A DNA stretch of 61,117 nucleotides, taken from positions 1 to 61,117 of the forward strand of contig DASXFL010000067.1 in assembly GCA_036489595.1 (NCBI GenBank), in the 5' to 3' direction. A program made the position numbers and the translations under genes. The stretch's first letter is position 1. The number at the start of each line of letters is the position of its first letter. This document shows, piece after piece, positions 1 to 61,117 of this stretch. The DNA is from Solirubrobacterales bacterium. GTDB taxonomy: Bacteria > Actinomycetota > Thermoleophilia > Solirubrobacterales > 70-9. The notes beneath the pieces are model-generated. The model saw only the letters and a list, made by a program, of their open reading frames with translations, was not told where the DNA came from and did no database searches.

Positions 1-1
1 C

Positions 2-898
2 ACGCTCTCCTTCAGCGTCAAGAACGCCAAGAACCAGCCGCTCTCCGGCGTCTCGATCTCCGGGACCGGCGCCGGCAGCTTCAGCGGCCGGACCGATTCG
101 ACCGGGTGCGCGAACTTCTCTGACCTGCCGGCCGGCAACTACAACGTGACCACGTCTGCCAACGGGATGGTCAACATGGCGGGCGAAACCTCGACGACCA
201 AGGTGTACGGAGTCCCGTCGGCCTCGACCCAGACCGTCGCGCTCTACTACGACTCCCCCGCGACGGTCGAACCGAAATTCGTCTACAGGGTCGGCAGCAG
301 CACCACCTTCGCCGAAGGACGAACCGATTCGCTCGAGGTCTTCAACGGCGAAGCCGGGAAGCTCGCGACGACCTACGGCACCGCGGGAGGCACCCGCGTA
401 TCGCCGTTCAAGGCGACGAACGTCTACCCGTTCACCTCGAAGACGACGGTCTACGCCGGGTCCTGCGAAACGAACAACCCCGATCCGGAAGGGAAGATCG
501 AAGCGAACCACGCGGCGATGGCCTTCGTCGAACTCTCGCCCGGGGGCTTGGCCCAGCCGACGATCCAGCTGCCGGCTCTCAACCTGACGGTCTTGAACGG
601 GACGACCCCGATCAACGGAGCGAAGGTCACGACCACCGACACGAAGTGCCCGAGCGCCACGAACGGGGTCAAGCGCGAATACACGACCGAAACCGGTGGG
701 CACCTCGCGATGCTCGTCAATGGCGTCGCTGTGCCTGACGCAGGCATGCCCTGGGGCGAATACAAGGTCTGCGCCTCGGCCAAGATCGGAACCAAGAACC
801 GCAAGCTGGAATCGACGGTGAGCGTCAAGAACCTCGTCGAAGGGACCACGCTCAACCTCAATCTCGCTAGCGGAATCGAAAACCAAACCTGTCCATGA
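2..898 (+). CDS. Exported pilus-locus protein; 5' end lies outside the window
   Basis: The frame is open from the window edge to TGA 896-898. The visible N-terminal part '...SGVSISGTGAGSFSGRTDSTGCANFSDLPAGNYNV' looks like a carboxypeptidase-regulatory-type beta-sandwich repeat. The protein is Thr/Gly/Asn-rich. Its stop overlaps the next start (ATGA at 895-898). 14 of 15 Glu codons are GAA. Confidence 0.55.
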   Translation, partial: TLSFSVKNAKNQPLSGVSISGTGAGSFSGRTDSTGCANFSDLPAGNYNVTTSANGMVNMAGETSTTKVYGVPSASTQTVALYYDSPATVEPKFVYRVGSSTTFAEGRTDSLEVFNGEAGKLATTYGTAGGTRVSPFKATNVYPFTSKTTVYAGSCETNNPDPEGKIEANHAAMAFVELSPGGLAQPTIQLPALNLTVLNGTTPINGAKVTTTDTKCPSATNGVKREYTTETGGHLAMLVNGVAVPDAGMPWGEYKVCASAKIGTKNRKLESTVSVKNLVEGTTLNLNLASGIENQTCP

Positions 899-1596
899 CA
901 GCGCGCCTGAAAGACGAGCGCGGGACGACCCTGGTCGAGCTGATGGTCGGCCTCGCCGCTGGCCTGGTCGTGCTGGCAGCGCTGAGCATGGTGCTGATCG
1001 TCGCCATGCGCGCCACTGCGCGAGTCGGCGCCAGGGTCGACGCCACGCAGCGGGCGCGCGTAGCCATGACCCAGATCATCGAAGAGATGCACTCGGCATG
1101 CGTCGAACCGAAGATGGCGCCCGTCCTCTCCTCGAGCAACAAGACCAAGCTCGTCTTCGTCCACGCGAGCAGCGGGACCGCCTCGGCCGTCGCGCCGACG
1201 CCTGTCAAGACCGAAATTCGCCTCAACGGGGAAACGCTCGAACAGAGGGACGTGCCGTGGGTCAGAGGCATCGCTCCGAACTGGGAATGGAACGAAGCCA
1301 GCCCGACCACCCGCCAGCTCCTCACCAAGGTCGGCCCGCCCACCTCCGGTGGCCCAATCTTCACCTACTACGTCTACTCGAACGGCGTGCTCGAAGCTTT
1401 CACGCCGTCGACCACCTCGTCGCTCGGAACCGAAACCGCAGAAAAGGTGGTTCAGGTTCAGGTGGCGTTGAACGCGCAGCCGACGAACCAGCCGGTCAAC
1501 GATCCAGGATCCGACGCGACCGTCCAGGACCGGGCCGTCTTCCGTCTCACCCCGCCCACCTTCAGCGAATCCGCCCCCGCCCTCCCATGCCAGTGA
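895..1596 (+). CDS. Minor pilin with prepilin-type N-terminal cleavage/methylation signal
   Basis: The N-terminus 'MTARLKDERG|TTLVELMVGLAAGLVVLAALSMVL' has Gly at -1, Glu at +5 and a hydrophobic helix. It is coupled to its neighbours by overlapping stop/start codons. Confidence 0.75.
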   Translation: MTARLKDERGTTLVELMVGLAAGLVVLAALSMVLIVAMRATARVGARVDATQRARVAMTQIIEEMHSACVEPKMAPVLSSSNKTKLVFVHASSGTASAVAPTPVKTEIRLNGETLEQRDVPWVRGIAPNWEWNEASPTTRQLLTKVGPPTSGGPIFTYYVYSNGVLEAFTPSTTSSLGTETAEKVVQVQVALNAQPTNQPVNDPGSDATVQDRAVFRLTPPTFSESAPALPCQ

Positions 1597-3269
1597 GCAG
1601 GCGCGAAAACGAGGACGGATTCACGATGATCGTCACGGTGATCGCAATGTCGGTGCTGGCGCTGCTGGTGCTGGTCGCAGTGACCGCGGTAAACGGCGAC
1701 GCCCAGCTGACGAGTCGCGACCTGATGCGGAAACAGGCGTACGAGGCCGCAAAGGCCGGAATCGACGAATACGCCTTCCGTCTGCATGCATACACCGGCT
1801 ACTGGTCGAAGTGCACGCAGGTCGAAGGGACGACCGCGGTCAACCAGGAAGGCTCGACGACCAACCGGCGCTCGGTGCCGGGGATGCCCAACGCCAAGTA
1901 CGCGATCGAACTGATCCCTGCCAACGGGCACATCTGCGACCCGACGAACCTGTCGACGGCAACGGCGACGATGCTGCAGTCGGCCGATCCGAACAAGGGC
2001 ACCTTCCGGATCCGCTCCAACGGCTACGCCGGCGAAAGCCACGTCGCGATCATGGCCACCTTCAAGCCGGCCAGCTTCCTCGACTACGTCTACTTCACCC
2101 AGTACGAGACCTCGGACCCGGTCAGCTACGCGACCGAAGAACTCAAATACGGCGCCGAACATCAGTGTGAAAAATTCATCCGCGAAGGACGGACCGAAAC
2201 TGCACTGAAGAACAAGGCCGGGCAGGTGATGAACACCAAGGGTGAACAGTATCGAGGCAATCGCGGCGAAGAACAGGTGTATTGCACGACGATCTCCTTC
2301 GTCAGCGGCGACAACATCAAGGGACCGATGCATACCAACGACGCCTTCGTCATCTGCAACACCTCCGGCGCCCCCATCCTGGGTCGGAAAATCGAAGATC
2401 CAATCGAGGTCGGCGCGGGCAGCCCGGGCTGGTACCCGACCAAGGAAACCTTCCTCCATTCGGGTTCGACGTGCGGCGGCAAACCGGAAATCAAGGGTCA
2501 GCTGCGGTTGAACTCGGCGGTGATCGTTCCTCCGGAAACCAACAGCGAACTCTCGACGATCGCCGAACCCGAATATCGCTTTTCGGGCGAAGTCTCGATC
2601 TGCCTCAACGGCTCGACGATGACCGTTGGCAAAGGCAAATCGTGCACCGAAAAGACCCTTCCCCTGCCGAGCAACGGCGTCATCTACGTCAGCAGCATCT
2701 CCTGCCTCGGGCTCTATACGCCGTTCAACCTCAGCTATTCGAGCACGCCCTCCGAATGCGGGAACGTCAATCTCAAGGGCACCTACTCGAAGCCGCTGAC
2801 GATCGCCGCCGCCAACGACGTGGTCATCACCGGCAATCTCACCAAGACCAACGAAGAAGGCATGCTCGGGCTGATCGCCAACAACTTCATTCGCGTCTAC
2901 CACCCGGTGAAGCTGCATCCGGAAGTATGCGAATACGTGAATGGGGTCAAGACCTGCCACGAAAACCTGGCGATTACCAATTGCGAAGGGAACGCGACCG
3001 GATCGATCTCGAACCTGACGATCGAAGCGGCGCTGCTGGCGATCAAACACTCGTTCATCGTCGACAACTACGACTGCGGCGCGCAGCTGGGCAACCTCAC
3101 CGTCAAGGGGGCGATCGCCCAGAAGTTCCGCGGCGCCGTCGGCACCACCAACAGCACCGGCTACCTCAAGAACTACGAATACGACGAACGGCTCAAGACC
3201 ACCGAGCCGCCGAGCTTCATCCAGCCGGTCAAGTCGGACTGGGTCATCGGCCGCGAGACGACCGAATGA
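1587..3269 (+). CDS. PilX-like large minor pilin / pilus tip-associated protein
   Basis: An ATG at 1587 is in frame with the long ORF and overlaps the previous stop. The N-terminus 'MPVSRRENEDG|FTMIVTVIAMSVLALLVLVAV' resembles the PilX N-terminal domain (no Glu5). The Cys-containing exported C-terminal region is about 500 aa. Confidence 0.6.
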   Translation: MPVSRRENEDGFTMIVTVIAMSVLALLVLVAVTAVNGDAQLTSRDLMRKQAYEAAKAGIDEYAFRLHAYTGYWSKCTQVEGTTAVNQEGSTTNRRSVPGMPNAKYAIELIPANGHICDPTNLSTATATMLQSADPNKGTFRIRSNGYAGESHVAIMATFKPASFLDYVYFTQYETSDPVSYATEELKYGAEHQCEKFIREGRTETALKNKAGQVMNTKGEQYRGNRGEEQVYCTTISFVSGDNIKGPMHTNDAFVICNTSGAPILGRKIEDPIEVGAGSPGWYPTKETFLHSGSTCGGKPEIKGQLRLNSAVIVPPETNSELSTIAEPEYRFSGEVSICLNGSTMTVGKGKSCTEKTLPLPSNGVIYVSSISCLGLYTPFNLSYSSTPSECGNVNLKGTYSKPLTIAAANDVVITGNLTKTNEEGMLGLIANNFIRVYHPVKLHPEVCEYVNGVKTCHENLAITNCEGNATGSISNLTIEAALLAIKHSFIVDNYDCGAQLGNLTVKGAIAQKFRGAVGTTNSTGYLKNYEYDERLKTTEPPSFIQPVKSDWVIGRETTE

Positions 3270-3372
3270 GACGGATGTTCTCCGAGTTCTAGGTAGGTCC
3301 GGACGAAGGGTCCGGGCCGGTTTGGTCGATGCAGAGGGTGTCGGGAAATGCGCCCGGCGAACCTTCCACGCC

Positions 3373-4464
3373 ATGGCCTCGATCTTCACCAAGCCGATCT
3401 CTGCGAAGACCCTGAAGGGAGAGGGCCCCGTAATCGGGCTCGAGATCGAGGCGGGGAGCGTCGGCGCGGTGGAAGCGAGCGGCGACGCGGTCAACGCAGC
3501 CGTGCAGCCGCTGCCGGCAGAGGCCTTTCGAGACGGCGAGGTGGTTGACCCCGACTCCGTGGCCGAGGCGTTGCGAGCGCTCTTCTCCGAGCACAAGCTG
3601 AGCAAGCGGGTCCGGCTCGGCATCGGCAACCAGCGCGTCGTCGCCCGGACGCTGCGGCTGCCGGCGATCGAGAACCCCGGCGAGCTCGATTCCGCCGTCC
3701 GCTTCGCGGCGCAGGAACAGGTCGCGATGCCACTCGACCAGGCCGTGGTCGAGCACCGCGTGGTCGGCGGCGTCGCGGGCGTCGAGGGCGCGCCGCCACA
3801 GATCGACGTGATGGTCATCGCTGCTCGACGCGAGATGATCTCGGCCACGCTGAAGCCCCTCCGCGACGCCGGCCTCGAACCGGTCGGCGTCGATCTTTCC
3901 GCCTTCGGGATGATCCGGGCCCTGGCCGGCGCCAGCGGGACCGGCGTGAACCCGGGCTCTGAGCCGGCCGACGGTGCCACCCTCTACTGCAGCGCCGGCG
4001 ACGTCACCACCCTCGCAATCGCCAAGGGCCGCTCCTGCCTCTTCACCCGCGTCTCGCCGGTCGGCCTCGACCAGACGGTCGACCGCCTCGTCTCGAGCAC
4101 CGAGATGAGCCACGAGCACGCGCGCATGTGGCTGACCCATGTCGGGCTCGAGTCCCCGCTGGAAACGATCGAGGGGGATGCCGCGACGGCCGCGCAGTCC
4201 CGGTCGGCTCTGGAGACCGGCGCCTCCTCGCTGCTCGACGAGCTGCGGATGTCGCTCGACTTCTACGGCGCCCAGGAGGGTGCGGTGCCAGCGCAGAGCG
4301 TGGTCCTGTGCGGACACGGGAGCGCGATCCCCGGCTTGGCGCAGCAGCTCGAACAGGGTCTCGCGCTCCCGGTCGAGGTCGGCCGCCCGCAGGCGCTCGC
4401 CGAGCTCGACGCCTCCCAGGTCGCCCGCCTGACGCTGCCCCTCGGGCTGGCGATGGAGAGCTGA
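3373..4464 (+). CDS. pilM: Type IV pilus assembly protein PilM (actin-like ATPase fold)
   Basis: 'MASIFTKPIS...VIGLEIEAGSVGAVEA' matches the usual PilM N-terminus. It is followed by pilN with a 1-nt overlap. The start is uncertain (TTG at 3322 is also possible). Confidence 0.85.
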   Translation: MASIFTKPISAKTLKGEGPVIGLEIEAGSVGAVEASGDAVNAAVQPLPAEAFRDGEVVDPDSVAEALRALFSEHKLSKRVRLGIGNQRVVARTLRLPAIENPGELDSAVRFAAQEQVAMPLDQAVVEHRVVGGVAGVEGAPPQIDVMVIAARREMISATLKPLRDAGLEPVGVDLSAFGMIRALAGASGTGVNPGSEPADGATLYCSAGDVTTLAIAKGRSCLFTRVSPVGLDQTVDRLVSSTEMSHEHARMWLTHVGLESPLETIEGDAATAAQSRSALETGASSLLDELRMSLDFYGAQEGAVPAQSVVLCGHGSAIPGLAQQLEQGLALPVEVGRPQALAELDASQVARLTLPLGLAMES

Positions 4465-5237
4465 TGCGGCCGATCAACCTGATCCCCGAGGAGGACCGGC
4501 CCGACGGGCGGCGGCCGCTGCGCACCGGCCCGCTCCCCTACGTCGTGGTCGGGATCCTGGCGCTGGCCGTGATCGGCCTGACGCTGATGGTCGTCACCAA
4601 CGGCCAGATCTTGGATCGCAAGTCCGAAGTCGCGCAGCTCGAAGCCGAGCAGCGGTCCGCCAAGGCGGAAGCCGAATCGCTGGCCCCCTACACCCAGTTC
4701 AACACCGTCCGTGAACAGCGTGTGACGACGATGACGAGCCTCGCCGACAGCCGCTTCGACTGGCCGCGGGTGATGCGCGAACTGTCGCTGGTTCTCCCGG
4801 CCGACGTCCATCTCAGCAGCCTCAGCGCCAGCGCCAGCCCGGAATCCGGTGAAGGAGAAGGGACCGGAATGCGGGCCGCGATCGCCGGCCCGGCGCTTGA
4901 AGTGGTCGGCTGCGCCTCGAGCCAGTCCTCGGTCGCCGGGTTCGTCGGTGCGCTCAAGGAGATCGACGGCGTCACCAGGGTCGGCGTCCAGTCGTCGGCG
5001 ATCGGTGGGTCCACCGAATCGGGCTCTGCGGTGGCCTCGACCTGCGCCGCGGGCAAATCGGTCGCTCAGTTCCAGATGATCGTCGCCTTCGACGCCGCGC
5101 CGACACAGATCGAAGGCGAATCCGAAGAAGAAGCGGCGGCGCCAGCTCCGGCGCCGGAAGCGTCGACCGAAACCACCTCTGGCGAATCGACGGAATCGAG
5201 CGAATCCTCCAGCAGCGGCGAAGGAGGGGCGGAGTGA
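4464..5237 (+). CDS. pilN: PilN-like bitopic pilus assembly protein with acidic Ser/Glu-rich C-terminal tail
   Basis: 'MRPINLIPEE' (the conserved PilN INLLP-like motif) is followed by a single TM helix and then a coiled-coil. It sits between pilM and pilO. Confidence 0.8.
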   Translation: MRPINLIPEEDRPDGRRPLRTGPLPYVVVGILALAVIGLTLMVVTNGQILDRKSEVAQLEAEQRSAKAEAESLAPYTQFNTVREQRVTTMTSLADSRFDWPRVMRELSLVLPADVHLSSLSASASPESGEGEGTGMRAAIAGPALEVVGCASSQSSVAGFVGALKEIDGVTRVGVQSSAIGGSTESGSAVASTCAAGKSVAQFQMIVAFDAAPTQIEGESEEEAAAPAPAPEASTETTSGESTESSESSSSGEGGAE

Positions 5238-6112
5238 TGCGCTCCTCGGGTCGCCTGGTCGTTTCGATCCTCGTCGTCGTGGCCCTCGCGATCGCCTTTT
5301 GGATGCTCGCGATCTCACCGAAGCGCGAAGAGGCCGACCGGCTCGGAACGGAAGTCGAACAGCTCACGTCGAGCGTCGAAGCCGCGCGCCGCGAAGTCAC
5401 CGCCGCGACCGCGGCGAAGCGGTCCTTCCCCGCCGACTACCGGCAGCTGGTGGTCCTCGGGCAGGCGGCCCCGGCCGGAGACGAAACCGCCTCCCTCCTT
5501 GTCGAACTGGAAAAGATCGCGAGCTCCTCCGGAGTCGAGTTCGAGAGCATCCAGCTGAGCAGCTCGGGCGGCGAAGCCCCCGTGGCCGAAGCTCCGGCGG
5601 CGTCCCCTGCGCCGCAGGAATCCGCCACCGGCTCGAGCGGCGCCGTGCAGGCCGCCGCGACCGTTCCGCCGACCGAGCTGGCGGCGTCGCTGCTGCCGCT
5701 GGGCGCCTCGATCGGGCCCGCCGGCCTCTACGTGATGCCGTACACCCTCGAATTCTCCGGCGGCTTCTTCCAGATCACCAGGTTCATCAGCAAGGTCGAC
5801 GACCTCGTCAAGACCGGCAGCGAAGGGATCGCCGTCGACGGTCGCCTGATCACCATCGGCGACTTCTCGCTCGACTCCGAAGCCGAAGGGGCCGAAGCCG
5901 AAGGGGTCGAAGCCGGTGGGTCCGAGCTGGCGGCGACCCTCTCGGTCACGACCTTCCTCAGCCCGCCCGGTCAGGGCGTCACCGCCGGCGCCACCCCCTC
6001 CGCTCCGGCGCCGGCGACGACGGAATCGGCGACCACGGTCTCGGCTCCGGGAACGTCCAGCGGAACGGCTGAAAGCTCGACCGCCTCCACGGAAACGGCG
6101 TCGGCGAAATGA
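5234..6112 (+). CDS. pilO: PilO-like bitopic pilus assembly protein
   Basis: N-terminal TM helix, coiled-coil 'EADRLGTEVEQLTSSVEAARREV', and a ferredoxin-like C-terminal part 'YTLEFSGGFFQITRFISKVD'. An alternative ATG lies at 5237, after the AAGGAGG at 5221-5227. Confidence 0.75.
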   Translation: MMRSSGRLVVSILVVVALAIAFWMLAISPKREEADRLGTEVEQLTSSVEAARREVTAATAAKRSFPADYRQLVVLGQAAPAGDETASLLVELEKIASSSGVEFESIQLSSSGGEAPVAEAPAASPAPQESATGSSGAVQAAATVPPTELAASLLPLGASIGPAGLYVMPYTLEFSGGFFQITRFISKVDDLVKTGSEGIAVDGRLITIGDFSLDSEAEGAEAEGVEAGGSELAATLSVTTFLSPPGQGVTAGATPSAPAPATTESATTVSAPGTSSGTAESSTASTETASAK

Positions 6113-7068
6113 ACTTCCTCAAGAAAGGGCCCGAGCTGAAGCTCCCGGGGCTCAAGGTCCCGGATTTCCTCTCCGACCTCTACTACGACCTGAAGGAACG
6201 GCACCTGCTACCGCTCGTCGCGGTGCTGGCGATCTCGGTCGTCGTCGTGCCGATCGCGCTCAGCCAGGCGACCGGGTCGGCCCCGGCTCCCGAAGAAGCC
6301 CCGATCGCGACGCCGAGCGCCGCCGCAAACGAAGCGAGCGCCCTCACGGTCGCCAAATCGGCACCGGGCCTGCGCGAGTACAGCCGCCGGCTCGAGGGCG
6401 CCCGGGCGATCGATCCGTTCCGCGAAGCCTCGGAAGCGGCGGCCTCCTCGGAAGCCTCGAGCGGTGCCGCCTCACCCGCGGGCGAAGCGCCCCCGGTCGC
6501 GGTCACCGAATCGAGCGGGTCGGCGGTGGCGGCGCCGATCGAATCCTCGCCCTCGGTCGGCTTCCCCAGCGAATCCGAAGGGAGCGGGACCTCGACGGTC
6601 ACCAAGACCAGGTACGCCTCGGAGACGGTCGACGTTCGCGTCGTCACGGTGCCGAAGGGCGGCGAAGACGCCCGCGTCAGCGCCAAGCCGTCGACCGAGG
6701 TTCGCCACGAGCTTCCGGAACTGACGATGCTGCCGAGCCGCAGCACTCCGGTCGCGATCTTCATGGGCACCAGCTCCGACGGCAAGAAGGCGCTACTGCT
6801 CGTCTCCTCCGACGTGCAGTCGATCTTCGGCGACGGCCAGTGCATCGTCGGTTCCCAGACCTGCCAGCTGCTGGCGCTCGAACAGGGCGTCCCCGAGACC
6901 TTCGTCTACGGCCCGCAGGCGCGGACCTTCAGGATCGAGATCCTGAAACTGACGAAGACGCTCAGCAGCCGGCCGCGGAAGGCGTCGCTCGGCAAGTCCA
7001 AGGACGAGGGCGCCCACCACGAAGCGCCCGAAAGCGCCGGCCGCATCAGCGCCGCTCAGCCGAGGTAG
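6109..7068 (+). CDS. Uncharacterised bitopic membrane protein in the PilP/PilQ position
   Basis: ATGA overlap with pilO. It has one TM helix (LLPLVAVLAISVVVVPIAL), a low-complexity Ala/Ser/Glu linker, and a C-terminal beta-rich domain 'AIFMGTSSDGKKALLLVSSDVQSIFGDGQCIVGSQTCQLLALEQG'. Confidence 0.6.
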   Translation: MNFLKKGPELKLPGLKVPDFLSDLYYDLKERHLLPLVAVLAISVVVVPIALSQATGSAPAPEEAPIATPSAAANEASALTVAKSAPGLREYSRRLEGARAIDPFREASEAAASSEASSGAASPAGEAPPVAVTESSGSAVAAPIESSPSVGFPSESEGSGTSTVTKTRYASETVDVRVVTVPKGGEDARVSAKPSTEVRHELPELTMLPSRSTPVAIFMGTSSDGKKALLLVSSDVQSIFGDGQCIVGSQTCQLLALEQGVPETFVYGPQARTFRIEILKLTKTLSSRPRKASLGKSKDEGAHHEAPESAGRISAAQPR

Positions 7069-7802
7069 AGGTCGATCAGCTGGTCGCCGGCCAGCAGGCC
7101 GACGATGCCGCCGAGCGCCAGGAAGGGGCCGAACGGGATCGCGGTCTTGCGGGCCGCGGCACCGTGGCGGAGGATGATCCAGAGCCCGACCGCGCTGCCG
7201 GCGAGCAGTGCCGCGAGGATCGCCGGCGCCACGGCCCGGCCGAGGAACAGTCCCATCGTCGCGGCGAGCTTGACGTCGCCGAGGCCCATGCCTTGGGGAT
7301 AGGCGAGGGCGACCAGGAAGAAGAGGAGACCGGCGCCGGCGCCGGCAATCGCCCGCTCGGGCAGTCCCGCCGGATCGGTCGGCGCAGCAATCGCGACGCA
7401 GAGGATCGCGCCCGCGATCAAGGCCTTGTTCGGAATCGTCCGGCGCTCGAGATCGGTGAGGGTGACGACCGCCAGCATCGCGATGAAGGCGAGCCCGATC
7501 ACCGCTTCCGCGGGGTGGTGCCGATAGACGAGGACGGTGGCGGCGAAGAGGGCGCCGACGGCGAGCTCCGTGAGGGGGTAGCGGATCGAGATCCGCGCAC
7601 CGCAGCAACGTGCGCGGCCGCGCAGCAACACCCAGGAGACCACGGGCACGTTGTCGTAGGCAGCGATCCGGGCCCCGCAGGCGGGACATTCGGATCGCCC
7701 CATGACGATCGAGATGCCGCGCGGCAGCCGGTGGGCGACGGCCGTCGCGAAGCTGCCGACCGCGAGGCCGAGGACGAAGGCGAGCAGGACGACGGCGATC
7801 AT
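7056..7802 (-). CDS. pilD: Prepilin peptidase (A24 family) with N-terminal Cys-rich DiS-P-DiS domain
   Basis: 'CPACG...RCCGARISIRYPLTEL', plus the two catalytic Asp contexts 'TLTDLERRTIP' and 'GMGLGDVKL'. Confidence 0.9.
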   Translation of the reverse strand: MIAVVLLAFVLGLAVGSFATAVAHRLPRGISIVMGRSECPACGARIAAYDNVPVVSWVLLRGRARCCGARISIRYPLTELAVGALFAATVLVYRHHPAEAVIGLAFIAMLAVVTLTDLERRTIPNKALIAGAILCVAIAAPTDPAGLPERAIAGAGAGLLFFLVALAYPQGMGLGDVKLAATMGLFLGRAVAPAILAALLAGSAVGLWIILRHGAAARKTAIPFGPFLALGGIVGLLAGDQLIDLYLG

Positions 7803-7851
7803 CGGAGGCGAGTTCTATCCGGGGAGGCGGCGGCGGCCGTCGGCCACCAGC

Positions 7852-9063
7852 CTAGGAAGCCGGTACGACCTTGAAGATCCGTTTCGCCCCGGTCTTCTCG
7901 ACGTTGCCGGCGAGGTCGGTGGCGCGGATCCGGACCACGTAGCGCTTGGGGCGAAGGTGGCCGAGCCGGAAGGGCGATGCGCACGGCTTCCATCCCGCCT
8001 TGTTCACTTTGCAGGCAAAGCTCGTTCCGGGCGGGTCTTCGGTCACGTCGGCGAAGCGGAACACCACCTTGCGCTTGCGAGTCTTGACCCCCGGGCCCAT
8101 GGTCACCCGAGTCACCGGCGCGGTCGAGTCCTCGTCGTAGGTGACCGGGCTCGAGCACGCGGACCGCTGCCCGCCGACGGAGACGGCCGAGTAGGTCGTG
8201 GTGGTGTTGTCGGCGACCTGCACCGCGAAGCCGGACGAGAGCTCCGCCGCGGAGCCCTTGGCCACCGGCGTGCCGCTGCAATCGCCGTCGGGGTAGAGGA
8301 TCACCGAGCCGGCCCCTGGAGCGCTGCCAGCGATCGCCGGGGAGTTGTCGTTGGCAACCGCTTTCGGGTTCATGTGGAGCTTCGGGGGTTCGGGCTTGCC
8401 GGTGGTCACACCCGGGCCAACGGATTCGGCCGGGGGGACTGCGCCTCCCGCAGGCTGCTGAGTGGAGCCACCGCTCGAGCTGCCCGTTCCGGCGCTACCT
8501 CCGGCTTCTCCGCCCAGGCCTTCTTCCCCACTTTCGCTCGGCACGTTCCCCTCCCAGTAGGAAAGAGCACCCGAACAAGCGGAGAATACCGTCGGACTAT
8601 TGGGGTCCACCTGATTGGCCGAGATGACCGTCAATGCGTTCGTCGGCACCGTTACCTGGATGCCCGTCGCCTCGAAGGTATCGGCGCGGCCGCGGCCGAT
8701 CGGCGCGCCGGCGCATTCGGGCTGAGCGTAGATCAAGATTTCGTATTCTGGGTGCTGCGTCGGGTTCTTAACGGCAGCCGTGCTCGCGCCCCAGCCGTTG
8801 AGCAGCGGACCAGTGCCCTGGATGACGACTCCGTCTTCAGGTTCGGCTTCGCCGAGCACCAGCGGAGTGGTCGTGCTCGCCGGCGAGACATGCGAGGAAG
8901 CTGGGCTCGTTTCGAGGATCTTCGGCGAGATCGGCGCCGCCGCGTGCGCTCCTGCGCTAGCAACCAGAAGCATCAAAACCGTAATTACAATGCACAGCGA
9001 CAGGCGGGCCACGATGGCCCGCCTGTCGTCAACTTGCTGGGGCATGTGAGTGCCCATCGTCAC
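7852..9063 (-). CDS. Secreted Ig-like repeat protein, probably co-transcribed with pilA
   Basis: Signal peptide 'IVITVLMLLVASAGAHA|AAP'. There are two related Cys-pair modules ('ILIYAQPECAG...FSACSG' and 'VILYPDGDCSG...RSACSS'). The C-terminal module is 'VVFRFAD...FACKVNKAGWKPCASPF...VRIRATDLAGN'. The gene starts 10 nt after the pilA stop. Confidence 0.7.
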   Translation of the reverse strand: MTMGTHMPQQVDDRRAIVARLSLCIVITVLMLLVASAGAHAAAPISPKILETSPASSHVSPASTTTPLVLGEAEPEDGVVIQGTGPLLNGWGASTAAVKNPTQHPEYEILIYAQPECAGAPIGRGRADTFEATGIQVTVPTNALTVISANQVDPNSPTVFSACSGALSYWEGNVPSESGEEGLGGEAGGSAGTGSSSGGSTQQPAGGAVPPAESVGPGVTTGKPEPPKLHMNPKAVANDNSPAIAGSAPGAGSVILYPDGDCSGTPVAKGSAAELSSGFAVQVADNTTTTYSAVSVGGQRSACSSPVTYDEDSTAPVTRVTMGPGVKTRKRKVVFRFADVTEDPPGTSFACKVNKAGWKPCASPFRLGHLRPKRYVVRIRATDLAGNVEKTGAKRIFKVVPAS

Positions 9064-9075
9064 CTGGTCGGCTAC

Positions 9076-9552
9076 TCAGCCATTTTCCCAGTTACCGATA
9101 CCACCGCCGCTACCTGGGCAACCGCCCGTCCCGGCCTTTTCGCATTCGAATTTCTCACCGCCGGTAGATTCTCTTTTTACCCAGAAATTCTGCCCAGCCT
9201 TAGCTCCCTGGATAGTAATTTTGTAGCTGCTGGCCGTAACTTCGGGTTCGCCGACGAACGTGGCGCTGCTTAGCGTAGGCTCGATCTTGATCAATTCTGC
9301 TTTGGTAGCACCGGCGTAGCTTCCGCCATTTTCGGTCGAGTAGGTCTCCATCGCGGTCTGAGCGGAATGGACGTACTCCTTGGCCTTGGCGTCGCCAGCC
9401 TTTTCCTTCTGGTTGAAGAAGGCCGGCAGAGCGATCGCGGCGAGGATGCCGAGGATCAGCATGACGACGAGAAGCTCGATCAGGGTGAAACCGGCCTCTT
9501 TGTCACCGTTGAGCCGGGCACCAACCTTAGCCCGGAGATTCTGGAGCAACAT
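9076..9552 (-). CDS. pilA: Major type IV pilin
   Basis: GGAGG lies 6 nt upstream of the ATG at 9552. 'MLLQNLRAKVGARLNGDKEAG|FTLIELLVVMLILGILAAIALPAF' gives a 21-aa leader, Phe at +1 and Glu at +5. A C-terminal Cys pair is present ('FECEKAGTGGC'). GC content is locally lower. Confidence 0.85.
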   Translation of the reverse strand: MLLQNLRAKVGARLNGDKEAGFTLIELLVVMLILGILAAIALPAFFNQKEKAGDAKAKEYVHSAQTAMETYSTENGGSYAGATKAELIKIEPTLSSATFVGEPEVTASSYKITIQGAKAGQNFWVKRESTGGEKFECEKAGTGGCPGSGGGIGNWENG

Positions 9553-9812
9553 AGGTACCTCCATGGTCCTATCGTTTGCGCCAGAGCCCGGGTAGTCGCC
9601 TGGTGGCGCCGGAGCACTGGCAGTTACTTGCCCTCTCCTCATCGGCGCTTCGAACCGTCGCTTTAGGCTCTGGAGAGCCGTTTGCGCGGGTTCTCCTAGT
9701 TTTGCTGACTGTGTCCTAAAAGTTGGGTAACCGTTAGAACAAAAGTGTCGATCTAGACTGGTTTGGACCGCAAAAGTAGAGGCTGAGACCCGAACGAACG
9801 TCTAGCCGCGGC

Positions 9813-11051
9813 TCAGCGGATGTGTTCGTAGATCGAAAACATCGGCAGGTACATCGAGACCACGATGAAGCCGACGATGCCGCCGACGAAGACGATCATG
9901 ATCGGCTCGAGCAGTGCGGTCAGCGCTTTTACCTTCGCGTCCACCTCGGCCTCGTAGAAGTCGGCGACTTTGCCGAGCATGGTGTGGAGCTGACCCGTTT
10001 CCTCGCCGACGGACACCATGTGACCTACCATCGGCGGGAAAATGGAGTTCTGCTCGATCGGACTGGCGAGGGTCCCGCCGCGTTTCACCGATGCGTAGAC
10101 GTCCTCCATCGAGCGCTCGACGACGGTGTTGCCGGCGGTCTCACCGGTCAGTTTGATCGCCTGCAGCATCGGCACCCCAGCCTCGACCGAGCCGGCGAAG
10201 GTCCGCGACCAACGGGCCAGCGACACCTTCTGTATCACGTCGCCGATCTTGAACGGGATCTTCAGCTTGAAGCGGTCCCAGAGGTCCTGTCCCGCTTCCG
10301 TCTTCTTCCACTTGAAGAAGGCGAAGATGATCAGCGCGATTGCCGGAATGAGGACGAACCAGTAGCCGGTGAGGACTTCCGAGGCGGCGACGCAGAGCTT
10401 CGTCGGCGCCGGCAGTTCGGCCTTTTCTTCGGGGTGTTCTTCGGCCAGTTCTTTGAAGATCTTGGCGAAGACAGGGATCACGAAGGCGACGATCGCGACC
10501 AGGACCACCGTCGCGAAGCCGAAGACCAGCGCCGGGTACATCAGCGCCGATTTCACCTGGCGGCGCAGCGCGTCCTGTTTCTCCACCTGGTAGGCGACCC
10601 TGTCGAGCACCTCGTCGAGCCGTCCGGACTGCTCTCCTGAGCGAACCATCGCCCGGTAGAGGCGGTCGAAGACGCGGGGGTAGCGCTCCATCGCCTTCTC
10701 CAGCGAGCTTCCCGCCTCGACGTCGGAGCGGAGGCCGGCGACGGCCTCTTTGATCTCTTCGTCCTGGGTCTGCTCTTCGAGCGTCTGCAGGGTGCGCAGC
10801 ATCGGCATCCCGGAGGCGACCAGGGTGGCGAACTGGCGGGAGAAAACGGAGAGCTCTCGTTTGTCGACGCCCTTCCAGCGCTTGAACAGGTCCTCGATCT
10901 TGAAGGGGTTCGATTTCTCGCTGACGTCGAGGACGATCAGGCCGCGCTGGCGCAGCTGCTCGCCGACGGCGGCCTTCGATTCGGCCTCGATCTCGCCCGC
11001 CGAGGTGGCCCCGGCGAGGTCCATGGCCCGGAAGTTGAAGGTGGCGGCCAT
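9813..11051 (-). CDS. pilC: Type IV pilus platform protein PilC (GspF family)
   Basis: Two GspF-type repeats ('SVFSRQFATLVASGMPMLRTLQ', 'ARWSRTFAGSVEAGVPMLQAIK') and three TM segments. Confidence 0.9.
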   Translation of the reverse strand: MAATFNFRAMDLAGATSAGEIEAESKAAVGEQLRQRGLIVLDVSEKSNPFKIEDLFKRWKGVDKRELSVFSRQFATLVASGMPMLRTLQTLEEQTQDEEIKEAVAGLRSDVEAGSSLEKAMERYPRVFDRLYRAMVRSGEQSGRLDEVLDRVAYQVEKQDALRRQVKSALMYPALVFGFATVVLVAIVAFVIPVFAKIFKELAEEHPEEKAELPAPTKLCVAASEVLTGYWFVLIPAIALIIFAFFKWKKTEAGQDLWDRFKLKIPFKIGDVIQKVSLARWSRTFAGSVEAGVPMLQAIKLTGETAGNTVVERSMEDVYASVKRGGTLASPIEQNSIFPPMVGHMVSVGEETGQLHTMLGKVADFYEAEVDAKVKALTALLEPIMIVFVGGIVGFIVVSMYLPMFSIYEHIR

Positions 11052-11054
11052 CGC

Positions 11055-12189
<1,135 letters not shown>

Positions 12190-12203
<14 letters not shown>

Positions 12204-13998
12204 GGAGCACCTCCTCGAGGCTGGTCTGGCCGGAGCGGACCTTGGCGACGCCGTCCTCGCGCAGGGTCAGCATTCCCTCTTCGCGGGCGACCGCGGCGAT
12301 GTCGGTCTCGGCCGCCCGGGCGATCGTCATTTCCTTCAGCTGGTCGCTCAGCTCCATCGCCGAGAAGATCCCGACCCGGCCTTTGTAGCCGGTCTGGTTG
12401 CAGCGCCCGCAGCCGAGCGGCTCGTAGGCCTCGACCTCGGCCCCGACCCGGACCCCGGCCTCCATCAGCGCCAGTGTCGGGATCACGGTGCGCCGCTTGC
12501 AGTGGAGACATAGCCGGCGCGCCAGGCGCTGGGCGACGACGCAGTCGACCGCCGAGGCGGTCAGAAACGGCTCGATGCCCATCTCCCCCAGTCGGGCGAT
12601 CGCCCCCGGGGCGTCGTTGGTGTGAAGGGTGGTCAGCATCATGTGTCCGGTCAGCGCCGCCTCGACGGCGATCCGCGCCGTCTCCGAGTCGCGGATCTCC
12701 CCGACCATCACGATGTCGGGGTCGGCACGGAGGATCGAGCGCAGCCCGCGGGCGAAGTCGAGGCCGGCTTTGCGGTTGACATTCATCTGGTTGATGCCGT
12801 CGATCCGGTACTCGACCGGGTCCTCGATCGTGATGATCTTCTTCGTCACCTCGTTCAGCTCGGCGAGCGCCGCATAGAGCGTCGTGCTCTTGCCGGAGCC
12901 GGTCGGGCCGGTCACCAGGATCGCCCCGTAGGCCTGCCGGAAGGAGCTCTCGAACCGCCCCCGGGCCGAGCCGTCCATCCCCAGTTCGTCGAGGGTCCGG
13001 TGGGCGTTCGATTCGTCGAGGATGCGGATCGTCGCCCCCTCGCCGCGCTGCGTCGGCAGCGTCGTCACGCGGAGGTCGATCCGCCGTTCCTCGACCGAGA
13101 CGCTGACCCGCCCGTCCTGGGGAATCCGCTTCTCGGCGATGTCGAGCTCGCTCATGATCTTCAGCCGCGAGATCACGGCGCCGATCATCCGCCGCGGCAC
13201 GTGCGCCGCTTCTTTCAGCACCCCGTCGACCCGGAAGCGGACCCGCAGCTCGCCCTCTTCGGGCTCGAGGTGGATGTCGGAGCTGCCCTCCCCCACCGCC
13301 TGGGCGAGGATGCTGTAGACGAGCTTGATCACCGGCGCGTCCTCGGCGCCCGCCTGCATCTCGGTGACCGCGCCGAGCTCGTCCTCCGCCGCCTCCGACT
13401 CGTCTTCGATGATCGCCTCGGCGGCCGCGTTCTGGACCGTGCCGAGCCTGGTCAGCAGCGCGTCGACGTCGCTCGGCCCCGCCACCGCGATCCGACAGTC
13501 GAGCCCGGTCGCGATCTGGATGTCGTCGACGGCGAGCACGTTGGCCGGATCGGCGGCGGCGACCAAGAGCGTCCGTTGGTCGAGGAAGCCGACCGGGACG
13601 GCGCGGTAGCGCCGCGCCATCGAGGCCGGGAACAGCGCCGCGGCGGCGAGGTCGACGTTGTAGACGCCGAGGTCGAGGTGGTCGAGCCCGTAGCGCTCGG
13701 CGGTCGCCCGCGAGAGCTGGTCTTCGGTGATCGCGGCCTGCTCGAGCAGCAGCGCCTCCGGCGGGCGGCCGGCGCTTCGCGCCGCCTCGGTCGCGGCGGC
13801 GACCACCTCCGGCGTCGCGTATCGCAGCTCGACCAGGACGTCGGTGATGAAGCCTCGCGACCGGCCGCGCTCCAGCATCGGCGCGGTCAGTCCGGGCGTG
13901 CCGCCGTGCTCGGCCTCGATCACCGGAGCGGCCGAGCCCCCGGAGTCGGGAACCGGCCGCAGGTGGCCCGGGTACTGGGTGCCGTCGTTGGCGCTCAT
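12190..13998 (-). CDS. pilB: Pilus extension ATPase PilB (GspE family) with N-terminal GspE_N/MshEN-like domain
   Basis: 'VTGPTGSGKSTTLYAAL', 'MVGEIRD', the tetracysteine motif 'CLHCK...CGRCNQTGY', and the N-terminal region 'LRYATPEVVAAATEAARSAG...LLLEQAAITEDQL'. Confidence 0.9.
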
Positions 13999-14008
13999 CC
14001 CCCGCCCC

Positions 14009-14641
14009 CTATTCCGGGTGGTAGGTCGCTTCGGGGCCCTTGTAGGAGGCGTCGCGCACCGCCTGCACCAGCGTCTGCGGCGTCTGGAACCCGTAGTCGA
14101 CGCTCGCCTGCGGGGTGCCGCCGCTGAGCCGCTTCGGCTTCATCACCACCAGCGCCGGAACGCGGTTGAGGTCGAGGCCGACGGTGACCGCCGCGTAGCG
14201 CGGCAGCTGCTTGACCGTGACCGGGATCAGCGCCACTTCCGGCATCACCGTGAGCACGGTCGCCGCCGCCGCGGTCAGGCGGTCGTCGATGCCGCCGTCG
14301 TGGACGACCAGCAGGACCACGGTCTTGCCCGATTCGTAGGCGGCGGTGAAGGCGTGCGGCGGGGGCGGCGCCGGCACCGAGGTCGGCATTTCGGCGCCGG
14401 CGGTGGCGCCTGCCAGGGCGCCACCTTCGATCGCCGATTCGACCGCGCCTTCGACCACTTCGCCGGCTTTCGAGGCGACTTCGCTCTGGCTCATTTCGGT
14501 GCCGCCGATCGCGACGGTTGCTTCCGAGCTTCCCGATTCGCCGCCGCCACCGGGTTTCAAGAACATGAAGGCCGCCACCGCGACCAAGACGAGCACCACC
14601 GCGACCTGGGCGATCGGGTTGTCGTTCAGCTGCTCCCTCAC
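14009..14641 (-). CDS. Uncharacterised membrane-anchored ectoprotein between pilB and the second PilT-like gene
   Basis: It overlaps the upstream stop and ends 10 nt before pilB. It has an N-terminal TM helix and a Gly/Glu/Ala linker. The C-terminal alpha/beta domain 'KTVVLLVVHDGGIDD...VKQLPRYAAVTVGLDLNRVPALVVM' is thioredoxin-fold-like but has no CxxC. All ectodomain Glu codons I read are GAA. Confidence 0.65.
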   Translation of the reverse strand: MREQLNDNPIAQVAVVLVLVAVAAFMFLKPGGGGESGSSEATVAIGGTEMSQSEVASKAGEVVEGAVESAIEGGALAGATAGAEMPTSVPAPPPPHAFTAAYESGKTVVLLVVHDGGIDDRLTAAAATVLTVMPEVALIPVTVKQLPRYAAVTVGLDLNRVPALVVMKPKRLSGGTPQASVDYGFQTPQTLVQAVRDASYKGPEATYHPE

Positions 14642-15771
14642 CGCGCCACCGCCTCGGCCCCGTTGCCGCTCGGCTCCATCTGCTCGATCCCGCTCGCCCG
14701 CTGGCCGCCGGCGGCGAGCATCAGCTTCAGGTCGTGGGCGCTTGAGGCGTACTCCATCGCCACCTCCTCGCTGATCCGCCCCGCCATCGCGTAGCCAAGC
14801 AGCGACTGGTCGAAGGTCCGCATCCCGTAGTACTCGCCTTCGGCGATGACCTCGGTGATCTTCCCCGTTTCCTCGGGGTTGAGGATCAGGTCCTGGATCC
14901 GGCCGGTGACGACCATCACCTCGGAGGCGGGCATCCGCCCCTCGCCGGTCAGGTCGGGGACGAGCCGCTGTGCGATCGCCCCCCTCAGGGTCGAGGCGAG
15001 CATCACCCGCGCCTGCTGCTGCAGGTGCGGCGGGAAGAAGTCGATGATCCGGTTGACGGTCTCGGTCGCGTCGAGGGTGTGAACGGTGGAGAGCACCAGG
15101 TGGCCCGTCTCGGCGGCCGAGAGCGCCGTCCGCACCGTCTCCTCGTCGCGCATCTCGCCGACCAGGATCACGTCGGGGTCCTGGCGCAGAACCCGCCGCA
15201 TCGCCCGGCCGAAGCTCTTCGTGTCGGCGCCGACTTCGCGCTGGTTGACGATCGAGAGCTTGTCCTGGTGCAGGTACTCGATCGGGTCCTCGAGGGTGAC
15301 GATGTGCCGCGAGCGGGTGCGGTTGATGTGGTCGATCATCGCCGCCAGCGTCGTGCTCTTGCCGGAGCCGGTGGTGCCGGTGACGAGGACGATCCCGCGC
15401 GGCTCCTCGGCCAGGCGCCGGACCACCTCGGGCAGCCCGAGCTCGTCGATCGAGCGGATTTCGTAGGGAATCGCGCGACAGACGATCGAGATCGAGCCGC
15501 GCTGCTTGAAGCAGTTGACGCGGAAGCGCGAGACGCCCGGCAGTGCGTAGGAGAAGTCGGCCTCGCCGTCCTCCTCGAACTCGGTCAGAGAGCGCTCCTC
15601 GGCCATCTCCGTGAAGGCGCGCTCGGTGTCCTCGGGGCCGAGCTGGCCGAACCCCTCGAGCGGGATCAGCTCACCGTGCATGCGAGCGATTGGCGGCGAG
15701 TCGACCTTGACGTGCAGGTCCGACCCCTCCCTCTCGACGAGGGTCTTCAGGGCTAGATCGATCTCGAACAT
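14638..15771 (-). CDS. Second PilT/PilU-family hexameric ATPase
   Basis: 'MFEIDLALKTLVEREGSDLHV', Walker A 'GTTGSGKSTT', 'LVGEMRD'. It lacks the AIRNLIRE signature ('GRIQDLILNPEETGKI'). Confidence 0.85.
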   Translation of the reverse strand: MFEIDLALKTLVEREGSDLHVKVDSPPIARMHGELIPLEGFGQLGPEDTERAFTEMAEERSLTEFEEDGEADFSYALPGVSRFRVNCFKQRGSISIVCRAIPYEIRSIDELGLPEVVRRLAEEPRGIVLVTGTTGSGKSTTLAAMIDHINRTRSRHIVTLEDPIEYLHQDKLSIVNQREVGADTKSFGRAMRRVLRQDPDVILVGEMRDEETVRTALSAAETGHLVLSTVHTLDATETVNRIIDFFPPHLQQQARVMLASTLRGAIAQRLVPDLTGEGRMPASEVMVVTGRIQDLILNPEETGKITEVIAEGEYYGMRTFDQSLLGYAMAGRISEEVAMEYASSAHDLKLMLAAGGQRASGIEQMEPSGNGAEAVAR

Positions 15772-15825
15772 CCCGGCCCCTATCGACCGGGAATCCCGCT
15801 TCTTTAGCGGGTTCGGCGCATTCCT

Positions 15826-15866
15826 CGTAAAACTGATGAGGCCCGAGCCAGATGGCCCGGGCCTCA
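15826..15866 (-). terminator. Rho-independent terminator candidate after rpoD
   Basis: On the minus strand, a 9-bp stem TGAGGCCCG/CGGGCCTCA with a 12-nt loop is followed by TCAGTTTT. It lies 37 nt after the rpoD stop. Confidence 0.5.
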
Positions 15867-15902
15867 CCGAATTCGCTACTGCGGAGCGGCCTCCGCGGGG
15901 GC

Positions 15903-17009
15903 TTACGCCACCTCGCGCAGTTTTTGGGCCTCACCGAGGGACTGCAGCTTTTTCAAGCTCTGGTTCTCGATCTGGCGGATCCGCTCGCGCGTCACGTTGA
16001 ACGTGCGGCCGACCTCGTCGAGCGTGCGGGGGTGCTCCCCGCCGAGCCCGTAGCGGAGTTCCAGCACCCGCCGCTCGCGGTAGGAGAGGTTCTCCAGCGC
16101 CTCCTTCAGCGCCTCTTTGGTCAGCAGGTCCGCGGCCCGGTCGAACGGGGACTCGGCCTTCTCGTCGGCGATGAACTGGCCGAACTCCGACTCCTCCTCG
16201 TCGCCGACCGGCTTCTCGAGCGAGACCGGGGCCTGGGCCGAGCGCTTGATCGAGTCGACCTCCTCCGGGTCGATGCCGGTTACCTCGGCGATCTCCTCCG
16301 GAGTCGGCTCACGACCGAGCTCGGTGACCAGCTTGCGCTCCGCGCGGCCGATCTTGTTCAGCTTCTCGACCACGTGGACCGGAATCCGGATCGTCCGCGC
16401 CTTGTCGGCGAGCGCGCGGGCAATCGCCTGGCGGATCCACCAGGTCGCGTAGGTGGAGAACTTGAACCCCTTGCGGTAGTCGAACTTCTCCGCCGCGCGG
16501 ACCAGTCCGAGAGTTCCCTCCTGGATCAGATCGAGGAAGGGAAGCCCCTGGTTGCGGTAATTTTTCGCGATCGAGACGACCAGCCGCAGGTTTGACTCGA
16601 CCATTTTCTGCTTCGCGTCGAGATCGCCGCGCTCGATCCGTTTGGCGAGTTCGACCTCCTCTGCGGCGGTCAGAAGGCGAACTTTGCCGATGTCCTTGAG
16701 GAACAGCTGCAGGGAGTCCGTGGTCATGTCCGGTTTCAGGTCGAGCGCCTGTTTGCTGCGCCGTCGGCCTTTTTTCCCGGTGTCCGCGGGCATCGCTTCC
16801 GCAGCCGCTTTCTGGGCCGGGTCCATGTCCTCGACGAGCTCGATTCCCGACTTCTCGAGGTGCCCGTACAGGTCCTCGACGTCGGACTCGTCCAAATCGA
16901 CCTCGGAGACCGCCGAGGCGACGTCGCCGAAGGTCAAGACCCCGAGCTGCTGCCCGCGGTTGATGAGGTTTTTGACCTCCTCTAATTCCTGAAGCTCTGC
17001 TACCAGCAT
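15903..17009 (-). CDS. rpoD: Principal (group 1) sigma-70 factor
   Basis: Regions 1.1 to 4.2 are recognisable: '[58 protein letters not shown]' and '[20 protein letters not shown]'. Confidence 0.9.
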
Positions 17010-17094
17010 TCCTGTCTACTCGTTTCCCTAGCGCTTTGTGTTTAGTCCTGGACGTTCAGTGACTCCACGAGTGATGCACCCGTGCAAATCGACG

Positions 17095-17121
17095 AAAAAG
17101 CGGACCACAAGGACGGTCCGC
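17095..17121 (-). terminator. Intrinsic-terminator-like hairpin inside the rpoD 5' leader
   Basis: The minus strand reads GCGGACC-GTCCTTGT-GGTCCGC followed by TTTTT. It lies 86 nt upstream of the rpoD ATG and about 90 nt downstream of the predicted start site. Confidence 0.5.
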
Positions 17122-17218
17122 GAAGTTAACGCCCAACGCAATCTTGCGAAATCTCAGCTTGCCCCTACGGGCGGCGGTTCCGGGTACCTAGTTCGAGGTA
17201 CGCAAAACGCCTGTTCGT

Positions 17219-17247
17219 ATAGTAGTCGCTTCAGTTTGTAAAGTCAA
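17219..17247 (-). promoter_or_regulatory. Sigma-70-type promoter candidate directed toward rpoD
   Basis: The minus strand reads TTGACT - 17 nt - TACTAT. The same AT-rich box reads TATAGT on the plus strand, 23 nt before the yihY-like ATG. Confidence 0.45.
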
Positions 17248-18194
17248 TGCCCAGCTCACCAGCCCCAGCGCACCGTCCAAGGACCTGGCTCCGGGCATTC
17301 TGGCAACGCGCTTACCACGAGAACGTCACCGGGCTGGCGGCGATGGTCGCCTACAACCTGATGCTCGCGGTCTTCCCCTTCGCCCTGCTGATCCTCTTCG
17401 TGCTGGGGCAGGTGCTGAAGATCCACGGGGTCGAGGAAAGCGTCCTCAACGACCTCCAGCGCCTCTTCCCGAATACCGAGTCGGGGACGCTCAACGACAT
17501 CCTCGCCAAGATCCAGAGCAACTCGACCACGATCGGGATCGCCGCGTTCGCCGGCTCGCTCTGGATCGGCGCCTCGTTCTGGGGCGCGATGGACACCGCC
17601 TTCTGCCGGATCTACCACGTCGAGTGCCGCGGCTGGGTCGAGCAGAAGCGCTTCTCCTTCGCGATGCTGGTGGTTGTCGTCGCCTTCTTCGGCGCCAGCA
17701 TCTTCGCGCCGGCGATCGAGAGCGCGGTCCTCTCCAGCACCGATCGACTGCCGTTCGGGCTCTCCGACATCCAGGCGATCGACACCGCCTTCCTGCTCGC
17801 CGCCGCCTTCCTCATCACCTTCGTCATCTGCTCGATCATCTACTGGGCGGTGCCGAAGGGACACATGCCCTGGCGCGCGGTCTGGCCCGGTGCGCTTCTC
17901 GTCTCGTTCGGAGCGGGTCTCGCCAACTGGCTGTTCCCGATCTACCTCACCAACGTCTCCAGCCTCTCCCGCTTCGGCTCCAGCCTCGGCTTCATCCTCA
18001 TCGCCCTGCTTTGGTTCTACCTACTCAGCCTCGGCCTGATGGCGGGGGCGGTGATCAACTCGCTGCGGTTCGAGCTCCACGACACCGGCGAGATGCCCTA
18101 CGGGCCCGGAACGGGGCCCTGCCAGGGGCCGCCGGAGTCGGTCGGGGCCGCCGCGCGCGCCCAGGGAACGGGCGGCGACGGCGCCCGGCGATGA
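17247..18194 (+). CDS. YihY/BrkB-family membrane protein
   Basis: 'GLAAMVAYNLMLAVFPFALLILFVLG', multiple TM helices, and the typical family N-terminus. Confidence 0.8.
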   Translation: MPSSPAPAHRPRTWLRAFWQRAYHENVTGLAAMVAYNLMLAVFPFALLILFVLGQVLKIHGVEESVLNDLQRLFPNTESGTLNDILAKIQSNSTTIGIAAFAGSLWIGASFWGAMDTAFCRIYHVECRGWVEQKRFSFAMLVVVVAFFGASIFAPAIESAVLSSTDRLPFGLSDIQAIDTAFLLAAAFLITFVICSIIYWAVPKGHMPWRAVWPGALLVSFGAGLANWLFPIYLTNVSSLSRFGSSLGFILIALLWFYLLSLGLMAGAVINSLRFELHDTGEMPYGPGTGPCQGPPESVGAAARAQGTGGDGARR

Positions 18195-18260
18195 CGGATT
18201 CGCTTTCCGCCTATAAAAACTGTCATATTCCCTGGTAGCGGTCGGATAGTTCCCCCCAAC

Positions 18261-18953
18261 GTGGAGGCCGGGGCGCCGAACGGGGCGCCGCGGCGGGTGG
18301 AGTCCAACTTGGTAGAGGGAAGTCGAGGACAGTCGCGAGACGGGGGCAACCAGCGTCGGCGCATCGTCGCGGCGATGATCTGCAGCTGCGCCGAGAAGAC
18401 CTACCCGGCGACCACGATCGGTGACGTGGTCGCCGGCGCGCACATCTCCCGCACCACCTTCTACCGGGAGTTCGAGGACAAGCGCGACTGCTTCGACGCC
18501 GCGCTCGAGCAGTGCATCGAGGAGGTCTGGGCGGCGGCGATCGGCGCCTGCTCGGCGGGCGAACCGGCGCCGCGGGCGGTTCGCCGCGCGACCGCGGCCG
18601 TGCTCGGGCTGCTGGCCGCGCGACCCGAGCTCGCGCACCTGCTGGTCGGCGAGGCGGTCGCGGTCGAACCGGCGGTGGTCGAGCGCTACCGCGACCTCGT
18701 CGTGCCGGCGATTTCCCGCCTCTGGGGCGACGGTGCCGACGACAACGGCCGCCACCAGCTTGACCCCTGGCTCGCCTTCGGCCGCGCCCAGCTGCTGATC
18801 TTCGACCGCGTCACCGCCGGCGGCGCCGCCCGCCTGCCCGAGCTGCTGCCGGAGATCGTCTACCTCGCCGTCGCCCCCTTCGCCGGCCACGACGCGGCGA
18901 TCGAGGAGGCACGGGCCTGCTGGGAGCCGCTGTCGTCGGGAGCGGCTCGGTGA
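18261..18953 (+). CDS. TetR-family transcriptional regulator
   Basis: HTH region 'RRRIVAAMICSCAEKTYPATTIGDVVAGAHISRTTFYREFEDKRDCF'. The GTG start is uncertain. Confidence 0.75.
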   Translation: MEAGAPNGAPRRVESNLVEGSRGQSRDGGNQRRRIVAAMICSCAEKTYPATTIGDVVAGAHISRTTFYREFEDKRDCFDAALEQCIEEVWAAAIGACSAGEPAPRAVRRATAAVLGLLAARPELAHLLVGEAVAVEPAVVERYRDLVVPAISRLWGDGADDNGRHQLDPWLAFGRAQLLIFDRVTAGGAARLPELLPEIVYLAVAPFAGHDAAIEEARACWEPLSSGAAR

Positions 18954-19597
18954 ACGAGCCGGCGCCCGCGCGGCTGCCCCGCGGCCGCCATGGCCTCTCC
19001 CGCGAGACGGTCACCAGCTCGCAGCGCTCGCGGCTGGAGACGGCGGTGGTCGAGGTGATGGCGCAGAAGGGATACGAGGCGACCACGGTCGGCGACGTGC
19101 TGGAGCGGGCCGGGGTCGGGCGCGAGACCTTCTACGAACTGTTCAGCGACAAGCGCGACTGCATGCTCGCCGCCCACGCCCACCTCGTCGACGAGCTCGA
19201 ATGCCGGGTCCGCGAGGCTTACCTGGGCACGGCGCCGTGGCCCAACCGGGTCCGCGAGGCGGTCGCCACAGCACTCGAGTTCTTCGCCGAGCGACCGCTC
19301 GGGGCGCGCTTCATGCTGGTCGAGCTTTTCGCGGTCGGGGCGCCGGCGCGCGAGCGCTTCCAGCAGGGCTTCAACCGCTTCGTCGCCCTGCTCGAGGAGG
19401 GCCTCGACGAGGGCCGGGTCAACGGCAGCCCGGTGCGGCCGACCAGCCTCGCCGTCGGCGCGGTCGCCGCCCGCACCTACGAGGAGGTCGTGGTCGGCCG
19501 CGCCGCCGAGCTGCCGGAGCTGACCCCGCAGCTGACCTACGAGCTGCTGGTCCCGTTCCTCGGCGAAGCGGCGGCCGAGGAGGCGGCGGCGGGCTGA
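18950..19597 (+). CDS. TetR-family transcriptional regulator (tandem paralog)
   Basis: 'SRLETAVVEVMAQKGYEATTVGDVLERAGVGRETFYELFSDKRDCM'. It has a 4-nt overlap with the previous TetR gene. Confidence 0.8.
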   Translation: MNEPAPARLPRGRHGLSRETVTSSQRSRLETAVVEVMAQKGYEATTVGDVLERAGVGRETFYELFSDKRDCMLAAHAHLVDELECRVREAYLGTAPWPNRVREAVATALEFFAERPLGARFMLVELFAVGAPARERFQQGFNRFVALLEEGLDEGRVNGSPVRPTSLAVGAVAARTYEEVVVGRAAELPELTPQLTYELLVPFLGEAAAEEAAAG

Positions 19598-20652
19598 TCG
19601 AAGTTGGCGGCCGCGGGCGCAGCTGCGTCGGCGGTCACGGCCTGGGCACCGCCCGCCGCCGCTTCGACGCACTGGCCCGCGAGCAGCGTCTCGTGGAGGC
19701 CGCGGACCAGCTGCATCGGCAACTTGCCGCCGGCGTAGGAGAGCAGCTCGACGCGGGCGTCACGGAGGGCGCCGAGCCAGCGCGCCGGGGAGCCGGTCGC
19801 GTACGGGCCCGGTTCGGCCGGGCCCGGCCTGGTCGCGAGCTCGGCGGTGCAGGCGACCGCCTGGCCGCCCTCAACGATCACCTCGACCCCAGTGCGCTCG
19901 CAGCCACTGCCGAGATCGCCCTCGACTGTGAGGAAGCAGCGGCCGGCGGCCTCACGGGGCAGCCCGACCAGCGGCAGCGAAAGCATGAAGCCGGCCTCGA
20001 TATCGACCTGGGTCAGCGGCGCCGCCAGCGCCCGCATCTGGAGCTGCTCGCAGTGGCAGGCGACGGCCAGCGGCATCACCCCCTGGCGCGCCCACTCGGT
20101 CACCGCGTAGGGGGTGCCTGAGCCCCTGGACGGCGCCGCTTCGACCAGGCCGGCCATCCGCATGCTCGAGAGCCGCCGCTCCAGCGCCGGATAGCTGAGC
20201 GTCGGGATCACGCTGTCGAGCTCGGTCAGCGACATCGGCCGCCGCGCCAGAGCGCCGAGGATGGTTGATCCCCAGCCGCCGACGAAGGCCTTGATCACGC
20301 CCCTGGCGGAGCCGGTCTCGAGCGAGAGCGGGCCGTCGGGCGCCCCGGCGAGCCACGCCTCGAGGGCGACCGCCACCCCCAACAGGTCGCGTCCGACCGA
20401 GGTCAGCTCATTCTCGACCGCATACGGCATCTCGCTGGCCGGCCGCTTCGCCACGACGCCCAGGGCGCCGAGGCTAGAGAGGTGCCCGCGCAGCGTCGTC
20501 TGCGCCGGCAGCCCGGTTGCCCGCCGCAGCTCGGCGAGCCGCATCGGGCCGGCCGCCAGCGCCTTGATGATCAGGTAGTTGAGCGTGGTCGCGAGGAGAA
20601 CCAACGGGCGCGCACCTGCCCGGAGGGTCCCCTCCTCTCCGATCGCATCCAT
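19537..20652 (-). CDS. Putative transcriptional regulator with two winged-helix (HxlR/ArsR-like) repeats
   Basis: The two repeats are 'LIIKALAAGPMRLAELRRATGLPAQTTLRGHLSSLGALGVVAKR' and 'ILGALARRPMSLTELDSVIPTLSYPALERRLSSMRMAGLVEA'. The start is taken at 'MDAIGEEG', after GAGGGGGAG. Confidence 0.55.
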   Translation of the reverse strand: MDAIGEEGTLRAGARPLVLLATTLNYLIIKALAAGPMRLAELRRATGLPAQTTLRGHLSSLGALGVVAKRPASEMPYAVENELTSVGRDLLGVAVALEAWLAGAPDGPLSLETGSARGVIKAFVGGWGSTILGALARRPMSLTELDSVIPTLSYPALERRLSSMRMAGLVEAAPSRGSGTPYAVTEWARQGVMPLAVACHCEQLQMRALAAPLTQVDIEAGFMLSLPLVGLPREAAGRCFLTVEGDLGSGCERTGVEVIVEGGQAVACTAELATRPGPAEPGPYATGSPARWLGALRDARVELLSYAGGKLPMQLVRGLHETLLAGQCVEAAAGGAQAVTADAAAPAAANFDQPAAASSAAASPRNGTSSS

Positions 20653-20728
20653 TCGTCTCCCCCTCGTATTTTTTTGACCATACAGGGGTTCCTTATCGAA
20701 ACGAAGGATTTCCTTGAGCCGGTGCGCC

Positions 20729-21727
20729 TTAGCCGTAGCGGTCGGCGCCCATCTCCCGCAGCTTCGAGCGGTCATGGGTCGCCTGCACCCGCCGCACGGT
20801 GCCGGAGCGCGAGCGCATCACCAGCGATTCGGTGGTTGCGCCTTTGCCGCGGTAGCGGACGCCTTGGAGGACGTCGCCGTCGGTGACGCCGGTGGCGGAG
20901 AAGAAGACGTCCTCGCCGGAGCAGAGGTCGTCGGCTGTGAGGATCCGGTCGAGGTCGTAGCCGGCTTCGAGCGCAGCGCTCCGCTCCTCGTCGTTCCGCG
21001 GCCACAGCCGCCCCAGCAGCTGGCCGCCCATCGACTTCAGCGCCGCCGCCGAGAGCACCCCCTCGGGGGTGCCGCCGATCCCCCAGAGAAGGTCGACCGG
21101 GGAGCGTTCGGAGACCGCCAGCAGCGCCGCCGAGACGTCGCCGTCGGTGATCAGCCGGATCCGGGCGCCGGCCTCGCGGACTTCGCGGATCGCGTCCTCG
21201 TGACGGGGCCGGTCGAGCATCACCACGATCACGTCACCGACGCTCTCGCCCTTGCGCTCGGCGATCAGCTTCAGCGTCTCGGGCAGCGGCCGGTCGAGGT
21301 CGAGAAGATCGCCGATCTCTTCGCCGCCGGCCATCTTCTCCATGTAGACGCAGGGGCCGGGGTCGAACATCGAGCCGCGCTCGGCGAGGGCGATCACCGC
21401 CAGCGCGCTCGGCATCCCCAGCGCGCAGAGGCGGGTTCCCTCGAGCGGGTCGACGGCGATGTCGACGACCGGCGGCGAGCCGTCGCCGATCGGCTCGCCG
21501 TTGAAGAGCATCGGAGCTTCGTCCTTCTCCCCCTCGCCGATCACGACGGTGCCGTCCATCGAGACCGAGTCGAGGACGAAGCGCATCGCGTCGACGGCGG
21601 CGCCGTCGGCGGCGATCTTGTCGCCGCGGCCGACCCAACGCGCGGCGGCCAGCGCCGCGGCCTCGGTCACGCGGACCAGCTCCAGCGCCAGGTTGCGGTC
21701 CGGCTTGGCCTGCGAGGGGACAGCCAT
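20729..21727 (-). CDS. glpX: Class II fructose-1,6-bisphosphatase
   Basis: 'LALELVRVTEAAALAAARWVGRGDKIAADGAAVDAMR', 'VVIGEGEKDEAPMLFNGE', 'IDLLWGIGGTPEGVLSAAALK'. Confidence 0.9.
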   Translation of the reverse strand: MAVPSQAKPDRNLALELVRVTEAAALAAARWVGRGDKIAADGAAVDAMRFVLDSVSMDGTVVIGEGEKDEAPMLFNGEPIGDGSPPVVDIAVDPLEGTRLCALGMPSALAVIALAERGSMFDPGPCVYMEKMAGGEEIGDLLDLDRPLPETLKLIAERKGESVGDVIVVMLDRPRHEDAIREVREAGARIRLITDGDVSAALLAVSERSPVDLLWGIGGTPEGVLSAAALKSMGGQLLGRLWPRNDEERSAALEAGYDLDRILTADDLCSGEDVFFSATGVTDGDVLQGVRYRGKGATTESLVMRSRSGTVRRVQATHDRSKLREMGADRYG

Positions 21728-21754
21728 GCGGGCCGCAGGCTATAGGGTCCGCGG

Positions 21755-22687
21755 ATGGAGAGTCGCTGGGGCCTGTCGCTGCCGCTCGCCGGCGTCGGCC
21801 TCGCCGCCCAGCGGGATCACGTGGTCCGCGCCGAGGCGCTCGGCTACACCGACCTCTGGACCGGCGAGACCGCCGGGCCGGACGGCTTCACGCCGCTCGC
21901 CGTCGCCGCTTCCTACACCGAGCGGATGCGGCTCGGAACCGGCATCGTCGGCGTCTTCCAGCGCGGCCCGGCGCTGCTGGCGATGCAGGCGGCGGCGCTC
22001 GCCTCGGCGGCGCCGGGGCGGTTCGTGCTCGGGATCGGCGCCTCCTCGGACCGGATCGTCGAAGGCTGGAACGGGATCCACTTCGAGCGGCCGCTGTCCA
22101 AGGTCGAGGAGTCGCTCGGGTTCCTGCAGACCGCGCTCGCGGGCGAGCGCACCGAGACCCGCTTCAAGCTCGAAGAACCGCCAGCCGAGCGGGTGCCGAT
22201 CGTGCTGGCGGCGCTGCGCGGGAAGATGCTGCGGCTGGCCGTGGAGCGGGCCGACGGCGCCTTCACCAACTTCCTCCCGCTCGGCGGCCTGCCCCAGGTC
22301 GCCGCCCAGCTCGACGGCGCGGGCGCGGACTTCGACCTCCTCTGCCGCTTCTTCTGCATCCCCGGCGAGCGCGAGCAGGTCGAGCCGCTGGCGCGGATGA
22401 TGTTCTCCTCCTACATCACCGTCCCGGTCTACGAGCAGTTCTACCGCTGGCTCGGCTACGGCGAGCAGATCGAGGCGATGGTCACGGCGTGGCGGGGGGG
22501 CGACCGCAAGGCGGCGGCCGAGGCGGCGCCCTGGGAGCTGATCGAGGAGATGTTCATCCTCGGTTCGCCCGAGCAGATGAAGGAGCAGCTGGCGGCCTTC
22601 GTCGAGGGCGGCATCACGACGCCGGTGCTGACGCCGATCGTCCCGCCCGAGGGGCTGGCCGAGGCGATCGCGGCGCTCGCGCCATAG
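21755..22687 (+). CDS. LLM-class (luciferase-like) F420-dependent oxidoreductase
   Basis: 'AEALGYTDLWTGETAGPDGFTPLA', 'RFVLGIGASSDRIVEGWNGIHF'. Confidence 0.8.
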   Translation: MESRWGLSLPLAGVGLAAQRDHVVRAEALGYTDLWTGETAGPDGFTPLAVAASYTERMRLGTGIVGVFQRGPALLAMQAAALASAAPGRFVLGIGASSDRIVEGWNGIHFERPLSKVEESLGFLQTALAGERTETRFKLEEPPAERVPIVLAALRGKMLRLAVERADGAFTNFLPLGGLPQVAAQLDGAGADFDLLCRFFCIPGEREQVEPLARMMFSSYITVPVYEQFYRWLGYGEQIEAMVTAWRGGDRKAAAEAAPWELIEEMFILGSPEQMKEQLAAFVEGGITTPVLTPIVPPEGLAEAIAALAP

Positions 22688-22895
22688 TGGGAACGAGACG
22701 CAGCGCCGAGACGACGATGGTCGCAACGGTTGCGGCCGCCGGCCATCGTCCCGCTGCCGACCGAGTAAACCGTGCTGAAGCCGGGCGAAGGGGGCCTCGA
22801 GAGGAGCTGCCACCAGGCCCAGGATGTCGCCCAGGGCGTGCTCTCGGGGTCCTCGAGCGGGGAACCGCTCCCAAGCTCGCTCGGTCGACCGCCGT

Positions 22896-23834
22896 CTAGC
22901 GCTCGGTCAGCGGGCCGTAGGCGTCGGGGCGGCGGGTCGAGAGCAGCGGAAAGAGCTCGAGCCAGTCGCGGCGCTGGTCGAGGTCGAGGTCGGCGACGAG
23001 GACGGCGGGCTCGTCGCGCGGCGCCTGCACCAGTACCCGCCCGTAGGGGTCGCTGACGAACGAGGAGCCGTAGAAGCTCAGCGGCGGCTCGGAGCCGATC
23101 CGGTTGACGGCGACCATGAAGAGGCCGTTGGCGATCCCGTGGGAGACAATCACCTGGTGCCAGAGCGGCTCGGTGTCGAACTCGGGGTGGTCGGGCTCGG
23201 AGCCGATCGCGGTCGGGTAGACGACGACGTCGGCGCCCTCGAGGCTGTAGGCGCGGGCGACCTCGGGAAACCACTGGTCCCAGCAGGTCGGCAGGCCGAG
23301 GGCGGCGTCGCCGAGGCGCAGCAGCGGGAAGGCGCCCTCGCCGGCGGGGCCGCCGCGAAAGTAGCGGTCCTCGTAATAGCCGGCGGTGATCGGGATGTGG
23401 AGCTTGCGGGTGCGGGCGACCACCTCCCCCGCCGGCGAGACGACGATCGCGGTGTTGAAGCCGAGCCCGTCCGCGGCGTCGGCGCGCTCGTAGAGCGAGG
23501 CGTGGACATGGACGCCGAGCTCGGCGGCCATCCGCATCGCGAAATCGAAGCTCGGCCCGCCGGGAAGGTCCTCCGGCCCGGCGCCGACCACCTCTGGCCC
23601 GCCCTCCTCGACGGCGAAATAGCGACTCAGGGTCAGCTCCTGCAGGCAGACTAGGCGGGCGCCCTCGGCGGCGGCGATCTCGATTCCCGCCCGCAAGCTT
23701 TCCTCGTGCTCCTCGGGGTCGTCGTGCCAGCGCTGCTGGACGGCGCCGATCCGGAACGGCTCGCGGCTCGGCGGCCGGATTCGGGCCGGCGACTCCGGGG
23801 CCTCGGTGGCAACGATCAGGCGGAGCTCCTCCAT
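22896..23834 (-). CDS. aguB: N-carbamoylputrescine amidase (carbon-nitrogen hydrolase family)
   Basis: 'FRIGAVQQRWHDD', 'ARLVCLQELTLSRYF', and a nitrilase-type Cys context 'LGLPTCWDQWFPE'. The start is taken at 'MEELRLIV'. Confidence 0.85.
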   Translation of the reverse strand: MEELRLIVATEAPESPARIRPPSREPFRIGAVQQRWHDDPEEHEESLRAGIEIAAAEGARLVCLQELTLSRYFAVEEGGPEVVGAGPEDLPGGPSFDFAMRMAAELGVHVHASLYERADAADGLGFNTAIVVSPAGEVVARTRKLHIPITAGYYEDRYFRGGPAGEGAFPLLRLGDAALGLPTCWDQWFPEVARAYSLEGADVVVYPTAIGSEPDHPEFDTEPLWHQVIVSHGIANGLFMVAVNRIGSEPPLSFYGSSFVSDPYGRVLVQAPRDEPAVLVADLDLDQRRDWLELFPLLSTRRPDAYGPLTER

Positions 23835-23856
23835 CGAGGGTGGAAGATAGACGGCG

Positions 23857-25065
23857 ATGAGCACCGCCATCCTCGACTCGACCCCGAAGGCCGACGGCTT
23901 CCGGATGCCTGGCGAGTTCGAGCCCCACGCCGGCTGCTGGATGCTCTGGCCCGAGCGCGCCGACAACTGGCGCCGCGAGGCCGGTCCAGCGCAGGCGGCG
24001 TTCGCCGCCGTCGCCGCGGCGATCGCCGCCGTCGAGCCGGTCACGGTCGGCGCCTCCGCCGTCCAGCTCGAGCGGGCGCGGGCGGCGCTGCCGGCGGCGG
24101 TGCGGGTGGTCGAGCTCGCCGCCGACGATGCCTGGATGCGCGACGTCGGCCCGACCTTCGTCGTCGACGGCGAGGGCCGGCGGCGCGGCGTCGACTGGCG
24201 CTTCAACGCCTGGGGCGGCGCCGACGGCGGCCTCTACCACCCTTGGGACCGCGACGAACGGGTCGCCGCCGCGGTCCTCGCGGTCGAGGGCGCGGCACGC
24301 TACCGGGCGCCGCTGATACTCGAGGGCGGCTCGATCCACGTCGACGGCGAGGGCACCGTGCTGACCACCGAGGAGTGCCTGCTGAACCGCAATCGCAACC
24401 CCGAGCTCTCGCGCGAGCAGATCGAGCGGCACCTGCTCGACTACCTCGGCGCCGGGACGGTGCTCTGGCTCGGCCGCGGCGTCTTCGCCGACGAGACCGA
24501 CGGTCACGTCGACAACCTCGCCTGCTTCGCTCGGCCGGGGGTAGTGCTGCTGAGCTGGACCGACGACCCCTCCGACCCCCAGCACGAGATCTCGGTCGAC
24601 GCCCGGCGGCGGCTCGAAGCCGCAACCGACACCCGCGGCCGCCCGCTCGAGGTCGTCCTCCTCCCCTCCCCCGGGCCGCTCGTCGCCGCGACGGAGGAGG
24701 CGGCGGGAGTCGAGCACGTCGCCGGCACCCAGCCGCGTCGCGCCGGCGACCGCCTCGCCGGCTCCTACGTCAACTTCTACCTCGCCAACGGGCGGCTGGT
24801 GATGCCACTGCTCGACGAGCGCCACGACGAGGAGGCAGCCGCAATCCTGCGCGAGACCTTCCCCGGGCGCGAAGTCGTCGGCGTGCCGGCCCGCGAGATC
24901 CTGCTCGGCGGCGGCAACGTCCACTGCATCACCCAGCAGGTACCAACCGCTTCCTCCTCCGCTTCGCGTCCGGGGGAGGCGGCAACGCGCCAGACCGACG
25001 CCGCTCGCGAAGAATCAGGCCGTGACGTTCGCTATTCGGAGGCCCGGGCGAGCGAGAGCACGTAG
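23857..25065 (+). CDS. aguA: Agmatine deiminase
   Basis: '[20 protein letters not shown]', '[10 protein letters not shown]', '[11 protein letters not shown]', and the C-terminal catalytic '[11 protein letters not shown]'. Confidence 0.9.
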
Positions 25066-26006
25066 TCCTCAGCCTCGTCGGTGAACCAGCCGACCAGCTC
25101 CAGCCCCGCCTCGGCGTAGACCGCCTCCAGCCGCGGCCGCGAGAACTTGGTCGAGATCTCGGTCCGCATCTCCTCGCCGACCGCGAAGTGGGTGACGAGG
25201 TCGATCCCCTCGAGCCGCACGTCCTGGTCGCAGAGCGAGCGCAGGCGGATATCCATCCGCTCCTCGCGCTCGTCGAAGCGGGCGACGTGCTCGAAGCAGT
25301 CGAGGTCGAAGTCGGCGTCGAGCTCGCGGTTGAGGACGTTGAGGACGTTCTTGTTGAACTCGGCAGTGACCCCGCCCGGGTCGTCGTAGGCGAGCTCGAG
25401 CCGGGCCCGGTCCTTGATCAGGTCGGTGCCGAGCAGGAGGTGGTCGCCTGGGTCGAGCAGGGCCCGGATGCGAGCGAGGAAGTCGCGGCGCGGCCCCGGA
25501 TAGAGGTTGCCGATCGTGCCGCCGAGGAAGGCGATCAGCCGCGGCGCCACCGCCTGCGGGATCCGCTCCAGGTGGCGCTCGAAGTCGCAGACGACCCCGT
25601 GGACGGCGAGCCCCGGGTACTCCTCGACCAGCGCCTCGGCGGTTTCCTGGGTGATCTCCTCGGAGATGTCGACCGGGGCGTAGACCTCGAGGCTGCCGGC
25701 TTCGCGCATCGCGTCCAGCAGGACCCGGGTCTTCGCCGCCGAGCCCGAGCCGAGCTCGATCAGCGTCCGCGGCGAGCCGGCGGCGGCGGCGATCTCGGCG
25801 GCACGGCCGGTCAGGATCGCGCGCTCGGCCCGGGTCGGGTAGTACTCCTCGAGCTCGGTGATCCGCTCGAACAGCCGCGAGCCGCGCTCGTCGTAGAACC
25901 ACTTCGGCGCCAGCTCCTTCGGCCAGGCCGAGAGCCCGGCGCGGACGTCGCGCGCCATCGTCGCCGTCGTGTCGGCATCGAGATGGACGTCGATCGCGAT
26001 CGTCAT
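25032..26006 (-). CDS. egtD: L-histidine N-alpha-methyltransferase (ergothioneine pathway)
   Basis: '[28 protein letters not shown]', '[10 protein letters not shown]', 'FLGGTIGN', 'EISTKFS'. The ATG overlaps the egtB stop (ATGA at 26003-26006). Confidence 0.9.
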
Positions 26007-27109
26007 GCGTCCTCGGCGAGGCGGACGCCGGCGAAGATCTGGCGGCGCTGCGGCAGGTCCCAGTTGCGGAAGCTCGGCCGTGCCACTCGCGGATCGGTCG
26101 CCCAGGAGGCGCCGCGCAGCACCTTGTGCTCCTCGCCGAAGAAGGCCTCGGAGTACTCGCGGTAGGGGAACGCCTCGAAGCCGGGGTAGGCGCGGAAGTC
26201 GGAGCTGGTCCATTCCCAGGCCTGGCCGACCGAGTCCAGGCGGTCGCTCGCGACCTCCCACTCGAGCTCGGTGGGGAGCCGCTTACCGGCCCAGCGCGCG
26301 AGCGCCTCCGCCTCGTGCCAGGAGACGTGGAGGGCCGGATGGTCGGGCGCAACTGGCTGGCGTCGGCCCCGCGCAGCGTCGACCCAGCCGCCGTTCCCGT
26401 CGCGCTCCCAGTACATCGGCGCCTCGGCCCCGGTCGCCTCCATGAACCTGAGGTACGTGGCGTTGGTGACCGGGGTTCGATCGATCGCGAAGGCGCCGAG
26501 CTCGACCGCGTGGCGCGGCCGCTCGTTGTCGTAGGCGAAGCCCTGCGCCGGGGCGCCGATCTCGTGCTCGCCGGCGGCCACGACCACAGTCTCCGCGCCC
26601 TCGGCCTCGACTGGCCGGGTGCCGATCGGCAGCGGCAGCTCGTAGCCGTCGAGCAGCTGGAGCAGTTGCAGCATCGTCTCCTGGTGCTGGAGCTCGTGCG
26701 CCGCCAGCATCTCGTAGACGAAGCCTTCGCGCAGCAGTCGCTCCCCAGCGCCGGCGGAGACGTCGACGCCCGCGAGCACGTCGAGGGCGCGCTCGCGGAC
26801 CTCGCCCATGTAGGCGCGCAGCTCCTCGCCGTGGAGGATCGGCAGCTCGCCGCGAATCCTCCGCGGGCTCTCGATCGCGTCGTAGAAGCTGCGCAGCTCG
26901 CCGTGGAGAGGCGATCGGCCGCCGACCCGCTGCACCAGCCACAGCTCCTCGAAGTTGGCGATGTGGCCGAGGTCCCAGGCGAGCGGGCTGAGGAGCGGCG
27001 AGTAGACGGTGTTGAGCTGCTCGTCGTCGAGCGGCGCCACCAGGGCGAGGGTGCGCCGACGGGCCTCCTCCAGGAGCTCCGCTATCGCTGCCTTCGACGC
27101 TGAGGACAC
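26003..27109 (-). CDS. egtB: EgtB-like sulfoxide synthase (DinB-like plus FGE-sulfatase domains)
   Basis: '[18 protein letters not shown]', '[11 protein letters not shown]', '[17 protein letters not shown]', '[17 protein letters not shown]'. The start is placed at GTG 27109. The long upstream extension in the ORF track is Arg/Gly-rich and runs antisense to the SDR gene. Confidence 0.8.
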
Positions 27110-27196
27110 CTCGGTCGCGATGCGACGACCGTAGCGCAGTCGGATTACCAGGTTGTGAACCCGACTGGCGATGAAGAGGTGGATAGGGTTGACGCG

Positions 27197-27958
<762 letters not shown>

Positions 27959-27961
27959 CCA

Positions 27962-28000
27962 GAGCTGCATTTGGTGCTCCCTCGCCCCCAAATGCAGTTC
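27962..28000. repeat. Palindromic hairpin element, copy A (CTGCATTTGG...CCAAATGCAG)
   Basis: A 10-bp perfect stem (27965-27974 with 27988-27997) extends to 13 bp if a G-T pair is allowed. It lies between two convergent stops. A near-identical core occurs at 37966-38002. Confidence 0.5.
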
Positions 28001-28019
28001 CAGTCATCCAGCCGGCCGG

Positions 28020-28937
28020 TCATTCGGTTCCCGGCGCCTCGGGGTCGTGCCAGACCTGCTTCAGCCAGGGCGGGATCACGGCGAAGGTCGAGTGGGTGTG
28101 GGCGGCGATCGGCTCCAGCGGCACGAGGTGGACGCGGCGGCCGGGGATGAAGCGGGTGCCGCGGTCGTGGCCGACGTTGCCGGCGTGGGAGCCGCCGGAG
28201 ATTTCGACCAGGCCGGTCTCCGGCCCCCAGCCATCGGGCTCGCGCAGGCCGACGTCTTCGGTCGCTTCGCGGACGATGTCGAGGCCGGCGTCGGAGCCGC
28301 CATTGGCGAGGCTGCGTTCGTAGTTGTAGCCGTGGTGGGAGGAGGCGCGCTCCTCCACCCGGCCATCGGGCCCGATCCGCACCCCGACGCTTTCCCAGTC
28401 GTCGTGGTGCTCGTCGAGCGGGCCGAGCACGGGGATCTGGCCGGTGGTCGAGTTGGCGTAGTAGAGCCAGTACTGGATGTAGAGCGAGCCGGCGCGAGGG
28501 CCGGAGCAGTCGAAGGCCGCCGTTTCGCTTCGCTCCCGCACCCCGGCGCGGCAGTCGACCACGTGGACGAAGGCGGTGACCGGCAGCCGCTCGTCGCTGC
28601 GGTGGACGAGCCCCGCTTCGGCGCCGTCGCCGCAGTCGGTGATGCGGCAGCGCCGCCAGTCCACCGGCAGCGCCCGCGAGCCCGCCTCGAAGGCCAGGGT
28701 CGGCATGTGCCGCCGCACCAGCCGCCCGACTTCATCGCCATAGTCGGCGATCAGCAGCGGCTCGTCGCCGCAGCCGTCGGCCAGCGCCGCGGCGCAGACG
28801 ATCCGCCCGGCGAGCTCCCGCGCCAGCTCCCCGCCGGGCACCGCCGCCCCGGCCGCCAGCAGCGCGACCAGTGCCAGCGCGACCACGCCCAGCAGCCCGA
28901 CCAGCTCGACCGTCCCCTGTCCCTGCTCGGAATCCAC
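28020..28937 (-). CDS. Uncharacterised exported or membrane-anchored protein
   Basis: The N-terminus 'MDSEQGQGTVELVGLLGVVALALVALLAAGAAV' resembles a TadE/pseudopilin-type hydrophobic segment. A central motif 'LYIQYWLYYANS...DEHHDDWESVGVRI' is present, along with several Cys residues. Confidence 0.6.
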   Translation of the reverse strand: MDSEQGQGTVELVGLLGVVALALVALLAAGAAVPGGELARELAGRIVCAAALADGCGDEPLLIADYGDEVGRLVRRHMPTLAFEAGSRALPVDWRRCRITDCGDGAEAGLVHRSDERLPVTAFVHVVDCRAGVRERSETAAFDCSGPRAGSLYIQYWLYYANSTTGQIPVLGPLDEHHDDWESVGVRIGPDGRVEERASSHHGYNYERSLANGGSDAGLDIVREATEDVGLREPDGWGPETGLVEISGGSHAGNVGHDRGTRFIPGRRVHLVPLEPIAAHTHSTFAVIPPWLKQVWHDPEAPGTE

Positions 28938-29046
28938 CCGGCGAGCCTGGCGCCGGAATTCCTACGCGTGGGTGACCCAGGTGCCGACTCTCGCGCCGCC
29001 GCGGCGGCCGATCCCCGACGCTGCGAGCTGCGCCCGCGGCGGCCCG

Positions 29047-30462
29047 CTAGAGGTTCTGAATCTCGGCGGCGATTTCCGACGCCGCCGCTTTCGCGTCGGC
29101 GAAGACCATCGAGGTGTTCGGTTCGTAGAAGAGGTCGTTGTCGATGCCGGCGAAGCCGGGGCTGAGGGAGCGCTTGATCACGATCACCTCGCCTGCCTCG
29201 GAGACCTCGATGATCGGCATCCCGGCGATCGGCGAGTTGGGGTCGTTCTTGGCCGCCGGGTTGGTGACGTCGTTGGCGCCGATGACGACGGCGACGTCGG
29301 TGCGGGGCAGCTCGGAGTTGATGTCCTCCATCTCGCGCAGCTGCTCGTAGGGCACGTCGGCCTCGGCGAGGAGGACGTTCATGTGGCCCGGCATCCGACC
29401 CGCGACCGGGTGGATCGCGTAGTTGACGGTGACGCCGCGCTTGGTCAGCTCGTCGGCCACCTCCTTGACCGCGTGCTGGGCCTGGGCGACCGCGAGGCCG
29501 TAGCCGGGGACGAAGACCACGGTGTCGGCGTAGGCGAGCTTGATCGCCGCGTCGGTGGCGCCGATCGAGGTGTGAGGGCGCTCGCCGATCGCGGTCGCGG
29601 CGCCGCCGGCCGGGGCACCGCCGAAGCCGGCGAAGAGGATGTTCGGCACCGAGCGGTTCATCGCCGTCGCCATCTCCATGGTGAGGATCGTTCCCGAGGA
29701 GCCGACCAGGGTGCCGGCGACGATCAGCGCCACGTTCTCGAGTGCGAAGCCCGCCGCCGCGGCCGAGAGACCGGTGAAGGCGTTCAGGAGGCTGATCACC
29801 ACCGGCATGTCGGCGCCGCCGATCGGCAGGACGACGAGGTTGCCGAGGATCGCCGCCGCGACCAGGATCAGGATGAAGAGGCCCTGCGAGGGCGGATCGT
29901 TGTTGATCGCGATGATCACCGCGACGACGATCACGCCGATCCCGAGGATCGCATTGATGAACTGCTGACCCGGGACCGAGAGCGGCTTCGTCGGGATCAG
30001 GTCCTGGAGCTTGGCGAAGGCGATGTTCGAGCCCCAGAAGCTGACCGAGCCGACGATCGCCGCAAACAGGGTCGGGATCAGCTCTTCCAGCGGCACCGGG
30101 CCGCCGAGGCTGATCCCATGCCGGATCTCCGACCAGGCGATCAGCGCCACGGCGCCGCCGCCAACGCCGTTGTAAAGGGCGACCATCTGCGGCATCTGGG
30201 TCATCTGCACCCGCACCGAGGCGACGAAGCCGATTGCCGAGCCGGCGGCGAGGCCGATGATGATCAGCCCCCAGTTGCCCATCCCGTCGAGCAGCAGCGT
30301 CGTCACCACGGCGACCGCCATGCCGGCGGCGGCGACCAGGTTGCCCTGTTTCGCGGTGGTCGGATGGGTGCCGCGTTTGATCCCGATGATGAAGAGCGAG
30401 AAGGCGACGATGTAGAGGGCGGTCGCTGCGTCGCCGCCCGGCTTCAGCACGGCGAGGAGCAT
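29047..30462 (-). CDS. pntB: NAD(P) transhydrogenase subunit beta
   Basis: Multiple N-terminal TM helices, and a C-terminal dIII domain 'VVFVPGYGLAVAQAQH...GRMPGHMNVLLAEA...VIGANDVTNPAA'. Confidence 0.9.
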   Translation of the reverse strand: MLLAVLKPGGDAATALYIVAFSLFIIGIKRGTHPTTAKQGNLVAAAGMAVAVVTTLLLDGMGNWGLIIIGLAAGSAIGFVASVRVQMTQMPQMVALYNGVGGGAVALIAWSEIRHGISLGGPVPLEELIPTLFAAIVGSVSFWGSNIAFAKLQDLIPTKPLSVPGQQFINAILGIGVIVVAVIIAINNDPPSQGLFILILVAAAILGNLVVLPIGGADMPVVISLLNAFTGLSAAAAGFALENVALIVAGTLVGSSGTILTMEMATAMNRSVPNILFAGFGGAPAGGAATAIGERPHTSIGATDAAIKLAYADTVVFVPGYGLAVAQAQHAVKEVADELTKRGVTVNYAIHPVAGRMPGHMNVLLAEADVPYEQLREMEDINSELPRTDVAVVIGANDVTNPAAKNDPNSPIAGMPIIEVSEAGEVIVIKRSLSPGFAGIDNDLFYEPNTSMVFADAKAAASEIAAEIQNL

Positions 30463-30788
30463 CAGCCGCCGCCGCCTTTGCCGCCCTCGGAGCCGGCGTC
30501 AGCTTTCGGTTTCGGCTTTTTCGAGAACATCCCGAGCATCCGGTCGGTGACCATGAAGCCGCCGACGATGTTGATCGCGCCGAAGGCGACGGCGATCGTC
30601 CCGATCACGTACTCGACCCCGTCGTTGGCGTAGCCGAGGACGATCAGGCCGCCGAGCATGACGATCCCGTGGATCGCGTTGGTCTGGCTCATCAACGGCG
30701 TGTGCAGGGTGGTCGGCACCTTCGAGATCACCTCGAAGCCGACGAAGATCGCGAGCACGAAGATCGTGATCTCGGTGAACAGGGTCAT
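30462..30788 (-). CDS. pntAB: NAD(P) transhydrogenase subunit alpha part 2 (membrane)
   Basis: 108 aa: 'MTLFTEITIFVLAIFVGFEVISKVPTTLHTPLMSQTNAIHGIV'. It overlaps both neighbouring genes. Confidence 0.85.
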   Translation of the reverse strand: MTLFTEITIFVLAIFVGFEVISKVPTTLHTPLMSQTNAIHGIVMLGGLIVLGYANDGVEYVIGTIAVAFGAINIVGGFMVTDRMLGMFSKKPKPKADAGSEGGKGGGG

Positions 30789-31915
30789 GCTGACTCCCTC
30801 CCGGCCGCCCGCTCGTTCTTGATTGCGCCGCCCTCGGTGATCGCCGCGGCGGCGAGGATGTCGTCCTCGAAGTCGATTTTCAGCTGTCCCTCCTCGCTCA
30901 CCATCAGCCCCAGCAGGTTCTCGAGGTTCTTCGCGTAGAGCTGCGATGCCGGGACCGGCATCTCGGAGGCGAGGTTGCGCGGGCCGAGCACTTTCACCCC
31001 GCCCTCGTCCACGGTCTCCCCCGGCTGGGTCAGCTCGCAGTTGCCGCCGGTCTCGGCGGCGAGGTCGACGATCACCGAGCCCGGCTGCATGCCCCGCACG
31101 GCCTCGGAGGTGATCAGCAGCGGTGCCGGCCGGCCGGGGATCGCGGCGGTGGTGACGATGATGTCCTGCTTGGCGGCGTTCTCGGTCAGCGCGTCGCGGA
31201 CCTGGGCGTTCTCCTCGTCGGTCAGCGGCCGCGCGTAGCCCCCCTCGCCCTCGGCGTCGGGGATGAAATCGAGCTCGAGCGGCCGGCCGCCGAGCGAGGC
31301 GATCTGCTCCCAAGCGGCGCGGCGGATGTCGAAGCCGGTGACGATCGCGCCCAGCCGCTTTGCGGTGGCGACCGCCTGCAGGCCGGCGACCCCGGCCCCC
31401 AGCACCAGCACTTTGGCCGGCGCCACGGTGCCAGCGGCGGTGGTCATCATTCCGAAGAAGCGGCCCGAGGTGCGCGCCGCAATCAGCATCGCCGCATAGC
31501 CGGCGGCAGCGGCCTGCGAGGAGAGCGCGTCCATCGCCTGGGCGCGGGTCGTGCGAGGGATCGCCTCCATCGCGAAAGCGGTGACCCCGGCCGCGGCCAG
31601 CGCCTTGTTGGTGTCGGCGGCGACCCAGGGGTTGAGGTGGCTGATGAAGGTCTGCCCCTGCTTCAGGCGGCCGATCTCCTCGGCGCTCGGCACCGCGACG
31701 TGGAGGACGACGTCGGCGTCCCAGGCTGCGCCGTCGGCGACGATCTCGGCGCCGGCATCGCTGTACTGGGAGTCGGGATGACCGGCGGCGTCGCCGGCGC
31801 CTGACTCGACCAGCACGTCGAGCTTCTCGCCTGCCGTCAGCGACTTGACGACGTCAGGGACGAGGGCAACGCGCCTCTCCCCCGCGGCGGTCTCTTTGGG
31901 TACTCCGATTCTCAC
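30785..31915 (-). CDS. pntAA: NAD(P) transhydrogenase subunit alpha part 1 (dI)
   Basis: 'MRIGVPKETAAGERRVALVPDVV', 'VLVLGAGVAGLQAVATAKRLGA', 'IVTTAAIPGRPAP'. Confidence 0.9.
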   Translation of the reverse strand: MRIGVPKETAAGERRVALVPDVVKSLTAGEKLDVLVESGAGDAAGHPDSQYSDAGAEIVADGAAWDADVVLHVAVPSAEEIGRLKQGQTFISHLNPWVAADTNKALAAAGVTAFAMEAIPRTTRAQAMDALSSQAAAAGYAAMLIAARTSGRFFGMMTTAAGTVAPAKVLVLGAGVAGLQAVATAKRLGAIVTGFDIRRAAWEQIASLGGRPLELDFIPDAEGEGGYARPLTDEENAQVRDALTENAAKQDIIVTTAAIPGRPAPLLITSEAVRGMQPGSVIVDLAAETGGNCELTQPGETVDEGGVKVLGPRNLASEMPVPASQLYAKNLENLLGLMVSEEGQLKIDFEDDILAAAAITEGGAIKNERAAGRESA

Positions 31916-31942
31916 GCGGCGCGGAAGATTATGCGAATCCGC

Positions 31943-33016
31943 TCACGCGGGCGCCCCGACCCCCGCCAGGCTGGCCAAGCGCTCCAGGGTGTGGAGCTTC
32001 TCCGCTGCCTCGACGTGGACCGGGGAGACGATCAGGCGGTCGATGCCGGCGCCGCGGAAGCGCTCGACCCGCTCCGCGACCTCGGCCTCGGTCCCGACCA
32101 GCGAGGTCGCCTCGACGATCTCGTCGGGCATCGCCTCGAAGGCTCCTGCGCGGTCGCCGTCCTGGAATCGGCGCTGCACCTCGTCAGCGACGTCGCCGAA
32201 GCCGAAGCGATGGGCGAGGTCGACGTAGAAGTTGGTCTTGCGGCTGCCCATGCCCCCGAAGTAGAGGACGAGGCCTGCCTTGACCAGGCTTCGCGCCGCC
32301 TCCAGGTCGCCGTCGATCGCGACCGACAACGAGGGACTGACCTCGAGGTCCGAACGGGTTCTGCCACCCTTGGCGAAGCCGGCCTCGAGGTGCTCGCCCC
32401 AGGTCCTCTCGAAGCCGTCGACGCTGAAGAAGATCGGGATCCAGCCGTCACAGATCTCCGCCGCCATTTCCACCGATTTGCGGCCAATCGCGCCGACGAA
32501 GACGGGGATCTCGTTGCGCAGGGGGTGGAAGTTGAGCTTCAGCGGCTTGCCCTCGCCATCGCCGGAGAGCGGCAGGTCGTAGTGCTTGCCGTGGTGCTCG
32601 AGCGGCCCCTCGCGGGCGATGATCGCCCGCACCACTTCGATGTACTCGCGGGTCCGGCCCCAGGGCTGCGCGTACGGCACCCCGTACCAGCCTTCGGAGA
32701 CCTGCGGGCCGGAGGGACCGAAGCCGAAGAGGAAGCGGCCGCCGCTCAATTTGTCGATCGTCGCCCCGGCCATCGCCGCCGCCGCCGGCGGGCGCGCCGG
32801 CACCTGCAGGATCGCCGCGCCGAGCTTGATCCTCTCGGTCTGCCCGGCCAACCAAGCGAGTACCGAAACGACGTCGGAGCCGTAGGACTCGGCCGCCCAG
32901 ACGGACTCGTAGCCATGGCCCTCGGCGGCGCGGACGATCTCCAGCGCCTCCTCCCCGGCCGGCCCGATTCCCCAGTACCCCAGGTTCAGTCCTAGCTTCA
33001 ACCCCATCCGCCTCAC
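31943..33016 (-). CDS. LLM-class F420-dependent oxidoreductase
   Basis: 'GYESVWAAESYGSDVVSVLAWLAGQT', 'GRFLFGFGPSGPQVSEGWYG'. An alternative ATG start lies at 33007. Confidence 0.85.
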   Translation of the reverse strand: MRRMGLKLGLNLGYWGIGPAGEEALEIVRAAEGHGYESVWAAESYGSDVVSVLAWLAGQTERIKLGAAILQVPARPPAAAAMAGATIDKLSGGRFLFGFGPSGPQVSEGWYGVPYAQPWGRTREYIEVVRAIIAREGPLEHHGKHYDLPLSGDGEGKPLKLNFHPLRNEIPVFVGAIGRKSVEMAAEICDGWIPIFFSVDGFERTWGEHLEAGFAKGGRTRSDLEVSPSLSVAIDGDLEAARSLVKAGLVLYFGGMGSRKTNFYVDLAHRFGFGDVADEVQRRFQDGDRAGAFEAMPDEIVEATSLVGTEAEVAERVERFRGAGIDRLIVSPVHVEAAEKLHTLERLASLAGVGAPA

Positions 33017-33022
33017 ACCCTA

Positions 33023-35500
33023 TTGAATAGGAGCGTGGCGAACCCCAGCGCACCGGGCGAGAGCGGCCTCTCGAGCGCCGAGGCGAAGGTGCGGCTGCGC
33101 CAGCTGGGGCCGCCGCCCGAGACCTCTTCGCGCTCGACCGCGAGCATCGTCGCCGGCAACGTCTTCACCCTCTTCAACGCGATCATCGCGGTCTTCTTCG
33201 TGCTCGACCTCGGGCTCGGCCTCTACGCCGACTCGCTGTTCGGCTTGATCGCCGTCATCAACTCCTACATCGGGATCCGCCAGGAGCTGAAGGCGAAAGC
33301 GACCCTCGACGAGCTGGCGGTGCTGGTGGCGCCGCACGCCCGGGCACTTCGCGACGGCGCCGTCTCCGAGCTGCTGGCGACCGAGGTCGTGCCCGGCGAC
33401 CTGGTCGCGCTCGGGCCCGGCGACCAGCTGGTCGCCGACGGCGTCGTCAGCTCCAGCCGCGGCCTCACGGTCGACGAGTCGATGCTGACCGGGGAGGCCG
33501 ACGGGATCCGCAAGGAAGCCCGCGACCGCGTCCTCTCCGGCTCCTTCGTGATCTCCGGCTCAGGCCACTATGAGGTCGACGCGGTTCGCGAGCAGAGCTA
33601 CGCCGGCCGCCTCGTCGGCGAGGCCCGCGCCTTCCGCCACCCGCCCTCGCCGCTGCAGGAGGAGGTCAACCGGGTGATCGTCGTCTCGACCTACATCATG
33701 CTGCCGCTGGCGGTCCTGCTGTTGCTGAGCCTGAAGATCCACTCGACCGGCCTGCACGAGGCGGCGCAGACCGCCACCGCCGGCCTCGTCACCCTGATCC
33801 CCGAGGGCCTGGTCCTGCTGATGAGCGTCACCTTCGCGGTCGCCGCGGTGCGGCTGGCCAAACGCGACACCCTGGTCCAGCAGATGAGCGCGACCGAGAG
33901 CCTGGCCGCGGTCGACACGATCTGCGTCGACAAGACCGGCACCCTGACCGAGGGCGAGCTGCGGCTGGCCGGGGTCGAGTTCGCCGACGGGATCGACCCG
34001 GCGGTGGGCGAGCGGGCGCTCGGCCGCTTCGCCGCCAGCGCCGGCGAGCGCAACCGCACCCTGGAGACGATCGCCGAGCGCTATCCCGGCGAGGCCGGCA
34101 CCGTCCGCTCCGAGGTCCCCTTCTCCTCGGAGTGGAAGTGGAGCGGGGTGGCGCTCGCCAACGGCTCGGGGACCGGCACTTCGACCTACGTGATGGGCGC
34201 CCCCGACGTCCTCGCCGAGGCCGGCGCCCTGGCGCTGCCGCCGCGACTCGCCCGGAGGCTGCAGGAGGAGACGGCGGCGGGGCGGCGCGTGGTCGCCTTC
34301 GGGCAGTCGACGGAGGCGCTGCCGGCCGACCCGGCGACGGCGACCGTGCCCAGGATTGCCCCGCTGGCCCTGGTCGTGCTGGAGGAGACGCTGCGCCCCG
34401 ACGCCGCCGAGACGATCGCCTTCATGCGCGACCAGGAAGTCGACCTGAAGCTGATCTCCGGCGACGCCGCGGCAACGGTGACCGCAGTCGCCTACGCGGT
34501 CGGGGTGCCGCGCGAGGCCGGCGTGGTCGAGGGGCCGGACCTGCCCGACGGCCCCGAGGCGCTGGCCGAGGTCGCCGTCGCCAAGACGATCTTCTGCCGG
34601 ATCAAGCCGGAGCAGAAGAAGGCGCTGGTGGCGGCGCTGGTCGGCGCCGGCCGCTACGTAGCGATGATCGGCGACGGGGTCAACGACGTGCCGGCCCTGA
34701 AGCAGGCGCGGATGGCGGTGGCGATGGGCTCCGGGGCCCAGGTGACCAAGGGTGTCGCCGACGTCGTCCTGCTCCAGGACCAGTTCTCGCGGCTGCCGGA
34801 GGCGGTTGGCGAGGGCCGCCGGATCGCCCGCAACATCCACCGCCTCGGCCGCCTCTACCTGACCAAGACCGTCTACGCGGCGACCCTGATCCTGCTCGTC
34901 TCGGTGCCCGGCTTCACCTTCCCCTTCCTGCCCCGCCACCTGACCGTGGCCGCCTTCCTGACGATCGGCATCCCTTCCTTCGTCCTCGCCCTCGCTCCCT
35001 CCGACGGCCCGCTCTACCGCGGCCGCCTGCTGCGGGCGCTGGCGGCGTTCGCGGTCCCGGCCGGCGTCGCCACCGGCCTCGCCTCGATCCTCTCCTTCTT
35101 CCTCGTCGACACCGTCGCCGGCGCCAGCCTCGAGGCCGGCCGCACCGCGGCGACGACGACGCTGATCGTCCTCGGCCTCGCCTTCGTCCTGCTGCTCGAG
35201 CGCGGCCCCGGCCGCGAGCACATCGCGATCCAGAGCTACATGCTGGCGATGGTCGCCGGCCTCGGCGCCCTCTACGCCCTCATCCTCGCCGCCGCCCCGG
35301 TGCGCGAATTCTTCGAACTCGAAATCCTCAACGCCACCCAGTGGTTCCTGGCGCTGCTGGCCGCCGCGATCGGGTTGACGATCGCCAGCGTGATCTGGCG
35401 GTTGCCGCAGATCGAACGGTGGGAGGTGCCGGACGATGGCGAGGGTGAGGGGGACGAGGAGGACCGGAAGCGGGGGATGCCGGCTTCGACGGCTGTGTAG
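33023..35500 (+). CDS. Cation-transporting P-type ATPase (HAD-IC, P2-like)
   Basis: 'DESMLTGEA', phosphorylation site 'ICVDKTGTLTEGEL', hinge 'MIGDGVNDVPALKQA', and about 10 TM segments. The TTG start has no obvious SD. Confidence 0.85.
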   Translation: MNRSVANPSAPGESGLSSAEAKVRLRQLGPPPETSSRSTASIVAGNVFTLFNAIIAVFFVLDLGLGLYADSLFGLIAVINSYIGIRQELKAKATLDELAVLVAPHARALRDGAVSELLATEVVPGDLVALGPGDQLVADGVVSSSRGLTVDESMLTGEADGIRKEARDRVLSGSFVISGSGHYEVDAVREQSYAGRLVGEARAFRHPPSPLQEEVNRVIVVSTYIMLPLAVLLLLSLKIHSTGLHEAAQTATAGLVTLIPEGLVLLMSVTFAVAAVRLAKRDTLVQQMSATESLAAVDTICVDKTGTLTEGELRLAGVEFADGIDPAVGERALGRFAASAGERNRTLETIAERYPGEAGTVRSEVPFSSEWKWSGVALANGSGTGTSTYVMGAPDVLAEAGALALPPRLARRLQEETAAGRRVVAFGQSTEALPADPATATVPRIAPLALVVLEETLRPDAAETIAFMRDQEVDLKLISGDAAATVTAVAYAVGVPREAGVVEGPDLPDGPEALAEVAVAKTIFCRIKPEQKKALVAALVGAGRYVAMIGDGVNDVPALKQARMAVAMGSGAQVTKGVADVVLLQDQFSRLPEAVGEGRRIARNIHRLGRLYLTKTVYAATLILLVSVPGFTFPFLPRHLTVAAFLTIGIPSFVLALAPSDGPLYRGRLLRALAAFAVPAGVATGLASILSFFLVDTVAGASLEAGRTAATTTLIVLGLAFVLLLERGPGREHIAIQSYMLAMVAGLGALYALILAAAPVREFFELEILNATQWFLALLAAAIGLTIASVIWRLPQIERWEVPDDGEGEGDEEDRKRGMPASTAV

Positions 35501-35865
35501 GACGGGCGTTCCGAATTGGGCTAGGGACCTGGGTTCGGCGAGGTGGGGATGTCGGCACTCCCTCCTGAGAATTCAGTCGCGTCCCTGTCGGGACAGCTCC
35601 GGATGATGCTGATCCCCTATGGGGATCAGGAACCAGATTGCATATCGCCGCTTCGCGACATTCCCAGGAGCGAGTGCCGACATCCCCACACAGAAACCTC
35701 CCCGGTTAGAGCCCCCACTACGGACCACGAAGCTTTCCAAGGGGGTACGGCACCCACTTGCTTGGAGCTTAGGAGGGACGGAAGCCTTCTCGAGGGACGG
35801 CGTCTGACGAGACGAGTCGTGGGGGCGCTCGGGTGCCCTCTACCGCAGGGGTTGGTCCCGCGCCG
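35501..35865. ncRNA. Candidate structured RNA or palindromic element of unknown class
   Basis: This 365-nt gap between two convergent stops has lower GC than its flanks. An 18-bp perfect inverted repeat (35543-35560 and 35672-35689) encloses nested helices: CTCCTG/CAGGAG, GTCGCG/CGCGAC, hairpin 35581-35594, and the 9-bp hairpin 35609-35629. More helices lie downstream (35730-35741 with 35761-35770). The window ends can also pair (GACGG.../...CCGTC). I recognised no known RNA-family motif, and the strand is undetermined. Confidence 0.4.
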
Positions 35866-36315
35866 TCAGTAGTCGAATGCCGGCGCGCTCGGGGGCAGCA
35901 CGAACTGCGTCACGATCAGGTTCGCCGCCAGCTTCCGCACGCCGTCCCGGATCCGATCGATCCGCACCTCGATCACCACCGTGCTGCGCCCGCCGTGCAG
36001 CGGCCGCGCCTCGGCGACGATCTCGTCCCCCAGCCGGCCGGCCCCGAACACGTTCAGCTTCAGCTCGATCGTCGTGAAGTCGTGGCCCGGCGGGACGGTG
36101 CGAAAGGTGCTCCAGGCGGCGACGGTGTCGCCGAGCGCGGTCCAGACGCCGCCGTGGACGAAGCCGCCCGGGTGCAGGTGCCGGGTTTCGACGACGATCC
36201 GCCCGCGGGCGAAGTCGTCCTCGATCTCGAGCGGCTGAATCCCGAGCTCGCCGGGAAAGGTGCCCTGGGCGAACTGGCTGAAGCTGTCGGGCGTGACGTC
36301 GGAGAAATCGGTCAC
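35866..36315 (-). CDS. PaaI-family (hotdog fold) thioesterase
   Basis: 'GELGIQPLEIEDDFARGRIVV...HLHPGGFVHGGVWTALGDT...HGGRSTVVIEVRI'. Confidence 0.8.
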   Translation of the reverse strand: MTDFSDVTPDSFSQFAQGTFPGELGIQPLEIEDDFARGRIVVETRHLHPGGFVHGGVWTALGDTVAAWSTFRTVPPGHDFTTIELKLNVFGAGRLGDEIVAEARPLHGGRSTVVIEVRIDRIRDGVRKLAANLIVTQFVLPPSAPAFDY

Positions 36316-36327
36316 GCCGGAATCAAA

Positions 36328-37482
36328 TCAGAGGCGTTCGACCAACATCGCCTTGCCCTGGCCGCCGGCCACGCACATCGTCTCCAGCCCGATCTGGTGG
36401 TCGTCGGTCTCCATCACGTTCAGCAGCGTCCCCATGATCCGAGCACCGGTCATCCCGAACGGGTGTCCGAGGGCGATCGCGCCGCCATGCGTGTTCATCT
36501 TCTCGAGCGGGATGTCGCACTCGTCCATGATCGGGATCACCTGGGCGGCGAAGGCCTCGTTGAGCTCGACCACGTCGACGTCGGCGATCGTCATCCCGGC
36601 GCGGTCGATGACCTTCTTGATCGCTCCGATCGGCGCCACGCCCATGTACTCGGGCTCGTTGCCGTAGGTGGCGGCGGTGATGATCCGGGCGCGCGGGATG
36701 AGGCCGAGCTCCTTCGCCTTCGTGTCGCTCATCAGCAGCACCGCCGCGGCGCCATCGTTGAGCGGGCACGAGTTCCCGGCGGTGACGCCGCCGCCGCCGA
36801 AGGCTTCCGGCAGTTCGGCCAGCTTCTCGAGGGTCGAGCTGGCGCGGGGGCCATCGTCCTTGGCTACCTGCTCGCCGTTCACTTCGACTGGGACGATCTC
36901 GCGGTCGAAGAAGCCGTCCTCCTGCGAGCGCACCGCCAGTTCCTGCGAGCGCTGCGCGTAGCGGTCCATGTCAGCGCGGCTGACCTCGTAGCGGTTGGCG
37001 ACGTTCACCGCGGTCAGGCCCATGTCGATGTAGGCGTTGGGCTGGCCGTCCTCGCCGAGCAGGTTGGGGTTGCGGTCCTCGGCACCGGCCGGCTCAGTGC
37101 GCTCGTTGTAGCGGCTCACCCACTCGACCCCAGCGGCCAGGTAGGCGTCGCCCTCCCCCGCCTTGATCGCGTTGCCGGCGTGGCGGATCGCGTCGAGGCT
37201 GGAGGAGCAGTAGCGGGAGACCGTCACCCCGTTGACCGTCTCCGGCAGCTTCTCGGATAGCAGCGAGACGATGCGGCCGAGATTGAAGGCCTGCAGCCCC
37301 TGCGGCATGCCAACGCCGCAGAAGACGTCCTCGACCAGGGCCGGATCGACCTCGGGGTTGCGCGCCAGCAGCTCGTCGACGACGAAGGCGCCCATCTCGT
37401 CCGGGCGCAGCGAGGCCAGCGAGCCCTTGAAGGCGCGGCCGATCGGCGTGCGCAGGGTGTCGACGATCACTGCTTCGGGCAT
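36328..37482 (-). CDS. Acetyl-CoA C-acetyltransferase (thiolase)
   Basis: GAAGGAGAAGG lies before the ATG at 37482. 'MPEAVIVDTLRTPIGRAFKGSL', active-site Cys 'VSRYCSSSLDAI', 'NEAFAAQV', 'NTHGGAIALGHPFGMTGARI', 'CVAGGQGKAMLVE'. Confidence 0.9.
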   Translation of the reverse strand: MPEAVIVDTLRTPIGRAFKGSLASLRPDEMGAFVVDELLARNPEVDPALVEDVFCGVGMPQGLQAFNLGRIVSLLSEKLPETVNGVTVSRYCSSSLDAIRHAGNAIKAGEGDAYLAAGVEWVSRYNERTEPAGAEDRNPNLLGEDGQPNAYIDMGLTAVNVANRYEVSRADMDRYAQRSQELAVRSQEDGFFDREIVPVEVNGEQVAKDDGPRASSTLEKLAELPEAFGGGGVTAGNSCPLNDGAAAVLLMSDTKAKELGLIPRARIITAATYGNEPEYMGVAPIGAIKKVIDRAGMTIADVDVVELNEAFAAQVIPIMDECDIPLEKMNTHGGAIALGHPFGMTGARIMGTLLNVMETDDHQIGLETMCVAGGQGKAMLVERL

Positions 37483-37673
37483 GCGGACCTTCTCCTTCGG
37501 TCGTGTGGCGGTGGGAGCTGCGGCCGGGAGAGTAGTCGATTGGCCAGTCAGCCAATTTGTGACGAATCGCACATTCTTACGCTCCTCGTCCCCGATCTCC
37601 GTTACATTCGCCTCAATCCACCTCGCCCAGGCGAGCGAGATGCCGCGAAGCGGCAGCGAAAGGAGGGCCTTCA

Positions 37674-37820
37674 ATGCCTGAAGGCTATTGCGTCAAAGAG
37701 CGTAAGAAGGTCGAGATCAGAGACGCCAAGCAGGTGACGATGAAGAACGGTCGCCCGGCGATCCAGGGCGTCTGCCCCGATTGCGGGACGAAGATCTTCA
37801 AGATCGGCAAACTCGACTAG
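37674..37820 (+). CDS. Small (48 aa) zinc-ribbon-like protein, DUF5679-like; below the ORF-track cutoff
   Basis: AGGAGG lies 7 nt upstream of the ATG at 37674. The product is 'MPEGYCVKERKKVEIRDAKQVTMKNGRPAIQGVCPDCGTKIFKIGKLD'. The pattern recalls actinobacterial DUF5679 proteins, but the first Cys pair is degenerate (C-x2-E). Confidence 0.6.
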   Translation: MPEGYCVKERKKVEIRDAKQVTMKNGRPAIQGVCPDCGTKIFKIGKLD

Positions 37821-37965
37821 AGCCACTTCTCGAGCTGCCGCCTCCGGCGCCGGGCGATGAGCCGGCGCCGGTGGCAAGGCCAGCGCTCACCGGCTCGCCG
37901 TCGCGGCGAGATCGTGGTGTTGGTGACCTCCGCACGGCCAGATCCGACGTCCGCACGGCAACCAC

Positions 37966-38002
37966 TGCTGCATTGGGTGTGCTCTGGGCACCAAATGCAG
38001 CA
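37966..38002. repeat. Palindromic hairpin element, copy B (GCTGCATTGGGTG...CACCAAATGCAGC)
   Basis: A 13-position stem with one mismatch and a 9-nt loop. It shares GCTGCATTnGGTG and CCAAATGCAG with copy A at 27962-28000. Confidence 0.5.
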
Positions 38003-38067
38003 CTCGTCACACCACGGCCCAGCCGGAAGCGCAAGAACAGGCGCAGGCGCGGCTGGAAGGGGTCGGC

Positions 38068-38093
38068 TGAACGCGGAGGCGCCAAGCTCCGTA
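38068..38093 (+). promoter_or_regulatory. Possible ECF-type autoregulated promoter
   Basis: TGAAC - 17 nt - CGTA ends 11 nt before the sigma-factor ATG. It resembles the generic GGAAC-N16-17-CGTT ECF pattern only loosely. Confidence 0.3.
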
Positions 38094-38104
38094 GTCCCCG
38101 GCGT

Positions 38105-38608
38105 ATGACCACCTTCACCCGCGAGCGAGACGTGCGCGAGGCCTACGCCGCGCACTCCGGCGAGCTGTTCGGGTTCGCCATGCGCTCGCTCGGCGACGCC
38201 GGCCTCGCCGAAGAGGCGGTGCAGGAGACCTTCGTCCGCGCCTGGCGCGCCGGTGAGCGCTTCGACCCCGAGATCGGCTCGCTGCGGACCTGGCTGTTCG
38301 CGATCCTGCGCAACGTGGTGATCGACCTCGGCCGCGCCCGGGCGGTGCGCCCGGGGGTCGCCGAGGGCGGGATCGAGCCGACCGTCGAGCCCTTCGAGCA
38401 GGCCCTCTCGGCCTGGCAGATCGAGGAGGCGATGCGGCGGATCGGCGAGGACCACCGGCGGGTGATCTTCGAGACCTACTATCGGGGCCGTCCCTACGCC
38501 GAGGTGGCGCAGGAGCTCGGGGTGCCGGAGGGAACCGTGAAGAGCCGCGTCTACTACGGGCTGAGGGCCCTGCGGGTGGTGCTGGAGGAGATGGGCTATG
38601 ACGACTGA
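38105..38608 (+). CDS. ECF (group 4) sigma-70 factor
   Basis: Region 2 'AEEAVQETFVRAWRAGERFDP...LRTWLFAILRNVVIDL' and region 4 'RPYAEVAQELGVPEGTVKSRVYYGLRAL'. Confidence 0.85.
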   Translation: MTTFTRERDVREAYAAHSGELFGFAMRSLGDAGLAEEAVQETFVRAWRAGERFDPEIGSLRTWLFAILRNVVIDLGRARAVRPGVAEGGIEPTVEPFEQALSAWQIEEAMRRIGEDHRRVIFETYYRGRPYAEVAQELGVPEGTVKSRVYYGLRALRVVLEEMGYDD

Positions 38609-39305
38609 GAGCTGCCGCGAATGGCGCACCTCGCTCGGCGCCTACGTGCTCGGCCAGCTCCCCGACGAGGAGCGGGCGGGGCTCGAGGCGCACCTCGAGG
38701 GCTGCCCCGAGTGCCGGGCCGAGGCGGAATCGCTGGGCACGGTGGCGAGGCTGATGCCGCTGGCCGACCCGGCCCGGATCACAGAGCAGGCGCCGCACCC
38801 GCCGGACCAGCTCCGGGAGCGGATCGAAGGCGTGATCGGCGCCGAGCACGAGGGCCGGCGCAAGCAGCGCCGCCGCCGGCGCTTCGGCTTCGCCTTCGGC
38901 GGCATCGCCGCCGCGGCGGCCGCGGCGATCGCCATCGTGGTCACCGGCGGCGGCGAGCAGGCGCCCGAACAGCACATCGCCTTCCACGACGTGCCGAAGG
39001 GGATCGAGATCAACGCGACCCTGCAACCGCACGCCTACGGCACCGAGATCAAGATGTACGTGAGCGGCGTCCGCTCGGGGACGCTCTGCCGCGTCTTCCT
39101 CCGCGGCGACGACGGCCGCCGCTACCCCGCCGGCAGCTTCCGCTACCGCTGGGGCGACGAATCGGAAGCGATGCTGAGCTCGGCCCTCGACATCTCGCGA
39201 ACCGCTGCGATCGGCGTCCGCGCCGGCGGCCGCACCTTCGTCGCTCCGGTCGGCAGGGAAGGCGCGACCGCCTCCGCCCAACTGAACGAGGAGGACCAGA
39301 CGTGA
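38598..39305 (+). CDS. Anti-sigma factor (zf-HC2 N-terminus, single TM)
   Basis: 'LEAHLEGCPECRAE' gives the H-x3-C-x2-C motif; TM helix 'FGFAFGGIAAAAAAAIAIVV'. It overlaps the sigma-factor gene by 11 nt. Confidence 0.75.
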   Translation: MTTESCREWRTSLGAYVLGQLPDEERAGLEAHLEGCPECRAEAESLGTVARLMPLADPARITEQAPHPPDQLRERIEGVIGAEHEGRRKQRRRRRFGFAFGGIAAAAAAAIAIVVTGGGEQAPEQHIAFHDVPKGIEINATLQPHAYGTEIKMYVSGVRSGTLCRVFLRGDDGRRYPAGSFRYRWGDESEAMLSSALDISRTAAIGVRAGGRTFVAPVGREGATASAQLNEEDQT

Positions 39306-39907
39306 ACGGGAAGACCTACGGCATCGCACTGCTGGCGGCCGGGGCGCTGGCGCTCGCCGGCTGCGGCGGCTCGAGCTCCAGCAGCAGCTCCGAAACGAGC
39401 GCCGAAGCGCCGAGCTCTACCGCCAAGCAGGGCGAAACGGTGAAGGCGCCGCCACCGAACGCCGAAGAAGGCACCACCTTCGTCTCGCTCGGCAACGTCA
39501 GCGGCCTCGGCATGGTGCTGGTCGACTCCAAGGGGATGACGCTCTACGACTTCCACAAGGACAAGGGCACCGAATCGGCCTGCTACGGCGAATGCGCTAA
39601 AGCCTGGCCGCCGCTGCTGACCGAAGGCGAACCGCAGCCGAGCAACGGCACCGATGCCTCGAAGCTGGGGACCACCGAACGCAAGGACGGCACCGTGCAG
39701 GTGACCTACGCCGGCCACCCGCTCTACGGCTTCGTCGGCGACAAGGCGCCGGGCGAAGCGAACGGCAACGACGTCACCGCCTTCGGCGGCGAGTGGTACG
39801 GGCTGATGGGCAACGGCGAAGAGCCGGATGACAGCGGCAGCAGTGACGACAGCGGCTCCAGCTCGAGCGGCAGCAGCTCCAGCGGCAGCGGCGCCTACGG
39901 CTACTAG
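39302..39907 (+). CDS. Secreted lipoprotein with two 'Y.F..D' repeats (COG4315-like)
   Basis: GTGA overlap with the anti-sigma gene. Lipobox 'LALAGC'. Repeats 'GMTLYDFHKDKGTESACYGECAKAWPP' and 'GHPLYGFVGDKAPGEANGN'. Confidence 0.7.
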   Translation: MNGKTYGIALLAAGALALAGCGGSSSSSSSETSAEAPSSTAKQGETVKAPPPNAEEGTTFVSLGNVSGLGMVLVDSKGMTLYDFHKDKGTESACYGECAKAWPPLLTEGEPQPSNGTDASKLGTTERKDGTVQVTYAGHPLYGFVGDKAPGEANGNDVTAFGGEWYGLMGNGEEPDDSGSSDDSGSSSSGSSSSGSGAYGY

Positions 39908-40539
39908 CGGGGCGGCAGGCCGCGCTTGCGGTAGGAGATGACCGGCGACACCAGCTCTCGGATCTCGGCAAGCAGCCGGGCCGAGAGCTCCGCCGGGTCC
40001 TCGCCCGCTCGCGGCTGACCGCCGGCCGGGTCGAAGAAACGGACCCGGATCCGCGGCCGTCGTGGGAAGCCGGTGAGGTCGGCGGTGCCCTCGACCGCAA
40101 CCAGGCTGACGTGGGCCTCCGGCACCTCGAGCGCCAGCCGCCCGGCCCCGCTCCGCGCCCGCAACACCTTGCCGCGCGAGCGGGTCCCTTCCGGGAAGAC
40201 GCCGATGCAGGCGCCCGCCCGCAGCGTCTCGATCGCCCGCGCCAGCGCCTGCTCGTCGCCCTTCCCGCGCTCGATCGGGATCTGGCCCATCCCGTTCAGC
40301 ACCGGCGCCAGCCCGCGGACCTTCCACAGTTCCGATTTGGCGAGAGCACGGATCTGGCGGCGCGGCATCGCGGCGACGCCGATCATCACCGGGTCCCAGT
40401 GGCTGTCGTGGTTGCCGAGGATCAGCAGCGGCCCGCTCTCGGGGATGCTCTCGAGCCCCTCGATGCGCAGCCGTCCCCAGCGGGCGACAGGCCTGGCGAT
40501 CGCCATCGCGGCGCGATAAGTGCGGGTCCTCTCCTGCAT
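39904..40539 (-). CDS. plsC: 1-acyl-sn-glycerol-3-phosphate acyltransferase family
   Basis: HX4D motif 'GNHDSHWDP' and 'IGVFPEGTRSRG'. The start is taken at 'MQERTRTY'. Confidence 0.8.
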   Translation of the reverse strand: MQERTRTYRAAMAIARPVARWGRLRIEGLESIPESGPLLILGNHDSHWDPVMIGVAAMPRRQIRALAKSELWKVRGLAPVLNGMGQIPIERGKGDEQALARAIETLRAGACIGVFPEGTRSRGKVLRARSGAGRLALEVPEAHVSLVAVEGTADLTGFPRRPRIRVRFFDPAGGQPRAGEDPAELSARLLAEIRELVSPVISYRKRGLPPR

Positions 40540-40601
40540 CGGGGACGTGAGTTCTACGCGGTCTGGGCGATTTCGGGTCAGCCGGGTCGCGGCGCCGGCG
40601 C

Positions 40602-41033
40602 TCAGGCGGCCGCTTGGTGGGCGCGGCGGAGCACGTCGCGGAGGGCGCGCTGGTCGGCCTTGGAGAGACCGCTCAGCCACCGCGGCGGCTCGCTCAGCTC
40701 ACCCATCGCCCTCCCCCTCATCTTCTCCCCCTTCGCGGTCAGCTCGATCACCTTGACCCGGCGGTCACGCTCGGAGGGGCGGCGGCGGCCGAGCCCGCGC
40801 TCTTCGAGCGCGTCGGCGATCCCGGTGACGTTGGAGGGGTCACAGCGAAGCAGCTCGGCGATCTCGCCCATCGTCCGCGGCGAGTCGAGCCGGGCCAGCG
40901 CCCCCAGCATCGCCGGGGTGAGGCCGAGGTCGCGGGCAATGTCGATGAACCGCGGCGGGTAGACGAGGGACGCGAGCATTCCCCACACCTCGTAGTCGAG
41001 GGGCGCCCGCTTTCCTTTCGAGGTCGAGCTCAT
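40602..41033 (-). CDS. MarR-family transcriptional regulator
   Basis: 'LGALARLDSPRTMGEIAELLRCDPSNVTGIADALEERGLGRRRPSERDRRVKVIELT'. Confidence 0.8.
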   Translation of the reverse strand: MSSTSKGKRAPLDYEVWGMLASLVYPPRFIDIARDLGLTPAMLGALARLDSPRTMGEIAELLRCDPSNVTGIADALEERGLGRRRPSERDRRVKVIELTAKGEKMRGRAMGELSEPPRWLSGLSKADQRALRDVLRRAHQAAA

Positions 41034-41097
41034 AGAAAGTAGTTTATCGCAACTTTTGGTAGCCTCAACTAATTCTGCCGACGAGAGGAGCAGCCCA

Positions 41098-42111
41098 GTG
41101 ACGGAAGAGGGAGCGAGCAGCGCCGGGATCGAAGCCGTCGGCCTGGTCCGCGAGTTCAAGAAGGGGCCGCGGGCGGTCGACGGGATCGACCTGCGGGTCG
41201 AGCCGGGCGAGATCTACGGCTTCCTCGGCCCCAACGGCGCCGGCAAGTCGACCACGGTCCTGATGCTGACCACGCTGCTGCCGCCGACCGCGGGTTCCGC
41301 CCGCGTCGCCGGCCACGACGTCGTCGCCGAAGGGCCCCAGGTGCGCTCCTCGATCGGCGCCGCCCTGCAGGAGGCGGCACTCGACCCGCTGCTGACCGGC
41401 CGCGAGCACATGCGGCTGCAGACTGCGCTGCACGGGATCGGCAAGGGCGAGCGCGATCGGGTCGGCGGCGAGCTGCTGGAGCGGGTCGGCCTCTCGCAGG
41501 CGGCGGACCGCAAGGTCGGCGGCTACTCGGGCGGGATGAAACGGCGGCTCGACCTCGCGCTCGCCCTCGCCCACCGGCCTCGCATCCTCTTCCTCGACGA
41601 GCCGACCACCGGCCTCGACATCCAGAGCCGGACCGCGCTCTGGCAGGAGGTCGAGCGTCTCGCCGCCGAGGACGGCGTCACCGTTTTCCTCACCACCCAG
41701 TACCTGGAGGAGGCCGACGCGCTCGCCGACCGGGTCGGGATCATCGACCACGGCAGGATCGTCGCCGAGGGCACCCCGGCCGAGCTGAAGGCCGAGATCG
41801 GGCGGCCAACGGTCGAGGCGGTGCCGCGCGACCCGGCCGAGCGCGAGCGGACGATCGAGGTGCTGGGGCGCTTCGGCGAGTGCGCCGAGACCGATCACAA
41901 GGGCGGCGCTGTCCAGCTCGTCGGCGGCGAGTCCGAACTGGCCGAGGTGGTGCGGGCGCTCGACTCGGAGGGGATCGCGATCGAGAGCCTCAACCTCCAC
42001 GCCCCCTCGCTCGACGACGTCTTCCTCGCCAAGACCGGCCGCTCGCTGGAGGGCACCGGCGAGGCTGAGGCGGAGGCCGAGGACGCGGTCGCCGAAGGAG
42101 CCCGGGCGTGA
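41098..42111 (+). CDS. ABC transporter ATP-binding protein (DrrA/ABC-2 exporter type)
   Basis: GAGGAG lies 7 nt before the GTG at 41098. Walker A 'GPNGAGKST', signature 'YSGGMKRRL', Walker B 'ILFLDEPTTGLD'. Confidence 0.9.
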   Translation: MTEEGASSAGIEAVGLVREFKKGPRAVDGIDLRVEPGEIYGFLGPNGAGKSTTVLMLTTLLPPTAGSARVAGHDVVAEGPQVRSSIGAALQEAALDPLLTGREHMRLQTALHGIGKGERDRVGGELLERVGLSQAADRKVGGYSGGMKRRLDLALALAHRPRILFLDEPTTGLDIQSRTALWQEVERLAAEDGVTVFLTTQYLEEADALADRVGIIDHGRIVAEGTPAELKAEIGRPTVEAVPRDPAERERTIEVLGRFGECAETDHKGGAVQLVGGESELAEVVRALDSEGIAIESLNLHAPSLDDVFLAKTGRSLEGTGEAEAEAEDAVAEGARA

Positions 42112-42887
42112 GCGAGGGCCTCCGCTCCCAGGTCGGACAGCTCGCCCGCCGCTCGATCGTCCGCACCCTGCGCCAGCCGGCGCAGTTCGTGCCGGCCCTG
42201 ATCTTCCCCCTCTTCCTGCTCGCCGTGAACTCCAGCGGGCTCAGGGACGCAACCAACCTGCCGGGCTTCCCGACCGACTCCTACATCACCTTCGCCCTCG
42301 CCGTCACCTTCATGCAGGGGGCGCTGTTCTCGGTGATGAACTCCGGCACCGACCTCGCCCGCGACATCGAGACCGGCTTCCTCAACCGGCTGGCGCTGAC
42401 CCCCCTGCGCGGTGCCGCGCTGCTGACCGGCCTCCTCGCCGGCTCGATCGTGCTCGGCCTCGTCCAGGGCTTCGTATACCTCGTGGTCGGGCTCGCCGGC
42501 GGTGCCGAACTGGCCGCCGGCGCCGGCGGCGCCGTGGTCATCGTCGCCCTCTCGGTCGCGGTCACCACCGCCTTCGGCACGATCGGCATGTTCGCGGCGC
42601 TCCGCACCGGCTCGGGCGAGGCGGTGCAGGGCCTCTTCCCAGTCTTCTTCGTCTTCCTCTTCCTCTCCACCGGCTCGCTGCCGCTGGAACTGATCAAGAC
42701 CGACTGGTTCCACACCGTCGCCTCGATCAACCCGGTCTCCTACCTGCTGCAGGCCTTCCGCTCGGTCCTGATCGAAGGCTGGGACGTCGGCGAGCTGGCG
42801 CTCGGCTTCGGCATCGCCGCCGCCCTCTTCGCGATCGGGATGACCGCCGCCGCGGCGGCCCTGAAGTCAAGGCTGGTGCGGACGTGA
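42108..42887 (+). CDS. ABC-2 type transporter permease
   Basis: Six TM segments. It overlaps the ATPase stop, and its length and hydrophobicity pattern are typical of ABC-2 permeases. Confidence 0.8.
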   Translation: MSEGLRSQVGQLARRSIVRTLRQPAQFVPALIFPLFLLAVNSSGLRDATNLPGFPTDSYITFALAVTFMQGALFSVMNSGTDLARDIETGFLNRLALTPLRGAALLTGLLAGSIVLGLVQGFVYLVVGLAGGAELAAGAGGAVVIVALSVAVTTAFGTIGMFAALRTGSGEAVQGLFPVFFVFLFLSTGSLPLELIKTDWFHTVASINPVSYLLQAFRSVLIEGWDVGELALGFGIAAALFAIGMTAAAAALKSRLVRT

Positions 42888-43672
42888 GCGAGCCCCGCCG
42901 CACCCCCGGCCTGCGGGCAATCGCCTCCGCGGTCGCCTGGCGCAGCATCCACAACTTCCTGACCAACCCGGCCTTTCTGGTCCCCTCGCTGCTCTTCCCA
43001 CTCTTCTTCTTCGCCTCCTTCGCCGGCGGCCTCTCCTCGATCGGCGACGTCCCCGGCTTCGAATTCCCGAGCGGCTACACCGCCTTCCAGTTCGTCTTCG
43101 TGCTGCTGCAGTCGGCGGCCTTCGGCGGCGTCTTCACCGGCTTCGCGATCGCCCGCGACTTCGAGACCGGCTTCGGTCGCCGCTACATGCTGGCCGCCGC
43201 CAATCGCAACGGGATCGTCGTCGGCTACGGGATCGCGGCGCTCTTCCGCGCGCTGGTCACCTGGACCGTTTTGACCGCGGTCGCCCTGGTCGCCGGGATG
43301 CAGATCGACGGCAGCGGCGTCGACCTCTTCGGCCTCTTCCTGCTCGCCGTGCTCATCAACGTCGCCGCCACCCTCTGGGCGGCGGGGGTGGCGATGCGGG
43401 TCCGCACGATCCAGGGCGGCCCACTGATGCAGATGCCGGTCTTCCTGATCCTCTTCGTCGCCCCCGTCTACGTCCCCCTCGACCTGCTCAGCGGCTGGAT
43501 CCACGCGGTCGCCTCGGTCAACCCGGTCACCGCCCTGCTCGAGGCCGGCCGCGGCCTGATCTCCGGCGACCCGGCCGTGATCGCCCTCGCCTTCGCCGTC
43601 GCGATTGGCCTCGGCTTCGTCTTCGCGCTGTGGTCCCGCGGCGGCCTCCGCAGCGCCGAAGCCGCGGGCTAG
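42884..43672 (+). CDS. ABC-2 type transporter permease (second subunit)
   Basis: Paralogous layout to the previous gene, with a 4-nt overlap. Confidence 0.8.
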   Translation: MSEPRRTPGLRAIASAVAWRSIHNFLTNPAFLVPSLLFPLFFFASFAGGLSSIGDVPGFEFPSGYTAFQFVFVLLQSAAFGGVFTGFAIARDFETGFGRRYMLAAANRNGIVVGYGIAALFRALVTWTVLTAVALVAGMQIDGSGVDLFGLFLLAVLINVAATLWAAGVAMRVRTIQGGPLMQMPVFLILFVAPVYVPLDLLSGWIHAVASVNPVTALLEAGRGLISGDPAVIALAFAVAIGLGFVFALWSRGGLRSAEAAG

Positions 43673-43695
43673 CCCCCGAAGCGGAGCTCGGCGAA

Positions 43696-43713
43696 ACGTG
43701 ACCGATGTCACGT
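43696..43713. promoter_or_regulatory. Perfect palindrome ACGTGAC-CGAT-GTCACGT upstream of the PAS gene
   Basis: The 7-bp arms lie about 90 nt before the PAS start. GTGAC recurs at 43803-43807 and 43812-43816. Confidence 0.35.
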
Positions 43714-43802
43714 CCGTCTCGCCGGTGGCGCTTGATCCTGCAGTTTCCGGACGTTCGGGGAGCGGTCGAAGGGGGTCGAGATACCTGTGGGCACGGACTA
43801 AA

Positions 43803-44264
43803 GTGACAAATGTGACTCAGTCGACGAACCCGGCGCAGAAGCCGTTGGAGCTGATCCTGGCGCGGAACCTGATGTCCTCGCTCTCGACCCCCGCCTTCCT
43901 GGTCGACGAGGGCGGGGTGCTGGTCTTCTACAACGAGGCGGCGGGGATCTTGCTCGGGAAACGGTTCGAGGAGCTGGGCACCGTGCCGCAGCGGGAGTGG
44001 GGCGCCCTGTTCGGACCGTTCGGCGAGGACGGCGAGCCGATCCCCTATGACGAGCTGCCGTTGGTCAGCGCGGTCCGCAAAGGACGCCCGGCCCACGCCG
44101 AGTTCACGATCCGCTCCGCCGACGGCACCGCGCACGCGGTCGAGGCCTCGGCGGTGCCGATCCTCACCGCCCACGGCTCGCGGGGGGCGCTGGCGATGCT
44201 GTGGCCGAGCGCGGGGCGCGAGGGGGCGCCCGGCGCAGGCGCCAATGGGGCGAGGCCGGCGTGA
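43803..44264 (+). CDS. Stand-alone PAS-domain protein
   Basis: 'LSTPAFLVDEGGVLVFYNEAAGILLGKRFEELG...AHAEFTIRSADGTAHAVEASAVPI'. The start is GTG at 43803 or 43812. Confidence 0.65.
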   Translation: MTNVTQSTNPAQKPLELILARNLMSSLSTPAFLVDEGGVLVFYNEAAGILLGKRFEELGTVPQREWGALFGPFGEDGEPIPYDELPLVSAVRKGRPAHAEFTIRSADGTAHAVEASAVPILTAHGSRGALAMLWPSAGREGAPGAGANGARPA

Positions 44265-45163
44265 GGGTCAAGCTCTGGGGCACCCGCGGCTCGATCCCCT
44301 CGCCCGGCGAGGGCACGGTCCGCTACGGCGGCAACACCTCCTGCGTCGGCGTCACCCTCTCCGACGGCTCGCTGCTCGCCCTCGACGCTGGCTCCGGCAT
44401 CCGCAGCCTCGGCCTCGGCCTCGGCGAGGAGCCGCGCCGCCTCCACATCCTCCTCACCCACCTCCACCTCGACCACATCCAGGGCCTCGTCTTCTTCGCC
44501 CCCGCCTTCCGGCCCCAGACCGAGCTGGTGATCTGGGGCCCATCCTCCCCCGCCAGCCCGGCGCTGCGCGATCGCATCGCCCGCTACATCTCCGCCCCGC
44601 TCTCGCCGGTCGAGGTCCGCGAGCTGCCGTGCGACGTCTCCTTCCGGCACTGCCCCGAGGCCGAGTGGGAGATCGGCCCAGCCCGGATCCGGGCGGCCTC
44701 GGTCAGCCACCGCGGCCCGACCCTCGGCTACCGGATCGACGACGCCGGCTCCTCGCTCGCCTACATCCCCGACCACGAGCCCGCCCTTGGCGCCGACATC
44801 AGCGCTCTGCCCGAGGAGTGGATCTCCGGCTTCGAGCTGGCCCGCGACGCGACGATGCTGATCCACGACGGCCAGTACTCAGACCTGGAGTACCCGGACC
44901 ACCTCGGCTGGGGCCACTCGGCGCTCTCCGACACGCTCCGGTTCGCGCGGCGCACCGGCGCCGGCCGCACCGTCCTCTTCCACCACGACCCCACCCACTC
45001 CGATGAGCAGCTCGACCGTCTCGGGGCCGAAGCCTCCGCTCGCTGGCTCGAGCTCGGCGGCGCCGACCCGGGCGCGGTGACGGTCGGCGCCGAGGGCCAG
45101 GAGCTGGAGCTGCCGGCCGACGCGCCCGCCGCGGGCGTTCGCAGCGCCGTGACGCCCGCCTGA
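44261..45163 (+). CDS. MBL-fold metallo-hydrolase
   Basis: GTGA overlap with the PAS gene. 'VKLWGTRGSIPSPG', metal motif 'LTHLHLDHIQG', 'LFHHDPTHSD'. Confidence 0.8.
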   Translation: MRVKLWGTRGSIPSPGEGTVRYGGNTSCVGVTLSDGSLLALDAGSGIRSLGLGLGEEPRRLHILLTHLHLDHIQGLVFFAPAFRPQTELVIWGPSSPASPALRDRIARYISAPLSPVEVRELPCDVSFRHCPEAEWEIGPARIRAASVSHRGPTLGYRIDDAGSSLAYIPDHEPALGADISALPEEWISGFELARDATMLIHDGQYSDLEYPDHLGWGHSALSDTLRFARRTGAGRTVLFHHDPTHSDEQLDRLGAEASARWLELGGADPGAVTVGAEGQELELPADAPAAGVRSAVTPA

Positions 45164-45207
45164 GTCCGCAAATTGCGGCTTCGCGGGCGGGGCGCTAGGC
45201 TCGGCCC

Positions 45208-45825
45208 GTGCCGTCCTGCGCCTCCCGGATCGAGCCCGCCGCCGAACGCTCGCCGCTGGTCCGCGCCGCCTTCGAGAAGGCCCGTGCCGCCCACGCCGGC
45301 CAAGTCCGCAACGGCAGCGGCGGCCTCCCCTACATCGAGCATCCGGCCGCCGTCGCGGCCCGGCTTGACAGCCACGGCTACGGCGAGGACGTGCTGGCGG
45401 CGGCGCTCCTGCACGACGTCGTCGAGGACTCCAAGACCAGCGTCGAGGAGCTCGAAGCGGAGTTCGGCGAGCGCGTCGCCGGCCTCGTCGCCGCACTCAG
45501 CGACGACGAGTCGATCGCCGACTACCGCGAGCGCAAGGACGAGCACCGCGCCCGCGTCCGTCATCACGACGGCAACGCCTTCGCGATCTACGGCGCCGAC
45601 AAGCTGACCAACTCGAGGACGCTTCACCTCGCGCTCGAGCACGAAGGCGAGGCGGTGCGCGAGGAGTTCAACGTCCCGCTCGAGCTCAAGCTCGAGGTCT
45701 GGGAGGAGGACTCGCGCATGCTCCGCGCCGAGGCGCCCGAGCTGCCCTTCCTCGACGAGCTCGACGAGGCGCTCAGCCTGCTTCGGGCGGATTTAGCAGC
45801 GGCAGGCCCTCGGCGCGGTACTTGA
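45208..45825 (+). CDS. HD-domain protein, small alarmone hydrolase (SpoT/Mesh1-like) candidate
   Basis: 'AHAGQVRNGSGGLPYIEHPAAVAARL' and 'AALLHDVVEDS' match the (p)ppGpp-hydrolase HD signature. No synthetase domain is present. Confidence 0.75.
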   Translation: MPSCASRIEPAAERSPLVRAAFEKARAAHAGQVRNGSGGLPYIEHPAAVAARLDSHGYGEDVLAAALLHDVVEDSKTSVEELEAEFGERVAGLVAALSDDESIADYRERKDEHRARVRHHDGNAFAIYGADKLTNSRTLHLALEHEGEAVREEFNVPLELKLEVWEEDSRMLRAEAPELPFLDELDEALSLLRADLAAAGPRRGT

Positions 45826-46297
45826 GCCGGCGCCGCAGCGGCAGCGCCAGCCACAGCGTCCCGAACATCGCCACCCCGAGGACGACGACGACGACCGTCG
45901 TCACGGTGCCGAAGAGGACGTCGGTGATCAGCATCACCGCGCAGATCATCGCCAGCGCCAGGGCGGCGAGGCCGCCGAGAGCACAGCGGTTGGCGATGAA
46001 GACGAGCCGGTGCTTCTGCTGGTAGCGAAAGGTGATCCGGTGGTAGGCGGTGGGCGCGATCAGGAGCGCCGCCGAGAGTGCGGTAAGCAGCAGGGTCGCG
46101 AAGTAGACCCGCTTCTGGAACTCGGTGATCTGCTGGAAGTGCTGTTGGAACGGGACCGCCAGGAGGAAGGCGAAGAGGACCTGGACGCCGGGGAGCGCGA
46201 TCCGCAGCTCCTGCAGCAGCTCGCCGAGGTTGCGATCGAGGCGCGCCTCCTCGCTCTCGTCACGGCCGGAGGGACGTCCCGATTCCTTCTCCTCCAT
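45773..46297 (-). CDS. DUF6328-like membrane protein
   Basis: 'RLDRNLGELLQELRIALPGVQVLFAFLLAVPFQQHF', with two further TM helices. The start is taken at 'MEEKESG'. Confidence 0.6.
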   Translation of the reverse strand: MEEKESGRPSGRDESEEARLDRNLGELLQELRIALPGVQVLFAFLLAVPFQQHFQQITEFQKRVYFATLLLTALSAALLIAPTAYHRITFRYQQKHRLVFIANRCALGGLAALALAMICAVMLITDVLFGTVTTVVVVVLGVAMFGTLWLALPLRRRLKYRAEGLPLLNPPEAG

Positions 46298-47666
46298 GTC
46301 GGGCACTGTATGGGATGTGCAGACCGCGATCGTCCTTTTCAACCGCGACCTCCGGATCCGCGACCACCCCGCTCTCCTTGCCGCCTCGCGGGCCGAGCGG
46401 ACGGTGCCTCTGTTCGTCCTCGACAAGGCGCTGCTGGGCTCGCGCTTCGCGGCCGCGAACCGGGTCGCCTTCATGCGCGAGTCGCTCGCCGACCTCGACC
46501 AGAGCCTGAAGATGCTCGGCGGCCGGCTGCTCGTGCGCGAGGGTGACGTGGTCCGGGAGACGATGCGGGTGGCGGCCGAGTGCGGCGCCGAGGAGCTCCA
46601 CCTCAGCGCCGACTGGAGCGCCTACGCGCGCCAGCGCGAGCGGCGGCTGGCAGCAGCCTGCGGGGAGCAGCGGATCGAGCTCACCGCCCACTCGGGGGTC
46701 ACGATCGTCGAGCCGGGGGCGGTGACGCCAACCGGCGGTGACCACTTCAAGGTCTTCAGCCCCTACCACCGGGCCTGGAGCGCGGCGCCGCGGCGCCAAC
46801 TGCACGGCGCCCCGCGCAAGCTGCGGGTCCCGAGCGACATGGCGGCGGGGCGGCTGCCGACGACCGAGAGGCTGACCGGCGGCGAGCTCTCGCCCGACCG
46901 CGCCCGCGGCGGCGAGAGCGAGGGGCGCAGGCGGATGCGCGCCTTCCTCCGCGACGGCCTCGGCGGCTACGAGGAGCACCACGACGACCTTCCCGGCGAC
47001 GACACCTCGCGGCTCAGCGCCTACCTCCGCTGGGGCTGCGTCTCCCCGGCCGAGCTGGCGGCCGAGGCGGCGGGCCGCCGCGGCGGCGCCCCTTTCGTCC
47101 GCCAGCTCGCCTGGCGCGACTTCCACCACCAGGTCCTCGCCGCCACCCCCTCGCTGCCACGCCGCGACTACCGCCCCCGCGGCGACCGCTGGTCGCGCTC
47201 CGAGCGCGCGCTCGAGGCATGGCGCGAGGGCCGCACCGGGTATCCCCTGGTCGACGCGGCGATGCGGCAGCTGCGCCGGGAGGGGTTCATGCACAACCGC
47301 GCCCGGATGACCGTCGGCTCCTTCCTCTGCAAGGACCTCTACCTCGACTGGCGGGCCGGCGCCTGGCACTTCTGGGACCTGCTCGCCGACGGCGAGATCG
47401 CCAACAACGCCGGCAACTGGCAGTGGATCGCCGGCACCGGCAACGACACCCGCCCGAACCGCGTCCTCAACCCGGTCCGCCAGGCCGAGCGCTTCGACCC
47501 CGAAGGCCACTACGTGCGCCGCTACCTGCCGGAGCTGGAGCCGGTCCGCGGCAAGGCGATCTTCCGCCCCTGGCTGATGGACGGCTTCGACCGCCTCGAC
47601 TACCCCGAGCCGATCGTCGACCACGACGACGCCGTCGCCGCCTTCAAAGCCCACCGCGGCGACTGA
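46296..47666 (+). CDS. phr: Deoxyribodipyrimidine photolyase / cryptochrome family
   Basis: 'AIVLFNRDLRIRDHPAL', 'TSRLSAYLRWGCVSP', 'GYPLVDAAMRQL...GFMHNRARM', 'NNAGNWQWIAGTG'. Confidence 0.9.
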   Translation: MSGTVWDVQTAIVLFNRDLRIRDHPALLAASRAERTVPLFVLDKALLGSRFAAANRVAFMRESLADLDQSLKMLGGRLLVREGDVVRETMRVAAECGAEELHLSADWSAYARQRERRLAAACGEQRIELTAHSGVTIVEPGAVTPTGGDHFKVFSPYHRAWSAAPRRQLHGAPRKLRVPSDMAAGRLPTTERLTGGELSPDRARGGESEGRRRMRAFLRDGLGGYEEHHDDLPGDDTSRLSAYLRWGCVSPAELAAEAAGRRGGAPFVRQLAWRDFHHQVLAATPSLPRRDYRPRGDRWSRSERALEAWREGRTGYPLVDAAMRQLRREGFMHNRARMTVGSFLCKDLYLDWRAGAWHFWDLLADGEIANNAGNWQWIAGTGNDTRPNRVLNPVRQAERFDPEGHYVRRYLPELEPVRGKAIFRPWLMDGFDRLDYPEPIVDHDDAVAAFKAHRGD

Positions 47667-47670
47667 CCCC

Positions 47671-47701
47671 GCAGTTGTCCCCGGTATGCGGGGACAACTG
47701 C
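47671..47701 (+). terminator. Strong hairpin after the photolyase stop (no U-tract)
   Basis: GCAGTTGTCCCCG-GTATG-CGGGGACAACTGC: a 13-bp perfect stem 4 nt after the TGA. Confidence 0.4.
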
Positions 47702-47716
47702 GCGTAGGATCGCGCG

Positions 47717-48397
47717 ATGGGACGGCTGGCGGTGATCCTCGGGTCGAGCGCCCTCGGCCCCGGCGGCGAGCAAATAGCCGCGGCGGCAGCCGAGCACGGG
47801 GCGGCGATCGTCCAGCGCCACGACGGCGCCGGCGGCTACGTCCTCCCCCACCGGATCGATCACGAGGCGAACCTGCGGCCGCTGGCCGAGCAGGGCGTCG
47901 ACCGCGTCCTCGCGATCTCCTCGGTCGGCTCGCTGAAGCCGGAGCTGTCGGTGGGGACGCTGGTCTGCCCCGACGACTTCATCGCCCTGCACCTCGACCG
48001 CTCCATCTTCGACGACGCCCGCGCCCACTCGGCCCCGAGCTTCGACTCCGAGCTGCGCGGCGAAGCGATAGCCGCCTGGGGCGAGAGCGGGCAGCAGCCG
48101 GTCGACGGCGGCGTCTACTGGCAGGCGATCGGGCCCCGCTTCGAGACTCCGGCCGAGATCCGGCTGATGGCGGTCCACGCCGACGTGGTCGGGATGACGG
48201 TCGGCTCCGAGTGCGTGATCGCCGGCGAGCTCGGCCTCGCCTACGCGGCACTCTGCATGGTCGACAACCTCGCCAACGGTCTCGGCCCGGAGAGGCTCTC
48301 GGTCGGCGAGCTCGAACGCGACCGCGCCGCCAACGCGGCGCTGCTGCGCGACGGCCTCGAGGCGGTGCTGCCGCGGCTCGGGGCGGTCGGCCGGTGA
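47717..48397 (+). CDS. MTAP-family purine nucleoside phosphorylase (short form)
   Basis: 'LAVILGSSAL', 'PHRIDHEANLRPLAEQGVDRVLAISSVGSL', 'GPRFETPAEIRL...ADVVGMT'. Confidence 0.8.
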   Translation: MGRLAVILGSSALGPGGEQIAAAAAEHGAAIVQRHDGAGGYVLPHRIDHEANLRPLAEQGVDRVLAISSVGSLKPELSVGTLVCPDDFIALHLDRSIFDDARAHSAPSFDSELRGEAIAAWGESGQQPVDGGVYWQAIGPRFETPAEIRLMAVHADVVGMTVGSECVIAGELGLAYAALCMVDNLANGLGPERLSVGELERDRAANAALLRDGLEAVLPRLGAVGR

Positions 48398-49647
48398 GCC
48401 GGCCTCTGACCGTCACCGGCGCCGTCCGCGACGGCGAGCAGGTGGCTCTGCGCTGCGTCGAGGGGAAGATCGAGGCGATCGGGCCCGAGGTCGCGGCCGA
48501 GCCCGGCGACGAGGCGATCGATGCCCGCGGCTTGCTGCTCTCGCCGCCGCTGGTCAACGGCCACACCCACGCCGCGATGACCCTCTTCCGCGGCTCCGGC
48601 GGCGACCTGCCGCTGATGCCGTGGCTGCAGGAGCGGATCTGGCCGGTCGAGGCGAAGCTCGAGCCCGAGGACGTCTACTGGGGCGCCCGACTCGCCTGCG
48701 CCGAGATGATCCGCTCCGGGACCACCCGCTTCTGGGACATGTACTGGCACCCTGAGCAGACGGCGCGGGCGGTCGCCGACGCCGGGCTGCGGGCGACCAT
48801 CGGGGCACCGCTGTTCGACGCGGGCGGCGAGGGCGAGGCGATGCGCGAGTCGGCGCTCGCCAGCCTCGAGCACCTCGGCGGGCTCGGGCCAGCGATCTCG
48901 CCGGCGCTGGCCCCGCACGCGATCTACACGGTCAGCGAAGGCTTCCTGCGCTGGATCGCCGAGCTCGCCGCCGAGCGCGGGGTGCCGATCCAGATCCACC
49001 TCTCGGAGACGAGCCAGGAGGTCCAGGACTGCGTCGCCGAGCACGGCGAGAGGCCCGCCGCCTACCTCGACCGGCTCGGGTTCCTTGGCGAGCGCACCGT
49101 GCTCGCCCACGGGGTCTGGCTCGACCCGGCCGAGCTCGAGCTGATCGCCGCCCGCAACGCCACCGTCGTCACCAACCCGGCGGCGAACATGAAGCTGGCG
49201 GTCGGCGGCGTCTTCCCCTATCCGGCAGCGCAGGCGGCCGGGGTCGCGGTCGGCCTCGGCAGCGACGGCGCCGGCTCCAACGACTCGCTCGACCTGCTCG
49301 CCGACCTGAAGCTGTTCGCGCTGGCCCAGAAGCACGCCGCCGCCGACCCGGCAGCGATCGCCGCCGAAGATGCCTGGGCGGTCGCCACCGGCGCCCGCGC
49401 ACCGCTCCTCGGCGCCCCCGCCGATCCCCTCTCCCCCGGCGCCGACGCCGACTTCCTGCTGCTGCGCGGCAGCGACCCGGAGCTGGCGGTCGGCGAGCTC
49501 GCCTCGAACCTCGTCTACGCCGCCGCCGGCGCCGCCGTCGACACCACCGTCGTCGCCGGCCGCGTGCTGATGCGCGGCCGCGAGCTGCCGGGGCTCGAGG
49601 AGATCATCGCCCGCGCCGGCGAGCGCGCCCAGCGCCTCGGCCTCTAG
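48394..49647 (+). CDS. mtaD: Amidohydrolase, 5-methylthioadenosine/S-adenosylhomocysteine deaminase-like
   Basis: GTGA overlap with the upstream gene. 'LLSPPLVNGHTHAAMTLFRG', 'IHLSETSQEV', 'VLAHGVWL', 'GLGSDGAGSNDSLDL'. Confidence 0.8.
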   Translation: MSRPLTVTGAVRDGEQVALRCVEGKIEAIGPEVAAEPGDEAIDARGLLLSPPLVNGHTHAAMTLFRGSGGDLPLMPWLQERIWPVEAKLEPEDVYWGARLACAEMIRSGTTRFWDMYWHPEQTARAVADAGLRATIGAPLFDAGGEGEAMRESALASLEHLGGLGPAISPALAPHAIYTVSEGFLRWIAELAAERGVPIQIHLSETSQEVQDCVAEHGERPAAYLDRLGFLGERTVLAHGVWLDPAELELIAARNATVVTNPAANMKLAVGGVFPYPAAQAAGVAVGLGSDGAGSNDSLDLLADLKLFALAQKHAAADPAAIAAEDAWAVATGARAPLLGAPADPLSPGADADFLLLRGSDPELAVGELASNLVYAAAGAAVDTTVVAGRVLMRGRELPGLEEIIARAGERAQRLGL

Positions 49648-49668
49648 CCTAGAGCGGGCGGCAAACTG

Positions 49669-49685
49669 ATACCCCCTGGGGGTAT
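49669..49685. promoter_or_regulatory. CsoR-type operator candidate
   Basis: The perfect 17-bp palindrome ATACCCCC-T-GGGGGTAT ends 16 nt before the csoR start and overlaps a TATATGAT -10-like box. Confidence 0.6.
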
Positions 49686-49701
49686 ATGATACGGTGATCG
49701 C

Positions 49702-49974
49702 ATGGTCGGATACAGCGGTGACAAGGAGCGGTTGCAGAAGCGGCTGTCGCGGATCGAGGGACAGGTCCGCGGCGTCTCGAAGATGGTCGAGGAGGAGCGG
49801 TACTGCATTGACGTGCTGACCCAGATCGGCGCCATCCAGGCCGCCCTCGACAAGGTCGCCCTCGGCTTGATCGACGACCACACCCGCCACTGCGTGGTCG
49901 ACGCCGCCGCCGGCGAGCGGGTCGAGAAGGTCGACGAGCTGATGGCGGCGCTGGGCCGCTTCGTCTCCCGCTAG
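49702..49974 (+). CDS. csoR: CsoR/RcnR-family metal-sensing repressor (C-H-C ligand set)
   Basis: 'RLSRIEGQVRGVSKMVEEERYCIDVLTQIGAIQAAL...DDHTRHC'. Confidence 0.85.
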   Translation: MVGYSGDKERLQKRLSRIEGQVRGVSKMVEEERYCIDVLTQIGAIQAALDKVALGLIDDHTRHCVVDAAAGERVEKVDELMAALGRFVSR

Positions 49975-49979
49975 GCCCG

Positions 49980-51149
49980 ATGGCCGAGGTCCTCGCCAAG
50001 CTCTGGGAAGGCCTCGAAGGGTCGCTGCTGATGGCGTATGAGGTCTGGTGGGCGCTGGTCCTCGGCTTCGCGATCTCCGGCGCCGTCCAGGCCTGGGTTC
50101 CTCGCGCCCGGATCGAAGCCGCCCTTGCCGGCTCCGGCCCGCAGCCGCTGGCGATGGCGACCGGGCTCGGCGCCGCCTCCTCCTCCTGCTCCTACGCGGC
50201 GATCGCGATCGCCAAGTCGCTGTTCCAGAAGGGCGCCTCCGCGGCTACCGCGCTCGCCTTCCAGTTCGCCTCGACCAACCTGGTCTGGGAGCTCGGGCTG
50301 GTGCTGTGGGTCCTGCTCGGCTGGCAGTTCACCCTCGCCGAGTACCTCGGCGGCATCCTCCTGATCGTCCTCATGGCGCTGCTGCTGCGGCGCTTCGTCT
50401 CGCCACGGCTGGAGGAGCAGGCACGCGAGCACGCCCGCGCCGCCCAGGCCGGCCACGTCCACGACCACGGCGGCGGCGGGCTCGGGGGCTGGCGCGAGCG
50501 ACTCTCCTCGCGCGCCGCCTGGACCGAGGTCGGGGCCAACTTCCGCGCCGACTGGTCGATGCTCTGGAAGGAGATCTGCCTCGGCTTCCTGCTCGCCGGC
50601 TTCATCGCCCTGCTCGGCGACGACTTCTTCAACGGCCTCTTCATCACCGGCGCGCCGCCGCTCCTGCAGACGCTCGAGAACGTCGTCGCCGGCCCTGTGA
50701 TCGCGATCCTCAGCTTCGTCTGCTCGGTCGGCAACGTGCCGTTGGCGGCGGTGCTGTGGTCGGGCGGGATCAGCTTCGCCGGCGTCGTCGCCTTCATCTT
50801 CGCCGACCTCGTGGTGCTGCCGATCGTGCTTGCCTACCGCAAGTACTACGGCACCGCCTTCGCGCTGCGGATCACCGCCCTGATGCTGGTGACGATCGTC
50901 CTCGCGGCGCTCGCCGTCGACGGACTCTTCAGCCTCCTCGGCCTGATTCCCGAGGGCCCGCGCCCGACCCGCGACGACGTCTTCGGCACCGTCGCCGTCA
51001 ACTACAAGCTCTTCCTCAACCTCGCAGCAACCGCTGTCTTCGCCGCGCTCGTCTGGCTCGGCCGCGACCGCGCCGGCGCCCACGGCAGCGAGCACCATTC
51101 GGGGACCCGCGGGTACCCGATGCCTGACCACGGCCCCCACGGGGTATAG
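49980..51149 (+). CDS. COG0701/DUF318-type permease, candidate metal efflux transporter
   Basis: A polytopic protein with a central 'AGHVHDHGGGG' loop and a His-rich C-terminus 'HGSEHHSGTRGYPMPDHGPHG'. It starts 5 nt after csoR. Confidence 0.7.
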   Translation: MAEVLAKLWEGLEGSLLMAYEVWWALVLGFAISGAVQAWVPRARIEAALAGSGPQPLAMATGLGAASSSCSYAAIAIAKSLFQKGASAATALAFQFASTNLVWELGLVLWVLLGWQFTLAEYLGGILLIVLMALLLRRFVSPRLEEQAREHARAAQAGHVHDHGGGGLGGWRERLSSRAAWTEVGANFRADWSMLWKEICLGFLLAGFIALLGDDFFNGLFITGAPPLLQTLENVVAGPVIAILSFVCSVGNVPLAAVLWSGGISFAGVVAFIFADLVVLPIVLAYRKYYGTAFALRITALMLVTIVLAALAVDGLFSLLGLIPEGPRPTRDDVFGTVAVNYKLFLNLAATAVFAALVWLGRDRAGAHGSEHHSGTRGYPMPDHGPHGV

Positions 51150-51161
51150 GCTCGGGCGCAC

Positions 51162-52367
51162 GTGCCGACGGGAGATGCCGCCCCCGACAGCCATCGTCAG
51201 TCCCGCGCCGGAGCCTCGTCCGTCTCCTACGAGAGTGCGACGAAACGCTACGACGGCGCGACCGAGCCCGCCGTCGACGGGCTGACGCTCGAGGTGCCGG
51301 CGGGCGAGATCTGCGTCCTCGTCGGGCCCTCCGGTTGCGGCAAGACGACGGCAATGCGGATGGTCAACCGGATGGTCGAGATGACCTCCGGCGAGATCAA
51401 GATCGGCGACCGCTCGGTCCACGACAGCGACCCGGCGAAGCTGCGGCGCGAGATCGGCTACGTGATCCAGCAGGTCGGCCTCTTCCCGCACCGGACGATC
51501 GCCCAGAACATCGCCACCGTGCCCTCGATGCTGGGCTGGCCGAAGCGGAAAGCCACGGCCCGCACCGAGGAGCTGATGGAGCTGATCGGGCTCGACCTTG
51601 GTCTCGCCGACCGCTTCCCGGCGCAGCTCTCCGGCGGGCAGCAGCAGCGGGTCGGGGTTGCCCGGGCGCTCGCCGTCGACCCGCCGGTGATGCTGATGGA
51701 CGAGCCCTTCGGCGCGATCGACCCGATCAACCGCGAGCGCCTCCAGAACGAGTTCCTCCGCCTGCAGGCGGAAATCCGCAAGACGATCCTCTTCGTAACC
51801 CACGACATCGACGAGGCGATCAAGATGGGGGACCGGATCGCGGTGATGCGCGAGCACGGCCGGGTCGAGCAGTACGCGACCCCGGCCGAGCTGTTGATGG
51901 CGCCGGCGACCGAGTTCGTCGAGGACTTCGTCGGCGCCGACCGGGCGCTGAAGCGGCTGGCGCTGATGCGGGTCCGTGACATCAACCTCTGGGAGGCGCC
52001 GCTCGCCACCCCCGGCCAGCCGACCGGCGAGGTGAAATCGAAGCTCTACGCGCCCGAGGTCGAAGTCCGCTACCCGCTGCTGGTCGACGCCGCCGGCCGG
52101 CCGCAGGGCTGGCTCACCGAGCGCGACCTGCGCGGCGAGACCATCCCCACGCGCGCCGACACGCCGCTCGGCCCGGTGCTCGAACTCGACGACGTGATGC
52201 GCGATGCCCTCGCCGACCTGCTCCAGGCCGGCGTCCAGTACGCCGCGGTGGTCGACCGCTCGGGCTCGATCGCCGGGATCCTCTCGGTCGAGATCATCTC
52301 CGAGTTCCTTGCCTCGCCAGACGCCAAGACCGACGAGCACGGCGTCGTGGATCGGCCAAGCCCGTGA
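51162..52367 (+). CDS. opuCA: Glycine betaine/choline-type ABC transporter ATPase with C-terminal CBS pair
   Basis: 'GPSGCGKTT', 'LSGGQQQRVGVARAL', 'MLMDEPFGAIDP', and a CBS-like tail 'VDRSGSIAGILSVEIISEFL'. Confidence 0.9.
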   Translation: MPTGDAAPDSHRQSRAGASSVSYESATKRYDGATEPAVDGLTLEVPAGEICVLVGPSGCGKTTAMRMVNRMVEMTSGEIKIGDRSVHDSDPAKLRREIGYVIQQVGLFPHRTIAQNIATVPSMLGWPKRKATARTEELMELIGLDLGLADRFPAQLSGGQQQRVGVARALAVDPPVMLMDEPFGAIDPINRERLQNEFLRLQAEIRKTILFVTHDIDEAIKMGDRIAVMREHGRVEQYATPAELLMAPATEFVEDFVGADRALKRLALMRVRDINLWEAPLATPGQPTGEVKSKLYAPEVEVRYPLLVDAAGRPQGWLTERDLRGETIPTRADTPLGPVLELDDVMRDALADLLQAGVQYAAVVDRSGSIAGILSVEIISEFLASPDAKTDEHGVVDRPSP

Positions 52368-53130
52368 GCCCGCTGGGAGCTCTGGCGGGTCAGGTCCACC
52401 CCTCGCTGGCGGCAGTCGGCGAAGTCGGTGAAGGGTTCTTCAAAGAACGGACCGAAGCGAACAAGCCCTGTCAACAGAGCGAAAGCCACCTCTTCTGCTG
52501 GAACTGGGCGACCGAAAACATCAACCGCTATGGGACCCCAGCCCTGCAGCAGATCGAGCTGGTGGTGATCTCGGTTATCGCCGGCTTCCTGATCGCTTTC
52601 GCCTTCGCGATCCTCGGCCACCGGCTGCGCTGGTTGCGGCCGCCGCTCCTGGCCGGCACCGGGATCCTCTTCGCGATCCCCAGCATCGCCTTCTTCCTGC
52701 TGCTGCTGCCGATCACGGGCCGCGGCAAAGAGACGGCGATCATCGCCCTCACCGCCTACACGCTGCAGTCATCTACCGCAACGTCGTCCTCGGACTCGAC
52801 AACGTGCCGGCTTCGACCAAAGACGCCGCCAGCGGCATGGGCCTGACCCGGCGGCAGGTCCTCTGGAAGGTCGAGGTGCCGATGGCGGTGCCGGAGATCA
52901 TCGCCGGGCTGCGGGTGGCGACGGTCAGCACGGTGGCGATCGCCACCCTTGCCGTCTTCGCCCACGGCGGCGGGCTCGGCACCCAGATTCTCGGCGAAGC
53001 GAACCTCAAATTCCCCACCACGATCGTGATCTCCGGCGCGATCGTGATTGCGATGGCGCTCTGCTTCGACGCCATCCTGCTCTTGATCCAGCGGCTGCTG
53101 ACGCCGTGGCGGCGGGTGAGGGTCGTATGA
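52364..53130 (+). pseudogene. opuCB: OpuCB-like ABC permease interrupted by an apparent 1-nt deletion near 52763-52767
   Basis: The first frame reads '...GKETAIIALTAYTLQ' and then nonsense to a stop at 52846. The second frame resumes 'AVIYRNVVLGLDNVPASTKDAASGMGLTRRQVLWKVEVPMAVPEIIAGLR...', which is the canonical continuation. Confidence 0.6.
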
Positions 53131-53858
53131 GCCTGCTCGCCTCGCTCCTGCCCTCGGCCGCCTACTCCTTCGGCGGCGCGTTCGAATTCATCTTCAGCGA
53201 ACAGACCTCGAACGTCACCGGCGGCCACAAGGTCGGCGGCATCGACCAGGTGCTGGAACTCGCCGCCACCCAGATCGAAGTCTCGATCCTGGCGCTGCTC
53301 CTGGCGATGCTGATCGCGCTCCCGGTCGGCCTCTACTTCGGCCACCGCGGCAGCGGCGAGCTTGTCGCGGTGGGAATCGGCAACGCCGGCCGCGCGATCC
53401 CCGAGCTGGCGGCAATTGCGCTGGTGGCGCTGGTCATCGGGGTCGGTACCGGAACCCTCGTCCTCGTCCTCGCCGTGCTCGGGATCCCACCGATCCTGAC
53501 CAACGCCTTCGTCGGCGTCCGCCAGGTCGACCGGGCCAGCGTCGACGCCGCCCGCGGCGCCGGCATGACCGGCTTCGAAGTGCTGCGCAAGGTCGAGCTG
53601 CCGCTGGCGGTGCCGAGCATCATGCAGGGCATCCGCGGCGGCTCAGTCAACATCGTCGCCACGGCTTCGATCGCGCCGCTGGTCGGCGTCGCCACCCTCG
53701 GCGAATTCATCCTCGGCGAAAACGTCTACGGCGCCAACGGCGTGCTTGCGGGCGCGATCTGCGTCGCGATCCTCGCCCTGATCTTCGAGTTCGGTCTGGC
53801 CGCCCTGCAGAAGCGCCTGACGTCCAAGGGCCTGAAGCTGCAGCAGGCGAGCGCATGA
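53127..53858 (+). CDS. opuCD: OpuCD-like ABC permease
   Basis: ATGA overlap with the upstream gene. 'ILTNAFVGVRQVDRASVDAARGAGMTGFEVLRKVELPLAVPSIMQGIR'. Confidence 0.85.
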   Translation: MSLLASLLPSAAYSFGGAFEFIFSEQTSNVTGGHKVGGIDQVLELAATQIEVSILALLLAMLIALPVGLYFGHRGSGELVAVGIGNAGRAIPELAAIALVALVIGVGTGTLVLVLAVLGIPPILTNAFVGVRQVDRASVDAARGAGMTGFEVLRKVELPLAVPSIMQGIRGGSVNIVATASIAPLVGVATLGEFILGENVYGANGVLAGAICVAILALIFEFGLAALQKRLTSKGLKLQQASA

Positions 53859-53901
53859 CCTTGACCACCCCCTTGTCCAAGAGAAAAGAGGAGGCACCAC
53901 A

Positions 53902-54945
53902 GTGAGGTTCCACATGACGAGGCCGTTGACCGCGCTCGCGATGTTGGTGGCAGCGCTCGCCCTGGCGGTGGGTTTCTCCGCCTGCGGCGGCGGTGGCAGC
54001 TCCAGCAGCAGCCCCGAAGAAAGCGCAACCACCGAAGAAGCCACCACCGGCGAAGAAGGCGAAGGCGAAGAAGAAGTCGCCGGCGGCGAAGCAATCAAGG
54101 CCAATCCGGCCAACGCCAAGGTCCACCTGACGATCGGCTCGAAGAACTTCCCCGAACAGGAAATCCTCGGGGAAATCTACGCGCAGGCGCTGGGCGCGGC
54201 CGGCTATAAGGTGAAGAGCGACCTCAGCCTCGGTTCCGAAACCGTCGCCCTCAAGGCGGTCGAATCGGGGGCGGTATCCGGCTACCCGGAGTACGCCTCG
54301 ACGGCGCTGACCTCGTTCTTCGGGCTGGAACCTGAAGAAGTGCCCTCCGACGCCACCGAAGCGTGGGAAAAAGCGAACGCTGAATTCCAGAAAAAGGGGC
54401 TGGAGGCGTTCGAACCGACTCCCTTCGCCAGCGCCAACGCGGTCGGGCTGCTCAAATCGACGGCCGAAAAATACGGACTCAAGAACGTCTCCGACCTCGA
54501 AGGCATCTCCGAAAAGCTGACCCTCTACGGGTCGCCCGAGTGCCGTGAGCGGATCGACTGCCTGGCCGGGCTGGAAAAACTGTACGGGCTGAAGTTCAAG
54601 CAGTTCAAGCCCGTCGACATCAGCCTCCGCTACAAGGTGCTCGAAAACCACCAAGCGGACCTCTCGATCCTGTTCACCACCGACCCGCAGCTGTCGGCGG
54701 AAAAGAACAAGTTCGTGATCCTCGAAGACGACAAGCACGTCTTCCCGGCCGGCAACGTCATCTTCGTGACGAAGAAATCGACTGCCGAAAAAGCCGGCCC
54801 CGACTACGAAAAGACGATCCTGGACGTCCAGAAGGGGCTGACGCTCCCGGTCATGCAGGAGCTCGACGCGCGGGTCGAACTCGAAAAACAGACCCCGAAG
54901 GAAGCGGCCGCCGCCTACCTCGAAGCGGCCGGTTACGTCGAATAG
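53902..54945 (+). CDS. opuCC: Glycine betaine/choline-binding lipoprotein (OpuCC-like)
   Basis: GAGGAGG lies 7 nt before the GTG. Lipobox 'AVGFSAC', followed by a Ser/Glu linker. 'IGSKNFPEQEILGEIYAQAL', 'LEDDKHVFPAGNVIFV'. Confidence 0.85.
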   Translation: MRFHMTRPLTALAMLVAALALAVGFSACGGGGSSSSSPEESATTEEATTGEEGEGEEEVAGGEAIKANPANAKVHLTIGSKNFPEQEILGEIYAQALGAAGYKVKSDLSLGSETVALKAVESGAVSGYPEYASTALTSFFGLEPEEVPSDATEAWEKANAEFQKKGLEAFEPTPFASANAVGLLKSTAEKYGLKNVSDLEGISEKLTLYGSPECRERIDCLAGLEKLYGLKFKQFKPVDISLRYKVLENHQADLSILFTTDPQLSAEKNKFVILEDDKHVFPAGNVIFVTKKSTAEKAGPDYEKTILDVQKGLTLPVMQELDARVELEKQTPKEAAAAYLEAAGYVE

Positions 54946-54988
54946 CCGCCGGAGCCGCCGGGCGGGTCGGTCACGAAGGCCGACCCGC

Positions 54989-56236
54989 CTACGCCGCGAC
55001 GGCCGGGGCGCCCTGCGCTTCGGCCGTCCGCGCGCGCAGGCGGGCGAAGCTGGCCCGCGCCGCCCAGGCGGCGCTGAGGCCGGAGACGCCAGCGAGGACC
55101 AGGGCCACGCGCGGGTCGTACGCTTCGGAGAGCCAGCCGGTGAGCGGGCCGCCGATCGGCGTCGAGCCGAGGAAGACGACCGAGTAGAGGGCCATCACTC
55201 GGCCGCGCATCTCCGGCGAGACCGTCAGCTGCAGGGTCGAGTTGATCGAAGCCGCGAAGGTGACCGAGGCGGCGCCGAGCACCCCCAGCACGATCAGCTC
55301 GAAGGCCAGATGGGGAGCGGCGGCGGCAAGCAGGGAGGCGACGCCGAAGGCGAGCGCGCCGGCGGCGATCAGCCGCGGGCCCGTCCTGCCGTGGGAGCCG
55401 TTGACGAGGGCGCCGACGATCGAGCCGACCGCCATCGCCGAGACCATCGCCGCGTAGGTGCCAGCGCCGCCGCCGAAGCTGAACTTGGCGAGCAGCGGCA
55501 GGATCACCTGGAAGTTGTAGCCGAGGGTTCCGACCAGGGCTAGCAGCGCCAGCGGCACTGCCAGCTCCGGGGTGCGGAGGACGTAGCGGAGGCCGGCGCG
55601 GATGGCGCCGGGTGCGCGCGGCGCCACCGGCTCGGTGTGGAGGCGCTCCGGGTCCATCCCCCAGAGGGCGACGATCATCGCGACGAAGGTAAGCGCGTTG
55701 ATGGCGAAGCAGGGGACGACGCCGAAGGCGGCGATCATGATCCCGGCCACGGCCGGGCCGACGATCCGCGCCATCTGCACGATGACGCTGTTGAGGCTGA
55801 CCGCGTTGACGACCTTGTCGGGGCCGACCATCTCGACTACGAAGCTCTGCCGGGTTGGGTTGTCGACGGCGTTGACGGTCCCCATCAGGAAGACCGCCGC
55901 CATCACCATCCAGGCTTCGGCGACGCCGGCCGCGGTGACCGCGAAGAGGGCGACGGCGGGGATCGCCATCAGCGCCTGGGTCGCCAGCAGCAGCCGCCGC
56001 TTCGGGATCCGGTCGGCAAGCAGGCCGCCCCAGGCGCCGATCAGCAGCATCGGCAGGAACTGCACGGCGGTGGTGAGGCCGACGAGGAGGCCGGAGCCGG
56101 TCAGGCTGAGGACCAGCCAAAGCGCGGCGACCGTCTGCATCCAGGTCCCCGACAGCGAGATCAGCTGGCCGGTGAAGTAGCGGCGGTAGTTGGGGATCGA
56201 GAGAGAGGTGAAGGAGCGACGGACGTGGCGACTCAA
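54989..56236 (-). CDS. MFS transporter (12-TM, EntS/MFS_3-like)
   Basis: 'IPNYRRYFTGQLISLSGTWMQTVAALWLV', 'GGLLADRIPKRRLL'. It overlaps the upstream marR stop. Confidence 0.85.
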   Translation of the reverse strand: MSRHVRRSFTSLSIPNYRRYFTGQLISLSGTWMQTVAALWLVLSLTGSGLLVGLTTAVQFLPMLLIGAWGGLLADRIPKRRLLLATQALMAIPAVALFAVTAAGVAEAWMVMAAVFLMGTVNAVDNPTRQSFVVEMVGPDKVVNAVSLNSVIVQMARIVGPAVAGIMIAAFGVVPCFAINALTFVAMIVALWGMDPERLHTEPVAPRAPGAIRAGLRYVLRTPELAVPLALLALVGTLGYNFQVILPLLAKFSFGGGAGTYAAMVSAMAVGSIVGALVNGSHGRTGPRLIAAGALAFGVASLLAAAAPHLAFELIVLGVLGAASVTFAASINSTLQLTVSPEMRGRVMALYSVVFLGSTPIGGPLTGWLSEAYDPRVALVLAGVSGLSAAWAARASFARLRARTAEAQGAPAVAA

Positions 56237-56694
56237 GCTTCGTCGCCCTCCCGCATCCGGTCGAGGATCGCGGCGGCGCGCTCGAGCGTCGCCAGATCCT
56301 CGGCGGGAAGCTTGCGCATGCGGCGGGCCAGGTAGGCGTTCTTGCGGCGCCGCAGCCGCCGCAACCGCTCGCGGCCCGCCGCGTTGACGCTGACCAGTGA
56401 GCTGCGGCCGTCGGCCGGGTCGGGCATCCGATCGATCAGCCCTTCCCGCTCCAGGCAGCCGAGGGTCCGGGTCATCGTCGGGCGCTTGACGCGCTCGATC
56501 TCGGCCACCTCGCTCGGGGTGAGCGGGCCGTGGTGCTCAATCGTCGCCAGCACCGCGACAGAGGTCGGGGTGAGGCCCGAGCTCTCCGCCGCCGCCTCTT
56601 GGCGCAGCCGCCTCGAGGTGCGGACGACCGCCATCCGCAGCTGCGCCGCCGCCTCCGCCAGCCGCTCCTCGTCGATGTTCGTCCTCTGCTGCAT
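56233..56694 (-). CDS. MarR-family transcriptional regulator
   Basis: 'LTPTSVAVLATIEHHGPLTPSEVAEIERVKRPTMTRTLGCLEREGLIDR'. Confidence 0.85.
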   Translation of the reverse strand: MQQRTNIDEERLAEAAAQLRMAVVRTSRRLRQEAAAESSGLTPTSVAVLATIEHHGPLTPSEVAEIERVKRPTMTRTLGCLEREGLIDRMPDPADGRSSLVSVNAAGRERLRRLRRRKNAYLARRMRKLPAEDLATLERAAAILDRMREGDEA

Positions 56695-56711
56695 TGATTA
56701 GCTCTGATAAT

Positions 56712-56726
56712 TAGTTTAGCAAACTA
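56712..56726. promoter_or_regulatory. Palindrome TAGTTT-AGC-AAACTA, candidate MarR operator
   Basis: AT-rich inverted repeat 18 nt upstream of the marR start, in the marR/MFS divergent region. Confidence 0.35.
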
Positions 56727-56828
56727 CTTTCCCTTGCGCCCGAAGTCACCCGTTCGTCGCTTGTTGTCGCATGGGCACCAAGCGACGAACGCGGTCGGCC
56801 GGCGACGGCGTTTCGTAGGATCAGGCAA

Positions 56829-57014
56829 GTGCCGTCCACCCCCTCCGCCGTCGACAGCCCGGGCTACCCCCGCAGCCTCGTCTCAGCTGGCCACGTCGAG
56901 CCGTCGCCGCGGCGCCTGCCCGGCGTCGTCGACCGCAGGACGATCCTCGACACCCGGCGAGCCCTCTACGTCTTGGAAAAGGCCGTGGACCGGCCGCGGA
57001 CCAAATTCTCGTGA
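56829..57014 (+). CDS. Possible small protein (61 aa) upstream of the DHA2 MFS gene
   Basis: By my reading, third-position G+C in this frame is about 90 percent, clearly higher than in the other forward frame. The TGA ends 13 nt before the MFS GTG. I recognised no homology, and the GTG start has no clear SD. Confidence 0.35.
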   Translation: MPSTPSAVDSPGYPRSLVSAGHVEPSPRRLPGVVDRRTILDTRRALYVLEKAVDRPRTKFS

Positions 57015-57027
57015 GAGGAGGCAGCCG

Positions 57028-58461
57028 GTGACCGACGTCCAGAGCGCCCGCGACAAGCGATGGATCGCCCTGATCCTGCTCTGCACCGCCCAGTTCGTCG
57101 TCGTCCTCGACGCCTCGATCGTCAACGTCGCCCTGCCGACGATCCAGAAGGCGCTGGACTTCTCCGAGAGCAGCCTCGCCTGGGTGGTCAACGCCTACGT
57201 CCTCACCTTCGGCGGCTTCCTTCTGCTCGGCGGCCGCCTCGCCGATCTGCTGGGTCGGCGGCGGATCTTCATGGGCGGCCTCGTCCTCTTCGCCGTCGCC
57301 TCGCTGGCCGGCGGCCTTGCCGCCACCTCCGGCCAGCTGATAGCCGCCCGCGCCGTCCAGGGCCTCGGCGCCGCGATCCTCTCCCCCGCCGCCCTCTCGA
57401 TCGTCGCCACCACCTTCAAAGACGGCGCCGAGCGCAACAAAGCACTGGGGATCTGGAGGGCGGTGGCGGGCTCCGGCGGCGCCGCCGGGGTGCTGCTCGG
57501 CGGCGTCCACACCGAAGGGCTCGGATGGGAATGGGTGCTCTGGGTGAACGTCCCGATCGGGATCCTGGCGGCGGCGATCGCCCCCAGCCTGATCGCCGAA
57601 ACCCGCGACGAGAGCGAGGTCCGCCACTTCGACGTGCTCGGCGCGATCGCGATCACGCTCGGCCTCTCTGCTCTCGTCTTCGCCCTCCTCGACGCCGAAG
57701 AAGCCGGCTGGGGATCGGCGCAGACCATCCTCACCCTGGTCGGCTCCGGAATCGCGCTGGCCCTCTTCGTCGCGGTCGAGCGCCGCTCGCGGGCGCCGCT
57801 GGTCCCCTTCTCGATCTTCCGCGTGCGGACGATCACCGGCGCCAACGTCGCCGCGCTGCTGCTGGGGGCCTCGCTCTTCGCGATGTTCTTCTTCATCTCC
57901 CTCTACATGCAGCAGGTGCTCGGCTACGGGCCGCTCGAGGCCGGCCTCTCCTATCTGCCGCTCGCGGCCGGGATCATCGTCTCGGCCGGCATCGCCTCGA
58001 GCCTGGTCACCAGGGTCGGCTTCAAGCCGATCCTCGCGCTCGGCATGGGGCTGGTCACGATCGGGCTCCTCTGGTTCTCCCAGATCTCGACCGACGGCAC
58101 CTTCCTCGGCGACCTCCTCGGCCCCTCCCTGTTCGCCGCCGTCGGCCTCGGCTTCGCCTTCGTGCCGGTCACCATCGCCGCCGTCTCCGGGGTCGAAGAC
58201 CGCGAGCAGGGCCTCGCCAGCGGCCTCATCAACACCTCCCAGCAGGTCGGGGGCGCCCTCGGCCTGGCGATCCTCTCGGCGATCGCCAACGGCATCATCA
58301 ACGGCTCGCACGACCCGGCCAAGCTGACCGAAGGCTTCCAGGCGGCGTTCCTCGTCGGCGCCGGCTTCGCCGTCCTCGGCCTGATCGCCACCCTGGTCCT
58401 GATCCGCAGCAGCGACAGCCGCGCCCACGTCGAGCTCAGTGGCGAAGCGGCGGCGAGCTAG
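57028..58461 (+). CDS. MFS transporter, DHA2 (EmrB/QacA, 14-TM) family
   Basis: GAGGAGG lies 5 nt before the GTG at 57028. 'RWIALILLCTAQFVVVLDASIVNVALPTI', 'GGRLADLLGRRR'. Confidence 0.85.
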   Translation: MTDVQSARDKRWIALILLCTAQFVVVLDASIVNVALPTIQKALDFSESSLAWVVNAYVLTFGGFLLLGGRLADLLGRRRIFMGGLVLFAVASLAGGLAATSGQLIAARAVQGLGAAILSPAALSIVATTFKDGAERNKALGIWRAVAGSGGAAGVLLGGVHTEGLGWEWVLWVNVPIGILAAAIAPSLIAETRDESEVRHFDVLGAIAITLGLSALVFALLDAEEAGWGSAQTILTLVGSGIALALFVAVERRSRAPLVPFSIFRVRTITGANVAALLLGASLFAMFFFISLYMQQVLGYGPLEAGLSYLPLAAGIIVSAGIASSLVTRVGFKPILALGMGLVTIGLLWFSQISTDGTFLGDLLGPSLFAAVGLGFAFVPVTIAAVSGVEDREQGLASGLINTSQQVGGALGLAILSAIANGIINGSHDPAKLTEGFQAAFLVGAGFAVLGLIATLVLIRSSDSRAHVELSGEAAAS

Positions 58462-58525
58462 CGCCGAGCGCGACCGGAACGCCGCCGGCGGGCCCGAGTG
58501 CCATCTCCGTCGGATGGCCGAGTTC

Positions 58526-58559
58526 AAGCATCGACGTCGCTCCAGCGACGTCGATGCTT
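58526..58559 (+). terminator. Long perfect hairpin after the MFS gene (no U-tract)
   Basis: AAGCATCGACGTCGC-TCCA-GCGACGTCGATGCTT: a 15-bp stem 65 nt after the stop. Confidence 0.4.
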
Positions 58560-58682
58560 CAATCACGGTTCGCCCCTCGGCCACACGGACCCGCCTCAGG
58601 CGCGTCTTGTCGTCTCTAGACGCCGTCGCCTCGCTTTTGGTCTACGGTCAGGTCGACCTGGAGGAAGGAGCGAGGGGACGAG

Positions 58683-59546
58683 ATGATCGAGAGGACGGAG
58701 TACCCGGCAGGGGTGCCGTGCTGGGTCGACAGCGGACAGCCCGACCCGCTCGCGGCGGCGGAGTTCTACGGCGGGCTGCTCGGCTGGGAGATGGCGGAGA
58801 CGATGCCGCCGGGGGCTCCCGGCCACTACATCGTCGCCAGACTCGACGGCCGCGAGGTCGCGGCGGTCGGCTCGCTGCCGGCGGCGGTGCCGCAGGTGCC
58901 CGCCTGGAACACCTACGTCCGGGTCGAGAGCGCCGACGAGACCGCGGCGAAGGCGCGGGAGGCCGGCGGCTCGGTGCTGATGGAGCCCTTCGACGTCTTC
59001 GAGGCCGGACGGATGGCAGTGCTGGCCGATCCGTCGGCGGCAGCGTTCTGCATCTGGCAGCCGCGGCAGATGATCGGCGCCAGGGTCGTCAACGAGCCAA
59101 GCAGCTGGAACTGGAGTGATTTGCGCAGCGACGATCCCGAGGCGGCGACGGCGTTCTACGGCGCCGTCTTCGGCTGGCAGGCGGTCGAGCTCGACGTCGG
59201 GCCCGGCACCGCGACGCTGCTGCAGATGCCCGGTTACGGCGACTTCCTCGAGCGGACCGTCGACCCCGAGATCCGCAAGCGCCAGGAGGGCGGCGGCGCC
59301 CCGCCCGGGTTCGAGGACGCGATCGGCTGGCTGGTCCCGCTCGAGCGCAGCAGCACGCCCGACGCGGCCCCGCACTGGCACGTCACCTTCGCCGTCGACG
59401 ATGCCGACGCGACCGCGGCGCGGGCGGCAAAGCTCGGCGGCGAGGTCGTCAGCTCGCCGACCGACATGCCGTGGGTACGGATCGCCGTCCTCCGCGACCC
59501 GCAGGGCGCCACCTTCACGATCAGCAAATTCCAGCCGCCGCAGTAG
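58683..59546 (+). CDS. VOC (glyoxalase/bleomycin-resistance/dioxygenase) family protein, two tandem modules
   Basis: 'PAGVPCWVDSGQPDP...AAEFYGGLLGW' is repeated as 'SSWNWSDLRSDDPEAATAFYGAVFGW'. 'GRMAVLADPSAAAFCIWQP' is repeated as 'VRIAVLRDPQGATFTI'. Confidence 0.8.
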   Translation: MIERTEYPAGVPCWVDSGQPDPLAAAEFYGGLLGWEMAETMPPGAPGHYIVARLDGREVAAVGSLPAAVPQVPAWNTYVRVESADETAAKAREAGGSVLMEPFDVFEAGRMAVLADPSAAAFCIWQPRQMIGARVVNEPSSWNWSDLRSDDPEAATAFYGAVFGWQAVELDVGPGTATLLQMPGYGDFLERTVDPEIRKRQEGGGAPPGFEDAIGWLVPLERSSTPDAAPHWHVTFAVDDADATAARAAKLGGEVVSSPTDMPWVRIAVLRDPQGATFTISKFQPPQ

Positions 59547-60287
59547 TCAGGTCTGGCGCCGGTGCAGCTCGTTCGCCCGCGCCTGGTCGCGGGGGCGCAC
59601 GACCAGCTCGTCGACGTTGACGTGCGAGGGTTGGGCGGCGACCCAGCGGATGCACTCGGCGACTTCCGGCGCCCGCAGCGGCTCGGTGCCACGGTAGACC
59701 TCGGCCGCAGCGCCCTCGTCGCCGCCGAAGCGGACCAGCGAGAACTCGGTCTCGGTCAGGCCGGGGGCGATCTCGGTGACCCGGATCGGCTCGCCCAGCA
59801 GCTCCAGCCGCAGCGTCTGCATGACCGCCCGCTGGGCGTGCTTGGCGGCGGTGTAGCCGGCGCCGCCGCGGTAGGTCTCGAAGGCGGCGATGCTGGTGAC
59901 GCCGATCACCTGGCCGTCGCCGGAGGCGCGCAGCTTCGGCAGCAGCTCGCGCGTCATCCGCATCGTCCCCATCGCGTTCGACTCGTACATCGAGCGCCAG
60001 AGCTCTTCCTCGGCCTCCTCGACCGGCTCCAGCCCGAGCGCACCGCCGGCGTTGTTGACGAGCAGGCGGCACTCCTCCACCGCGGCGCAGAACTCGGTCA
60101 CCGAGGCGGGCTCGGTGACGTCGAGCCGGTGGGCCTCGCCGCCGATCTCCGCCGCCAGCTCCTGCAGCCGCGGCAGCCGCCGGGCGCCGAGCACGACGCG
60201 CCAGCCGTCGCCGGCCAGCGCCCGCGCCGCCGCCGCGCCGATCCCGCTCGAGGCTCCGGTGAGGACTGCGGTCTTCATCGTCGCCAC
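59547..60287 (-). CDS. Short-chain dehydrogenase/reductase
   Basis: 'AVLTGASSGIGAAAARAL', 'NNAG', 'YTAAKHA'. Confidence 0.85.
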   Translation of the reverse strand: MATMKTAVLTGASSGIGAAAARALAGDGWRVVLGARRLPRLQELAAEIGGEAHRLDVTEPASVTEFCAAVEECRLLVNNAGGALGLEPVEEAEEELWRSMYESNAMGTMRMTRELLPKLRASGDGQVIGVTSIAAFETYRGGAGYTAAKHAQRAVMQTLRLELLGEPIRVTEIAPGLTETEFSLVRFGGDEGAAAEVYRGTEPLRAPEVAECIRWVAAQPSHVNVDELVVRPRDQARANELHRRQT

Positions 60288-60414
60288 CCTAGATGAGCGG
60301 CTGCGCTGGCGGCGACAGGGCGCTGTCAGGCGCAGGGAGGCGGCTTGCGGGCGTCGAAAGGGACGCGGTGAGCAACGCCTCCGACCAGGCCCCGCCCGCT
60401 CCGATCCCGCAAGG

Positions 60415-61117
60415 GATGGACGAGCGCAGCGTCCGCATCGCCGCCCGCCTCAACACGCCGATGATGATCGCCGCGGCGCTGACCCTGCCGACCGTGGCGA
60501 TCTCCGAGTCGCACCCCGGCGGCGCCCTCGAGGCCGTCGCCATCACCCTCAACTGGACCACCTGGGTCGCCTTCGTGATCGAGCTGGTGGTGATGCTCTG
60601 GGTCGTCCCAGACCGTTGGCACTGGCTCCGCCGCCACCCCCTCGACGTCGTCATCGTCTTCCTCACGCCGCCGGTGCTGCCGGCCGGCCTGCAGAGCCTG
60701 CGGGTGCTGCGGCTGCTCCGCCTGCTGCGGCTGCTCCGCCTCGCCCAGCTCTCGCGCGAGGTGTTCTCGCTAGAAGGCCTTCGCTACGCGCTGCTGCTCG
60801 CGGTCCTCACCGTGGTCGGCGGCGGCGCCCTCTTCGTCGGCCTCGAGAAGCACAACCAGCAGCTCTCGGTCTGGGAAGGGATCTACTGGGCGGCGACGAC
60901 GATGACCACGCTCGGCTCCAACATCACCGCGACCACGACCGGCGGCGAGATCGTCACCGTCTGCGTGCTGGTCGTCGGGATCGGCTTCGTCGCCCTGCTC
61001 ACCGCCGGCTTCGCCCAGCGCTTCCTTGCCCCCGAGATCGCCGAGATCGAGCGCGAGCTCGGCGACGGCGCCGTCTCGCCGGAGGCGCTGGCGCTGCGCG
61101 AGCTGCGCAGCGTCCAG
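60415..61117 (+). CDS. Voltage-sensor-containing ion channel, 3' end outside the window
   Basis: Open to the window edge, so it is absent from the ORF track. S4-like 'LRVLRLLRLLRLLRLAQL', pore 'IYWAATTMTTLGSNITATTTGGEIV', and an inner helix. An in-frame GTG at 60367 is an alternative start. Confidence 0.75.

Follow-up and report, generated by a model that had tools for sequence, protein, structure and literature searches.

Location-dependent choice between the glutamate codons GAA and GAG in a clade of Solirubrobacterales

Genes of the window and their glutamate codons

The window, that is, the whole stretch of 61,117 nucleotides analysed here, carries a group of pilus and neighbouring genes. 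On the forward strand these are an exported protein fragment with a CarboxypepD_reg-like domain (2-898; 14 GAA, 1 GAG); a minor pilin (895-1596; 11 GAA and 1 GAG in the ectodomain), whose Glu8 and pilin Glu (937-939, N-terminal helix) are both GAG; an exported 547-aa protein with a hydrophobic N-terminal segment (1626-3269; 34 GAA, 5 GAG); the cytoplasmic PilM (3373-4464; 5 GAA, 23 GAG); PilN (4464-5237), in which the cytoplasmic tail before the transmembrane (TM) helix reads GAG GAG (4488-4493) and the part after it has 22 GAA and 3 GAG; PilO (5237-6112; 21 GAA and 5 GAG in the ectodomain); and a bitopic protein not assigned to a family (6109-7068), an intermediate case with 16 GAA and 8 GAG past the TM helix. 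On the reverse strand are an exported 403-aa protein with no Pfam match (7852-9063; 14 GAA, 5 GAG); the major pilin with an N_methyl motif (9076-9642; 9 GAA and 4 GAG after the helix); PilC with T2SSF domains (9813-11051); the cytoplasmic ATPases PilT (11055-12203; 1 GAA, 20 GAG) and PilB (12190-13998; 9 GAA, 44 GAG); a conserved bitopic protein, also without assigned family (14009-14641), whose cytoplasmic Glu3 is GAG and whose other 13 Glu are all GAA; and a second PilT-like cytoplasmic ATPase (14638-15771; 4 GAA, 36 GAG). PilC itself has 3 GAA and 15 GAG in cytoplasmic domain 1, 6 GAA and no GAG in the extracytoplasmic loop of residues 193-219 (10395-10475), 2 GAA and 10 GAG in cytoplasmic domain 2, and GAA at the Glu of the C-terminal tail (9825-9827).

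Further genes of interest, all on the forward strand, are a P-type cation ATPase (33035-35500) with 6 GAA and 49 GAG overall, whose large cytoplasmic domains are nearly all GAG and whose short extracytoplasmic loop (residues 755-769; 35297-35341) has GAA at all three of its Glu; an anti-sigma factor of the zf-HC2 type (38598-39305) with 3 GAA and 11 GAG in the cytoplasmic part, its ectodomain being a weak case (4 GAA, 5 GAG); a lipoprotein with Lipoprotein_15 repeats (39302-39907; 12 GAA, 2 GAG); a cytoplasmic OpuCA-like ABC transporter ATPase with a CBS domain (51162-52367; 3 GAA, 27 GAG); an ABC permease (53127-53858; 7 GAA, 4 GAG), whose inner loops have GAG and whose N-terminal and outer segments have GAA; and the OpuAC-family substrate-binding lipoprotein OpuCC (53914-54945; 37 GAA, 5 GAG). 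A first-pass annotation had counted the glutamate codons of several of these genes by hand, and all the counts that we recomputed agree with it, namely those of PilM, PilN, OpuCA, OpuCC, the fragment at 2-898 and the bitopic genes at 6109-7068 and 14009-14641; for the gene at 28020-28937, described there as close to 50:50, we obtain 9 GAA and 15 GAG.

In fact the pair pilM-pilN (3373-5237) is only one example of an effect that spans the entire window and is larger than was first supposed. With our own gene calls and a hydropathy classifier blind to codons, the 32 cytoplasmic genes have 81 GAA and 727 GAG (10% GAA) and the 9 ectodomains 180 GAA and 30 GAG (86% GAA), the difference being significant by codon (Fisher p = 1.3e-101) as well as by gene (9 vs 32 genes, Mann-Whitney p = 1e-5). 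The other codon families are alike in the two classes, for example AAA with 18% vs 20%, CAA with 5% vs 3% and GAT with 8% vs 13%, and GC3 of the non-Glu codons is 0.89-0.97 in either class, which bears out the earlier claim that the effect is specific to glutamate. GAA use differs between co-transcribed neighbours (pilM/pilN, opuCA/opuCC) and between parts of single genes (PilC, the P-type ATPase), as the annotation had also proposed. The dichotomy is thus confirmed as real, Glu-specific and topology-linked, inside operons and inside single genes. A full-text search of the literature returned no earlier description of a comparable split.

Several simple causes were considered and rejected. The split persists for every preceding base, every following base and every following amino acid, so that sequence context, including SD-like GAGG, does not account for it. 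Regional GC content and horizontal transfer are rejected by the equal GC3 of non-Glu codons in the two classes; low-complexity acidic linkers or repeat slippage by OpuCC, a folded domain, and the conserved loop of PilC, which have the same pattern; and ribosome destabilisation by acidic runs by cytoplasmic Glu beside Glu having the GAA fraction of other Glu. Expression-linked selection for optimal codons should shift many amino acids together, and here glutamate alone differs.

The membrane boundary and the distribution in related lineages

The change from GAG to GAA is a step located exactly at the end of the membrane helix: the GAA fraction, 0.14 within the TM helix, rises to 0.78 over the first five residues beyond it (+1 to +5) and to 0.93 over the next five (+6 to +10), and the effect lasts for more than 100 residues into the ectodomains. 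Since a ribosome-coupled effect is expected to lag by about 30-40 residues, the zero lag at the TM end excludes kinetics of this kind. Moreover, PilC domain 2 and the P-type ATPase domains, which are cytoplasmic and translated after a membrane helix, are back to GAG, and the codon alternates loop by loop inside these multipass proteins. Membrane-site translation, mRNA targeting and translocon pausing are rejected on both grounds, and the suggestion of the first-pass annotation that translation kinetics or tRNA usage is tied to export falls with them; it is further opposed by ectodomain Glu columns that are fixed on GAG in every lineage. When topology is assigned by the positive-inside rule alone, inner loops have a GAA fraction of 0.22 and outer loops 0.63 (p = 6e-38), while the same test in sister and outgroup lineages gives no difference.

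As to its distribution, a repetition in relatives had been advised, and the pattern was found in about 50 related Solirubrobacterales loci; sister lineages and other high-GC phyla are without it. Public sequences with the trait include OY970329.1, OY969913.1, OY969703.1, OY970074.1 and CAWITM010000001.1. The clade restriction had been overlooked at first, as had the marking of exposed versus critical sites by GAA and a rise of AAA in the same lineages. In the sister lineages L016 (CAWIYC010000002.1) and L027 (JAXLSZ010000007.1), GAA makes up 1.4% of Glu codons in ectodomains and 6% in cytoplasmic genes, and AAA is at 3-4%; GAA is thus nearly absent there, as expected of a codon-capture intermediate. 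AAA usage is 0.11-0.52 in the lineages with the trait vs 0.01-0.08 elsewhere, and the Glu content of ectodomains is 7.9% in the clade vs 4.4% in the sister lineages. The restriction of the trait to one clade, together with the raised AAA usage, is what a heritable change in decoding would be expected to produce. The codon had also been put forward as a topology predictor, which holds within the clade, where the per-gene GAA fraction separates exported from cytoplasmic labels with an AUC of 0.965, and fails in sister and outgroup lineages (AUC 0.61), crude tools having supplied the labels, the tree and the division of lineages by presence of the trait. Nearly all of the outliers inspected in this comparison had been misclassified by the crude labelling.

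Scans of the window and some 60 related loci found no genuine tRNA gene of any kind, tRNA-Glu included, and no gene for GluRS or another decoding function. Two ARAGORN calls, a 'tRNA-Lys' in L024 and a 'tRNA-Val' in L088, were discarded on inspection as being 90-93 nt long and unlike genuine tRNA genes. Among 138 exported proteins there were neither HExxH enzymes nor Tat signal peptides.

Site-specific selection on GAA and GAG

Between the deepest pairs of lineages, synonymous sites other than those of Glu are near saturation (same-codon fraction of Ala 0.67 vs 0.50 expected). Nevertheless, the Glu columns of the ectodomains include 24 with GAA alone and 6 with GAG alone, and polymorphism is limited to 25% of them vs 52-82% for other synonymous pairs. 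In six ectodomain families, fixation on the minority codon is seen for Glu in 6 of 40 columns vs 4 of 148 for Gly, Lys, Val and Thr together (p = 0.007). Under purifying selection the two codons are therefore not exchangeable in ectodomains; in cytoplasmic proteins non-exchangeability was not found, GAA and GAG being exchanged there about as freely as Ala synonyms.

OpuCC illustrates this most fully. Of its Glu columns, 20 carry GAA alone across the 20 lineages compared, including E81 (54154-54156) and E271 (54724-54726), and 3 are fixed on GAG, namely E126 (54289-54291), E209 (54538-54540) and E316 (54859-54861), where GAA occurs in 0/20, 0/20 and 0/18; synonyms vary at 24 of the 27 Ala columns and 11 of the 18 Lys columns of this alignment. 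Two of the GAG-fixed sites align to Glu62 and Glu145 of AfProX and adjoin Tyr63 and Arg149, which we take to be ligand-binding residues; judged from this alignment, two of the three GAG-fixed columns appear to flank the ligand pocket and look structural. The homology search with OpuCC returned close relatives only (at least 79% identity), and neither distant homologues nor new genomic regions. Other families behave likewise. The four conserved Glu columns of the PilC loop are GAA in 22/22, 23/23, 23/23 and 21/21 related lineages and mostly GAG in sister lineages; Glu5 of the major pilin (9475-9477) is GAG in 21/21 lineages; the Glu of the conserved PilO motif 'PT-E-LAASLLPLG' (5675-5677) is GAG here and in 13/13 related lineages; and the gene at 6109-7068 has one conserved column fixed on GAG (GAA 0/11).

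The choice also varies with conservation. Cytoplasmic GAA is at 6% in columns with ancestral Glu and 33% in those where the sister lineages have no Glu, and Lys AAA has no such gradient in cytoplasmic proteins; ectodomain GAA is at 64% in conserved vs 88% in variable columns, and Arg (2.7x), Met, Cys, Tyr and hydrophobic residues are over-represented beside ectodomain GAG sites. Glutamate residues of this clade that face the outside of the cell are encoded by GAA, and those that are cytoplasmic or critical to structure by GAG. Selection maintains GAA at acidic positions that lie beyond the cytoplasmic membrane and face the solvent, holds GAG at some structured extracytoplasmic Glu, including two beside the ligand pocket, and favours GAG at conserved Glu of cytoplasmic proteins. 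This selection works on single sites, in both directions and in register with each residue, which excludes expression level, the targeting of mRNA, kinetics coupled to export and the history of mutation as its cause.

Possible meaning of the split and comparison with known systems

Homology describes GAA as glutamate-like. Against sister-lineage homologues alone, GAA resembles an additional residue, in that its sites align with A, E, T, S, D and G and none of these prevails, whereas ectodomain GAG aligns with E at 0.48; against sister and outgroup homologues, GAA aligns most often with E, then with D and Q, and its substitution partners are E, D, Q and K, as is usual for Glu. E81 and E271 of OpuCC are Glu in both solved OpuAC homologues compared, yet they are GAA. 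At conserved columns GAA does not have the meaning of a different standard amino acid that a reassignment would give it. Asp is excluded, as GAA never stands at conserved Asp columns; Lys, Gln or another neutral residue is disfavoured, since OpuCC would turn strongly basic and the translocated PilC loop net positive, and by the partners E, D and Q. Charge continuity favours an acidic residue, yet two sister homologues differ by 13 charge units. A differing residue would therefore have to be a non-standard acidic one, for which the prior is very low. A large screen for alternative genetic codes reports no change of a Glu codon (PMC8629427), and its method would infer E for GAA here in any case.

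Since only the protein product 'knows' the final location of a residue, the two codons most likely yield non-equivalent products. It is quite possible, if still somewhat short of probable, that GAA and GAG are no longer functionally synonymous in this clade, through a decoding step that we infer throughout. A tRNA with anticodon CUC would decode GAG as canonical glutamate, and a separate tRNA with anticodon UUC would decode GAA, with an outcome that is acidic and glutamate-like without being identical; this might be a derivative formed from glutamate on the tRNA, or another acidic amino acid related to it. Such a product would be advantageous at exposed outside positions and near neutral at many variable inside sites. 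The sister lineages, where GAA and AAA are nearly unused, hint at a possible route, by which both came into use in the clade, GAA acquiring a distribution of its own and AAA rising merely as an ordinary synonym of AAG. The stricter form of this reading, in which GAA stands for a twenty-first, non-canonical acidic amino acid or a tRNA-made glutamate derivative and GAG for true glutamate, we regard as rather doubtful; by an arithmetic estimate that residue would make up about 6-7% of extracytoplasmic residues, at solvent-exposed positions.

Alternatively, both codons may give ordinary glutamate and be decoded with an unequal error spectrum, speed, drop-off or the like, at a cost that depends on location, which we hold to be unlikely but a serious candidate. 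For example, GAG would be decoded accurately, as critical and cytoplasmic sites require because errors there lead to toxic misfolding, and GAA would be favoured where errors are harmless or fast decoding aids export. The genetic code would remain unchanged, the enrichment of GAG at conserved Glu in both compartments is the classic signature of accuracy selection, the effects of compartment and conservation would seem roughly additive on a logit scale, and modest scaled selection would probably suffice in large bacterial populations. However, positive selection for GAA would be needed outside the cell only, as variable cytoplasmic sites, where errors should be harmless, are at 33% GAA and not at about 90%; the bias is complete in low-abundance proteins (23/23 in the PilC loop, 3/3 in the ATPase loop) and should instead scale with expression; and E81 and E271 of OpuCC, conserved in the solved homologues, are fixed on the supposedly less accurate codon. 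Moreover, only Glu is affected, Lys AAA/AAG, which would be read by the same class of tRNA, being without gradient, and the zero positional lag leaves no room for ribosome-coupled kinetics.

That GAA is a regulatory rare codon like TTA with the bldA tRNA in Streptomyces, by which a specially regulated tRNA-Glu(UUC) gates synthesis of the whole exported proteome, is very unlikely. GAA is indeed rare in cytoplasmic genes, concentrated in one functional class of proteins and barely used by sister lineages; but a few GAA anywhere in a gene would suffice for gating, and where position within the gene should be irrelevant the pattern is loop- and site-specific, so that the confinement of GAA to the outer loops of PilC and the ATPase, with GAG in their cytoplasmic domains, the three GAG-fixed columns of OpuCC, and the gain of Glu and loss of Asp in ectodomains (from 20-23 to 11-15 Asp in OpuCC) are left unexplained. 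Mutational history, in which, given fast turnover of ectodomain surfaces, new Glu arises mostly from Asp GAC by C-to-A transversion so that young Glu is GAA and old Glu GAG, would suit the poor conservation of GAA positions against sister lineages, the replacement of Asp by GAA in OpuCC and the commoner GAA at columns where sister lineages have no Glu, but it is hardly credible given that Glu columns predating the clade radiation are 100% GAA while equally old Ala, Leu, Val and Lys synonyms are randomised, that sister-lineage GAG has become GAA in every trait lineage (PilC loop; OpuCC E81, E87, E109, E271), and that equally fast cytoplasmic proteins keep GAG (TetR regulators with 53-58% identity, PilM with 61%).

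Among known systems, the Osawa-Jukes model describes reassignment of sense codons by codon capture. The present trait resembles it in being heritable, confined to a clade and limited to one codon of one box, and in that the nearest lineages, where GC pressure is strong, make almost no use of GAA, which has a usage pattern of its own in the clade; unlike a captured codon, GAA is still glutamate-like by homology and no standard amino acid fits. Bacterial sense-codon reassignments have been described for CGA, CGG and AGG (Shulgina & Eddy 2021, PMC8629427). The partition of usage by compartment and exposure seen here is reported for none of the known reassignments. Natural expansions of the code, with selenocysteine at UGA and pyrrolysine at UAG, use stop codons at few sites. 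If the non-equivalence of the two products holds, GAA would share with them a residue distinct from that of its box partner, and such a split would need a dedicated tRNA together with a charging or tRNA-modifying enzyme; unlike them, it would concern a sense codon and the share of extracytoplasmic residues estimated above, with machinery that we infer.

The bldA/TTA system is a codon-based regulon in a high-GC actinobacterium, and likewise GAA is a rare A-ending codon confined to a functional gene class in such an organism; the present pattern differs in following individual sites and loops within a gene, in including nearly all exposed Glu and in having some sites fixed on GAG. Akashi-type accuracy bias enriches one codon at conserved sites, as GAG is enriched at conserved Glu, but here a single amino acid is concerned, the bias appears independent of expression, the sign is reversed between compartments and some columns conserved across the solved homologues are fixed on GAA. 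Biases of secretory and membrane genes include the uracil richness of membrane-protein mRNAs and the SECReTE repeats. One study reports clusters of rare codons at the 5' ends of genes for secreted proteins (PMC2833160). In all of these, as here, the composition of the message correlates with export; those biases are weak, regional (the signal-peptide region or the whole mRNA) and spread over many codons, whereas the clade shows a near-binary choice at one codon pair, in register throughout the mature domain.

Location-dependent, site-specific selection on two synonyms contradicts the assumption that synonymous choice ignores where a residue is located, and it offers, for these uncultured organisms, a near-perfect readout of membrane topology and surface exposure from sequence alone. 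If the products differ, this would be the first split Glu codon box and, among natural changes of the code, the first with a link to a cell compartment; it would matter for views of genetic-code evolution under GC pressure, and the genes of the clade's MAGs would be mistranslated in databases as well as in heterologous hosts. If GAA does stand for a twenty-first amino acid, it would be a natural sense-codon expansion of the genetic code partitioned by compartment. If the products are identical, a strong and so far undescribed location-dependent selection on decoding would have to exist, which would be equally unexpected. As a minor observation on the organisms themselves, the clade, which is uncultured, appears to be abundant in soil metagenomes.

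Glutamate codons inside and outside the cell

Genes were called along the full length of the window with a codon-model caller, gene starts being approximate, and proteins were classified from hydropathy alone, so that the exported and cytoplasmic labels are heuristic; on these terms the 32 proteins that lack a hydrophobic segment have together 81 GAA and 727 GAG (10% GAA) and nine ectodomains 180 GAA and 30 GAG (86% GAA), with a Fisher p of 1.3e-101. The multipass membrane proteins are intermediate, with GAA fractions of about 0.33-0.64. The first-pass annotation had proposed such a split by topology from hand counts, and our recount gives the same numbers: 5 GAA and 23 GAG in PilM; two GAG in the cytoplasmic tail of PilN, then 22 GAA and 3 GAG; 3 GAA and 27 GAG in the ABC ATPase OpuCA (51162-52367, +), and 37 GAA and 5 GAG in its partner, the substrate-binding lipoprotein OpuCC (53914-54945, +); 14 GAA and 1 GAG in the fragment 2-898; and 16 GAA and 8 GAG after the helix of gene 6109-7068. 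Pfam confirms the pilus gene identities (PilM, PilN, PilO, prepilin peptidase, PilC, two PilT and PilB) as well as the OpuAC binding protein, the ABC ATPase and permease that belong to it, the P-type ATPase and the zf-HC2 anti-sigma factor.

The effect had also looked specific to glutamate in the first-pass annotation, and it is so: other codon families are alike in both classes (AAA 18% vs 20%, CAA 5% vs 3%, GAT 8% vs 13%), the C/G-ending codon pairs are equal in both window classes, and GC3 without Glu is 0.89-0.97 in both. Moreover, the split persists whichever base stands before or after the codon and whichever amino acid comes next, the GAA fraction per following base being 0.06-0.13 in cytoplasmic and 0.75-0.91 in exported proteins. 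These controls exclude sequence context or composition as its source.

Two predicted bitopic window proteins are exceptions to the clean rule, namely the Arg-rich protein 28020-28937 (-), of unknown family, with 9 GAA and 13 GAG after its hydrophobic segment, and the anti-sigma protein (38598-39305, +), with 4 GAA and 5 GAG in its ectodomain; their topology may differ from that predicted, or the domains may be largely buried. Ectodomain genes have an A-rich coding strand, from GAA together with Lys, Asn, Thr and Ser codons, and positive AT-skew peaks (0.17-0.28) at 1-4000, 6001-8000, 38001-40000 and 54001-56000 appear to match the exported genes of the + strand in position. The first ABC permease (52364-53130), whose N-terminal part is GAA-rich (6 GAA, 2 GAG), was called as two ORFs that overlap (52364-52846 and 52804-53130); on the identical metagenome contig L001 a single 255-aa gene stands at this position, and the split is either a frameshift of the window sequence or a gene-caller artefact.

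Distribution among related lineages

Lineages with the dichotomy are denoted P+ and those without it P-, a division that is, like the tree below, a rough construct of this analysis, and the related loci compared (L-numbers) are homologous regions around the pilus and OpuC genes, not whole genomes. A PilB scan of species-representative genomes gave 34 Solirubrobacterales loci (Thermoleophilia, Actinomycetota), all metagenome-assembled, and about 45 further loci from other phyla. Most of the Solirubrobacterales loci are P+, with typical GAA fractions of 0.08-0.26 in cytoplasmic and 0.6-0.9 in exported proteins, and L016 (exported 0/32), L027 (1/39), L029-L031 and L033 are P-; none of the high-GC outgroups compared has the dichotomy. 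Against the crude exported/cytoplasmic labels, the GAA fraction reaches an AUC of 0.965 for all P+ genes and 0.61 for P- and outgroup genes, and almost all of the outliers inspected were mislabelled by the classifier (for example truncated starts or TetR regulators). Scanning metagenomes with OpuCC brought in about 20 more P+ loci together with two homologues from P- lineages (L099 and L101), and the protein also occurs on a JGI soil-metagenome contig. Since the best 120 relatives listed in the OpuCC protein search all share at least 79% identity and stem from many different samples, the P+ clade appears to be abundant.

Four pilus proteins gave a neighbour-joining tree in which L016 and L027 are sister to the main P+ clade, and the P- lineages L029-L033 to another P+ group (L035, L006, L009); this implies more than one gain or loss of the trait, or an imperfect tree. 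Two OpuCC orthologues with about 80% identity to the window protein have intermediate counts, L094:897-1862 (12 GAA, 18 GAG) and L102:1953-2693 (13 and 12); both retain GAA at the conserved E81, E83, E87 and E109 and have GAG at many variable surface columns, and their lineages could be transitional or on the way back.

The AAA share of Lys codons is 11-52% in P+ (for example in the window genes, L002-L015, L017-L026, L028, L035 and L082-L098) and 1-8% in P-, with AAA as frequent inside the cell as outside it; Gln CAA is low in both groups. This rise of AAA alongside the GAA trait suggests a shared change in the tRNAs reading A-ending Lys and Glu codons. Two ARAGORN matches of 90-93 nt, 'tRNA-Lys(ctt)' at L024:1297-1389 and 'tRNA-Val(gac)' at L088:17061-17150, were not tRNA-like on inspection and were rejected as false positives.

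Topology and selection at single residues

Within multipass proteins it is the final location of a loop that predicts the codon. For example in PilC, cytoplasmic domain 1 has 3 GAA and 15 GAG, the 27-residue outer loop 6 and 0, cytoplasmic domain 2, whose translation follows that of two membrane helices, 2 and 10, and the Glu of the outer C-terminal tail is GAA; the P-type ATPase has GAG at nearly all cytoplasmic Glu and three GAA in a 15-residue outer loop. With topology assigned independently, by the positive-inside rule only, outer loops of 69 multipass proteins from related lineages have 0.63 GAA vs 0.22 for inner loops (p = 6e-38), and the same assignment gives no such difference in sister lineages or other phyla. 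At N-terminal signal anchors the change is a step, the GAA fraction being 0.16 in the cytoplasmic tail, 0.14 in the hydrophobic segment, 0.78 at residues +1 to +5, 0.93 at +6 to +10 and about 0.8 more than 100 residues in.

Synonymous sites in P+ are close to saturation; Ala same-codon identity in the deepest P+ pairs is 0.67 vs 0.50 expected and nearly constant with divergence. The lineages are phylogenetically non-independent, and other synonymous pairs in the same alignments serve as the control for the following counts. In the outer loop and tail of PilC, the conserved Glu columns read GAA in 22/22, 23/23, 23/23 and 21/21 lineages, and mainly GAG in P- lineages. Among 20 P+ lineages, the 26 conserved Glu columns of the folded OpuCC domain comprise 20 fixed for GAA, 3 mixed and 3 fixed for GAG (GAA in 0/20 at E126, 0/20 at E209, 0/18 at E316), while 24/27 Ala and 11/18 Lys columns are polymorphic. 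PilO and PilN likewise have GAG-only beside GAA-only columns, the Glu of the PilO motif 'PT-E-LAASLLPLG' being GAG in 13/13. Over six ectodomain families the minority codon is fixed in 6/40 columns for Glu vs 4/148 for Gly, Lys, Val and Thr together (p = 0.007). The pattern is thus held by selection per site and in both directions.

The sites fixed for GAG look structural in character. E126 and E209 align with Glu62 and Glu145 of AfProX, of which the former adjoins Tyr63 and the latter lies four residues from Arg149, which we take to be ligand-binding residues; in 21/21 P+ pilins GAG also encodes Glu5, a residue that lies buried in the membrane and in the core of the filament. Ectodomain GAG sites have neighbours enriched in Arg (2.7x), Met, Cys, Tyr and hydrophobic residues, and GAA sites have Gly, Ser, Asn and Glu surroundings. 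Conservation alone does not decide the codon, because E81 (NFxEQ) and E271 (ILEDDK) are conserved in both solved homologues yet GAA in all lineages.

Ectodomain GAG codons face E in P- homologues at 0.48, comparable with 0.52 for D-to-D, and GAA codons have no dominant partner (A 0.15, E 0.12, T 0.12, S 0.11, D 0.10). Ectodomains contain 7.9% Glu in P+ and 4.4% in P-, and among the examples read, Thr/Pro/Ala-rich linkers of P- appear to be replaced by Glu(GAA)/Ser/Gly-rich ones in P+. One family with such linkers (Thr/Ala/Pro-rich without Glu in P-, Glu(GAA)/Ser/Gly-rich in P+) is that of the bitopic protein 14009-14641 (-), located in the window between pilB and the second pilT and without a Pfam match, which has orthologues in 20 P+ loci and in P- loci L016, L027, L031 and L033 (e.g. 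L016:9368-9973, L035:9327-9980). When all, some or none of the non-P+ homologues have Glu, the GAA share is 6%, 16% and 33% in P+ cytoplasmic proteins, with no gradient for Lys AAA (21%, 28%, 26%), and 64%, 76% and 88% in P+ ectodomains; we infer that compartment and conservation act roughly additively on the logit scale.

A reading of GAA as Asp was rejected, since conserved Asp columns never show GAA. OpuCC has 20-23 Asp in P- and 11-15 in P+, where GAA supplies 21-32 residues. The net charge of window OpuCC is -12 with GAA acidic, near the -11 of the nearest P- homologue, and +14 with GAA neutral, a weak argument because the two P- homologues differ by 13 units; the extra Lys in the P+ PilC outer loop also argues for an acidic GAA.

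Possible mechanisms and neighbouring genes

These results show that Glu codon choice is under purifying selection, set by where the individual residue lies and by its structural role. The choice is made without positional lag, is independent of neighbouring sequence and shows no dependence on operon membership; it appears independent of expression level too, because proteins presumed to be of low abundance have the complete bias. No step before the finished protein knows a residue's destination, and therefore, we infer, the codons differ in product. That the codon box is split, with non-equivalent products, is our tentative reading, held at somewhat less than even chances. In its simplest version GAG would give canonical Glu, and GAA, decoded by a tRNA(UUC) of its own, would give a residue that is acidic and resembles glutamate without being identical to it, or a noisier mixture. 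This product would be favoured at exposed sites beyond the membrane, tolerated at variable sites in the cytoplasm and excluded wherever true Glu is required. Its specific form, in which GAA is a non-canonical amino acid, is rather improbable. Sister lineages nearly without GAA and AAA fit either codon capture or secondary loss, and a secreted glutamyl endopeptidase as the rationale against exposed true Glu outside the cell is speculation.

If both codons gave plain Glu and differed in fidelity or speed, with a cost set by location, GAG at conserved sites would be accounted for, but positive selection for GAA only outside the cell, the complete bias in low-abundance proteins, GAA at E81 and E271 and the unaffected Lys would be left unexplained, and we consider this main rival somewhat unlikely. 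A regulon model and a mutational-history model are weaker, both being at odds with the data on loops and on single columns.

Full-text literature searches turned up no account of a synonymous split linked to topology or exposure. The known phenomena that come nearest are the reassignment of codons through codon capture, expansion of the genetic code (Sec, Pyl), the bldA/TTA regulon, codon bias driven by accuracy and the 5' rare-codon clusters of secreted genes (PMC2833160), and each has a defining feature that the Glu split of the P+ clade lacks. A search for alternative codes in more than 250,000 genomes reported no Glu-codon change (PMC8629427); its method would infer E for GAA here in any case.

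Besides the codon split, a Methyltransf_33 histidine methyltransferase adjoins a DinB_2 and FGE-sulfatase protein at 22896-27109 (-), with a CN_hydrolase protein about 0.8 kb away, and the three are similar to EgtD, EgtB and EgtC, the ergothioneine genes. The binding protein of the 'OpuC' system (locus 51162-54945, +) also matches solved structures of the ergothioneine transporter EgtUC (E about 1e-21). Because of these Egt-like genes and the EgtUC match, the transporter may be an importer of ergothioneine or a related betaine and not a classic osmoprotectant system.
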